This document shows positions 1 to 64,000 of a stretch of DNA of 64,000 bases, piece by piece. Made by a program: the position numbers and the translations under genes. Under the pieces are notes generated by a model. That model saw only the letters and a program-made list of their open reading frames with translations. It had not been told where the DNA came from and made no database searches. Source of the DNA: Malacoraja senta (lineage: Eukaryota); contig CM075994.1 of the NCBI GenBank assembly GCA_038087875.1, positions 10,604,001 through 10,668,000 of the forward strand, read 5' to 3'. Numbering within the stretch: the first letter of the stretch is position 1; each line of letters starts with the position of its first letter.

Positions 1-800
1 TCTGACTGCAAGGGACCTACATTTGTTTTAACTAATCTCTTTCTCTTCACATATCTATAAAAACTTTTGCAGTCAGTTTTTATGTTCCCTGCCAGTTTCC
101 TTTCATAATCTATTTTCCCTTTCCTAATTAAGCCCTTTGTCCTCCTCTGCTGGTCTCTGAATTTCTCCCAGTCCTCTGGTATGCTGCTTTTTCTGGCTAA
201 TTTGTACGCATCATCTTTTGCTTTGATACTATCCCTGATTTCCCTTGTTATCCACGGATGCACTACCTTCCCTGATTTATTCTTTTGCCAAACTGGGATG
301 AACAATTTTTGTAGTTCATCCATGCAGTCTTTAAATGCCTTCCATTGCATATCCACCGTCAACCCTTTTAGAACTAATTGCCAGTCAATCTTGGCCAATT
401 CACGTCTCATACCCTCAAAGTTACCTTTCTTTAAGTTCAGAACCGTTGTTTCTGAATTAACAATGTCACTCTCCATCCTAATGAAGAACTCAACCATATT
501 ATGGTCACTCTTGCCCAAGGGGGCATGCACAACAAGACTGCTAACTAACCCTTCCTCATTACTCAATACCCAGTCTAGAATAGCCTGCTCTCTCGTTGGT
601 TCCTCTACATGTTGGTTTAGATAACTATCCCTCATACATTCCAAGAAATCCTCTTCCTCAGCACCCCTGCCAATTTGATTCACCCAATCTATATGTAGAT
701 TGAAGTCACCCATTATAACTGTTTTGCCTTTGTTGCACACATTTCTAATTTCCTGTTTGATGCCATCCCCAACTTCACTACTACTGCTAGGTGGACTGTA
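1..800 (-). mobile_element. CR1 LINE ORF2 fragment, 5'-truncated, runs off the window start
   Basis: Bases 1-410 are almost identical to 20316-20725 of the long CR1 ORF. Confidence 0.9.
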
Positions 801-967
801 CAAAGTGTACAACTCCTCCCCCTTCTGTCGTGGGGTAGACTGACTCCCCTCACTCGCTCCCCAAATCATTGCACACCACCAGTCCTTTCCACTCGTCACT
901 TTAATTTCATGTTTCGTGTATCTTGTGTTTTTATGGCTGTCCGCAGATCAATTTCCCTCCTGGGATA

Positions 968-2744
968 AACATAGAAACCTAGAAAATAGGTGCAGGAGGA
1001 GGCCATTTGGGCCTTCGAGCCAGCACCGCCATTCATTGTGATCATGGCTGATCATCCACAGTCAGTAACCCGTGCCTGCCTTCTCCCCATATCACTTGAT
1101 TCCACTAGCCCCTACAATTCGATCTAACCCTCTTTTAAATTCATCCAGTGAATTGGCCTCCACTGCCCTCTGTGGCAGAGAATTCCACAAATTCACAACT
1201 CTCTGGGTGCAAACGTTTTTTCTCATCTCAGTTTTAAATGGCCTCCCCTTTATTCTAAGACTGTGGCCCCTGGTTCTGGACTCGCCCAACAGTGGGAACA
1301 TTTTTCCTGCATCTAGCTTGTCCAGTCCTTTTATAATTTTATCCGTTTCTATAAGGTCACCCCTCATCCTTCTAAACTCCAGTGAATACAAGCCCAGTCT
1401 TTTCAATCTTTCCTCATATGACAGTCCCGCCATCCCGGAGATTAACCTGGTGAAACTACGCTACACTGCCTCAATAGCAAGGATGTCCTTCCTCAAATTA
1501 AGAGACCAAATCTGCACACAATACTCCAGATGTGGTCTCACCAGGGCCCTGTACAACTGCAGAAGGACCTCTACTATACTCAAATCCTCTCGTTATGAAG
1601 GCTAACATGCCATTAGCTTTCTTCACTGCCTGCTGTACCTGCATGTTTACTTTCAGTGACTGGTGTACAAGGACCCCCAGGTCTCATTGCACTTCCTTTT
1701 TTCCTAATCTGACAACATTGAGATAATAATCTGCCTCCTTGTTCTTGCCGCCAAAGTGGATAACTTCACATTTATCTCATAAATAAAGTTCTATCGTTTC
1801 CATGCTGTATCTCTAACCTAAACAACCACAAAGCTGGGTGGCAGTGTGAACTGTGAAGAGGATGTTAGGAGGTTGCAGGGTGACCTGGATAGGTTGAGTG
1901 AGTGGGCAGATGCGTGGCAGATGCAGTATAATATAGATAAATGTGAGGTTATCCACTTTGGTGGCAAAAACAAGGGGGCAGATTATTATCTCAATGGGGT
2001 TAGGTTAGGTAAGGGGGAGGTACAGCGAGACCTGGGTGTCCTTGTACACCGGTCACTGAAAGTTGGCGTGCAGGTACAGCAGGCAGTGAAGAAAGCTAAT
2101 GGAATGTTGGCCTTCAAAACAAGAGGATTTCCGTATAGGAGTAAAGAGGTTCTTCTGCAGTTGTATAGGGCTCTGGTGAGACCACATCTGGAGTATTGCG
2201 TACAGTTTTGGTCTCCTAATTTGAGGAAGGGCATCCTTGTGATTGAGGCAGTGCAGCGTAGGTTCACGAGATTGATCCCTGGGATGGCGGGACTGTCATA
2301 TGAGGAAGGATTGAAAAGACTAGGCTTTTATTCACTGGAGTTTATAAGGATGAGGGGGCATCTTATAGAAACATATGAAATTATAAAAGGACTGGACAAG
2401 CTAGAGGCAGGAAAAATGTACCCAATGTTGGGCGAGTCCAGAACCAGGGGCCACAGTTTAAGAATAAAGGTTAAGCCGTTTAGAACGGAGAACCAGACTG
2501 AGGTGAGAAAAAACTTTTTTACCAGAGAGTTGTGAATTCCCTGCCACAGAGGGCAGTGGAGGCCAAGTCACTGGATGGATTTAAGAGAGTTAGATAGAGC
2601 TCTAGGGGCTAGTGGAGTCAAGGGAAATGGGGAGAAAGCAGGCACGGGTTATTGATTGGGGACGATCAGCCATGATCACAATGAATGGCGGTGCTGGCTC
2701 GAAGGGCAGAATGGCCTCCTCCTGCACCTATTTTCTATGTTTCT
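968..2744. mobile_element. Two divergently oriented CR1 3' fragments (968-1777 minus, about 1830-2744 plus)
   Basis: RT C-terminal peptides ([27 protein letters not shown]), CR1 3' UTR and (TTCTATGT)n-type tail. Confidence 0.9.
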
Positions 2745-2946
2745 AACAAGACAAAAATATGTCAGAGTCTTAGCTTGGCTGCAAAGGCCCGTTGCCGTGG
2801 CGATGGCACTGGGTCGGAGTTGCAAGGGTGCGTCGATATCCTCCTCCTACTCCGCCGCTCTGCGCCACTGCAGTTCGCGTCCGTCCTGTCCTCAGCAGCG
2901 CAGTTATTGAGAAGCATGTGCAGCTCAAGCCCTTGTCCCAATGCAG

Positions 2947-3057
2947 ATCGCAGACCTGGAGGAGGAGCTTGCGGTGAAAGGCCAGGAGCACGCGGTGTTG
3001 GTCCACAGCTTCCAAGACAGAACGGCAGAGATGGACCTGGAGCGAGTGAAAAACCAG
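2947..3057 (+). CDS. CCHCR1: CCHCR1 exon ([37 protein letters not shown])
   Basis: tgcag| acceptor, |gtgag donor, 111 nt, phase 0/0. Confidence 0.88.
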
Positions 3058-6000
3058 GTGAGCAGTCGTCGCAGGAGGAGCGAGAGTGTGAACACATGCA
3101 CGGGGGCGGCATAATGGTGGCCGCAGTAGAGCTGCTGCCTCACAGCGTCAGGGACCCAGACTACAGGTGCTGTCTGTGTAAGAGTCTGCAATAGACAATA
3201 GGTGCAGGAGTAGGCCATTTGGCCCTTCGAGCCAGAACCGCCATTCAATGTGATCATGGCTGATCATCCCCAATCAGTACCCCGTTCCTGCCTTCTCCCC
3301 ATATCCCCTGACTCCGCTATCTTTAAGAGCCCTATCTAGCTCTCTCTTGAAAACATCCAGAGAACCGGCCTCCACCGCCCTCTGAGGCAGAGAATTCCGC
3401 AGACTCACAACTCTCTGTGTGTAACGGTGTTTTCTCGTCTCCGTTCTAAATGGCTTACCCCTTATTCTTAAACAGTGTGGCCCCTGGTTCTGGACTCCGC
3501 CAGCATCGGGAACATTGTGACCCTGTGACCGCGTGGGTTTTCTCCGGGTGCTCAGGTTTCCTCCCACACTCCATAGACGTACAGGCTTGTCGGTTAATTG
3601 GCTTGGTATGAATGTAAAAACTAGTCCCAAAGTAAACATGCATGTCCAGCAGACAGTGAAGAAAGCTAATGGCATGTTGGCCTTCATAACGAGAGGATTT
3701 GAGTTTAGGAGCAAAGAGGTCCTTCTGCAGTTGTACAGGGCCCTCGTGAGACCACACCTGGAGTATTGTGTGCAGTTTTGGTCTCCTAATTTGAGGAACG
3801 ACATTCTTGCTATTGAGGGTGTGCTGCGTAGGTTCACCAGGTTAATTCCCGGGATGGCAGGACTGTCATATGCTGAGAGAATGGAGCGGCTGGGCTTATT
3901 TACTCTGGAATTTGTAAGAATGAGAGGGGATGTTATTGAAACATATAAGATTATTAAGGGTTTGGACATGCTAGAGGCAGGAAACATGTTCCCGATGGTA
4001 GGGGAGTCCAGAACCAGGGGCCATAGTTTAAGAATAAGTGGTAAGCCATTTAGAACGGAGATGAGGAAAAACTTTTTCACACAGAGAGTTGTGAGTCTGT
4101 GGAATTCTATGCATCAGAGGGCGATGGAGGCCAGTTCTCTGGATGCTTTCAAGAGAGAGTTAGATAGGGCTCTTAAAGATAGCGGAGTTATCCGGGATAT
4201 GGAGAGAAGGCAGGAACTGGGTACTGATTGTGGATGATCAGCCATGATCACATTGAATGGCGGTGCTGGCTCGAAGGGCCGAATGGCCTCCTCCTGCACC
4301 TATCGTCTAATGTCTTGTATTGCATGTACAGGATAGATAGACACAAAATGCTGGAGTAACTCAGCGGGTCGGGCAGCATCTCTGGAGACAAGGAACAGGT
4401 GACGTTTCGGGTCGAGACCCTTCTTCAGACTGCTTTCGTGGGGTCTGGGACTAGGAAGAGGGCGGGCAGCAGTGAGGGGATGTTGCACAACTCCCGACAG
4501 AGAGAGGAGGAGAACGTCTTCAAAGTCGGCGTACCTTGAGGAGAATTCACGGTGGAACAGGCAAAATATGGAGCAGATTCGTGTTTGGACCGAAGATGGA
4601 CACAAAATGCTGGAGTAACTCAGCGGGTCAGGCAGCATCTCTGGAGAAAAGGAATAGGTGACGTTTCGGGTCGAGACCCTGTCCAGGGAGCCCAGTTCTC
4701 TTAACTCTGCAAGTGGTCTCACTACATTTTAAATAATTCCTCTTTCCTTTTTAATCTTTTTCTTTCTCTTGTTACTCCTCACCGCCCTGCTCTCACATGG
4801 CTCTGTTTGTCCTTGCAGTCTCTCGGGGACGACCTGGCTTGTGCTCAGAAGACCGTGGTTCGGATTCAGGAGAGAGCGGACCAAGCGGACAGTGCTCTGC
4901 GCCAACTGCAGGAGCTAACGTGCAGGTAGGTGGGGGTGATGGGCGACAACGGTGGCGCAAGGGCAGAGTCGCTGCCTCGCAGCGCCAGAGACCCGGGTTC
5001 CATCTTGACCACAGCTGCCGTTTGTACGGAGTTTGTACCTTCTCCCTGTGACCCCGTGGGTTTGCTCCAGGTGCTCCGGTTTCCTCCCACACTCCCAAGA
5101 CGCACAGGTTTGTAGGTTAATTGGCTTGGTATAAATGTTTAAAAAAATTGTCCCCAGTGTGTGCAGGATAGTGTTAATGTGCGGGGATCGCTGGTCGGTG
5201 CTGACTCAGAGGGCCGAAGAAATTGTCGGGAAAAATAATTAGTTGCAAACTAAACCAAAAGATTTTTTTTTACTTTGCCCCCATTCCAAAGACATGCCAA
5301 TTTGTAGGTTGTTTGGCTTCTGTAAATTGTCCCTCATGAGTAGGATAGAATTCATCATCGGAGGTCACTCGAAACGAGTGTGACTGTCCTCTCATGGAGG
5401 ACGCCCCGTGCGTGACTTTGTTTAACGTGGGGAGACTGGTGCCCAGACAGCCACCCCACGGTCCTTGACAGATCTGGGTCAGGATCCAGTGGCATGGAGT
5501 CCAAGACGACCGGAGACCCTTTTCTGCTGCAGCCTTCATCCGCCTTCCCAGCCATTGTGACGCTCCACTGAGGTCAGCCATCGTCCTGCGCCTGTTCCAC
5601 CGTTGAGGTCTTGGTTGGATTGCTCTTTGTCAGAGACCTCCCCCTCGACCTTGCCGTCATGGGTGGCCCTACCAGCAGCATAGCTCCAGGCGGCATCGCT
5701 CTCAGGATCTCAGGTCCACACAAGCTTCTCCACCACGACAAGGTGGCAATCCATGGAGAAGAGGATAGAGCTAGTGACAATAGACAATAGGTGCAGGAAG
5801 AGGCCATTCGGCCCTTCAAGCCAGTACCCGCCATTCATTGTGATCATGGCTGATCGTCCCCAATCAATAACCCGTGCCTGCCTTCTCCCCATATCCCTTG
5901 ATTCCACTAGCCCCTAGAGCTCTATCTAACTCTCTCTTAAATCCATCCAGTGATTTGGCCTCCACTGCCCTCTGTGGCAGGGAATTCCACAAATTCACAA

Positions 6001-9000
6001 CTCTCTGGGTGAAAACTTTTTTCTCACCTCAGTCTTAAATGGCCTCCCCTTTATTCTAAGACCATGGCCCCCTGGTTCTGGAATAAAGCGGAGGCCATTT
6101 AAGACTGATGTGAGAAAAAAACGTTTTCACCCAGAGTTGTGAATTTATGGCATTCCCTGCCAAATCACTGGATGGATTTAAGAGAGAGTTAGATAGAGAC
6201 CCTCCCCCTCGACCTTACCGCCATGGGTGGCCCTACCAGGAGCATCGCTCCAGACGCATCGCTCTCAGGATCTCATGTCCACACAAGCTTCTCCACCACG
6301 ACAAGGTGGCAATCCATGGAGAAGAGGATAGAGTTAGTGCACGGGTGATCGATGGTCAGCATGGACTCAGTGGGCTGAAGGGCCTTTTTCCACACTCTGT
6401 CCGTATATCACTGCACAGCACAACTCATTGCTAACTTCACTTCCCAAATATTACCTCCAAGCAGAGGTCACCTGAACACACCTTACACAGGAGATAGATA
6501 CAAAAAGGTAGACACAAAATGCTGGAGTAACTCAGCGGGTGAGGCAGCATCTCTGGGGGGAAGGAATGGGCGACGTTTCGGGTCGAGTCTGAAGAAGGGT
6601 CTCATTTCTACATTTTCCTTCAGTTGTATCCCCTTTGATATCTTTTCTTCACACCTTACACCTCCTTATCTCTGTGTCTCCCTCTCCCCAACTCTCAGTC
6701 TGAAGAAGGGTCTCGAACCGAAACATCACCTCTGCCTCAGAGGGCGGTGGAGGCCGGTTCTCTGGATACTTTCAAGAGAGAGCTAGATCGGGCTCATAAA
6801 GATAGCGGAGTCAGGGGATATGGGGAGAAGGCAGGAACGGGGTACTGATTGGGGATGATCAGCCGTGATCACATTGAATGGCGGTGCTGGCTCGAAGGGC
6901 CGAATGGTCCGTCTCTGCACCTATTGTCTATTGTCATTTTGTGTCTCCTCTTCGGTGTAAACCAGCATCTGCAGTTCCACCGCACACGTTCTTGCACAGT
7001 CCTCATTGTCCCAGATCGGCACATCCATCCTCAGGAACGGCCATCTTCCCAACGGCCATCAGGCTATTGGACCCTGCGAGCTCCAACTAAACTCCAAACC
7101 ACAAACTGCAGAAAGGGGGAACTGTAGATGCTGGCTTGCACAAAAAAAGGGACACACAAAGTGCCGAGTAACTCGGCAGGTCAGGCGGCCTCATTGACCC
7201 AAGTCTTTGTTTCCCACTTCTGCGACCCTTTAGTTTCTACCAGAAGTTCTTGGCCCAGGAGGCAGAGCTGAGGAAGGCCTTGTGTCAGCTGGTGAACCTG
7301 AGTCAGAGGGTGACCTTCGCCAACAAGCGGATTGATACCATTCACGGTGGGTAGCCTTTCGACGGCCGCTTCGGGAAGTCAACTGCCTTGGGAAGGGAAG
7401 GAAGAAAGGAGGACCCGGAGAGGGGGGGGGGGGGGGGGGGGTGGGGGATGGGATCGCCGTGTGGGAGGGGGAAGATAATGGGGACCCAGGCGTGACGGAG
7501 GGGGGAGAACAATGGAAGACCTATTGCGGCCTGGCGCTCACGGTGGCGCAGCGGTAGAGTTGCTGCCTCACAGCGAATGCAGCGCCGGAGACCTGGGTTC
7601 GATCCCGACTACGGGTGCTGTCTGTACGGAGTTTGTACGTTCTCCCCGTGACCTGCGCGGGTTTTCTCCGAGATCTTCGGGCTTCCTCTCACACTCCAAA
7701 GACGTGCGGTGTGTAGGTGAATTGGCTTGGTAAATGTAAACATTGTCCCTAGTGGGCGTAGGATAGTGTTAATGTGCGGGGATCGCTGGTCGGCTGTTGG
7801 TGGAGTCCCAGAACCAGGGGCCACAGTTTAAGAATAAGGATTAAGCCATTCAGAACGTAGATGAAGAAACACTTTTTCACAGAGAGAGTTGTGAGTCTGT
7901 GGAATTCTCTGCCTCAGAGGGCGGTGGAGGCCGGTTCTCTGGATACTTTCAAGAGAAAGCTAGATAGGGCTCTTGAAGATAGCTGAGTCAGGGGAATATG
8001 AGGAGATGGCAGGAACAGGGTACTGATTGTGGGATGATCAGCCCATCTGTGGAATTCTCTGCCACAGAAAGTAGTTGAGGCCAGTTCGTTGGCTATATTG
8101 AAGAGGGAGTTAGATGTGGCCCTTGTGGCTAAAGGGATCAGGGGGTATGGAGAGAAGGCAGGTACAGGATACTGAGTTGGATGATCAGCCGTGATCATAT
8201 TGAATGGCGGTGCAGGCTCGAAGGGCCGAATGGCACCTATTTTCTATGTTTCTATGATCACAGTGAATGGCGGTACTGGCTTGATGGGCCGAATGGCCAA
8301 CTCCTGCACCTTTTGTCTATTGACAACCAGGTCCTGAACTATTATCTACTTCATCGGTGACCCTCGGGACTATTCTCGATCTGACATTACCGGCTTTATC
8401 TTGCACGAAACGTTATTCGCTATCAGGTATCTGTGCACAGTAAATGGCTGGATTGTAATCATGTGTTGTCTTTCCGCTGACTGGATAGCACACGACAAAA
8501 GCTTCTCACTGTGACTCGGTACACGTGACAGTAAGCTAAACTGAAGTGAAAGTGAGCTATGCCCTTGAGTTGTAGACTCCCCTGCCCTGGGTTAGTGACA
8601 GTGATTGGGTAAACAGGTGAAAGTGTCGCCCGTGTCAGGAGGAGTTGGCATTGCATCGCGGGCACCATTGTCATGGCTTCTGTCTTGCTCTCACTAGGGT
8701 TATGGGCTCGGAAGGAGGCCCTCGTCCGTCTTAATCTGCAGGAGAGAAGCAGAGAGCCGGGGCCGACATCGGCAGGTTGGTACCATGCCTGGGCGACTGT
8801 GCCCCTTCCGCTTAACCCGCCCCATCTTGCCAACCAAGATGTTTAAGAAAGAACTGCAGATGCTGGAGAAAATCGAAGGTAGACAAAAATGCTGGAGAAA
8901 CTCAGCGGGTGAGGCAGCATCTGTGGAGCCAAGGAATAGGTGACGTTTCGGGTCGAGACCCTTCTTCAGACCGATGTGGGGGTGGGGGGGGAGCAGAAAG

Positions 9001-12000
9001 GAAGAGGTGGAGACAGTGGGCTGTGAGAGAGCTGGAGAAGGAGGGAGAAAGCAGGGACTACCTGAAATTGGAGAAGTCAATGTTCATACCGCTGGGGTGT
9101 AAACTGCCCAAGCGAAATATGAGGCGCTGTTCCTCCAATTTGCGGTGGGACTCACTCTGGCCATGGAGGAGGCCCAGGACAGAAAGGTCGGATTCGGAAT
9201 GGGAGGGGTAGTTGAAGTGCTGGGCCACTGGGAGATCAGGTTGGTTATTGCGAACTATGCGGAGGTGTTGGCGAAGCGATCGCCAAGCTGCGCTTGGTCT
9301 CACCGATGTAGAGCAGCTGACACCTAGAGCAGCGGATGCAATAGATGAGGTTGGAGGAGGTGCAGGTGAACCTCTGCCGCACCTGGATCCTTGGGTCCTT
9401 GGATGGAGTCGAGGGGGGGAGGTAAAGCGACAAGTGTAGCATTTCCTGCGGTTGCAAGGGAAAGTATCAGGGAGGGGGTGGTTTGGGTGGGAAGGGACAA
9501 ATTGACCAGGGAGTTACGGAGGCCAACCAAGATGCTCTGTTTGAGCTAGTGTCATTATAGAAATATAGAAACATAGAAAATAGGTGCAGGGGGAGCCATT
9601 CGGCCCTTCGAGCCAGCACCGCCATTCATTGTGATAATGGCTGATCGTCCCCTATCAATAACCCATGCCTGCCTTCTCCCCATATCCCTTGATTCCACCA
9701 GCCCCCTAGAGCTCTATCTAACTCTCTCTTAAATCCATCCAGTGATTTGGCCTCCACTGCCCTCTGTGGCAGGGAATGCCATAAATTCACAACTCTCTGG
9801 GTGAAAAAGTTTTCTCATCTCAGTCTTAAATGACCTCCCCTTTATTCTGAGACTGTGGACCCTGGTTCTGGACTCGCCCAACATTGGGAACATTTTTCCT
9901 GCATCCAGCTTGTCCAGTCCTTTTATAATTTTATATGTTTCTATAAGATTCCCCCCTCATCCTTCTAAACTCCAGTGAATAGAAGCCTAGTCATTTCAAT
10001 CTTTCCTCATATGACAGTCCCGCCATCACAGGATCAATCTGGTGAACCTACGCTGCACTGCCTCAATCACAAGGATGTCCTTCCTCAAATTAGGAGACCA
10101 AAACTGGACACAATACACTCCAGATGTGGTCTCACCAGAGCCCGTTTGCCCGCCCAAATGCCTGCACGGGCGGCACGGAGGCGCAGAGACGGTGGAGTCG
10201 CTGCCTTGCGGCGCCAGAGACACGGGTTCCCTCCCAGCTTCCACGCTCGGAGCCACGGTTGAATCGGGGTCTCGGGGAACTGTGAGGGAGCAGCACAACT
10301 GTGCCTCCCATCGCCCCTCCATTCCCTAAGGACCGCGAGGACGTCACTGTGGCGCAGCGGAAGAGTTGCTGCCGTACAGCGCTTGCAGCGCCAGAGACCC
10401 GCCTTCCATCCCAACTACGGGTGCTGTCTGTATGGAGTTTGTGCATTCTCCCCGTGACATAGACACATAGTGAGGACCACATGTATATATGTATGTAGTT
10501 TGTTTTGTTTGTGCTATTCTTATAACAAATGTAAAGCACTTTGGCCAACGAGAGTTGTTTTTAAAATGTGCTATATAAATAAATGTGACTTGACTTGACA
10601 TAGACAACAGGTGCAGGCTTAGGCCATACGGCCCTTCGAGCCAGCACCGCCATTCAATGTGATCATGGCTGATCATACACAATCAGTACTCCATTCCTGC
10701 CCTCTCCCCATATCCCTTGATTCCGCTCACCCTAAGAGCTCCATCTAACTCTCTTTAAAATGCATCAGTGAATTGGCCTCCACTGCCTTCTGAGGCAGAG
10801 AATTCCACAAATTCACAACTCACTGAGTTTAAAAAAAATGTCCATCACAGTTCTAATGGCTTGTTTAGCCTAAATAATGGAACATTTATTTCATTGGAAA
10901 CAGGCCCTTCCAGACAATAGACAATAAGTGCATTGAGCCAGCTCCGCCATTCAATGTGATCATGGCTGATCATCCACAATCAGTACCCCGTCCCTGCCTT
11001 CTCCCCATATCCCCTGAATCTGCTATGTTTAAGAACCCGATCCAGCGCTCTCCTGAAAGTATCCAGAGAACCGGCCTCTGAGGTAGAGAATTCCATAGAC
11101 TCACAACTCTCTGAGTGAAAAAGTTTCTCCTCATCTCTGTTCTAAATGGCTTACCCCTTACACTTAATCTGTGGCCCCTGGTTCTGGACTCCCCCAACAT
11201 CGGGAACATGTTTCCTGCCTCTAGCGTGTCCGATCCCTTAATAATTTATATGTTTCTATAAGATACCCTCTCATCCTTCTAAACTCCAGAGTGTACAAGC
11301 CCAGTAGCTCCATTCATTCATCATATGACAGTCCCGCCATCCCGGGAATTAACCTGGTGAACCTACGCTGCACTCCCTCAATAGCAATTGCGAGACAGAC
11401 GGATGGAAGAGTTGCGAATTGTGAAGCCAGAGGAAGGAATGTAGGTGGAGCCGTGTGGGTTTTCAACGAGATCTTCGGTTTCCTCCCACCCCCCCAAAGA
11501 CGTACAGGTTTGTAGGTTAATTGGCTTGCTAGAGGTGTAAATTGTCCCTAGTGTGTGTAGGATAGCGTGAGTGTGCGGGGGGTCGTTGGTCGGCGCGGAT
11601 GGTGGAACGAAGGTGTTTCCGCGCTGCATCTCTAAACTAAACTAATGACTAAAGGGTGATTGCCGGCGGAGGTTGACGTACAGCTTGGTGGAAGGCCATA
11701 AGCACCCGCCTTCACTAGCTCTCCCACTCCCCCTCCCACAGGCGCACCAACGAGGAACTGGAGAAGGAGCTGGAGCTGCTGAACGGGGAGCGGGACCAGC
11801 TGGCAGCTGAGCTGAAGCGCAACTCGCAGCTCATCGAGAAGAAGGTCTCCGAGGCGCGGCTGAAATGTGAGTCCATCGCGACGGTTGCCCTGCTGAAGGC
11901 AGCCTCTTCCTCCACCGGGCACCTGGGTACGCAGAGGCCGGTTCTCTGGATGCTTTCAATAGAGAGCTAGATAGGGCTCTTAAAGATAGCGGAGTTAAGG

Positions 12001-15000
12001 GATATGGCGGAGAAGGCAGGAACGGGGTACTGATTGTGGATGATCAGCCATGACCACATTGAACGGCATAATTTTATATGTTTCTGGCTCGAAGGGCTGA
12101 ATGGCCTACTCCTGCACCTATTGTCTATTGACTACAGACTGGAAGGGCCTTCGTCTTGCATATGGCGTGCACAGCCTGGAGTTGTAGGACGACTTGTTCT
12201 GTTTGATCTTATTTGATTGTGTACGCCAGGTTGATTGCATTCGTCGAAACAGGGCGGACCACGTGAAGGTTGCAATCTCCCACCCCACTGGAAGGGCCTG
12301 TTTCCAGTGAAATAAATCTTCCATTATTTAGCTAAACAAGCTAAATAAGTTTAACTTATTTCTAAACTTAACCAATACCAACACCAATATCCCCTTGAGC
12401 AATGCTAGCGCCACCGTTTATACTTCTGAAATGACAGACAATAGACAATAGGTGCAGGAGTAGGCCATTCGGCCCTTCGAGCCAGCACCGCCATTCAATG
12501 TGATCATGGCTGATCATCCACAATCAGTATCCCGTTCCTGCCTTCTCCAAATATCCCCTGACTCCGCTATCTTTAAGAGCCCTATCTAGCTCTCTCTTGA
12601 AAGTATCCAGAGAACCAGCCTCCACCGCAGAGAATTCCACACTCACAACTCTCTGTGAGAAAAAGTGTTTCCTCGTCTCCGTTCTAAATGGCTTACTCCT
12701 TATTCTTAAACTGTGGCCCCTGGTTCTGGACTCCTCCAACATCGGGAACATGTTCCCTGCCTCTAGCGTGTCCAAACCCTTAACAATCTATATGTTTCAA
12801 TGAGATCTCCTCTCGTCCTTCTAAACTCCAGAGTGTACAAGCCCAGCCGCTCCATTCTCTCAGCATATGACAGTCCCGCCATCCCGGGAATTAACCTGGT
12901 GAACCTACGCTGCACTCCCTCAATAACAAGAATGTCCTTCCTCAAATTCGGGGACCAAAACTGCACACAATACTCCAGGTGTGGTCTCACTAGGGCCCTG
13001 TACAACTGCAGAAGGACCTCTTTGCTCCTATATTCGACTCCTCTTGTTATAAAGGCCAACATGCCATTCGCTTTCTTCACTGCCTGCTGTACCTGCATGC
13101 TTACTTTCATAGACTGATGAACAAGGACCCCCAGATCCCCTTTTCCCAACTTGAAGCCATTTAGATAGTAATCTGCCTTCCTGTTTTTGCTACCAAAGTG
13201 GATAACCTCACATTTATCCACATTAAACTTCATGACAGTGGGGACATTTTCTACGTTCTCTTTTCCCCGTCGTGGATTTAGTCGAGGCAGAGACGAAGGA
13301 CTGCCTGGCGGCATCGGGGCGACTGCAGGAGGCTTTGGCGGAGAAGGTGCAGGCGCAGCAGAGACTGACCGAGCAGCTGACCGAAGCCCAGCGTGAGGTG
13401 GAGGAAGCCCAGGAGGCCGGCGAGACCCTGCGGCGGGAGCTGTGCAGCCAGCAGGGGGCGTACCAAGAGGGTGAGTACCACCATCGCCAATGCAATAGAC
13501 AATAGACAATAGGTGCAGGAGGAGGCCATTCGGCCCTTCGAGCCAGCACCGCCATTCAATGTGATCATGGCTGATCATCCCCAATCAGTACCCCGTTCCT
13601 GCCTTCTCCCCATATCCCCTGACTCCGCTATTTTTAAGAGCCCTATCCAGCTCTCTCTTGAAAGTATCCAGAGAACCTGCCTCCACTGCCCTCTGAGGCA
13701 GAGAATTCCACAGACAACACCACTCTCCGTGAGAAAAAGTGTTTCCTCGTCTCCGTTCTAAATGGCTTACCCCTTATTCTTAAACTGTGGCCCCTGGTTC
13801 TGGACCCCCCCCCAACATCGGGAACATGTTTCCTGCCTCTAGCGTGACCAAGCCCTTAACAATCTTATATGTTTCAATGACAATCTTTGTAGTCAATGCC
13901 TACTATGTTCTGTTGTGCTGAAGCAAAGCAAGAATTTCATTGTCCTATCAGGGACACATGACAATAAACTCACTTGACTTGACTTGACTTGACTTGACAA
14001 TCTTATATGTTTCAATGCAACGGGTGGCTGGGGGATGTTGGCAGGGAAAGCTGTCTCATTGTTCCCCTTGCTCTAACAATGTTTGGGACAAAGACTCGTC
14101 ATTTATGTATTTGCCTGTATTCAAGTTCAAGTTACATTTACTGTCACATGTACCAATTGGTGCAGTGAGATTTGAGTTACCAGACAGCCATACGAATATA
14201 AAACCCCACAATACACGATACAGTTTAACATGGACATCCCCACACAGTGGAATCAACGTTTCCCACTGTGATAGAAGGCAATAAAGTTCAGCCATCTTCC
14301 TCCTTGTTCACCCGTGGTCGGGGCCTTTGAACCCTCCGCAGTCGCCGCTACGGGCAGCCCGATGTTCAGGCCCTCTCACCAGGGATGATCGGAGCTCCGA
14401 CGTCAGAACGGAAGGACACTCTCAGCGGCTTGGAGTTTCCGAATCGGCCGCTTCCTACCGGAGAACGCGGCTCCCGAAGTCCACAGGCCGAGCTGGGCGG
14501 AGCTCCAACACCGGCGACCCCCTGGCAAAGGATCCCAGGACTCCGCGATGCTAAAGTCAGTGCCGCCCGCGGCTGGGAGCTCCGCAAACCACAGCTCCAC
14601 GGTGTTGAAGCGGCAGGCCCAACACTCCGGAGCTCCAACACGGCGATCCCCGGTAAGGCATCGCCCCGCTCCGCGATGGAATTCAGTGCTGCCCCGCTGC
14701 TGAAGCTCTGGCCCGTCTCCGGTGGGAAAGGCCGCGCCTATCCAGTTGGTAGGCCGCGAGGGGGGGGGGCGAAGATGCGGTGGAGAAAAGATGGAGAAAA
14801 GACATGCACATCCTCGACCATGTAGAGATTACAGCAGTGTTTATACGTAGTCCCCCCCAATTCAGGGCACCATAATGTTTGGGACACAGCAATGTCATGT
14901 AAGTGAAAGTAGTCATGTTTAGTTTTTTGTTGCATATCCTTTGCATGCAATGACTGCTTGAAGTCTGCGATTCATGGACATCACCAGTTGCTGGGTGTCG

Positions 15001-16596
15001 TCTCTGGTGATGCTCTGCCAGGCCTGTCTTGTAGCCATCTTTAGCTTATGCTTGTTTTGGGGGCTAGTCCCCTTCCGTTTTCTTGTCCGCATATAAAAGG
15101 CAGCAACTCTACCGCTGCGCCATCGTGCCACGCCAGGTGCTGAGGCACCTCTGGGTAAAGCTGCTCTGGAGAGCGTGCGTCCTCTGGAGGCTTCATGCTC
15201 ACGGCTGGTGATCCTGCCTTGCTTCGCAGCGACTCTCGTTTACCCACCAGCCTCCCGCTCTCTCTGACCTTCCCCAGTCATTTACGGGGGCGTGGGCAGA
15301 CAGGGCTGGCATTGGTTGCCGCCGCAAACCGCCAGTGAACGCGCCCTCTATCACCACGCCCCTTGTTACTCATGACTGCGTAGCCGGACATAGTGCGAAC
15401 TCCATCATCAAGTTCGTCGACGACACCACTGTTGTGGGACGTATCACTGATGTGGACGAGTCAGAGTATAGAAGTGAGATCAATCGACTGACCAATTGGT
15501 GCCAGCACAATAACCTGGCTCTCAACACCAGCAAAACCAAGGAACTGATTGTGGACTTTGGAAGGGGTAGGATAGGGACCCACAATCCCGTTTATATCAA
15601 CGGGTTATGATGGAAAGGGTCAAGAACTTCAAATTCCTGGGCTTGCATATTTCCGAAGATCTTTCCTGGTCCCAGCACACTGATGCAGTCATAAAGAAAG
15701 CACATCAGCGCCTCTACTTCCTGAGAAGATTACGGAGAGTCGGTATGTCAAAGAGGACTCTCTCGAACTTCTACCGGTGCACAGTAGAGAGCATGCTGAC
15801 TGGTTGTATCATGGCCTGGTTCGGCAAATTGAATGTCCAGGAGCGGAAAAGACTGCAGAAAGTTGTGACCACTGACCAGTCCATCATCGGCTCTGACCTC
15901 CCCACCATCGAGGGGATCTATCGCAGTCGCTGCCTCAAAAAGGCTGCCAGCATCATCAAGGACCCACACCATCCTGGCCACTCACTCATCTCTCCGTTGC
16001 CATCGGGAAGGAGGTACAGGAGTTTGAAATCTGGAACAGCCAGGTTCAGGAACAGCTACTTCCCCACAGCCATCAGGCTATTAAACACAACATCAAACAA
16101 ACTCTGAACAATAACAGCCTACTGCACTTTATCCGTTTAGTTATTCTGTATATAGAAACATAGAAACATAGAAAATAGGTGCAGGAGTAGGCCATTCGGC
16201 CCTTCGAGCCTGCACCGCTATTCAATATGATCATGGCTGATCATCCAACTCAGTATCCTGTACCTGCCTTCTCTCCATACCCCCTGATCCCTTTAGCCAC
16301 AAGGGCCACACCTAACTCCCTCTTAAATATAGCCAATGAACTGGCCTCAACTACCTTCTGTGGCAGAGAGTTCCAGAGATTCACCACTCTCTGTGTGAAT
16401 TTTTTTTTTCTCATCTCGGTCCTAAAAGACTTCCCCCTTATCCTTAAACTGTGACCCCTTGTTCTGTACTTCCCTAACATCGGGAACAATCTTCCAGCAT
16501 CTAGCCTGTCCAACCCATATAACCATATAACCATATAACCATAACAGCACGGAAACAGGCCATCTCGGCCCTTCAAGTCCGTGCCGAACATTTAAA

Positions 16597-16629
<33 letters not shown>

Positions 16630-19600
16630 AAATAAAATACTTCCCCCTAGTCCCATCTACCTGCACTCAGACCATAACCCTCCATTCCTTTCCCGTCCAT
16701 ATACCCATCCAATCTATTTTTAAAGGATAACATCGAACCTGCCTCCACCACTTCCACTGGAAGCTCATTCCACACAGCTACCACTCTCTGAGTAAAGAGG
16801 TTCCCCCTAATGTTCCCCCTAAACTTCTGTCCCTTAATTCTCAAGTCATGTCCCCTTGTTTGAATCTTCCCTACTCTCAATGGGAAAAGCTAATCCACGT
16901 CCACTCTGTCTAACCCGCTCATAATTTTAAAGACCTCTATCAAGTCCCCTCTTAACCTTCTGCGCTCCAAAGAATAAAGACCTAACTTGTTCAACCTTTC
17001 TCTGTAACTTAGTTGCTGAAACCCAGGCAACATTCTAGTAAATCTCCTCTGTACTCTCTCTATTTTGTTGACATCCTTCCTATAATTAGGCGACCAAAAT
17101 TGTACTCCATACTCCAGAATTGGCCTCACCAATGCCTTGTACAATTTTAACATTACATCCCAACTTCTATATTCAATGCTCTGATTTATAAAGGCCAGCA
17201 CACCAAAAGCTTTCTTTACCACCCTATCTACATGAGATTCCACCTTCAGGGAACTATGCACAGTTATTCCTAGATCCCTCTGTTCAACTGCATTCCTCAA
17301 TTCGCTACCATTTACCGTGTACGTCCTATTTTGATTTGTCCTGCCGAGATGTAGCACCTCACATTTGTCAGCATTAAACTCCATCTGCCATCTTTCAGCC
17401 CACTCTTCCAAATGGCCTAAATCTCTCTGTAGACTTTGAAAATCTACTTCATTATCCACAACACCACCTATCTTAGAATCATCTGCATACTTACTAATCC
17501 AATTTTCCACACCTTCATCCAGATCATTGATGTACATGACAAACAACAGTGGACCCAACACAGACCCCTGAGGCACCCCACTAGTCACCGGCCTCCAACC
17601 TGACAAACAGCCATCCACCATTACTCTCTGGCATCTCCCATTCAGCCACTGTTGAATCCATCTTGCTACTCCACCATTAATACCCATCAATTGAATCTTC
17701 TTAACCAACCTTCCATGAGGAACCTTGTCAAAGGCCTTACTGAAGTCCATATAGACAACATCCACTGCTTTACCCTCATCAATTTCCCTAGTAACCTCTT
17801 CGAAAAATTCAAGAAGATTAGTCAAGCATGACCTTCCAGGCACAAATCCATGTTGACTGTTCCTAATCAGACCCTGCTTATCCAGATGCTTATATATATT
17901 ATCTTTAAGTATCCTTTCCATTAATTTGCCCACCACTGACGTCAAACTAACAGGTCTATAATTGCTAGGTTTACTCTTCGAACCCTTTTTAAACAACGGA
18001 ACAACATGCGCAGTACGCCAATCCTCCGGCACTATTCCCGTTTCTAATGACATTTGAAATATTTCTGTCATAGCCCCTGCTATTTCTACACTAACTTCCC
18101 TCAATGTCCTAGGGAATATCCTGTCAGGACCTGGAGACTTATCCGTTTTCATATTTTTCAAAAGTGTCCGCACCTCCTCTTCTTTGAATCTCACAGTTTC
18201 CATTGCTACTCTGCTCGTTTCCCTTACCTCACATAATTCCATATCCTTCTCCTTCGTGAATACCGAAGAAAAGAAATTGTTCAATATCTCCCCCATCTCT
18301 TTTGGCTCTGCAGATAGCTGTCCACTCTGACTCTCTAATGGACCGATTTTATTCCTCGTTATCCTTTTGCTATTAATATAGCTGTAGAAACCCTTTGGAT
18401 TTACTTTCACCTTACTTGCCAAAGCAACCTCATATCTTCTTTTAGCTTTTCTAATTTCTTTCTTAATATTCTTTTTACATTCTTTATACTCCTCAAGCAC
18501 CTCATTGACTCCATGCTGCCTATAATTATAGATACATAGATACATAGAAAATAGGTGCAGGAGTAGGCCATTCGGCCCTTCGAGCCTGCACCGCCATTCA
18601 ATACGATCATGGCTGATCATCCAACTCAGTATCCCGTACCTGCCTTCTCTCCATACCCCCTGATCCCTTTAGCCACAAGGGCCACATCTAATTCCCTCTT
18701 AAATATAGCCAATGAACTGGCCTCAACTACCCTCTGTGGCAGAGAGTTCCAGAGATTCACCACTCTCTGTGTGAAAAAGTTTTTCCTCATCTCGGTCTTA
18801 AAGGATTTCCCCCTTATCCTTAAGCTGTGACCCCTTGTCCTGGACTTCCCCAACATCGGGAACAATCTTCCTGCATCTAGCCTGTCCAACCCCATAAGAA
18901 TTTTGTACGTTTCTATAAGATCCCCTCTCAATCTCCTAAATTCTAGCGAGTATAAGCCAAGTCTATCCAGTCTTTCTTCATATGAAAGTCCTGACATCCC
19001 AGGAATCAGTCTGGTGAACCTTCTCTGCACTCCCTCTATGGCTATAATGTCCTTCCTCAGATTTGGAGACCAAAACTGTACGCAATACTCCAGGTGTGGT
19101 CTCACCAAGACCCTGTACAACTGCAGTAGAACCTCCCTGCTCCTATACTCAAATCCTCTTGCTATGAAGGCCAACATACCATTCGCTTTCTTCACTGCCT
19201 GCTGCACCTGCATGCCTACTTTCAATGACTGGTGTACCATGACACCCAGGTCTCGCTGCATCTCCCCATTTCCTAATCGGCCACCATTTAGATAATAGTC
19301 TGCCTTCCCGTTTTTGCTACCAAAGTGGATAACCTCACATTTATCCACATTATACTGCATCTGCCAAACATTTGCCCACTCACCCAGCCTATCCAAGTCA
19401 CCTTGCAGTCTCCTAGCATCCTCCTCACAGCTAACACTGCCCCCCAGCTTAGTGTCATCCGCAAACTTGGAGATGTTGCTTTCAATTCCCTCGTCCAGAT
19501 CATTAATATAAATTGTAAATAGCTGGGGTCCCAGCACTGAGCCTTGCGGTACCCCACTAGTCACTGCCTGCCATTGTGAAAAGGACCCGTTTACTCCTAC

Positions 19601-22600
19601 TCTTTGCTTCCTGTTTGCCAGCCAGTTCTCTATCCACATCAATACTGAACCCCCAATACCGTGTGATTTAAGTTTGTATCCTAATCTCTTATGTGGTACC
19701 TTGTCGAAAGCCTTCTGAAAGTCCAGATACAACACATCCACTGGTTCTCCCCTATCCACTCTACTAGTTACATCCTCGAAAAATTCTATGAGATTCGTCA
19801 GACACGATTTACCTTTCGTAAATCCATGCTGACTTTGTCCAATGATTTCACCACTTTCCAAATGTGCTGCTATCCCATCTTTAATAACTGACTCTAGCAG
19901 TTTCCCCACTACCGATGTTAGACTAACTGGTCTGTAATTCCCCGTTTTCTCTCTCCCTCCCTTCTTAAAAAGTGAGGTTACGTTTGCTACCCTCCAATCC
20001 TCAGGAACTACTCCAGAATCTAAAGAGTTTTGAAAAATTATCACTAATGCATCCACTATTTCTGGAGCTACTTCCTTAAGTACTCTGGGATGCAGCCTAT
20101 CTGGCCCTGGTGATTTATCTGCCTTTAATCCATTCAATTTACCCAACACCACTTCCCGACTAACCTGGATTTCACTCAGTTCCTCCATCTCCTTTGACCC
20201 GCGGCCCCCTGCTATTTCCGGCAGATTATTTATGTCTTCCTTAGTGAAGACGGAACCAAAGTAGTTATTCAATTGGTCTGCCATATCCTTGTTCCCCATG
20301 ATCAATTCACCTGTTTCTGACTGCAAGGGACCTACATTTGATTTAACTAATCTCTTTCTCTTCACATATCTATAAAAACTTTTGCAGTCAGTTTTTATGT
20401 TCCCTGCCAGTTTCCTTTCATAATCTATTTTCCCTTTCCTAATTAAGCCCTTTGTCCTCCTCTGCTGGTCTCTGAATTTCTCCCAGTCCTCTGGTATGCT
20501 GCTTTTTCTGGCTAATTTGTACGCATCATCTTTTGCTTTGATACTATCCCTGATTTCCCTTGTTATCCACGGATGCACTACCTTCCTTGATTTATTCTTT
20601 TGCCAAACTGGGATGAACAATTTTTGTAGTTCATCCATGCAGTCTTTAAATGCCTTCCATTGCATATCCACCGTCAACCCTTTTAGAACTAATTGCCAGT
20701 CAATCTTGGCCAATTCACGTCTCATTATTGTAGATCTCTCTCTTTTTCCGAACCAAGTGTCCAATTTCCCTTGAAAACCATGGCTCTTTCCATTTTTTAC
20801 TATTTCCTTTCAACCGAACAGGGACATAAAGATTCTGTACTCTTAAAATTTCACCCTTAAATGTCCTCCATTTTTCTTCTACATCCTTCCCATAAAACAA
20901 CGTGTCCCAATTCACTCCTTTTAAATCCTTTCGCATCTCCTCAAAGTTAGCCTTTCTCCAAACATAAATCTCAACCCCTTAAGAATTTTGTAAGTTTCTA
21001 TAAGATCCCCCCTCAATCTTCTAAATTCTAGCGAGTACAAGCCGAGTCTATCCAGTCTTTCTTCATATGAAAGTCTTGCCATCCCAGGAATCAGTCTGGT
21101 GAACCTTCTCTTTACTCCCTCTATGGCAAGAATGTCTTTCCTCAGATTAGGAGACCAAAACTGTACGCAATACTCCAGGTGTGGTCTCACCATGTATGGT
21201 CTAATGTATATAGACACACTGAACTTGTATCTCCCGTTCTGTACCATGTTGACATATTCTGTAGTGCTGCAGCAAAGCAAGAATTTCATTGTCCTATCTG
21301 GGACACATGACAATAAAACTCTCTTGACTTGACTCGACTTGTTCCCCCGCAGCGCTGCAGGAGAAGATGGCGGCGGCGGAGAGCCTCATGGCCGAGCAGC
21401 TGTCGGAGATGGAGAAGCATCTGAACGAGGCCCGCAGGGAGCACGCCAAGGCTGGTGAGTGGGACCCCCTCCTCCAGGGGGATGGTGAACCAGTGGTGGA
21501 ATAGCTCCCCGTCCCACTCCCTCAGCCACCTCCGCCCCACCCTCCCCCATGGACCAACATTCTCAGTTCATCTCCCGCATCTTGTTCATACCTTCCCCTT
21601 CCCTCCACTCCTCTGCCCCTCATCTCCCTCTTCCCTCAGCCCCTCCAAGGCCGACCCTGCCGAGAGCCCTGTGCAGGAAAGAACTGCAAATGCTGGTTTT
21701 AAATCGAACATAGACGCAAACACGCGGCACAGGCAGCACCTCTGAGGATCATTCAGTCTCTCTGAGGATCCTTCAGTCCTTCTACTCTGGGGCTGTAGAA
21801 AGCATCTTGTCCGGCAACATCACAAACTGGTTTGGGAACAGCTCAGTCCAGGACAAGAAGGCCCTGCAGAGAGTAGTGCATTCGGCCGAACGCACCACGG
21901 GAACTACACTCGCCCCCCCCTGCAGGACCTATACACCAGGAGGTGCAGATCCAGAGCTAGCAACATTATGGGGGACCCCTACCCCCCCAGCAACGGACTG
22001 TTCCAGCTGCTACGGTCAGGCAAACGCCTCCGCTGTCACGCTGTGAAAACAGAGAGGATGAGACGGAGTTTCTTCCCACAGGCCATCAGGACTGTAAACT
22101 CTGATCTCACTAGGGACTCATTTACTGTTGTTTTGTGTCTTTTTTAAAGTGCAGGTTTTTTTTTCTAATAATCTAAATACTGGTTCTGTTCTGTTCTGTT
22201 CTGTTTGCACAATCCGCAAACATTGCCACTTTCATTTCACTGCACGTCTTGTGATAAATAAACTTGACTTGACTGCTGGAGAGAAGGAATGGGTGACGTT
22301 TCGGGTCGAGACGGGTCTGAAGTAGGATCTCGACCCCAAAACGTCGCTCCATTCCCTCTCTCTCCAGAGACGCTGCCTGTCCCGCTGAGTTACTCCGGCA
22401 TTTTGTGTCTTATCTTCAACCAAGAGTCTCCGCTCTTCACTCGAGAGCCGATTCCTGATTTCATCAGTTCCTCCCTGACGGCCCTTCCGACGGTTGTCCA
22501 AGCCCCCCAGCCTCCAACATTGCCCACACCTACCTCCCCCCCCTCTCCCCCCCACACCCCCCCACGCATCCTCCTCGTGCCTCCCCTTCACCCTCCCCAC

Positions 22601-25600
22601 TCCGTTCCCAGATCTTGCGACTAAACTCGGTCAGCTGCTAACAAAGATCTCTGAGCACAGGAGGAGTATATTGTGTTCAGTTCTCGGCACCATGTTATAG
22701 GAAAGATATTGCCAAGCTTGAAAGGGTTCAGAGAAGATTTACGAGGATGTCGCCAGGACTAGAGGGTGTGAGCTACAGGGAGAGGTTGAGTAGGCTGGGT
22801 CTCTATTCCATGGAGCGCTGGAGGATGAGGGGAGATCTTATAGAGGTTTACAAAATCATGAGAGGAATAGATCGGGTAGATGCACAGAGTCTCTTGCCCA
22901 GAGTAGGGGAATCAAGGACCAGAGGATACAGGTTCAAGGTGAAGGGGAAAAGATTTAATAGGAATCCGAGGGGTAACTTTTTCACACAGAGGGTGGTGGG
23001 TGTATGGAACAAGCTGCCAGAGGAGGTAGTTGAGGCTGGGACTATCCCATCGTTTAAGAAACAGTTAGACAGGTACATGGATAGGACAGGTTTGGAGGGT
23101 TATGGACCAAACGCAGGCAAGTGGGACCAGGGTAGCTGGGACATTGTTGGCCGGTGTGGGCGAGTTGGGCCGAAGGGCCTGTTTCCACACTGTATCACTC
23201 TGACTCTAAGGAGCTCCGTCTCTCCCGCACCTCCCCTGGTGCTTCTCCCCCCCTTCCGTCATTATACCGAAGGGTGCTGGCGATTATTCATATAATTATT
23301 TTATCTGAATAATCTAATAATCATTTTATATCTAAATGTCATTTTATATGTGTTTCTTTCAAATGCTTTAAATGTTTTATGTAAAGCACTTTGAATTACC
23401 TTGTGGTTGAAAGGTGCTATACAAATAAACTTGCCTTGCCTTGCCTTGCTACTCCCAGGGCACATAGAGTGATACAGTGTGGAAACAGGCCCTTCGGCCC
23501 AACTTGCCCACACCGGCTAACATGTCCCAGCTACACTACTCCCAGCTGCCTGCGTTTGGTCCGTATCCCGCCAAACCTGTCCTATCCATTTACCTGTCTA
23601 ACTGTTTCTTAAACGTTGGGATAGTCCCAGCCTCAACTACCTCCTCTGGCAGCTCGTTCCATACACCCACCACCCTCTGTGTGGAAAAAGTTACCCCTCA
23701 GTTTCCCATTAAATCTTTCCCCCTTCACCTTGAACCTATGTCCTCTGGTCCTCGATTCCCCGACTCTGTGCCTCTACCCGATCGATTCCTTGTAATTTTG
23801 AGAACCAGCCTGCTCAACGTCTCCCAATAGCTCACAACCTCGATGTCCTGGCAACATCCTCGTAAATCTTCTCTGAACCCTTTCCAGCTTGACACCTTTC
23901 CTATGAGATGGTGTCCACAGAAGGCAGTAGAGGCCAATTCACTGGATGAATTTAAAAAAGAGTTAGATGGAGCTCTAGGGGCTAGTGGAATAAAGGGATA
24001 TGGGGAGAAGGCAGGCACGGGTTACTGATTGTGGATGATCAGCCATGATCACAATGAATGGTGGTGCTGGCTTAAAGGGCCAAATGGCCTCCTCCTGCAC
24101 CTATTTTAGACAATAGACAAAAGGTGCAGGAGTAGGCCATTCGGCCCTTCGAGCCAGCACCGCCATTCAATGTGATCATGGCTGATCATCCACAATCAGT
24201 ACCCCGTTCCTGCCTTCTCCCCATATCCCCTGACTCCGCTATTTTTAAGAGCTCTATCTAGCTCTCTCTTGAAAGCATCCAGAGCACCGGCCTCCACCGC
24301 CCTCTGAGGCAGAGAATTCCACAGACTCACAACTCTCTGTGTGAAAAAGTGTTTCTCATCTCCGTTCTGAATGGCTTACCCCTTATTCTTAAACAGTGTG
24401 GCCCCTGGTTCTAGACTCCCCCAACATTGGGAACATGTTTCCTGCCTCTAGCGTGTCCATACCCTGAATAATCTTATATATTTCAATAAGATATCCTCTC
24501 ATCCTTCTAAATTCCAGAGTATACAAGCCCAGCCGCTCCATTCTCTCAGCACATGACAGTCCCGCCATCCCGGGAATTAACCTGGTGAACCTACGCTGCA
24601 CTCCGTCAACAGCAAGAATGTCCTTCCTCAAATTAGGGGACCAAAAGTGCACACAATACTCCAGGTGTGGTCTCACTAGGACCCTATACAAGTGCAGAAG
24701 GACCTCTTTGCTCCTATACTCAACTCCTCTTGTTATGAAGGCTAACATGCCATTTGCTTTCTTCACTGCCTGCTGTACCTGCATGCTTACTTTCATTGAC
24801 TGTTGAACAAGGACCACCCAGATCCCGTTGTACTTCCCCTTGTCCCAACTTGCCAGTCACGTTGTTTTGCTTTCTCACGCATCCAGTTGTGGCTCTCCGC
24901 CAAGCGGATCGCCAAGCAGCCCGGGACAAGGAGAGGCTGGAAGCCTGCGGGAAGCTCCAGGAGGAGCAGCACAAGCAGGAGAGGCAGCGGCTGAGCGGAC
25001 AGCTGCGGCAGCTGCAGAGGGACAAGACCCTGCTGGTGGTGGGTGGTCCCCTTGCTCAATGCTTCTTTATTCTCAGCCTCCCGCCGCTCGGAGAGATCCT
25101 CGCACCTGTCGCCATTGGCTTCGGTAACATTGTAAATCGCCCCGACTGTGTAGGATAGTGCTCGTGTATGGGGATCGCTGGTCGGCACGGACTCATAGAA
25201 ACAGAGAAAAATAGGTGCAGGAGTAGGCCATTCGGCCCTTCGAGCCAGCACCGCCATTCAACAGGATCATGGCGGATCATCTAAAATCAGTACCCCATTC
25301 CTGCTTTTTCTCACATATCCCTTGATTCCTTAAGCCCGGAGAGCTAAATCTAACTCTCCTGAAAACATCCAGTGAATTGGCCTCCATTGCCTTCTGTGGC
25401 AGAGAATTCCACAGATTCATAACTCTCAGGGTGAAAAAGTTTTTCTTCATCTCAATCTTAAATGGCCTACCCCTTATTCTTAAACTGTGTGGCCCCCGGT
25501 TCTAGACTCTCACAATAGACAATAGGTGCAGGAGTAGGCCATTTGGCCCTTCGAGCCAGCACCGCCATTCAATGTGATCATGGCTGATCATCCCCAATCA

Positions 25601-28600
25601 GTACCCCGTTCCTGCCTTCTCCCCATATCCCCCGACTCCGCTATTTTTAAGAGCCCTATCTAGCTCTCTCTTGAAAGCATCCAGAGAACCGGCCTCCACC
25701 GCCCTCTGAGGCAGAGAATTCCACAGACTCACAACTCTCTGTGTGAAAAAGTGTTTCCTCGTCTCCATTCTAAATGGCTTACCCCTTATTCTTAAACTGT
25801 GTGGCCCCTGGTTCTGGACTCCCCCAACATCGGGAACATGTTTCCTGCCTCTAGCGTGTCCAATCCTTTAATAATCTTGTATGTTTCAATAAGATTCCCT
25901 CTCATCCTTCTAAACTCCAGTGTATACAAGCCCAGCCGTTCCATTCTATCAACATATGACCTGCCCCTTATTCTTAAACTGTGTGACCCTTGGTTCTGGA
26001 CTCCCCCAACATCTGCACATGGTCCTCTAAAGTCTAACTCGTACCCCTATCCCTAAATCAGCCCGGGTTTGAATCACCCCACACTCGTTAGTCAGATGAG
26101 TTTATTGTCACGTGTACCGAGGTACAGTGAAAAGCTTTTGTTGCGCGCTAACCAGTCAGCGGAAAGACAATACATGATTACAATCGAGCCATTCAGAATG
26201 TACAGATACACGATCAATGGAATAACGTGAATAGTGCAAGATAAAGCCAGTAAAGTCCGATCAAATATAGTCCGAAGGTGGACAAAAATGCTGGAGAAAC
26301 TCAGCGGATGAGGCAGCATCTCTGGAGCGAAGGAATAGGTGACGTTTCAGGTCGGAAGTGCGGAGCCGACTGTCTCCGCCTCTTCCTTTGTTCTCCCCCC
26401 GCCCCACCCCCACAGCAGTCTGAAGAAGGGTCTCACTCCCGAAACATCACCTATTCCTTCGCTCCATGGACGATGTCTCGCCCGCTGAGTTTCTCCAGCA
26501 TTTCTGTCTATCTTCGATTTTTCCGGCATCTGCAGTTCCTTCTTAAATATAGTCCCAAGGTCTCCAGTGAAACGTTAGGCCCTTATCCCAGTCCTGGGAA
26601 AATCGGGATGTACAAACAATGACTTGCAGATGCTGGTTAATACTTAATGGGACACAGAGTGCTGGAGTAACTCAGCGGGTCAGGCAGCATCTCTAGAGAA
26701 TATGGATGGATAACGTTTTGGGTCGGGACCAGAAGACTGATTTTTTTCCCGAAAAGTCGCCCATCCATGTTCTCCAGAGATGCTGCCTGACCTGCTGAGT
26801 TTAGTTTTTTAATTTTACTTCGGAGATACAGTGTGGAAATAGGCCTATCGGCCCACCGAGTCCACACTGACCAGTGATCCCCCCCGCCCTAAAGGGCCTG
26901 TCCCACTTTCACCACCTAATTCACCACCTTTTTTACTCGAGGACATTTTTCATCATGTTGAAAAAACGCCCCGACCTACTTGATGCCACGACTACCTACG
27001 ACTAGCATCACGACCTGCTACGACCTTGTGACAACCATTCTGCGAGTATGAGTCAAGGGCAAACTCGGCAGAGGTCGTGAATTAGGTGGTGAAAGTGGGA
27101 CAGGCCCTTAACACTATCCAACACACCAGGGGCAAATTTACAATTTTACCGACGCCAATTAACCTGCAAAGCCGCACGCAGTTGGAGTGTGAGAGGAAAC
27201 CGGAGCACCCGGAGAAAATTCACGTGAGAACATGCAACATCCGTACAGACAGCACCCGTTGTCAGGATCGAACCTGGATCCCTAGCGCTGTGAGGCATCA
27301 TCTCTACCCCTGCGCCACTCTGCCGTCCCTAGGACATAAGAACACAAAGTGCTGGAGTAACTCAGTAGGTCAGGCAGCATCTCTAGAGAACATGGATAGG
27401 TAACGTTTCGGGTCGGTTATCTGAAGAAGGATCTCAACCTGATACGTCACCGACCCACGTTCTCCAGAGATGCTGCCTGACCCGCTGAGTTACTCCAGCA
27501 CTCTGTGAAACGTCACCTATCCATGTTCTCCACAGATGCTGCCTGACCCGTTGAGTTACTCCAGCACTCTGTGAAACGTCACCTATCCATGTTCTCCACA
27601 GATGCTGCCTGACCCGCTGAGTTACTCCAGCACTCTGTGAAACGTCACCTATTCATGTTCTCCACAGATGCTGCCTGACCCGCTGAGTTACTCCAGCACT
27701 CTGTGAAACGTCACCTATCCATGTTCTCCACAGATGCTGCCTGACCCGCTGAGTTACTCCAGCACTGTAATCAGCAACCTCACTGCAGAGCCCTCCTGTG
27801 TTAGAGACATTAGGTGCAGGAGTAGGTCATTCGGCCCTTCGAGCCAGCACGGCCATTCAATGTGATCATGGCTGATCATCCACAATCTGTACCCCGTTCC
27901 TGCCTTCTCCCCATATCTCCTGACTCCGCTATCTTTAAGAGCCCTATCTAGCTCTCCCAGGAATTAACCTTGTGAACCTACGCTGCACTCCCTCAATAGC
28001 AAGAATGTCCTTCAAATTTGGAGACCAAAACTGCACACAATAGTCCAGGTGTGGTCTCACTAGGGCCCTGTACAACTGCAAAAAAAACTCTTTGCTCCTA
28101 TGCTCAACTCCTCTTGTTATGAAGGCCAACATGCCATTCGCTTTCTTCACTGCCTGTTGTACCTGCATGCTTACTTTAATTGACTGATGAACAAGGACCC
28201 CCCAGATCCTGTTGTACTTCCCCTTTTCCCAACTTGACACCATTTAGATAATAATCTTCCCTCCTTTTTTTGCTACCAAAGTGGATAACCTCACATTTAT
28301 CCACATTAAACTGCTTCTGCTGTGCATCTGCCCACTCCCCCAACCTGTCCAAGTCACCCTGCATTCTCATAGCATTCACTGCACAGTTCACACTGCCACC
28401 CAGCTTTGTGTCATCTGCAAATTTGCCAATGTTACTTGTAATCCCTTCATCTAAACCATTGATGTATATTGTAAATAGCTGCGGTCCCAGCACCGAGCCT
28501 TGCGGTACCCCACTGGTCACTGCCTGCCTTTCTGGAAGGGACCCGTTAATCCTTACACTTTGTTTCCTGTCTGCCAACCAATTTTCTATCCATGTCAGCA

Positions 28601-30849
28601 TTCTAACCCCAATACCATGTGCCCTAATTTTGCCCACTCATCTCCTATGTGGGACCTTATAAAATGCTTTGTGAAAGTCCAGGTACACTACATCCACTGG
28701 CTGTCCCTTGTCCATTTTCCTAGTTACATCCTCAAAAAATTCCAGCAGATTAGTCAAGCAAGATTTCCCCTTCGTAAATCATGCTGATTCGGACCGATCC
28801 TGTTACTGCTGTCCAACCTGTCCAAGTCACCCTGCATTCTCATAGCATCCTCCTCACGGTTCACACTGCCACCCAGCTTTGTGTCATCTGCAAATTTGCT
28901 AATGTTACTTTGACGCTCTTCATCTAAATCATTGATGCATATTGTAAATAGCTGCGGTCCCAGCACCGAGCCTTGCGGTACCCCACTAGTCACTGCCTAC
29001 CATTCTGAAAGGGACCCGTTAATCCCTACTCTTTGTTTCCTGTCTGCCAACCACTTCTCTATCCATGTCAGCACTCTACCCCCAATACCAGGTGCCCTAA
29101 TTTTGCCCACTAATCTCCTATGCGGGATCTTATCAAATGCTTTGTGAAAGTCTAGGTTCACTACATCCACTGGCTCTCCCTTGTCCATTTTCCCACGGAG
29201 CCGACACTCGGCTGCATTCTCTGGGAACACGCGAGCAGGAACGTTGTGATTTTTCTCGTCCGGCAGGCCACGCTGAGACAGGAAGGGCTGCTCGGTCAGT
29301 TCAAGAAGAGTCGGGCTGTAGCTGTACACACCTCCGCTGCCCTGTCTGATCAACCGGAGCTACCTACACCCCTACTGCCGCCACAGGCATCGAGGCCCAG
29401 AGCCAAGGACTCCAGCAAAGGTAACAATGACCATTCAGTTTCCAGATAACAATGGCAACAGAAAATACGATACGATAGAACTTTATTTATCCCAGGAGGG
29501 GAATTGATGTGCCCAGTCATGAAAACACAAAATACATAAAGTTGTACATGAAATGGTGCTGCAATGTCAGTTATGTCATATGTTGAAAGAGTGGAGTGAC
29601 TGGGCTTGTATACTCTGGAATTTAGAAGGATGAGAGGGTACCTTATTGAAACATATAAGGTTATTAAAGGATTGGGCACGCTAGAGGCAGGAAACATGTT
29701 GGGGGAGTCCAGAACCAGAGGCCACAGTTTAAGAATAAGAGGTAGGCCATTTAGAACGATGAGGACAAACATTTTCACCCAGAGAGTTGTGAGTCTGGAA
29801 TTCTCTGCCTCAGAGGGCGGTGGAGGCCAATTCTCTGGATGCTTTCAAGAGAGTCAGATAGAGCTCTTAAAAATAGCGGAGTCGGGGCATTTGGGGAGAA
29901 GGCAGGAACGGGGTACTAATTGGGGATGATCAGCCATGATCACAATGAATGATAGTGCTGGCTTCGAAACTTCACCTATTCATCTCCCCCAAAGATGCTG
30001 CCTGATCCGAGTTACTCCAGCACTTTGCGTCCTGTTGTGTATTAACCAGCATCTGCAGTTCTTTGTTTCTAGATCATAACATTGGCATTTGACATTGGCA
30101 TTGACATTAGCGTCAGCTAGTATTAAACGTGCCTTTCAGACTCAAAATGCTGGAGTAACTCAGCGGGACAGGCAGCACTTCTGGATAGAAGGAATGGGTG
30201 AAGTTTCAGGTCGAGACCCTTCTTCACACTGAGAGTCAGGGGAGAGAGGGTGAGGTGTGAAAATGAGACATCCAAAGAGATGGGGAAATCAAGGAACGTG
30301 TGGAATAGATCATCGTTAGCTGGGAGAAGGTAACAACAAAGGAAACAGAGATAACGTGTAATCCGGGGCTGTCAGACTCAGATACTAGAGGATGGGGAGG
30401 AAGGATGGGAGGGAAATGGGCAGAAACAGATAGAATAAGCAGGGAGGAAAACATTTAAAAAGAAAATCAACAAAAAGATGTGAATTGGTAGATGAGCTAA
30501 ATCACACACACATACTGTTCCCCCGCAACACCAAGAGGCATAAGGGAAGTCGGGTTCCTAAAATGGCAGACGTTCCGCTCCGTTGCGTACTACACCTCTG
30601 TCCATTGGATTTTGCAGGAGTGGTCTATCTTGGCCTATGATCTTTGGTCAGACGGGTTCAAGAACTGGGAAGGGGGAGGGACGGGGAGAGAGGGAAATCA
30701 AGGGTCATGAAAGCTGTGGAGTAATAGGTTATTTTACTCTTCCAGATTCTCTTGCAGAGGTCCTGGACGAACTGCAGGCTCTGAGTGCAGCAGTGATCGC
30801 CGACCAAGAGGAGAGGGAGGTGACTGACGAGGAGGAAAGGACAGATTAG
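2947..30849 (+). CDS. CCHCR1: CCHCR1 (coiled-coil alpha-helical rod protein 1), 3' part, spliced from 10 exons; 5' exons lie upstream of the window
   Basis: AG/GT-bounded exons at 2947-3057, 4819-4925, 7234-7346, 8698-8775, 11742-11866, 13282-13470, 21353-21454, 24887-25038, 29267-29420 and 30746-30849. They translate to a coiled coil including [26 protein letters not shown]...[16 protein letters not shown]...[14 protein letters not shown], matching the recalled human CCHCR1 C-terminus ([26 protein letters not shown]...RDKNLMLATLQQEGLL...SLSVLLDDLQDLS). All phases join except 8775/11742. Confidence 0.92.
3190..4308. mobile_element. CR1 3' fragments (minus then plus) with an intervening V-SINE piece
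   Basis: Same CR1 peptides and 3' UTR. Confidence 0.85.
4401..4430 (-). ncRNA. Minimal type I hammerhead ribozyme motif
   Basis: CUGAAGA-A-GGGU(CUCG)ACCC-GAAA-CG-UC. Confidence 0.7.
4819..4925 (+). CDS. CCHCR1: CCHCR1 exon ([35 protein letters not shown])
   Basis: ccttgcag| acceptor, |gtagg donor, phase 0/2. Confidence 0.85.
4950..5220 (+). mobile_element. HE1-type V-SINE (tRNA-derived head, V domain, LINE-derived tail)
   Basis: GGTGGCGCA A-box-like and GGTTC B-box-like head; V core GGAGTTTGTAC.TTCTCCC.GTGACC..GTGGGTTT.CTCC.GGTGCTCCGGTTTCCTCCCACA. Confidence 0.8.
5351..5765 (-). mobile_element. Short non-autonomous RTE-clade (BovB/Expander-like) element; its 5' part is duplicated at 6198-6330
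   Basis: 5' leader GCCACCTTGTCGTGGTGGAG...GGTAGGGCCACCCATG...CTGACAAAGAGC resembles recalled RTE 5' UTRs; GATGATGA tail; AGGATAGA on both flanks inside a V-SINE. Confidence 0.65.
7234..7346 (+). CDS. CCHCR1: CCHCR1 exon ([37 protein letters not shown])
   Basis: ctttag| acceptor, |gtggg donor, phase 2/1; resembles human LNNRLSYAVRKVHTIRG. Confidence 0.87.
7533..7795 (+). mobile_element. HE1-type V-SINE
   Basis: GGTGGCGCAGCGG A box, GGTTCGATCCC B box, V domain. Confidence 0.85.
8698..8775 (+). CDS. CCHCR1: CCHCR1 exon ([16 protein letters not shown]...)
   Basis: cactag| acceptor, |gttggt donor; resembles human GLIARKLALAQLRQE; end phase conflicts with the next exon by 1 nt. Confidence 0.75.
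8842..9521 (-). mobile_element. Penelope-like element 3' fragment (GIY-YIG endonuclease end plus hammerhead tail)
   Basis: [21 protein letters not shown]; 13-bp target duplication GCCAACCAAGATG at 8829-8841 and 9522-9534. Confidence 0.88.
8942..8971 (-). ncRNA. Minimal type I hammerhead ribozyme motif in Penelope tail
   Basis: GGU-CUGAAGA-A-GGGU(CUCG)ACCC-GAAA-CG-UC-ACC; GGU/ACC can form stem I. Confidence 0.75.
9557..11385 (-). mobile_element. Cluster of CR1 3' fragments with V-SINE pieces
   Basis: Repeated CR1 3' UTR and RT C-terminus. Confidence 0.85.
11742..11866 (+). CDS. CCHCR1: CCHCR1 exon ([41 protein letters not shown])
   Basis: cccacag| acceptor, |gtgagt donor. Confidence 0.88.
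12435..13880 (-). mobile_element. Two CR1 3' fragments (12435-13233, 13495-13880) flanking a CCHCR1 exon
   Basis: [13 protein letters not shown]...[10 protein letters not shown]1 tail. Confidence 0.88.
13282..13470 (+). CDS. CCHCR1: CCHCR1 exon ([21 protein letters not shown]...[14 protein letters not shown])
   Basis: tttag| acceptor, |gtgagt donor, phase 1/1. Confidence 0.88.
14120..14822 (-). mobile_element. Unclassified GC-rich non-autonomous retroelement; related fragment at about 57100-57310 (+)
   Basis: Shared sequence (GGCCCCGACCACGGG..GAACAAGG) between the two sites; LINE-like 3' tail with AGTAAA and TTGAAC repeats. Confidence 0.5.
14860..15090 (-). mobile_element. Tc1 transposase C-terminal fragment
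   Basis: [34 protein letters not shown]. Confidence 0.8.
15368..16150 (+). mobile_element. Rex1/Babar-clade LINE 3' fragment; its 3' UTR resumes at about 21192-21340
   Basis: [46 protein letters not shown]; tail AATAAA plus (CTTGA)n at 21312-21340. Confidence 0.88.
16517..20971 (-). mobile_element. Second CR1 family, 5'-truncated, RT domain (16517-18529 plus 20724-20971)
   Basis: [14 protein letters not shown]; halves rejoin in frame (EIYNN-YRQHG) at a duplicated ATTAT; (ATATGGTT)n tail. Confidence 0.9.
18530..20723 (-). mobile_element. Young 5'-truncated CR1 with an uninterrupted ORF of about 700 codons (RT and C-terminus)
   Basis: ORF 18626-20764: [35 protein letters not shown]. Confidence 0.95.
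21353..21454 (+). CDS. CCHCR1: CCHCR1 exon ([34 protein letters not shown])
   Basis: ccccgcag| acceptor, |gtgagt donor; most conserved segment. Confidence 0.92.
21771..22272 (+). mobile_element. Rex1/Babar LINE 3' fragment
   Basis: [29 protein letters not shown](CTTGA)n tail. Confidence 0.8.
22663..26012. mobile_element. Cluster of CR1 3' fragments around the 24887-25038 exon, including a family whose tail (GGGCCGAAGGGCCTGTTTCC) is shared with the V-SINEs
   Basis: CR1 peptides; SINE/LINE tail sharing as known for the HE1/HER1 pair. Confidence 0.82.
24887..25038 (+). CDS. CCHCR1: CCHCR1 exon ([51 protein letters not shown])
   Basis: atccag| acceptor, |gtgggt donor, phase 1/0. Confidence 0.9.
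26893..27108. mobile_element. PIF/Harbinger-type MITE inserted in a minus-strand V-SINE
   Basis: TIR AGGGCCTGTCCCACTTTCACCACCTAATTCAC; TAA duplicated at 26890-26892 and 27109-27111; host SINE rejoins. Confidence 0.85.
27469..27766 (+). repeat. 66-bp tandem repeat (about 4.5 units) derived from a Penelope tail
   Basis: GATGCT starts at 27469, 27535, 27601, 27667, 27733. Confidence 0.9.
27805..29192 (-). mobile_element. CR1 RT fragments with an internal duplication
   Basis: [10 protein letters not shown]...FADD occurs twice. Confidence 0.88.
29267..29420 (+). CDS. CCHCR1: CCHCR1 exon ([16 protein letters not shown]...AKDSSK)
   Basis: cggcag| acceptor, |gtaac donor, phase 0/1. Confidence 0.9.
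30379..30646. mobile_element. Non-autonomous hAT-like element (GATCTTTG end); related fragment at about 56927-57097
   Basis: 8-bp flanks GTCAGACT/GTCAGACG; internal similarity to the 56.9-kb copy; left TIR degenerate. Confidence 0.55.
30746..30849 (+). CDS. CCHCR1: CCHCR1 last coding exon ([34 protein letters not shown])
   Basis: cttccag| acceptor, TAG at 30847-30849; candidate AATAAA at 31243-31248. Confidence 0.88.
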
Positions 30850-31271
30850 GCGGAAGAGAGGCCGACCAAAGTCTTCCGCGGACAAGACGAGTGGATGGAA
30901 AGTGATGAAGATTGGAGCTCGCTGCTCCCAGAGTGCCGAGGCTGTTCTTCATCGCAGTGGTTTCCAAGCGCCTTTTGTAGCGAGTGGGCCTCGCATACGG
31001 AGTCATGTGAGGATCGATCAGTGTGACTGAGGCAGTAGCTGCAAGGCTGGGACCACTTCCGTCCGCCATCACAGCAAGCATCAGACCACCAGTAAACATG
31101 ACTAAGCAAATTTCAGCGATATAGCCGATGCTTCACCAGCAAGCATCAGATGGCATATCACGAGTAAAATGATTAAGCATGTTTCAACTCTACAGCTGGC
31201 GTTTCATTGCAAAAGTAAAAGAGAACCACAGAAACTTAAAAAAATAAAAACAATTTAAAAATGTGCCTTCC

Positions 31272-31586
31272 TTTAGTTTCGTTTTTAGTTTAGAGATACA
31301 GCGCGGAAACAGGCCCACCGGGTCCGCGCCGACCAGCGATCCCCGCACATTAACACTATCCTACCACCAGGGACATTTTTTTTAACATTTATACCAATCC
31401 AATTAACCTACACACCTGTACGTCTTTGGAGTGCGGGAGGAAACCGAAGATCTCAGGGGGAAACCCACGCTGGTCGCGGAGAGAACGTACAAACTCCGTG
31501 CAGACAGCACGAGTAGTGGGGATGGAACCCGGGTCTCCGGCGCTGGAGTCAGGCAGCAACTCTACCGCTGCGCCACCGTGACCGCC
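31272..31586 (-). mobile_element. Full-length HE1-type V-SINE
   Basis: tRNA-like head, V domain, tail CTGTATCTCTAAACTAAA. Confidence 0.85.
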
Positions 31587-34500
31587 GGGGCAGAGTTAAT
31601 TTAACACCAATAAACAGCACCACGTTTTCAGCCTCTGAACACCAGATGATATAGATCATAGTGATAAAGAGCAGTCACGAGCTCAAATGAAATGGACAGG
31701 GTCTGGAGACGGTGCAGAGGGTTACAAGAATGATCCCAAGAATTAGTAAGTTAACATATGAGAATTTGATGCCACTGGGCCTGTATTCGCTGGAGTTCAG
31801 AAGAATGAGGGGGGGATCCTCATTGAAACATACAGAATATGTACAATGTTGGGCGGGTCCAGAACCAGGGGCCACAGTCTTAGAATAAAGGAGAGGCCAT
31901 TCAAGACTGAGGTGAGAAACAACTTTTTCACCCAGAGAGTTGTGAATTTGTGGAATTCCCTGCCACAGAGGGCAGTGGAGGCCAAATCACTGGATGGATT
32001 TAAGAGAGTTAGATAGAGCTCTAGGGGCTAGTGGAATCAAGGGATATGGGGAGAAGGCAGGCACGGGTTATTGATTGGGGACGATCAGCCATGATCGCAA
32101 TGAATGGCGGTGCTGGCTCGAAGGGCCGAATGGCCTCCTCCTGCACCTATTTTCTATGTTAATAGTGAAAGGCTTGGATAGAATGGATGTGGAGAGGATG
32201 TTTCCACCGGTGGGAGAGTCCAGGACTGGAGGTCATAGCCTCAGAATTAAAGGACATTCTTTTAGGAAGGGGATGAGGAGGAATTTCTTTAGTCAGAGGG
32301 TGGTGAATCTGTGGAACTCTTTGCCATAGAAGGCTGTGAGGGGCAAAGTCAGTGAATATATTTAAGGAAGAGATTGATAGATTTTTGATTCGTACGGGTG
32401 TCAGAGGTTATGGGGAGAAGGCTGAACAAAGAGGTTAGGAGAGAGAGATAGGTCAGCCACGATTGAATGGCGGAGTAGACTTGATGGGCCAAATGGCCTC
32501 ATTCTACTCCTATCACTTATGCTTTGAAACTTCAGTATGTATCAATATTCCTCAAACTTGCTTCATTTAAACTATTCCGATCAGGAATTTTATAAATACT
32601 GTACTCTTTTTTGAAGCGGGCCTTTTACAAAGAGCTAATGTTAGTTTGAAAACTCGCATATATTATGTGCACAATATTATATTTGAAAGACAATAATCAG
32701 GTTTACCAGATTTTTTTAATTGTAAATAACATGTATATAGTGCTGAGGAACACGACTTTGAAATAAACTCAATACTAAAATAAATCCAAATGTGAAAATA
32801 TGGCATGCAATAACCCAGGTGTTTAACTCCGCTTTACAAAGCAAAGGCATAACTTGGACCCCGACTTAAACTGTAAGTAATCACCTAAATACTTTCATGA
32901 ATAATCATCAGCCCATCTGGCTCAGAAATTAATACAGTACTTGATTCTTTGAGTCACAGACTGGTTTCATTGCCAATCCTGTGTTGAGTTTGAAGGCAAG
33001 CAAAATTGAACAATTGATCATTGCATCTTTGGGTTTAGACAAATAAACAAAGCAACCAGATTTCATGCATCCGATTGACGCAAGTAACCCCATTATTAGA
33101 AACTGTTTCACTATCCTTATCTAATCCCACTTAGGCAAGTCGCCTCTGTTCCGCCATCCCACTGTATTCTTTGCTGGTTACACTCTCGAGAACGTCCAGA
33201 GAAAAAGATTTGTTAACTTTACGTAGCCTGAAAAAAGAATGAGGGGATATTGCCAATGGAGGGCAGGGGGCAAAAAAAGTGTAAATATTCTTCCTCTGGC
33301 AGGGAGAGGAAATGTAGAAACAAGGAACTGCAGAATAACTTGTAACTGTTTTCAGCTCGGATATTGTAAGCCACTTCCTCTACTATTCTAGGCTTTATTA
33401 ACATCTTGCTCTGGCTGGCAAGAATCTTGAGCAGAAGTCATTTCTATAAATGTAAATAGACTAGATGTCAATATATACATTTGGGGAAGGGGGGGTGAAA
33501 ATAAATCTGTGCTCGAGGCAAGAAATTGCAACTCTGAAGAAGCCAAATTAAACTTGTTTCCACTGTTTTTATCACCATTTGCTTATTGCCAAATTGCCAA
33601 ATTTCCTGCATGGACAAATATTATCACAAGTCTAAAAGAAAAAAATATATAAAACAAAGTGGGACCACTGTCCTTTTAAACAACTTTCCTGGACATTATC
33701 CTAGATTAAATCTAGGATAATAACCATATAACCATTATATGGTTATTATCCTAGATTATACCAGGGGAAACAAAATAATGTGGTCAGTGATAGAAGGCTA
33801 ACTTTGCATTTAATTTTTTAATGCCTGGCTTCATTGTAAATGACATCAAATGCAAAAACATACAACAACAAAAACTTAAATGAAGGCATTTTTAGAAGAA
33901 ACGAGATCTTGTAAACATTTTCACAAGATACGAGAATAGCTGCCCAATCTGGTTGGCGGCAGTAAACGTGTCCAATCTGACCTGATTTCTAAACTCGATG
34001 AACTATTAGCAAGTTGTTTGTTATTGTGATTTTTAAGCTGCTCAGGGACTGGCAATTTGCAAAAAAAACACACAAACCTTTGGAGGTTAAGATAGAGGGG
34101 AACGTTGGAATGATGGGAATAGTTAGTGTGTAGGAAGGAACTGCAGATGCTGGTTTAAACCGACGATAGATATAAAAAGCTGGGGAAACTCAGAGGGTCA
34201 GGCAGCATCTCTGGAGAGAAGGAATAAATGCAAAGAAGGGCACCTATTCCTTTTCTCCAGAGATGCTGTCCAAAAATAACAAAATACCTTTTTAACCATA
34301 TTACTTTCAGAACAGCAAATGTCACCTAATGCAAGAATAAAGAAAATGTGTTATCTGCATTTCCCAAACCCATAACTCCGTATTTCAAGTATTTAGCACC
34401 CTGGTAAATTATTACATCGGGCATAAGTTCGGTATATAATTTTCCTCATTGGCCCCAATATGTAAAGCACATGCAAGCTAAATTGTATCGGAATCATCGC

Positions 34501-34671
34501 TATTCCAATAAACATAAGCAGGGTCTGTTCTGAAAAGGATGGGTTCATTTTTCAGGTGGCAACCTTTGAAACGATACTCAGATGCACCTTATCCGCACAC
34601 ATGAGGAACTCCACCCCCAGCATCCAGCCTGGTCATGGCATGTCTGTTCTCTTCTCTGGGGCAGACACATT

Positions 34672-36509
34672 TCATTTGAAAGAACTTTGCAAGTCCTTGA
34701 TGATCTGCTTTGATTTTTCCGTCGCCAGCGTGTCGCTTTTGCAAGCCATGTTGTGGAGGATGAGCTTGATGGAGCGCCCAAGTTCAACGTAGAACCTCTC
34801 GGGGTCCTTGTTTTTCTTGTGGATCTCCCCCCCGCAGTGCAGGCCAACCACGCGGCCGTCAGCGTTGAAGATGGGAGAGCCGAGGCGGCGTGGTGGAAGT
34901 CAGCTTTGTAGAGGATTGTATTGGGTACCTGGCTCTGTTGAAGGCGTGGCTGGCCACCATGACCATGTCGGGCAGGTAGTTCTCGGCATCTCCGCGGCGA
35001 TGGCTGCCCGCAGGTTTTCCAGCAGGTTGGCGGAGTCCCCTGCTGCCTGCTGGTCGCAACTCATGACTGAGCAAGGGCACACTTTCTTCACCTGCCCGTC
35101 GGGGTGGCCGGCGATGTAGAGGTTGCCGGCTTCTGGCGGCAGCAGGGCGCAGTGCTCCGCCAGCCCCTGCACCCGGGCGGGCTCTCCTGCAACTCCAGCA
35201 TGGCGTAGTCCAGGGCCTGGTCGAAGATCTCCAGCCAGGCGGCCAGCTTGAGCGGCCGGCCCCTCTGCCCGTCTTCCTCGTAGCCGAAGTAGACCTGGCC
35301 GGCGTCGCGGACGGCGGCGGCCAGCTGTCGGGCGGCGAGCTCCCCGCCATCATCTCCACGGCGTGGTAGGAGGTGAGCAGGTACCTGTCCCCTCAGGAAG
35401 AAGCAGCCTGCCTCCTCCCTGGGCGCTGGGCGTTTTGCCAGCTGAGGCAGCCCACGCTGGCCAGGCGGTCGATCACACGGCGGATGGCCTCTGGCCGGGA
35501 TGGGCGACTGGGCCTCCTGGTGCAGCCGGTCAAGTACTGCCTCTCCGACATGTTGCCCAGCTCGGCGTTCCTGGAGACGGCCAGCTTGAACCTGAGCAGC
35601 GCGGCCTTGCGGGCCTCCACATGCCACCGGGGCAAGGGGGTAACGCCCGCTGTCCGGGCGGTGGCAGCGGCACGGCAACGCCTCGGCTGCCCTGCCGGCT
35701 CTCTGCTTCCAGTTCTTGCCGCTGCCGCTCCCGTCGTCTCCTCCCGGCAGCTTCTTCCTGTAGCTGCTCATCTCCACCTGGAAGCTGCGGCCGTTCAGCC
35801 CGTCCACGGCGTGGTTGAACTGGAACTTGCGCGGGGCGGCTCCACCTTCTCCAGCAGCTTGTGGGGTTGTCGTCGTGGGACGCGGGGGTCGAGCGGCCGT
35901 CGGCGGCCAGCGCCTGGCGGACGGTCTGGCCCTCAAAGCCCAGGACGCACAGCTTGGTCTGGCCTGGGCGATGCGGTCGGACAGCACAATGCGCTGGGCG
36001 GTGTTGACCACCGTGCGGCCGCTGGGCTCCACGTAGAACAGGACGTGGCGGAGTCGCGGCGGGTGGCCGGGGGTCACACGCCCCTCGTCCCGCCCCGGGC
36101 CCGGGCCAGCGCAGGAAGAGCAGGCGAAAGTGCGTGTGCTTGCGGCAGGTAGCGGCACGGGATGTCCGCGTTCACCAGGCCCTTCAGTCCCGCCCTCCCC
36201 GTACACCAGGATGGTGCTGTCCACCCTCACCTTCTCCTCGAAGTCGCAGGAGGAACTGAGGGCGGTGATCAGGGCGTCGTCGGGATCGCCGGTGAAGGCG
36301 TACTGGATGTTGTCGGGTCCCCGCACACGCTGAAGGTGGAACTCCTTCCTCGCCAAGCTCTCCGCCCCGCAGTCCATCTGCTCGGCGGAGTTCTTCAGGA
36401 TCTTCCCGTTCTTCGGCACAAACTCCTCCGCGTACGCTGGCTGCTGCAGCTTTCGCTTGTCTCCGGGAGACCGTCGCTCGTCATTTGCCCCCCTGCTGCC
36501 CTTCTTCAG
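34672..36509 (-). CDS. FAM111: FAM111-family trypsin-like serine protease, large terminal exon (about 610 codons, several 1-bp frameshifts in this assembly)
   Basis: Acceptor ttttctgtcttcgcag|CTG at 36509. Frame-stitched motifs are ASVGCLSW, CFFLR.RYLLTSYHAV (His 35363-35365), VYFGYEE, WLEIFDQALDYAMLEL (Asp 35208-35210), LYIAGHPDGQVKKVCPC, YKADFHHAASGSPIFNADGRVVGLHCGG (Ser 34881-34883) and FYVELGRSIKLIL, then TGA at 34672. These match recalled FAM111A motifs (LTCRHV, TFGYEE, ELDYAVLKL, IIGHPYGEKK, GASGSPVF). Functional versus pseudogene status is unresolved. Confidence 0.88.
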
Positions 36510-36850
36510 CTGCGAAGACAGAAAATAAAAATGTGTCATGAATCAACCTTATGTCATCTTGCAAAGCAACAGTTGTACAGGGCAAATTGAGAAGACGTTT
36601 CCCAGGGAATACCAGAGCATCGCACACAAAACTTAAACATTTCACACATAAATAAAAACAATCCAGTCCCTGATAAAAACAGTAGGAATAGTAAAACATA
36701 GAAACATAGAAAATAGGTGCAGGAGTAGGCCATTCGGCCTTCGAGCCTGCACCGCCATTCAATATGATCATGGCTGATCATCCAACTCAGTATCCTGTAC
36801 CTGCCTTCTCTCCATACCCCTGATCCCTTTAACCACAAGGGCCACATCTA

Positions 36851-38450
36851 CAGTGGCTTGCAAAAGTATTCATACCCCTTGAACTTTTCCACATTTTGTC
36901 ACATTACAACCACAAACGTAAATGTATTTTTATTGGGATTTTATGTGATAGACCAACACAAAGTGGTGCATAATTGTGAAGTGGAAGGAAAATGATACAT
37001 GGTTTTCAAATTTTTTTACAAATAAAAACTGAAAAGTGTGGCGTGCAAAAGTATTCAGCCCCCTGAGTCAATACTTTGTAGAACCACCTTTCGCTGCAAT
37101 TACAGCTGCAAGTCTTTTGGGGTATGTCTCTACCAGCTTTGCACATCTAGAGACTGAAATTTTTGCCCATTCTTCTTTGCAAAATAGCTCAAGCTCAGTC
37201 AGATTGGATGGAGAGCGTCTGTGAACAGCAATTTTCGTCTTGCCAGAGATTCTCAATTGGATTTAGGTCTGGACTTTGACTGGGCCATTCTAACACATGA
37301 ATATGCTTTGATCTAAACCATTCCATTGTAGCTCTGGCTGTATTTTAGGGTCGTTGTCCTGCTGGAAGGTGAACCTCCGCCCCAGTCTCAAGTCTTTTGC
37401 AGACTCTAACAGGTTTTCTTCCAACATTGCCCTGTATTTGGCTCCATCCATCTTCCCATCAACTCTGACCAGCTTCCCTGTCCCTGCTGAAGAAAAGCAT
37501 CCCCACAGCATGATGCTGCCACCACCATGTTTCACAGTGGGGATGGTGTGTTCAGGGTGATGTGCAGTGTTAGGTTTCCGCCACACATAGCGTTTTGCAT
37601 TTAGGCCAAAAACTTCAATTTTGGTCTCATCTGACCAGAGCACCTTCCTCCACATGTTTGCTGTGTCCCCCACATGGCTTGTGGCAAACTGCAAACGGGA
37701 CTTCTTATGGCTTTTTTTCAACAATGGCTTTCTTCTTGCCACTCTTCCATAAAGGCCCGATTTGTGGAGTGCACGACTAATAGTTGTCCTGTGGACAGAT
37801 TCTCCCACCTGAGCTGTGGATCTCTGCAGCTCTCCATAGTTACATGGGCCTCTAGGCTGCTTCTCTGATCAATGCTCTCCTTGCCCGGCCTGTCAGTTTA
37901 GGTGGACGGCCATGTCTTGGTAGGTTTGGAGTTGTGCCATACTCTTTCCATTTTCGGATGATGGATTGAACGTGAGATGTTCAAAGCTTGGGATATTTTT
38001 TTATAACCTAACCTGCTTTAAACTTCTCCACAACTTTATCCCTGACCTGTCTGGTGTGTTCCTTGGGCTTCATGATGCTGTTTGTTCACTAATGTTCTCT
38101 AACAAACCTCTGAGGCCTTCACAGAACAGCTGTATTTATACTGAGATTAGATTACACACAAGTGGACTCTATTTACTAATTAGGCGACTTCTGAAGGCAA
38201 TTGGTTGCACTGGATTTTATTTAGGGGTATCAGAGTAAAGGGGCTGAATACTTTTGCACGCGACACTTTTCAGTTTTTTATTTGTAAAAATATTTGAAAA
38301 CCATGTATCATTTTCCTTCCACTTCACAATTATGCTCCACTTTGTGTTGGTCTATCACATAAAATCCCAATAAAATACATTTACGTTTGTGGTTGTAACG
38401 TGACAAAATGTGGAACAGTTCAAGGGGTATGAATACTTTGCAAGCCACTG
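36851..38450 (-). mobile_element. Passport-like Tc1 DNA transposon, 1.6 kb, frameshifted transposase (about 37068-38073)
   Basis: About 210-bp TIRs starting CAGTGGCTTGCAAA, TA on both sides, inserted in a CR1 tail; MKPKEHTRQVRDKVVEKF, WSDETK, QQDNDPK, AAKGGSTKY. Confidence 0.95.
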
Positions 38451-39379
38451 TAACTCCCTCTTAAATATAACCTATGAACTGGCCTCAACTACCTTCTGTT
38501 GGCAAAGAATTCCACAGATTCACCACTCTCTGTGATCTATTGTCTATTGAATGGGTGACGTTTCATAGAAACATAGAAAATAGGTGCAGTAGGAGGCCAT
38601 TCGGCCCATTCGGCCCTGGCTCGAATGGCCTCCTACTGCACCTATTTTCTTATGTTTCTATGAAACGTCACCCATTCAATAGACAATAGGTGCAGGAGTA
38701 GGCCCTTCGAGCCAGCACCACCATTCAATGTGATCATGGCTGATCATTCCCACTCAGTACCCCGTTCCTGCCTTCTCCCCATATCCCCTGATTCCACTAG
38801 CCCCTAGAGCTCTATCTAACTCTCTCTTAAATCCATTAAATTAGAGCTAGATAGGGCTCTTAAAGATTCGGAGTCAGGGAATATGGGGAGGAGGCAGGAA
38901 CGGGGTACTGATTGGGGATGATCAGCCATGATCACATTGAATGGCGGTGCTGGCTCGAAGGGCCGAATGGCCAACTCCTGCACCTATCGTCTATTGCCCA
39001 CTATTATCATTGATAAAACGTTCACACTAGCTTCACGTGATCCCACTTTCATATCACAAGTCATAGGAGTAGATTCAGACCATTCAGTTCATCAAGTCTA
39101 CTCCACCATTCGACCACGGCTGATGTACCTTTCCCTCTCAACCACATTCTCCTGCCTTCTCCCCATAACCCTCAACAGCCTTACCAACCACGCATTTGAC
39201 AATCTCCCCTACACACCCTACCCTATCCACTCCCTTCACGCATTTAAAGATGCCAATTGACCGACAAACCCGCATTTCTTTAGGATGCGGGAGGAAAGCG
39301 GTGTTCTTGGAGGAAAGGTGCACAAGTTTAATTCCCGGGATGGCGGGACTGTCATATGCTGAGAGAATGCAGCCGCTCG

Positions 39380-39878
39380 ACTCATACCCACACCAAATCC
39401 TGGCACCCACATCACCCCAGTTCTCAAAGAACTCCACTGGCTTCCCATTTCCCACCGATCATCTACAAAATCCTGGTCCTCACCTACAAAGCCCTCAACA
39501 ACTTGGCCCCCCCTTATCTCACTGACCTCCTCTCCCCTACCAACCCTCACGGTCCCTCAGATCCACATCAGCTGGTCTCCTCTCCACTCCGAAATCAAAC
39601 CTCTGCACTTTTGGAGGCAGAGCCTTCTCCAGGGCAGCTCCCAGGCTCTGGAATTCCCTCCCACAACTGGTCCGAAATTCTCTAGTCCCTCACCATCTTC
39701 CAGTCCCGCCTCAAGACCCATCTCTTCACCTCTGCATACCCGTAGTCCCATGTTCCCCTCCCCTTTGCATCTCTGTCTTACTGCTCTATTTTGTTTTGTT
39801 TATTCTTGACTCTCAATGTAAAGCGACTTTGAGTCCTGAAAAGCGCTATATAAATAAAATCTATTATTATTATTATAA
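39380..39878 (+). mobile_element. L2-clade LINE 3' fragment
   Basis: HITPVLKELHWLP / YKILVLTYKALNNLAPPYLTDLL; AGCGCTATATAAAT plus (ATT)n tail. Confidence 0.8.
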
Positions 39879-40849
39879 TATATTGAAACATATAAGATTA
39901 TTAAGCGTTTGGACACGCTAGAGCAGGAAACATGTGCCCGATGTTGGGGGAGTCCAGAACCAGGGGCCACAATTTAAGATATACTCGCTAGAATTTAGGA
40001 GATTGAGAGGGATCTTATAGAAACTTACAAAATTCTTATGGGGTTGGACAGGCTAGATGGAGGAAGATTGTTCCCGATGTTGGGAAGTCCAGGACAAGGG
40101 GTCACAGCTTAAGGATAAGGGGGAAATCCTTTAAGACCGAGATGAGAAAAAACGTTTTCACACAGAGAGTGGTGAATCTCTGGAACTCTCTGCCACAGAG
40201 GGTAGTTGAGGCCAGTTCATTGGCTATATTTAAGAGGGAGTTAGATGTGGCCCTTGTGGCTAAAGGGATCAGGGGGTATGGAGAGAAGGCAGGTACGGGA
40301 TACTGAGTTGGATGATCAGCCATGATCATATTGAATGGCGGTGCAGGCTCGAAGGGCCGAATGGCCTACTCCTGCACCTATTTTCTATGTATCTATGTAT
40401 CTAATAAGGGGTAAGCCATCTAAAACAGAGATGAGGAAACACTTTATCACCCAGTCTGTGGAATTCTCTGCCTCAGAGGCAGTGGAGGCCAGTTCTCTGG
40501 ATACTTTCAAGAGAGAGCTAGACAGGGCTCTTAAAGATAGGGGATATGGGGAGAAGGCAAGAACGGGGTGCTGATTGGTGGATGATCAGCCATGATCACA
40601 TTGAATGGGGGTGCTGGCTCGAAGGGCCGAATGACCTACTCCTGCACCTATTGTGTATAGAAACCCACGAAGTTCCAGGGACAGCGCGCAGAAGGTCAGT
40701 ATTCAACCTGGGCCTCTGGCGCCGTGAGGCAGCATCTCTACCTGCTTCTTGGGAGCAGGGGAGTTACATCCTCACACTGGGAGTGCACTGTCACTAGCTA
40801 TTCACCATAAGAGATTCTCCACTCCCCACCCTTATGATCTCCCACGGTT

Positions 40850-41147
40850 TTGGGGATCATCACCGGCTCTGACTTCCCACCATCAAAGGGATTTATCGGA
40901 GTCGCTGCCTCAAAAAGGCAGCCAACATCATCAGAGACCCACACCATCCTGGCCACGCAACTCATTTCACCATTGCCATCTGGAAGAAGGTACAGGAGCC
41001 TAAAAATTGTAACGTCCCAGTTCAGGAACAGCTACTTCCCCACAGCCATCAGGCTATTAAACACGACATATAAGCCCTGAACCACAATGGATTACCATTA
41101 TTATTATTGCACTATTATTGTGTTTTTTGAGAATGTGTATGTGTATA
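40850..41147 (+). mobile_element. Rex1/Babar 3' fragment; its 3' UTR resumes at 46464-46648
   Basis: [11 protein letters not shown]...FPTAIRLLN; tail continues after the Helitron-like block. Confidence 0.8.
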
Positions 41148-44100
41148 TCTATCTTCTATCTATCTATCTATCTATCTATCTATTATCCCTCCACCCTCCC
41201 TCTCCCCCTCCCTCTCTCCCTCTCACCCCCCTACTCCTCTCCCCCTTCCCCTCATCCCCTCTCTCTCACCTCTAACATCCACTCCCCCCCTCTCACCCCT
41301 TCCTGCCCTCCCCGCTCTCCTCCCACTCCCCCTCCCTCTCCCCCACCCTACTCTCTTCTCCCTCACCAATCTCTCCCCTTTCCTCCTCCTCCTCTCCCCT
41401 CCCTCCCCCACTCCCCTTCCTGCCCTCCCCGTGGTAGGAGAGCAGGGAGGGCAGGAAGGGGGGAGAGGGGGGGAGGGGATGTTAGAGGTGAGAGAGGGGA
41501 TGAGGGGAAGGGGAGAGGAGTAGGGGGGAGAGAGGGAGAGAGGGAGGGTGGAGGGAGACAGGTGGGGGAGGGAGAGGGGAAGAGTGGGGAGTGAGGGGCA
41601 GAGGGGTAGCGGGGAGTGGTGCAAGAGAGAGGGGGGAGGGGGGTGGGGGGGAGATGGGGGTGAAGAGGGGTGGTGGAGGGGGGAAGAGAGGGGGTGGGAG
41701 GGGAGGGAGGGGGAGAGGAGAGAGGGGGAAGAGTGGGGAGGGAGAGTTGAAGTAGGAGGGGTAGGGACAGTCCATCTGTTCCCCATTCCCTATCACTCCC
41801 AATCCTCTTTCTCTTATCCCTTCTTTTATCCCATCTCCACCCTATCAACTGATGATAGCCCTCACCTCTCAGGTGCGTTTCGAGGGGTTGGGGGAAGAGA
41901 GAGAAAATGTAATGTTAGAAAAAAAATTGTGAGGAAGGGGGGGGAGAGGAAGGGGTGAGGAGGGGGGAGAGAGGAGAGGGGGTGCAGAGAGGAAGGAGAG
42001 GATGGGGGAGAGAGGTGAAGGGGGGTGTTGGAGTGGGGCGTGCATGAGTCGATCCGCGGGCTGTGAAGAGAGAAGGGCAGAGAGAGAGAGATAGAGAGAG
42101 AGGGGGAGAGACAGAGAGACTTGTATACAAATAAAAGCTGGAGAAAACACAGCGTGTGCAGCATCATCTATGGAGCGAAGGAAATAGGCAATGCTTTTGG
42201 CCGAAGCCCATCTTCAGACGTTTTTTTTTTTTAAATGTTGCCTATTTCCTTCGATCCATAGAAGCTGCTGCACCCGCTGAGGTTATACATTTTTGTTTTG
42301 TGTACCTTCGATTTTCCAGCATTCTGCAGTTCCTTCTTAAAGACATAGAGACTGTTGACGGGCTGTTTTTTCCAACGCGCGTTTGCGGGAGGGTGGTGGT
42401 CTGCGGCATCATACACACTAACCACCCCCCAAACACTCGGGGGGAGGGGGGGGAGAGGAAGACGGGGTGGGGAGAGAAGAGGGGAGAGGGAGACGGAGGG
42501 TGGGGAGAGAAGAGGAGAGGGGGAGGGAGGGGAGAGGGGGAGGAGGAAAGGGGAGGAGATTGGTGAGGGAGAAGAGAGCAGGTGGGGAGAGGGAGGGGGA
42601 TCAGAGTGGGGAGTGGGAGAGCGGGAGCGGGGAGGGAGGAAGGGGTGAGAGGGGGGGGAGTGGATCTCTCCCTTTCTCCTCCCCCTCTCCCCTCCCTCCC
42701 CCTCTCCTCTTCTCTCCCCACCCCGTTCTTTCCTCTCCCCCCTCCACCCGCCTGTGTTTGGGGGGTGGTTAGTGTGAGTGTGATGCCGCAGCCCCACCCC
42801 CCCCCAAACGCGCGTTGGGGAAACAGCCCGCCAACAGTCTTTATGTCTTTAAGACGGGAACTGCAGATGCCGGAGAAAATCGAAGGTACACAAAAAAAAA
42901 AAATGTATTTCCTCAGCGGATGCAGATCAGCATCGATGGAGCGAAGGAAATATGCACGCTTTGGGCCGAAGCCCATCCTCAGACGGGTTTTCTTCTACCG
43001 AAACGTATTTTTTTGTGTACCAGTCCTCTGTCTCTCCTCCCTCTCTCTCTCTCTCCTCTGCCTTCTCTCTTCACGAGCCCGCTCCAACCCCCCCCCTTCA
43101 ACCTCTCTCACCCCCAATCCTCTCTTTCCTCTCTCCACCCCTCTCCTCTCCACCCTCCTCCTCCTCCCTCTTCAACTTTTTTCTTTCTAAAATTAAAATT
43201 TCCCTCTGCCCCAACCCCTCTAGACGCATCTGAGAGGTGAGGCTATTCGTCAGTGGATAGGGGTGGAGGTGGATAAAAGAAGCATATTAAAAACTTAAAA
43301 TAATATCAAGGGGTGTGATGAGTGTGTGTGTTTGTGGGTGCCGGATTCCGTGCTTTGGAGGAAAGGGGGTGATTAGTGTGACGCCACAGCCTCCCCCACC
43401 TCCCCGCAAACGCACGTTTGGTGTACAGACCCAACTGGTCTGCACTTGGCCTAGTTATTATATAAAACTCTGTGGCTGCCATCCGTCCGTCGCCTGCTTG
43501 ACTAAAAAAAACAGCTCTCAGCCATAGAATGTTAGTGAAGGTTCCGTTGTGTGAAGTCACAATGCCAATGCTCACAGATGTCCAATCGGAATGGATCCAT
43601 TTACATATGCCTTTGCAGCAGCCCCAGCCCCTCCCCCGCACCCTGTGTCGAAGGGCGTCGTCACGTGTGTGGGAATAGAGAAAGAGGATTGGGGTTGATA
43701 GGGAATGGGGAACAGATGGACTGTCCTACCCCTCCTACTTCCACTCTCCCTCCCCACTATTTCCCCTCTCTCACCCCACCGCTCTCCCCCTCCTCAACAC
43801 TCTTCCCCCTCTCCCCTACCCATCTCCCTCCTCCCCTCCCTCCCCCTCCCCCACCCTCTTCACCTCCATCTCCACACCCATCCCCTTCCCCTCTCTCTTG
43901 CAGCACTCCCTGCTACCCCTCTCCCCCTCACTCCCCACTCTTTCGATCTCCCTCCCCCCTCCCTCACTCTCCCCCTCTCTTCCACCTACTCCTCTCTCCC
44001 CTTCCCTCATCCCCTCTCTCCACCTCTAACATCCCCTCCCCCCTCTCACCCCCCTACCACTCTCCCCCTTCCTGCCCTCCCCGCTCTCCTCCCACTCCCC

Positions 44101-44591
44101 ACTCTCCACCCCCAACCTCTCCCCCACCCTGCTCTCCTCTCCCTCCCCAATCTCTCCCCTTTCCTCCTCCCCCTCTCCCCTCCCTCCCCTCTTCTCTCCC
44201 CACCCCGTCTCCCTCTCCCCCCCTCTCCCCACCCCGTCTCCCTCTCCCCCCCTCCCCCCGCCTGTGTGTTTGGGGGGTGGTTAGTGTGAGTGTGATGCCG
44301 CAGCCCCCCCCCCCCTCAAACGCGCGTTGGGGAAACAGCCCGCCAACAGTCTCTCTGTCTTTAAGAAGGAACTGCAGATGCTGGAAAATCAAAGGTACAC
44401 AAAAAAATGCTGTAGAAACTCAGCGGATGCAGCAGCATCTATGGATCAAAGGAAATAGACAATGTTTCGGGACGAAACACGTCTGAAGATGGGTTTCGGC
44501 CAGAACCGTTGCCTATTTTCCTTCGCTCAATAGATGCTGCTGCACCTGCTGTTTCTCCAGCTTTTTTCTGTGTACCAGTCTCTCTGCCTCT

Positions 44592-44625
<34 letters not shown>

Positions 44626-46463
44626 CTTCTCTCTTCACAGCCCGCAGCTCGACATGCACACCCGCTCCAAACCCCCCCCCCCTCACCTCTCTCCCCCATC
44701 CTCTCCTTCCTCTCTCACATGCTCCTCTGTCCCCCTTCCTCCTCAAATTTTTTTTCTAACATTAAATTTTCTCTCTCTGCCCCACCCCTCTAGACGCACC
44801 TGAGAGGTGAGGGCTATTCGTCAGTGGATAGGGTGGAGATGGGATAAAAGAAGCAAATAAAAAAAATTAAGATAATATCAAGGGGGTGTGATGAGTGTGT
44901 GTGTTTGTGGGTGCCAGATTCCGTGCTTTGAGGAAAGGGGTGGTTAGTGTGACGCCACAGCCCCTCCCCCCCCCGCCGCAAACGCACGTTCGGTGTCCAG
45001 ACCCAACGGGTCTGCACTTGGTCTAGTAATATATAAAACTCTGTGCTGCCAACCGTCCGGCTGCCTGACTTGTGTCNNNNNNNNNNNNNNNNNNNNNNNN
45101 NNNNNNNNNNNNNNNNNNNNNNNNNNNNNNNNNNNNNNNNNNNNNNNNNNNNNNNNNNNNNNNNNNNNNNNNNNNNNNNNNNNNNNNNNNNNNNNNNNNN
45201 NNNNNNNNNNNNNNNNNNNNNNNNNNNNNNNNNNNNNNNNNNNNNNNNNNNNNNNNNNNNNNNNNNNNNNNNNNNNCACTCCCTGCTACCCCCTCTCCCC
45301 CTCCCCACTCTTCCTTGTCTCTCCCTCCCCCCACCTCTCCCTCCCCCTCCCTCTCTTCCCCTACTCCTCACTCCCCTTCCCCTCATCCCCTCTCTCCACC
45401 TCTAAATCCCCTCCCCCACTCTCCCACCTATCCTACCCCTCTCACCCTTCCTGCCCTCCCTGCTCTCCTCCCACTCCCCACTCTCCTCCCCCTCCCTCTC
45501 CCCACTCTCCTCCCCCCACCCTGCTCTCCTCTCCCTCCCCAATCTCTCCCCTTTCCTCCTCCCCCTCTCCCCTCCATCCCCCTCTCCCCTCCCTCCCCTC
45601 TTCTCTCCCCACCCCGTCTCCCTCTCCCCCCCTCCCCTCTTCTCTCCCCACCCCGTCTCCCTCCCCCCCCGCCTGTGTGTTTGGGGGGTGGTTAGTGTGA
45701 GTGTGATGCCGCAGCCCCCACCCTCCCCCGCAAACGCGCGTTGGGGAAACAGCCCGCCAACAGTCTCTCTGTCTTTAAGAAGGAACTGCAGATGCTGGAA
45801 AATCGAAGGTACACACAAAAAAAATGGAAAAACTCATAGAATGCAGCAGCATCTATGGATCGGAGTAAATAGGCAACGTTTTGAAACGAAACACTTCTAA
45901 AGATGTGTTTCGGGCCAAAGCGTTGCCTATTTCCTTCGCTCCATAGATGCTGCTGCACCCGCTGAGTTTCTCCAGCTTTTTTTTGTGTACCAGTCTCTAT
46001 GTCTCTCCCCTCTGTCTTTCTCTCTCTCTCTCTCTCTCTGCCCTTCTCTCTTCACAGCCTCGACATGCACGCCCGCTCCAAACCCCCCCTTCACTCTCTC
46101 CCCCATCCTCTCCTTCCTCTCTCCACCTCCTCCTCTCTCCCACCCTTCCTCTCCCCCTTCCTCTCCACCCTCCTCCTCTTCAAATTTTTTTTTTCCTAAC
46201 ATTAAATTTTCTCTCTCTGCCCCCCCCCCTCTAGATGCACCTGAGAGGTGAGGGCTATTCGTCAGTGGATAGGGTGGAGATGGGATAAAAGAAGCCAATT
46301 AAATAATTAAGATAATATCAAGGGGTGTGATGAGTGTGTGTGTTTGTGGGTGCCAGATTCCAACCCCGCAACGGTGCTTTGGAGGAACAGTGTGACGCCA
46401 CAGCCCCCCCCACCGCAAACGCACGTTCGGTGTCCAGACCCAACGGGTCTGCACTTGGTCTAG
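41148..46463 (+). mobile_element. Tandem or compound non-autonomous Helitron-like block with polypurine/polypyrimidine tracts and Penelope-tail pieces
   Basis: Three repeated ends CAGACCC-AAC-GGGTCTG hairpin plus CTAG (43451, 45023, 46460), each followed by T; block begins A|TC at about 41147/41148; no target duplication seen. Confidence 0.62.
45077..45276. other. Assembly gap (200 N)
   Basis: Run of N. Confidence 1.
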
Positions 46464-46648
46464 TATATATATATATAAATGTATATGTGTGTGTGTACTT
46501 GTGAGTATGTGTATATATACACACTGAACTTTTTTTCTCTCTCTGTCATTTATCATATCATACTATGTTTACATATTCTGTTGTGCTGCAGCAAGTAAGA
46601 ATTTCATTGTTCTATCTGGGACATATGACAATAAAACACTCTTGACTC

Positions 46649-47020
46649 GCTCACCACTTCAACTCCCCCTCTCATTCCGAATCTGACCTTTCTGTCCCGG
46701 GCCTCCACCATGGCCAGAGTGAGTCCCACCGTAAATTGGAGGAGCAGCACCTCATATTTCGCTTGGGTAGTTTACACCCCAGCGGTATGTACATTGACTT
46801 CTCCAATTTCAGGTTAGTCCTTGCTTTCTCCCTCCTTCCCTCCCCTTCCCTGCTCTCCCACAGCCCACTGTCTCTGCCTCTTCCTTTCTTCTTCCTGCCC
46901 CTCCCCCTCCCCCACCCCCACATCAGTCTGAAGAAGGGTCTCGACCCGAAACTTCACCTATTCCTTCGCACCATAGATGCTGCCTCACCCGCTGAGTTTC
47001 TCCAGCATTTTTGTCTACCT
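46649..47020 (+). mobile_element. Penelope 3' fragment with hammerhead-like motif at 46928-46955
   Basis: [21 protein letters not shown]. Confidence 0.85.
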
Positions 47021-47439
47021 TGACTCTTGACTAAGTGATTTGTTCTGGAGGAGTCAGAAGCCACATCTCCCTAACATCCCCTCTCAACACCCGCCATCTG
47101 TGGATTATTTGGAAGAATGGTAAGTCGTTTGCAAACCTTGACACTCAGTGTGGCATTTTACCAACTACCCCTCACCCGATTCCCAATCCTTTGTTGCTCT
47201 GGCATATTTCCCCTGATCAAAATACCACATTCTCTCTGATTCCCATTAGCGACCGTTCCAATCAATGAAGATGAAGCAAGACCACACACAAACCCTACTT
47301 CCTAAACAGACAGACCAGTGTCAGAGGCTTCAGCCAATGTACTAACAGTTTGTGCAGAAACTACCACTGGGGAGGAGTTTTACTTCAATTATTTTCAGAG
47401 CAGTCTCTGGCAGTTTGAGAGGTGGGGAGGGGGTTTGAG

Positions 47440-48520
47440 GGACCAATGTGGACCCCAGAGGGTGGGGTGGAAGGCAACATGGTCTCCCAGGGGTAGGGTG
47501 TGAGGGAGCATCATGCACCCTCAAGGGGGTGGGGAGGCCACATGCACCCCTAGAGGTGGGGGGCGGGGGGGGGAGTAGAGTGTGTGGATCCCAGAGGATG
47601 GGGAAAGATGCAATGAGAAACCTCAGTGAGGGGGTGGGGGAAGTAACGTGGAACCCCGTGGGTGGGTGGGGGGGGGAGAGCAACATGGACCCCTGGGGGT
47701 GGGGGGAGCAACGTGGACCCCCGGGGGTGGGGAGGAAACATGGACCACCGAGGATGGGGAGGAGCAACATAGAACCCCTCTTGATGGGGGTGGCAACGTG
47801 GACCCCTGGGGGTGGGGAGGAAACATGGACCCCCGTGGGTGGGAAGCAATGTGGACCACCATGGGTGGGGCAGGGGAGCATCATACAATCCCTCTTGATG
47901 GGGGGAGCAACGTGGACCCCTGGGTGTGGGGGGAAAGTGGACCCCCGTGGGTGGGGGGAAACGTGGACCCCCGGTGGGGGAGCAACATAAAACCCCCTGG
48001 GGGTGGGGGGAGAAACATACAACCAGTGGAGGTGGGGGGAGCAACATACCAGTGGGGGTGGGGGGAGCAACATACACCCCTGGGGGTGGGGGGAGCAACA
48101 TACAACCAGTGGGGGTGGGGGGAGCAACATACAACCAGTGGGGGTGGGGGGAGCAACATACAACCAGTGAGGGTGGGGGGAGCAACATACAACCAGTGGG
48201 GGTGGGGGGAGCAACATACCAGTGGGGGTGGGGGGAGAAACATACCAGTGGGGGTGGGGGGAGCAACATACAACCAGTGGGTACACAAAAATGCTGGAGA
48301 AACTCAGCGGGTGCAGCAGCATCTATGGAGCGAAGGAAATAGGCAACGTTTCGGGCCGAAACCCTTCTTCAGACAACCAGTGGGGGAGCAACATACAACC
48401 AGTGTGGGTGGGGGGAGCAACATACAACCCCTGGGGGTGGGGGGAGCAACATACAACCAGTGGGGGTGGGGGGAGCAAGATATCAGTGGGGGTGGGGGGA
48501 GCAACATACAACCCCTGGAA
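47440..48520 (+). repeat. G-rich minisatellite, about 30-bp unit (GGGGGAGCAACATACAACCAGTGGGGGTG)
   Basis: Visible tandem units, more degenerate towards the 5' side. Confidence 0.9.
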
Positions 48521-48936
48521 GGTCAATGATAAACGAGGATAAGAGGTGGGGAGAAGAGGACTGAGCCCTTGGCCTGTCCATGGAGTTAGGAGGAGGCCAC
48601 AACTCGGCCCCGTCAGTGCAGGAAGGAACTACAGAGGCAGGTTTACACCACAGATGGCACAACATGCTGGAGTGTCTCAGCGGGACAGGCAGGTCTCCTT
48701 CCTCCCACCCGGAGATGCTGCTGCCTTGCCTTGCCTGTCCCGCCGAGTTACTCCAGCATCAAGCGTCTCCCCTCCACCAGGCCTAGTTCCAGTTGCATCC
48801 GCAGCCCAAAGGCTCCAGGCCCGGCCCGGCAACCAACACGCTGCCCGGGGACTTCTCCCCCTCCCCCCTCCCCCCTCCCCCTCCCCCTCCTCCACGGTTC
48901 CCAGCCCGGCCCTCACCGTCAGCCTCAGCCACTCAC

Positions 48937-49025
48937 CTGCCCTCCCGACCGGTAACTCCAGCAACAGGCCCGGGGCGGGTCGGGGCGTCAACGCGGGACG
49001 CGGCGGCGGCGGCGGCGGCGGCCAT
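48937..49025 (-). other. Candidate first exon in a CpG-rich island (AAGATGGCC(GCC)6GCG...; could encode MAAAAAAAASRVDAPTRPGPVAGVTGREG), possibly of the FAM111-like gene
   Basis: CpG-rich, GCC repeat, consensus donor CAG|GTGAGT at 48937/48936, same strand as and upstream of the FAM111 exon. Phase 2 does not join the phase-0 FAM111 acceptor directly. Confidence 0.5.
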
Positions 49026-50187
49026 CTTTGTTAGGGGCACCAGCATCACTGAACCCGAGGGTGGGCGGCCATCTTAATTGGGGGCAGAAGTGTTACTGCA
49101 TCCTTGGTTAGGCGGCCATCTTAGTTAGGGGCAGAAGTGTCACTGAACCCGAGGGTGGGCGGCCATCTTTGTTAGGGGCACGAGTCTCGCTGAACCCGAG
49201 CGTAAGCGGCCATCTTTGTTAGGGTCACGAGTCTCACTGAGCCCGAGGGGAGACGGCCATCTTGTTAAGGGCGAAGGAAATAGGTAACGTTTCGGGCCGA
49301 AACCCTTCTTCAGACTGATAGGGGGTGGGGAGAAGAAAGGAAAAAGGAAAAAGGCGGAGGAGGAGCCCGAGGGCTGGGGGATGGGAGGAGACAACCAGAG
49401 GGCTGATGAAGGGGAGGGACAGCAAGGGCTAGCAGAATTGGGAGAATTCAATGTTCAAGCCCCAGGATGTAGACTGCCCAAGCGGAATATGAGGTGCATT
49501 TCCTCCAATTTACGGTGTTTAGGGAGACCGCCATCTTTGTTAGGGGTACACAAAAATGCTGGAGTAACTCAGCGGGTGTAGCAGCATCTATGGAGCGAAG
49601 GAAACAGGCAACGTTTCGGGCCGAAACCCTTCAGGAAGGGGGGAGAGGAGGGGGTAGAGAGGAGGGTAGAGAGGAGGAGGATAGAGGAGAGGGGTGGAGA
49701 GAGGAAGGAAAGGATGGGGGAGAGAGGTGAAGGGGGGGGGGGGGTTGGAGCGGGCGTGCATGAGTCGAGTCGCGGGCTGTGAAGAGAGAAGGGCAGAGAG
49801 AGAGAGGGGAGAGACATAGAGACTGGTACACAAAAAAATGCTGGAGAAACTCAGCGGGTGCAGCAGCATCTATGGGGCGAAGGAAATAGGCAACGCTTTG
49901 GCCCGAAAACACATCTTTAGAAGTGTTTCGTTTCAAAACGTTGCCTATTTACTTCGATCCATAGATGCTGCTACATTCTATGAGTTTTTCCAATTTTTTT
50001 TTGTGTACCTTCGAATTTTGTTAGGGGCACGAGTCTCACTGAATCCTAGGGTGGGCGGCCATCTTTATTAGGGGCACGAGTCTCACCTGAATCGGAGGTG
50101 AGACGGCCATCTTTGTTAGGGGCACGAGCATCCCTGAACCCGAGGGGAGGTGGCCATCTTAATAGGGGGCAGAAGTGTTACTGAATC

Positions 50188-51805
50188 TCTCCGCGGATTC
50201 CACTCTCTAGGCCCTCACCCCCTCATCTTCACCATGGACGTCCAGTTACTCTACACCTCCATCCCCCACCAGGATGGTCTCGAAGCCCTCCGGTTTTTCC
50301 TCAATCAGAGAAGCAACCTATACCCGGCCACTGACACCCTCCTCCTCCGCCTAGCGGAGCTCGTCCTTACCCTCAATAACTTCTCGTTTTACTCCTCCCA
50401 TTTCCTCCAAATACAAGGCGTAGCTATGGGCACACGCATGGGCCCCAGCTACGCCTGCCTCTTTGTCGGGTACGTAGAACAATCCTTGTTCAATGCGTAC
50501 CAGGGCCCCATCCCCGACCTCTACCTCCGCTACATCGATGATTGTTTTGGTGCCACATCCTGCACCCACACACAACTGACTGACTTCATCCGCTTCACCA
50601 CCAACTTCCATCCGGCACTCAAATACACCTGGACCATTTCCGACACTTCCCTACCATTCCTTGACCTCACTATCTCCATCGCAGGTGATAGACTTCATAC
50701 CGACATCCACTACAAACCTACCGACTCCCATGGCTATCTGGACTACACTTCTTCCCACCCTGCTTCCTGTAAGGACTCCATCCCCCACTCCCAATTCTTC
50801 CGTCTACGCCGCATCTGCTCCAGGATGAGGCGTTCCACATCAGGGCATCCGAAATGTCCTCATTCTTCAGGGAACGGGGTTCCCTCCTCCACCATAGATG
50901 AGGCTCGCACCAGGGTCTCTGCCATACCCCGCAACACTGCTCTCTCTCCCCATCCCCCCACTCACAACAAGGGCAGAGTCCTCCTAGTCCGCACCTTTCA
51001 CCCCATCAGCCGTCACATACAACAAGTGATCCTCCGTCAGTTTCGCCACCTCCAACGTGACCCCACCACTCGCCACATCTTCCCATCTCCCCCATGTCTG
51101 CCTTCCGCAAAGACCGCTCCCTCTGTAACTCCCTTGTCAATTCTTCCCTTCCCTCCCATACCACCCCCTCCCCGGGTACTTTCCCTTGCACCTTGCAACC
51201 GCAAGAGATGCAACACTTGTCCCTTCACCTCCCCCTCGACTCCATTCAAGGACCCAAGCAGTCGTTCCAGGTGCGACAGAGGTTCACCTGCATCTCCTCC
51301 AACCTCATCTATTGCATCCGCTGCTCTAGATGTCAGCTGATCTACATCGGTGAGACCAAGCGGAGGCTTGGCGATCGTTTCGCCGAACGCCTCCGGTCGG
51401 TCTGCAATAACCAACCTGACCTCCCGGTGGCTCAGCACTTAAACTCCCCCTCCCATTCCGTATCTGACCTCTCTGTCCTGGGTCTCCTCCATGGCCACAG
51501 CGAGCAACACCGGATATGGAGGAAATGCACCTCATATTCCGCTTGGGCAGTCTACATCCTGGGGGCATGAACATTGAATTCTCCCAATTCTGCTAGCCCT
51601 TGCTGTCCCCTCCCCTTCATCAGCCTCTGGTTGTCTCCTCCCATCCCCTAGCCCTCGGGCTCCCCTCTGCCTTTTTTCCTTTTTTCCTTTCTTCTCCCCA
51701 CCCCCTATCAGTCTGAAGAAGGGTTTCGGCCCGAAACGTTGCCTATTTCCTTCGCTCCATAGATGCAGCTGCAGCCGCTGAGTTTCTCCAGCATTTTTGT
51801 GTACC
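50188..51805 (+). mobile_element. Penelope-like retroelement (Neptune-type Cys linker), 5'-truncated, RT plus GIY-YIG, frameshifted
   Basis: MDVQLLYTSIPH, GVAMGTRMGPSYA, YLRYIDD, PCNRKRCNTCP, LIYCIRC...IYIGET; 10-bp duplication TTACTGAATC at 50178-50187 and 51806-51815. Confidence 0.93.
51713..51740 (+). ncRNA. Minimal type I hammerhead motif at the 3' end of the long Penelope copy (same variant on minus at 48344-48374 and 49286-49316)
   Basis: CUGAAGA-A-GGGU(UUCG)GCCC-GAAA-CG-UU. Confidence 0.7.
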
Positions 51806-54800
51806 TTACTGAATCCTAGGTTAGGCGGCCATCTTTGTTAGGGGCAGAAGTGTCATTGAACCCGAGGGTAGGCGGCCATTTTATTAGGGGCACGAGTCTC
51901 ACTCAACCCGAGGGGAGACGGCCATCTTGTTAGGGGCACCAGCATCACTGAATCCTAGGGTAAGCGGCCATCTTTGTTAGGGGCTCGAGTCTCACTGAAC
52001 CCGAGGGTAGGCGGCCATCTTAGTTTGGGGCAGAAGTGTCACTGAACCTGAGGGGAGACGGCCCTTAGTTAGGGGCACTGAACCCAACTGCCATGAGGGA
52101 CTCGCGGCCTAGGACCTTTTGTGCCGGGTTTCCAGCCGCAACCCTAAGACCCTCCACCTGCCCCTTCCGCAGCAGGGACAGAGTCCCCCGCGTCCCGCCT
52201 TCCACCCCCATCAGCCGTCGCATACAGCATATATCCTCCCAACACTTTCGCTACCACCAACGGGATCCCACTACTGGCCACATCTTCCCATCTCCACCCT
52301 TTCTGCTGTCTGCAGAGACAGTTCCCCCCGCAACTCTTGAACACTCTGGAATTTAGAAGGCTGAGAGGGCATCTTATCAGGACTGCCAAAATTGGGTGAG
52401 AGTTTAGAGTGAGAAATTGTGAAGGAGCATAGCGACCGAGGGGGGAAGGTGTCCCCCCTCCCACGGTAGGGAACTTTTGCATTTTCAGCTTTGAAATTGT
52501 GCAATCTGGTGCACACTGTCGCAAGTCTTTTAACTTACACTTGAATGCAACATTTATGCTTCAAATTGGATTAGGTAAGAATACAGTTAGGCTAAATTGC
52601 ATTCCTAATTACATTCCAACTGTAGAGCCAGGCTCTGATCAACAGGTGCAGCACATGAATGACCTTAGTATATTCATGTATGAAATCAGATTATAATTCA
52701 TGCTGTTATGCATATATATATATAGAGAAACAAAAACATAGAAACAAGGCAGAATGGAGTGGCAGGGCTTGTATAGTCTGGAGTTTATAAGGATGAGAGG
52801 GAATCTTATTGAAACATACAAGAGTATAATGGTTTGGACACACTAGAGGCAGGAAACATGTTCCCGAACCAGGGGCCACAGTTTAAGAATAAGGGGTAAG
52901 CATTTAGAACGGAGACGAGGAACACTTTTTCTCTGCCTCAGAGGGCGGTGGAGGCCGGTTTCTCTGGATACGTTCAAGAAAGAGCGAGATAGGCTCTTAA
53001 AGATAGCGGTGTCAGGGAATATGGGGAGAAGGCAGGAATGGGGTACCGATCGGGGATGATCAGCCATGATCACATTGGCTCAAAAGGCCAAATGGCCTAC
53101 TCCTGCACCTATTGTCTATTATTGACCTCCATCTCCCAAAGTGAATGCACAGACTGGTAATTCAATTGGCCATTGTAAATTAGTGAGTAAAATTACTGTA
53201 ATCTAATGTGCAGGCGAGCGATAGAAAATAAAGGGATTTGATGGGCAAGTGGAGAGAATATGTTCCAGAGAAAATTATTTTACGAATGGTATTGGTTTGT
53301 GAAACTGGCAAAATGGCCTCCATTTATATCTTAAAGAAATACAGATAGTTATGAACTACAACACTAAAGACAATGACAGTTCCGTCTCCCCTTTTCTCCC
53401 TGAAAACTGAAACTGCTGGGTTCCTCCAGCGGTTTTTTTTTCTCTCCAGATTTCAGCATCTGCAGTCTCCTGTGTCTATTGACCTCATGCTGGAAGACAT
53501 CATTGGGGTGGAAAATTCTAGAGTCAAGAGTATTTTATTGTCATATGTCCTGGATGGGACAAAGAAATTCTTTCTTGCTGCATCACAACAGAATATGTGA
53601 ATATGTAAACATTGTACATAACAGGGGCAAAAAAAAAGAAAACTGTTCAATAAATAACAAATATAGTGCAAATAACAAATAATAATCTAGTCTTTTGCAG
53701 TTCAGAGCTCATAGCTCATTCGTTGTGTTTAATAGCCTGATGACTGTGGGAAGTAGCTGTTCCTGAACCTGGACGTTACAGTTTTCAGGCTCCTGTGCTT
53801 TCTTCCTAATGGCAGTGGCGAGATGAGTTAGAGTTGTGAAGTTGTGCAATTCTCTGCCACAGAAGCAGTGGAGGCCAATTCACTGGATGAATTTCAAAGT
53901 GAGTTAGATAGAGTTCTAGGGGTAGTGGAATCAAGGGATATGGGGAGAAGGCAGCACGGGTTACTGATTGTGGATTATCAGCCACGATCACAAGGAATGG
54001 CAGTGCTGGCTCGAAGGGGCCAAATGGCCTCCTCCTGAATGTTTTTTCTATGTTTAAGAAGGAACTGCAGATGCTGGAACAATCAAAGGTAGACAAAGTG
54101 CTGGAGAAACTCAGCGGGTGAGGCAGCATCTATGGAGCGAAGGAATGGGTGACGTTTCGGGTCTCAAAGCATTCTGTAACATTTTTGTCTACCTTCTAGG
54201 TTTCTTTTTCAATTAGACAGGCACAGTGAGCAAGAAGAGATTATAGCATTATGTGCGCTGAATCTGTATAATGAGGACTGGAGACGAGTATCTCAGACCA
54301 TACAAAATGTTCACAGCTCTGCATTGGGACTTAAACTTGCAATCTTTTGCCTTAGAAGTGTGAGTTCCACTCGCTGAGCCCCAGCTGACACTGGGGATTA
54401 TAAATGAAGCAAAAAAAGGACAGAATGCATAATTTTGAAGCACAGTGTAGCCTATTAGAAATTATTGCAGCAGACACAAAATGGCTGATACAACCTCAGC
54501 TGTGAGAAAGTGGACTCGCTTAAATTTAGCAGCGCAGGCCGACATTTCGAAGTAGGTTGCCAAGGAAACAAGGACGTGAATTCCTTGGCAGCTCACCAGA
54601 TGGGAACAGAGTGAGAAATTGAAAGAAATGTGTCTTTCATTGGCTGTATTCAGAACAAGAGAGTAGAATAGACCAGAATGTTTTGGGGGGGGTGATAGTT
54701 ACACCTTTAATTGGTAAAACTGAAAAAAATAACAGTCAACAAGAGGCTTACACAGCATTGGACTAAAATTAAATCTGGGAGAGGATCTTTCCCCTTGTAA

Positions 54801-54835
54801 GCAGTCTGTAACTGTAATACTATAATGCTGTAACC

Positions 54836-55445
54836 TCCCAGGTGGAGGTAGAGGTTCACGTGCACCTCCTCAAACCTCATCTACTGTATCCGCTGTTCCA
54901 GGTGTCAACTTCTCTACATCGGCGAGATCAGAGTGCAGGCTCGGCGATCGTTTCAATGAACACCTCCACTCAGTCCGTTTTAACCTACCGGTGGCTCAGC
55001 ACTTTAACTCCCCCTCCCCCCCATTCCCACACTGACCTTTCTGTCCTGGGCCTCCTCCATTGTCAGCAAAGATCTTAGAGCGGAGCTCTAGGGGCTAGAT
55101 CTAAGATCTTTGATCGTCAGAGTGAGGCCCAGCACAAATTGGAGGAACAGCACCTCATATTTCGCTTGGGTAGTTTACACCCAGCGGTATGAACATTGAC
55201 TTCTCTAACTTCAGATAGCCCTTGCTTTCTCTCTCTCTCTCTCTCTCCCATTCCCAGTTCTTCCACTAGTCTTACTGTCTCCAACTACATTCTATATTTT
55301 TTCCGTCCCCTCCCCCGACATCAGTCTGAAGGATTTCGACCCAAACGTCGCCCATTCCTTCTCTCAGGGATGCTGCCTCACTCGCTGAGTTACTCCAGCA
55401 TTTGTTCTACCTTCGATTTAAACTAGCATTTGCAGTTCTCTTACA
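54836..55445 (+). mobile_element. Older Penelope 3' fragment interrupted by a 46-bp MITE
   Basis: GIY-YIG-region homology to 51270-51590; degenerate hammerhead at about 55326. Confidence 0.8.
55067..55112. mobile_element. 46-bp hAT-like MITE
   Basis: Perfect 13-bp TIR CAAAGATCTTAGA; 8-bp flanks ATTGTCAG/ATCGTCAG. Confidence 0.8.
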
Positions 55446-58400
55446 TTTTCTGTTCTCTGGCATTTTTCTATTTGCAGTACATACGTGTATTTATGTGTAG
55501 GTACACAAAAATGCTGGAGAAACTCAGCGGATGCAGCAGCATCTATGGAGCGAAGGAAATAGGCAACGTTTTGGGCCGAAACCCTTCTTCAGACTGATGG
55601 GGGGGTGGGGAGAAGAAAGGAAAAAGGTGGAGGAGCCCGAGGGATGGGAGGAGACAGCCTGAGGGCTGTATTTATGTGTAGTTTGATTGTATTCATTGGT
55701 GATTGTACAGCATACAAGTAGGCCATTCAGCCCAAGTTATTCCCACCGACCTGGTTTGTGGCATCGTTCTAGCATTTTAGTGCAGCGTAGGTTCACAGGG
55801 TTAATTTTCCGGGATGGTGGGGCTGTCATATGCTGAGATAATGGAGCCGCTGAGCTTGTATACACTGGAATTTAGGATGAGGGGGATCTTGACACATGTA
55901 AGATTATAAAGGGATTGGGACACGCTAGAGGCAGGAAACATGTTCCCGATGTTGGGGGAGTCCAGAACCAGGGGCCACAGTTTAAGAATGAGGTTAAGCC
56001 GTTTAGAACGGAGATGAGGAAAACGTTTTCACCTAGAATCTGTGGAATCTCTGCCTCAGAAGGCAGTGGAGGCCAATTCTCTGGATGCTTCCAAGAGAGA
56101 TAGAGCTCTTAAAGAGTCAGGTGATATGGGGGGAAGGAACGGGGTATTGATTTTTGATGATCAGCCATGATCACAGTGAATGGCGGTGCTTGGTCGAAGG
56201 GCCTACTCCTGCACTGTCTATTTGATTATGACAGCGTGCTTTCTGCCACCAGACCGAGTCTGGTCTGGTCTGTTCCTGTAGCAAGCAAACATAGATTCTC
56301 ACTGTATCTCAGTACACTTCACAATAACAAACTAACACCGGCGTCAGGATAATGAGTCGAGAATTTATGATGACCCCGACGAGGAATTGCTTCTCTTGGA
56401 AGAACTCTGAATCTTTGAATTCTCTTAACCAGGGGGGTGGAAACATTGAATATAATCAAAACCAAAGAGGCAGATTTGGAACTTGAGATCTGTTCCAGTG
56501 TCAAATTTAAAATACACAACCAGTTTGAATACAGCAGACGACTGAGACCTTAACGAGGTTCAGCGTGAGGAAATTTATACAAATACCCACCTTTTCCGCA
56601 GGCTCTGCCTGATGGCTGAATATTGCCTTTTATTCATACAAGGCTCTCATCTTTTGGGCGGGGTGTGCCCAAGTCACATAATCCAACTAAAAACATATTT
56701 TAACCATTTCCCATGGGATGGCATTATTTCACTTTATTCGACAGCTCTTCACAAACTCTCCTTTGTCAGATTTCCATTGCCCCTGTAAAATGCCAAGAGG
56801 TGTTTGAGATGCCAGGAATGCAGATACTGGAATTGTGATCAAAGTGCTGGAGGAACTTGGTAGTGATAGGAGCAGAATCAGGCTATTCGGGCCATCAAGT
56901 CTACTGCGCCATTCAATCATAGCCGATTAAAACATTTAAAAACACACAAACTTTTCCCCCGCAACACTCATTACACTGCGAGACTGAAGTCAGGGGTGGT
57001 TTACTGAAATGGGGATAGTTACGCTCCGGTGCGTACTACATGTCAGTCCATTGTATTTCGCAGAAGTGGACCATCTTGCTCTGCTCTTAGATCTTTGTGA
57101 GTGGTGGCGTTCCGACCAGAGGGCTTGAACGTCGGGCCTTTCGTAGCAGCGACTACAGAGGGTCAGGCCCCGACCACGGGGTGAACAAGGGAGGAGGACT
57201 GTCTGAACTGTATTGCCTTCCACCACAGTGAAGAATGCTGCGGTGGATGTCTGTGTTGAATGTATTGTGCTCTTTAATTGTAACACTGTGGTAAATTACA
57301 TTTCACTGCACAGTCCTCAGTGAAGACGGAAGCAGTAATTTATTCAGCTTTTACATTGGCAACCTCCGCTGCCACCAATGCAGGCCGAGTCAAGGGATTG
57401 TCCCACATATCCAAGTGCGTCCCAGCAGCCCTGGCTCATTGATTTTTCGGATCGGCGAGTATTAGCCCAATATTTTGCACTGATAGTTTCACCATATTAA
57501 ACTGATGCAAATGAAACAACCAGTTGAGAGCCTTGTGATTACAATTCCACACGTTAGAACATAGAAATAGGTGCAGGAGGAGGCCATTCGACCCTTCGAG
57601 CCAGCACCGCCATTCATTGTGATCATGGCTGATCGTCCCAATCAACAACCCGTGCCTGCCTTCTCCACATATCCCTTGATTCCACTAGCCCCTAGAGCTC
57701 TATCTAACTCTCTTAAATCCATCAGTAATTTGGCCTCCACTGCCCTCTGTGGCAGGGAATTCTACAAATTCACAACTCTCTGAGTGACATTTTTTTTTCT
57801 CACCTCAGTCTTAAATGACCTCCCTTTTATTCTAAGACTGTGGCCCCTGGTTCTGGACTCGCCCAACATTGGGAACATTTTTCCTGCATCTAGCTTGTCC
57901 AGTCCTCTAATAGTCACTGCCCAACATCCAGATATGTAAACATACACAGGCCACTGAAAATGCAAAAAAAGGTTTATTCGTCTGTTAAGAAACAGGCTTG
58001 CTCGACACTTTTCAATATGAAAAAAAGGAAAGGATTCAAAGTGGTGAAAAACATGAGAAAAGTCCACAAGACAAAGATTGAAAAGTGCTCAGCAAGTAGT
58101 GTAGAAACAAGCTCGACAGCTTCCTGGTCAAAATTTTAAGCAGTGGAGTTTTGGCTCAACACCACGAAACAGGCACCATTTACAAAGTGGTTGCAACGCA
58201 AAAAATGGCCTCAGATCTCAGGTGTCCTTCCAGTAACCTTGTACATCATTCACAACCAAAATATCAGATCAGTAAAACAATGATCCTCAATTTGCTTTTG
58301 CATTGAGGAATCAGATGTCACCCATCTTCATTTCTCACTCAACAGAAAAACCCCAAAACATGGAACATGGGAGGAAAATTACAATGTATGAACTTTGAAT

Positions 58401-58753
58401 TTCAACCACAGACAGTTCAAGTTAAGAGTACAAAGTTTAAGAACAGGATCAAGGTCAAAGCAAAATTTTGCTGGATTCGAGGTTGTCTGGCAAACTTGTT
58501 GGACACCAGGCACAATGGTACTGGAATTGCAAATATCCCCTCTCCGCGAGAAATAATGAGCGAAAACAAACACTGGTTAAATTCAGTAGCAAATCAGTCA
58601 TCTGGCTTTCTATACCCAACAATAAATTTGTAGAGATGGTCCCATATCAGATTTACAAACATTCACTGGGCAAGACTGTGGGATGATTTGTGGTTAGAGT
58701 TAAGGATACAAAGCAGGTGGCATGATGAGGAAAGCAGATTGAAACTTCTAAGG

Positions 58754-59172
58754 CAGGGGTTGGCAACCTTGTTCTGCATAGGGGCCGGGACGCATGTTTG
58801 TGAGCGGATGGCGGGCCACATCTATCACGCGTACACATGGATTCCGCCCCTTCGAGGACGCCACTCATACTCGCTCGTTCCCGGCCTATTGACATCCCCG
58901 ACCAAAGATCGTAGAGCGGATCTTTGATCCCGACAGTGAAGCCGAGACAAAGAAGGTGCGTGGCCGTGCTAGCGGCTGCGCGCAGGATGCGGTACAGCCA
59001 GAGCTCGGTGCTGCTCGACGGCAGCTCCGCCATCGCATCACCACGACCTCGTGAGGTACGAAACGATGGAAGTCTGCGTACCGGATAATTACGGGGGGGG
59101 GGGGGGGGGGGGGGGGGGGAGAAGCCTGCGGGCCGGATTCGGCCCGGGGGCCAAAGGATGCCGACCCCCCCA
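58754..59172. mobile_element. Non-autonomous hAT (Charlie-like ends) carrying a CYB561D-like coding fragment (minus, about 58930-59033)
   Basis: Ends CAGGGGTTGGCAAC / GATGCCGACCCC; flanks TTCTAAGG/TTCGAAGG; internal MAELPSSSTELWLYRILRAAASTATHLLCLGFTV. Confidence 0.75.
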
Positions 59173-59404
59173 TTCGAAGGTGACCAGAGCAATCAATGAC
59201 TTGGTATGAAAGCGAAGTACCCCAAATGAGAAATAAAAAGCATTGTGACATACCAACAATCGAATGCAGGGCAGAATTTGTGGGGTTTATTGAAAGGGGG
59301 GGGGTGGGGATTTAAGTCCCACCAACAAAGTACACAATGTTTTCTGTAAGTGTCGGCCAAAATAAGACTGGTTCATTGGAATCCGAATTATCTACCACCG
59401 AGAT

Positions 59405-59980
59405 TAGAGGTCGGCAAACCTTTCTGCCAAGGGCCGGACATGTCTGTGAGCGGATGGCGGGCACATCTATCACGCGTACACATGGATCCTGCCCCGGATG
59501 GCCGGCATCAAACCAGGTGTTCACATAGATCCCGCCCCTTCGAGGACGCACTGGCCCCCAGTTACGGGCGCTCGCCAACATGGCTCACCCACGGACCATT
59601 GCCTTGGCTACGTCCTGAAGGCGGTGGCTCGAATACTTACACTCACTCGTCCCCGGCCTACTGACAACCCCGATCCCGACAGTGAAGCCCAGACACAGAA
59701 GGCGCCGTGCGGCGGCTTTGCGCAGGATGCGGGACAGCCAAATCACATTCCAGGTTCTGGAGGTAGGGGAAAAAAAATGGTGGAAAAACTTCTAAAACAT
59801 GTTTTTTCTTTCTACCATCGATTATTCCAGCATCTGCAGTTCTTTGTTAAACATTCCAGGTACCGAGATGGCGGACGTCTGCGGACCTGGGATGATTGAG
59901 GGGGAAAAAAAACAAAAAACAAAACGCCTGTGGTTACGGGCCGGATTCGGCCCGGGGGGGCCGTAGGTTGCCGACCCCTG
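59405..59980. mobile_element. Second, diverged copy of the same hAT family with a decayed CYB561D-like fragment
   Basis: Ends TAGAGGTCGGCAAAC / GTTGCCGACCCCTG; shared internal GATCCCGACAGTGAAGCC.AGACA.AGAAGG...GCGCAGGATGCGG.ACAGCCA. Confidence 0.72.
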
Positions 59981-60543
59981 ACCTAGGCACTAACGATTGG
60001 GCAAGGTGACTTCACATGCCCAGCAACAGAATGACTGTGCAAATCATTGATCTCACGATCTCCGTGTTTCCATTCACTGATGTCAAATTAGTATCATTGA
60101 AGTGTTTGCCAGAAACCATCAGCATATCCAATGTTTGCCCAGCCCAGTATTGCCAAACCAACCACACAGCTGTACTAAAGATGTATCTAATGACCTGATA
60201 CAGGGGGAAAAATGGCTCAGAAACAGTCAAAACAAAGACTTGAGGAATACTGCAGCACAGGGCTCGAGTTCACCACAGGAGTTGAGGGCAGTCTAAATTT
60301 ATACTTGCACTGCGCATGGATATTGGATTTACAGATCAGAAAGAGCCCACATCTGTCTGATCTGTAGTAGGCTCCCCGGCTTCCACTGGTGGCTGGGTTC
60401 ACTCATCTGAATGATTGAGACTTAAAGTTTCTAGTTGGCTCCCTCCCTCTTCCCCCCCCCCCCCCCATGTAAAATGTGCAACATTCTTGTCCCTTCCTCA
60501 GATTTGATCGCATCCGATTAATAAGCCACTTTCAAATCATTAA

Positions 60544-60834
60544 AGGGCCTGTCCCACTTGGCGATTTTTTTTCGGCGACTGCCGGCATCGTTGACTGACG
60601 TATCAGGTCACGCAAAATACGCGGCGTGATGACGATTTTTTCAGCGACTGCCGGCATCATTGACTGACGTATCAGGTCACCGGAAAATACGCGACGTATG
60701 ACGCGCAGTGTTTTTTTCAAGTGTCGCAACATTTTTTTGTTGCCGCTGGATTTTTGAAATGTTCACAATCTTTCGGCGACACTGATACGACGTCGGTAGT
60801 CGCCGAAAAAAAATCACCAAGTGGGACAGGCCCT
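60544..60834. mobile_element. PIF/Harbinger-type MITE
   Basis: TIR AGGGCCTGTCCCACTTGG.GATTTTTTTTCGGCGACT; TAA on both sides; internal tandem duplication. Confidence 0.85.
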
Positions 60835-61101
60835 TAAAGCTTCCAAACTACACAGCCAATTTCAATTCGTATGCGTATGTGGGGCTTGGGATAATAATTT
60901 ACTCTGACCTGGGATGGTGGCTCGGGCTTTGGCATTGATGGGGACATTATGGACGTTACTCATCAAATTGGCCAGCGTTTTGTCACGGGCGGTGATTTTA
61001 AACTCGAGCCCTGCAAGAGCCCACGGAATTTGCTAAAATGACACAATTTAAAGGATGCTTTTATGTACAGGATGAAGGGATGACCATGGATTTTTTTAAT
61101 T

Positions 61102-62160
<1,059 letters not shown>

Positions 62161-62239
62161 CTGTGAAGCAAGCAGACGTGATGTTAACAGGATCTGAAAT
62201 CACCACGAGGATAGTAACATCACCACATTTAGTTTCTAC

Positions 62240-62950
62240 ATCTGGGATCTGGGGGGGTCCTTGTTCATCATTCAATGAAAGTAAGCATTCTGGTACAGCA
62301 GGCAGGGAAGAAAGCGAATGATATGTTGACCGTCATAACAAGAGGTGGAATATAGAACCAAAGAGGTCCTCCTGCAGCTGTACAGGCCCCTAGTGAGACC
62401 ACACCTGGAGCATTGTGTGCAGTTTTGTCCAGTAATTTGAGGAAGGACATTCTTGCTATTGCGAGAGTGCAGTGTAGGTTCACAAGGTTAATTCCCGGGA
62501 TGGCGGGACTGTCATATGCTGAGAGAATGGAGTGGCTGGGCTTGTATACACTGGAATTTAGAAGGATGAGAGGGTATCTTATTGAAACATAAGATTATTA
62601 AGGGTTTGGACACGCTAGAGGCAGGAAACATGTTCCCGATGTTGGGGGAGTCCAGAACCAGGGGCCACAGTTTAAGAATAAGGAGCAAGCCATTTAGAAC
62701 GGAGACGAGGAAACACTTTTTCTCACAGAGAGTGGTGAGTCTGTGGAATTCTCTGCTCAGAGGGCAGTGGAGGCAGGTTCTCTGGATACTTTCAAGAGAG
62801 AGCTAGATAGGGCTCTTAAAAACAGCGGAGTCAGGGGATATGGGGAGAAGGCAGGAACAGGGTACTGATTGGGGATGATCAGCCATGATCACATTGAATG
62901 GCGGTGCTGGCTTGAAGGGCCGAATGGCCTACTCCTGCACCTATTGTCTA
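62240..62950 (+). mobile_element. CR1 3' fragment in the tubulin intron
   Basis: CR1 RT C-terminus and 3' UTR. Confidence 0.85.
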
Positions 62951-63754
62951 CATCTATAGACACCTCACTGTCACATCGCTGCAAACAAGTTATTTTTTTA
63001 CAAAAACCATCAGCCAACATATTAACAAAACTGTTGCTTCACAGTTCCTGTGACTTGGGATCAATGCTGCCTTCCAGTGCTCCGTGGAACGTCCATATGT
63101 TCTTGAATGAATACGTTTATTGGCCAAGTATTCACATACAAGGAATTTGCCTTGGTGCTCCGCCCGCAAGTGACAGCATGACATAGTGACAGTTAGGAAT
63201 GACACATAAAAACATTAATAATAAAACATTATCGATTAAACATGTGAATTAAATAAAATACCTGAGCAAAAGGAGGCTACAGGTTTTTGGTTATTGAGTA
63301 GAGCAACTACTTGTGGAAAAAAACAGTTTTTGTCTGTCTGTGGCAGCTTTGACAGTCCGGAGTCGCCTTCCAGAGGAAGTGATTCAAAGAGTTTGTGGCC
63401 AGGGTGAGAGGGTCAGATATGATCTTACGCGCTCGCTTCCTGGCCCTTGCAGTGTACAGTTCGTCAAGGTTCTCAGCTGATGGAGAAGGTGAGGACAGAC
63501 TCTACGATGGCCGTATAGAATTGGACCATCATTGCATGTGGTAGATTGTGCTTCCTCAGCTGCCGCAGGAAGTACATCCTCTGTTGTGCCTTTTTGACTG
63601 TGGAGTCGATGGTAGCCCCCACTTAAGGTCCTTGGAGATGATGATTCCCAGGAACTTAAAAGACTCCACAGATGTGACTGTGGTGTTGTTGCTGGTGTGG
63701 GGTGAGGGGGAGCTCTCCTAAAGTCTACAATCAAAATTCCACTGTCTTAGGAGC

Positions 63755-63857
63755 ATTGAGAATCTTAAGAGCATGGAAAATCTTAAGAGCATTGAAAATC
63801 TTAAGAGCATGGAAAATCTTAAGAGCATTGAAAATCTTAAGAGCATTGAAAATCTTC
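63755..63857. repeat. 18-bp tandem repeat (AAAATCTTAAGAGCAT[TG]G), about 5.5 units
   Basis: Directly visible. Confidence 0.9.
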
Positions 63858-64000
63858 CATCAAATTTCCCCTATACGAAAAAGTAAAATGATACCCAAAT
63901 CCCTCTCCTCTCCCCCTCCCCACCAGCACTTGGAATAGAAGGCAGTCACATAAACATCAATGAATTTTTGGAACAGGTGCTTTTGAGATATCACAGTGGC

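What the first reader, a model, noticed from the sequence alone, without database searches (positions are those of the whole stretch)
58754..59980. Pack-hAT element carrying a captured CYB561D1/D2-like first-exon fragment, in two copies
Seen: two adjacent hAT-type elements with CAGGGGT-type ends and different degenerate 8-bp flanks (TTCTAAGG/TTCGAAGG; ACCGAGAT/ACCTAGGC). Both contain a minus-strand segment encoding, in the first copy, MAELPSSSTELWLYRILRAAASTATHLLCLGFTV. This aligns to the recalled N-terminus of human CYB561D2 ([26 protein letters not shown]) and stops abruptly without a splice donor. Inference: a DNA transposon captured a host 5' UTR plus start-codon fragment and then kept transposing. 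Multi-copy gene-capturing TIR elements are well known in plants but less often described in vertebrates.
Basis: partly seen in the sequence, partly recalled or inferred. Interest (0 to 1): 0.72.

Follow-up and report, generated by a model that had tools for sequence, protein, structure and literature searches.

The report
Skate/ray transposon spreading a host exon
In a skate-like fish, a small cut-and-paste transposon picked up the first coding exon of an ordinary gene (CYB561D2) together with its splice signal and scattered it to probably thousands of places, a scale rarely reported for this kind of element in vertebrates, though the two copies here are broken and no function is shown.

Summary
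Confirmed, with two corrections. Two non-autonomous hAT (Charlie-like) elements, 58754-59172 and 59405-59980, have different 8-bp target duplications (7/8 and 5/8). Each carries CYB561D2 coding sequence on the minus strand (profile hit to stingray CYB561D2, E 4e-14; 25/29 and 29/32 residues identical to a skate-type protein). No later exon lies in the window.

Correction 1: the cargo does not stop without a donor. It runs to the true exon end and its donor (GTGAGT in copy 2; GCGAGT in copy 1, behind a frame-shifting insert), so it was captured from DNA, not from mRNA.

Correction 2: it is not a two-copy curiosity. Contigs of two probable whole-genome runs lie on the exon about 1,600-6,500 times deeper than on unique flanks. 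80 and 103 different contigs join the left end to other sites, with the hAT target consensus. Summed contig depth is only a rough ruler: over 100 copies at the least, probably thousands.

Both copies are decayed and appear to predate the split from related species. Multicopy Pack-TIRs are rare in a published animal survey (4 cases); bat Helitrons are the precedent for this scale. The scan had not noted this family; it had one single-copy rotifer case of the same kind.

The parts
58746..58753 (+). Left target-site duplication of E1 (TTCTAAGG)
   Evidence: 7 of 8 match to 59173-59180
58754..59172 (+). Element E1: non-autonomous hAT, about 419 bp; intact left terminal repeat, decayed right one, G run at about 59094-59119
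   Evidence: 80 (X1) and 103 (X2) contigs join this left end to other flanks
58875..59033 (-). E1 cargo: CYB561D2 first coding exon from the ATG (59033) to the exon's last base (58875); three extra codons near the start and a frame-shifting insert
58869..58874 (-). E1 splice donor, decayed to GCGAGT
58903..58929 (.).
   Evidence: same ends as an insert at 55067-55115
59055..59092 (-). Segment upstream of the exon shared with E2 (59858-59898); host 5' UTR/promoter or transposon interior, origin untested
   Evidence: pairwise alignment
59173..59180 (+). Right target-site duplication of E1 (TTCGAAGG)
59286..59291 (-). AATAAA between the two elements; the only AATAAA on the minus strand from the beta-tubulin stop down to 58000, so possibly that gene's poly(A) signal
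   Evidence: its use is inferred, not shown
59397..59404 (+). Left target-site duplication of E2 (ACCGAGAT)
   Evidence: 5 of 8 match to 59981-59988
59405..59980 (+). Element E2: non-autonomous hAT, 576 bp; decayed left terminal repeat, intact right one
59470..59640 (-). Interior between the left end and the donor, CpG-rich; captured intron and/or transposon sequence; E1 is deleted for two parts of it
   Evidence: variable deletions among other copies (joints); origin untested
59641..59646 (-). E2 splice donor GTGAGT, phase 1, at the true end of the exon
   Evidence: six database proteins depart from CYB561D at the same place with SE or SK
59647..59745 (-). E2 cargo: CYB561D2 first coding exon, codons about 9-42, with a 6-nt deletion; start codon region lost
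59746..59861 (.). Secondary 96-nt insertion (59756-59851) ending in a very high-copy SINE-like tail, with a perfect 10-nt duplication (59746-59755 / 59852-59861)
   Evidence: the SINE label is recalled, not from a call
59981..59988 (+). Right target-site duplication of E2 (ACCTAGGC)

Best explanation
E1 and E2 are two old, independent insertions of one abundant non-autonomous hAT family of the Charlie-like type in a batoid fish, probably a skate. An ancestral element took in a piece of genomic DNA from the CYB561D2 locus: the whole first coding exon, its splice donor and probably some flanking DNA on both sides. The most likely route is template switching during gap repair or replication (inferred). 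An autonomous hAT transposase then moved the loaded element in trans (inferred), giving hundreds to thousands of copies at NTCTAGAN-like sites. Each copy has since decayed separately by CpG transitions, deletions and nested insertions. The cargo is a passenger; these two copies cannot make a CYB561D2 protein. Shown: homology, exon end and donor, absence of later exons in the window, distinct target duplications, many other insertion sites of the left end, large excess of contig depth on the exon. Inferred: capture mechanism, mobilising transposase, copy number beyond an order of magnitude, lack of function.
For: Homology. Exon boundary. No downstream exon: residues 43-221 of P0017 give no tblastn hit at E<=0.1. 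Other sites: 80 (X1), 103 (X2) and 12 (X8) contigs have unrelated loose ends before 58754 (agreement 0.40-0.48), with consensus ending TCTAGAC, TTTAGAC or TCTAGAT; this fits the hAT target NTCTAGAN (PMC2836564; PMC3014272 Table 1). Depth: bin 59640-59693 is 128,298 (X1) and 164,477 (X2) against unique flanks of 19.7-31.5 and 56-104, ratios 4,073-6,513 and 1,578-2,916; 64,298 at position 59701 inside the exon in X1. Other copies link exon to ends: X2 record 10 runs from the left end into the exon with 24 other letters; 4 (X1), 11 (X2) and 1 (X8) of the listed contigs join the exon's 5' part to the right end. At 59733, 24 (X1) and 40 (X2) contigs, 98% of the depth, carry the letter that gives the parent's tyrosine, so E2's change is private. 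C>T plus G>A make up 63 of 102 changed places in X1, and CpG observed/expected is 0.87-0.94 in the elements against 0.19-0.43 in flanks and spacer: decay of a captured CpG-rich piece.
Against: The tool states that summed contig depth is no copy number. Short overlapping contigs can inflate it (mean record 68-72 letters; up to 31-fold in the worst case). The exon-to-right-end joints have only 21-25 letters on the short side, under the tool's 30-letter caution. Depth is uneven along the cargo: the ATG bin of E1 is only 302-483-fold (X1) and 59046-59099 has none in X1, so many copies may lack or differ in the ATG region. The left end is 3-4 times deeper than the exon, so most elements with this end may not carry it. 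The parent locus and an autonomous partner were not seen. E2's target duplication is only 5 of 8.
Confidence: 0.82

Rival explanations
1. The same kind of element, but the exon-bearing subfamily is small (tens to about a hundred copies); the high depth is an artefact of summing short overlapping contigs.
For: The tool's own caveat; mean contig length about 70 letters; only 24-66 distinct contigs support listed variant letters in the cargo in X1; ATG-side depth is low.
Against: Ruler: the SINE-like tail has 8 copies at 80% or more over 42+ nt in this 64-kb window. That is about 340,000 for a 2.75-Gb skate genome (size from PMC12361510) if the window is typical, yet its depth ratio is only 59,000-94,000, so the method shows no inflation there. 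The exon bin is 4.8-6.9% of the SINE bin in both runs. Even a 31-fold inflation leaves about 130 copies in X1 (about 50 in X2).
Confidence: 0.12
2. E1 and E2 come from a local tandem duplication, or from two separate gap-filling captures into resident elements with no later transposition (the usual route for single-copy animal Pack-TIRs).
For: The two copies lie 232 bp apart in the same orientation, and there is no other copy in the window. PMC8277862 finds gap filling for most animal Pack-TIRs.
Against: Different target duplications and unrelated flanks; about 80-88% identity with different deletions; many other exon-bearing contigs. With 5,000 copies in 2.3 Gb about 3 such close pairs are expected by chance, with 20,000 about 43, with 500 only 0.03.
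Confidence: 0.03
3. This is the real CYB561D2 gene (or a processed pseudogene of it) with transposon pieces beside it.
For: E1 has an ATG and 36 codons in frame; RefSeq models of two skates lack this exon.
Against: No later exon in the window; frameshift in E1, lost start and deletion in E2; a full-length skate-type protein exists elsewhere (P0017). The donor is kept and exon 2 is absent, which excludes an mRNA copy.
Confidence: 0.01

Closest known systems
Multicopy Pack-TIRs of animals, e.g. Pack-hAT-N8_XT of Xenopus tropicalis (Tan et al. 2021, PMC8277862; abstract, three sections, passages and one supplement search read)
   Same: Non-autonomous hAT ends around a short host-gene 5' piece; distinct target duplications show repeated transposition; GC-rich cargo.
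   Different: Only 4 multicopy cases were found, and the frog example has three copies of a 5' UTR piece; here a coding exon with its donor reaches hundreds to thousands. My supplement search for shark and skate found only the elephant shark (0 Pack-TIRs). Their pipeline starts from annotated consensus ends and asks for a unique parent hit, so it would probably miss a family whose cargo is part of the repeat consensus (my inference).
HelibatN3 and other gene-capturing Helitrons of Myotis bats (Thomas et al. 2014, PMC4224331; passages read)
   Same: Promoter/5' UTR, first exon and part of the first intron of a host gene (NUBPL) amplified to about a thousand copies; 5' gene pieces reach the highest copy numbers; one copy supplies a splice site to a host transcript.
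   Different: Rolling-circle elements without terminal inverted repeats or 8-bp duplications; here the carrier is a cut-and-paste hAT.
Non-autonomous hAT families of Anolis (hAT-HT1/2/3 N families; hobo_AC derivatives; Novick et al., PMC3014272; passages and part of one section read)
   Same: 14-16-bp CAGGGG/CAGTG termini, NTCTAGAN duplications, hundreds to over a thousand copies; hobo_AC families took in extraneous genomic DNA.
   Different: The filler described is old transposon fragments; the word 'exon' has 0 occurrences in that paper.
Pack-MULEs and Pack-hAT of plants (PMC8903248, search listing only); mammalian MER58/Cheshire hAT-Charlie elements (recalled, not from a call)
   Same: Plant Pack elements: capture and spread of GC-rich 5' gene pieces. 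MER58: the two ends look alike, from memory.
   Different: Plant host; MER58 is not known to me to carry gene cargo, and the likeness was not tested.

Membership tests
Non-autonomous hAT (Charlie-like) | Short terminal inverted repeats of the YAGGG type | tested here: met
   15-nt ends; two intact (0-1 mismatch), two decayed (3 mismatches)
Non-autonomous hAT (Charlie-like) | 8-bp target-site duplication | tested here: met
   E1 7 of 8; E2 5 of 8, weak alone
Non-autonomous hAT (Charlie-like) | NTCTAGAN target preference | tested here: met
   Consensus of 80, 103 and 12 loose ends at 58754 ends in TCTAGAC / TTTAGAC / TCTAGAT
Non-autonomous hAT (Charlie-like) | No transposase of its own | tested here: met
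   419 and 576 bp; three of the frames over them were scanned and gave no Pfam family
Non-autonomous hAT (Charlie-like) | Autonomous partner with the same ends | not testable with these tools
   No genome held; no Repbase or Dfam
Pack-TIR (Tan et al. 2021) | Host non-TE sequence over 100 bp between both ends of one TIR element | tested here: met
   About 130 nt of exon plus donor in E1, about 100 nt in E2
Pack-TIR (Tan et al. 2021) | DNA-level capture, not a retrocopy | tested here: met
   Donor kept, no exon 2
Pack-TIR (Tan et al. 2021) | Parent copy elsewhere, not flanked by TIRs, at least 90% identical in DNA | not testable with these tools
These old copies may fall below the 90% working cut-off.
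Multicopy Pack-TIR | Copies at different sites with different target duplications | tested here: met
   Two in the window; many more contigs. Whole copies with both flanks were not seen outside the window.
Helitron | No terminal inverted repeats and no target duplication | tested here: not met
   Both are present
Functional CYB561D2 gene | Open frame and downstream exons with the cytochrome b561 domain | tested here: not met

The most novel reading that the evidence does not exclude
A cut-and-paste hAT spread thousands of CpG-rich 'start codon plus splice donor' cassettes from one housekeeping gene through skate genomes, and some are in use: as alternative first exons or cryptic donors in other genes, or as sources of RNA and methylation that act back on CYB561D2. 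E2 itself may sit in sense orientation in the 3' UTR of a beta-tubulin gene. That would be the TIR-transposon counterpart of bat Helitron exon spreading.
Probability: 0.2. Interest if true: 0.78.

Novelty: new variant of a known kind. Interest (0 to 1): 0.52.

Why it matters
Gene-capturing TIR transposons in animals are reported as mostly single-copy repair accidents, with only four multicopy cases among those found in 100 genomes. A hAT family carrying a complete coding exon at hundreds to thousands of copies suggests that such families exist in vertebrates and stay hidden because the cargo is absorbed into repeat consensus sequences. It gives a testable set of natural exon-insertion events. 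It may also explain why the RefSeq CYB561D2 models of two skates lack this exon (repeat masking; inferred).

Tried and rejected
No whole genome is held, so copies could not be counted and the parent locus could not be aligned. ESM Atlas gave only a 0.75 hit, uninformative. The top hit among the representatives (P0018, a 499-aa repeat protein, E 1.4e-08) matches the window only at E>=0.025 and was set aside as unrelated; of the other 16, those with names or clear sequence are CYB561D1/D2. A search for short proteins read through into the intron found none, so the origin of 59470-59640 is open. Metagenome and viral collections gave nothing. Rfam: one match at E 0.5, chance. No RNA holder was listed on record. 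Run X24 laid one contig and says nothing. Holes in X2 and X8 (59316-59423; 58560-58721) are not evidence of absence. Weak tblastn matches of the C-terminal part (E>=0.005) recur at many places in the window and were rejected as repeat noise. Literature: 9 searches listed no description of this family; 'CYB561D2' with 'transposon' gave 2 unrelated papers. Repbase, Dfam and subscription journals were not searchable, and the family may exist there as an unannotated repeat. bioRxiv supplements were not seen.

Full report
Observation. The window holds two related elements in the same orientation, E1 (58754-59172) and E2 (59405-59980), 232 bp apart, with no third copy. Their shared parts are about 79-88% identical. 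The 8-bp flanks match 7 of 8 for E1 and 5 of 8 for E2 (chance 0.0004 and 0.027). E1's left and E2's right end are intact 15-nt inverted repeats; the other two have 3 mismatches.

The cargo. A profile of the two minus-strand peptides found one protein among 661 candidates: stingray CYB561D2, E 4.3e-14. Against 17 family members, the best match was a full-length skate-type protein P0017 (25/29 for E1, 29/32 for E2). Other batoids were close behind, sharks were lower, and two fish CYB561D1 proteins matched much less well. So the host is a batoid, and a skate on a margin of one or two residues. Shuffled peptides scored at most 60 and 50 against 129 and 132 (2000 shuffles each). Residues 43-221 have no hit in the window at E<=0.1, so this is not the gene itself.

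The exon end. In E2 the next letters are GTGAGT (59646-59641). In E1 a 26-nt net palindromic insert shifts the frame after codon 36; the exon resumes and ends in GCGAGT. Six database proteins chosen from the 17 hits leave the CYB561D sequence at the same point with SE or SK, as expected from reading into a phase-1 intron. The cargo is therefore the whole first coding exon with its donor, taken from DNA. E2 has lost the start codon region, has a 6-nt deletion, and carries a 96-nt insertion with a perfect 10-nt duplication.

Copy number. No genome was held, so I laid contigs of four of the 24 listed public runs on 58560-60160 at 80% likeness. X1 is the best holder (organism A); X2 is organism B. 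Neither has its library on record; I treat them as whole-genome DNA because they cover the unique flanks evenly. Unique flanks have depth 19.7-31.5 (X1) and 56-104 (X2). The left end reaches 374,739 and 679,846, and the bin with the exon's 3' half and donor 128,298 and 164,477, that is 4,073-6,513 and 1,578-2,916 times the flanks. The 5' half is lower (915-1,464 plus 457-731 in X1) and the ATG bin lower still (302-483). The tool warns that summed depth is no copy number: overlapping short contigs inflate it, while the 80% cut-off and partial reading (88 and 74 in 100) deflate it. As a ruler, the SINE-like tail in E2 has 8 copies in this window, which would be about 340,000 in a 2.75-Gb skate genome (PMC12361510, passages read) if the window is typical, but gives only 59,000-94,000 by depth. 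I conclude over 100 copies in organism A in the worst case, and probably thousands.

Independent signs of mobility. 80 (X1), 103 (X2) and 12 (X8) contigs leave the left end at 58754 into unrelated sequence, and their consensus ends in TCTAGAC, TTTAGAC or TCTAGAT. This is the NTCTAGAN target known for hAT elements (PMC2836564, passages; PMC3014272 Table 1). Diverged contigs link the left end to the exon (X2 record 10), and 16 listed contigs join the exon to the right end, though with only 21-25 letters on the short side. These tables were cut to their best-supported rows. The left end is 3-4 times deeper than the exon, so exon-free relatives probably exist.

Age and decay. X2 contigs join both ends of E1 and the right end of E2 to the same flanks (24-25 element letters, under the tool's 31-letter standard; flanks 3-10% diverged). 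An X8 contig bridges E2's right end with 49 letters (7% diverged). Both insertions thus appear older than these species splits. C>T and G>A are 63 of 102 changed places in X1, and the elements are CpG-rich against their flanks. At 59733 the family majority has the parent's tyrosine codon, where E2 has a private change. X1 contigs differ from the window mostly by gaps, so single-base indels in the window may be assembly errors.

Mechanism. Most likely one capture by template switching into a hAT element, then amplification in trans by an autonomous transposase, then neutral decay. The capture step and the transposase are inferred; Tan et al. (PMC8277862) propose gap filling for single copies and fork switching plus transposition for multicopy cases. 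Nothing here shows a function.

Context. A beta-tubulin last exon ends at 61102 on the minus strand. The only AATAAA below it down to 58000 is at 59286-59291, between E1 and E2, but weaker hexamers lie nearer the stop. Run X8 (RNA by one guess, probably DNA by another) covers 59470-59865 and 59932-60160 at depth 332-386. This fits E2 lying in the tubulin 3' UTR, but contigs cannot show strand or ends, so it is a weak hint. The RefSeq CYB561D2 entries of Leucoraja erinacea (171 aa) and Amblyraja radiata (163 aa) lack this exon, while P0017, identical to the former over 171 residues, has it. Masking of a repeated exon would explain this; an assembly gap would too, and a manta ray isoform also lacks it.

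Comparison. It passes the tested features of a non-autonomous hAT and of a multicopy Pack-TIR; the parent-locus and autonomous-partner tests could not be run. Tan et al. found only 4 multicopy cases, the frog example with three copies, and no Pack-TIR in the elephant shark. Bat Helitrons spread a first exon to about a thousand copies (PMC4224331), and Anolis hobo elements carry filler DNA. Nine literature searches listed no account of this family. The scan's notes hold nothing on it by sequence or place, and one single-copy rotifer case by words.

Verdict. Real, and larger than reported: a known kind of event at an unusual scale for a vertebrate TIR element, with rough copy numbers and no function shown. 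New variant of a known kind; interest 0.52.

Noticed in passing
window 55067-55115 and 58903-58929 (related pieces near 30639, 57090): Tiny palindromic inserts with the same ends; the 49-nt one interrupts another repeat with a 5-nt duplication, and the other copies of that repeat are uninterrupted. Possibly a very small mobile or templated-insertion family.
   Followed up: partly
window 61102-62160, minus strand: Last exon of a beta-tubulin gene with several single-base frameshifts; probably assembly indel errors, since X1 contigs differ from the window nearby mainly by gaps. A pseudogene is not excluded.
   Followed up: partly
window 59270-61102, minus strand: Possible 1.8-kb tubulin 3' UTR containing E2 with its cargo in sense orientation; weak support from run X8.
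   Followed up: partly
P0006, P0014 (RefSeq proteins): CYB561D2 models of two skates lack the first coding exon that this family amplified; possibly lost to repeat masking.
   Followed up: partly
joints 59851-59854 to 58951 or 59710: Contigs in X1 and X2 join a SINE-like tail directly to the middle of the exon at a few times single-copy depth: other copies with nested insertions.
   Followed up: no
window 16890-20809, minus strand: Two long reverse-transcriptase frames back to back (592 and 727 aa); further RT pieces near 28.2 kb and 50.1 kb, and a Tc1-type transposase piece at 37290-37868.
   Followed up: no
window 63745-63852: Tandem array of an 18-bp unit, about 6 copies.
   Followed up: no
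window 60540-60838: Element of about 300 bp with 52-nt inverted ends and an internal 45-nt direct repeat; a MITE-like insert between E2 and the tubulin stop.
   Followed up: no
window 35088-36542, minus strand: GC-rich 484-aa stop-free frame with no Pfam match; looks like a frameshifted coding region or a transposase relic.
   Followed up: no
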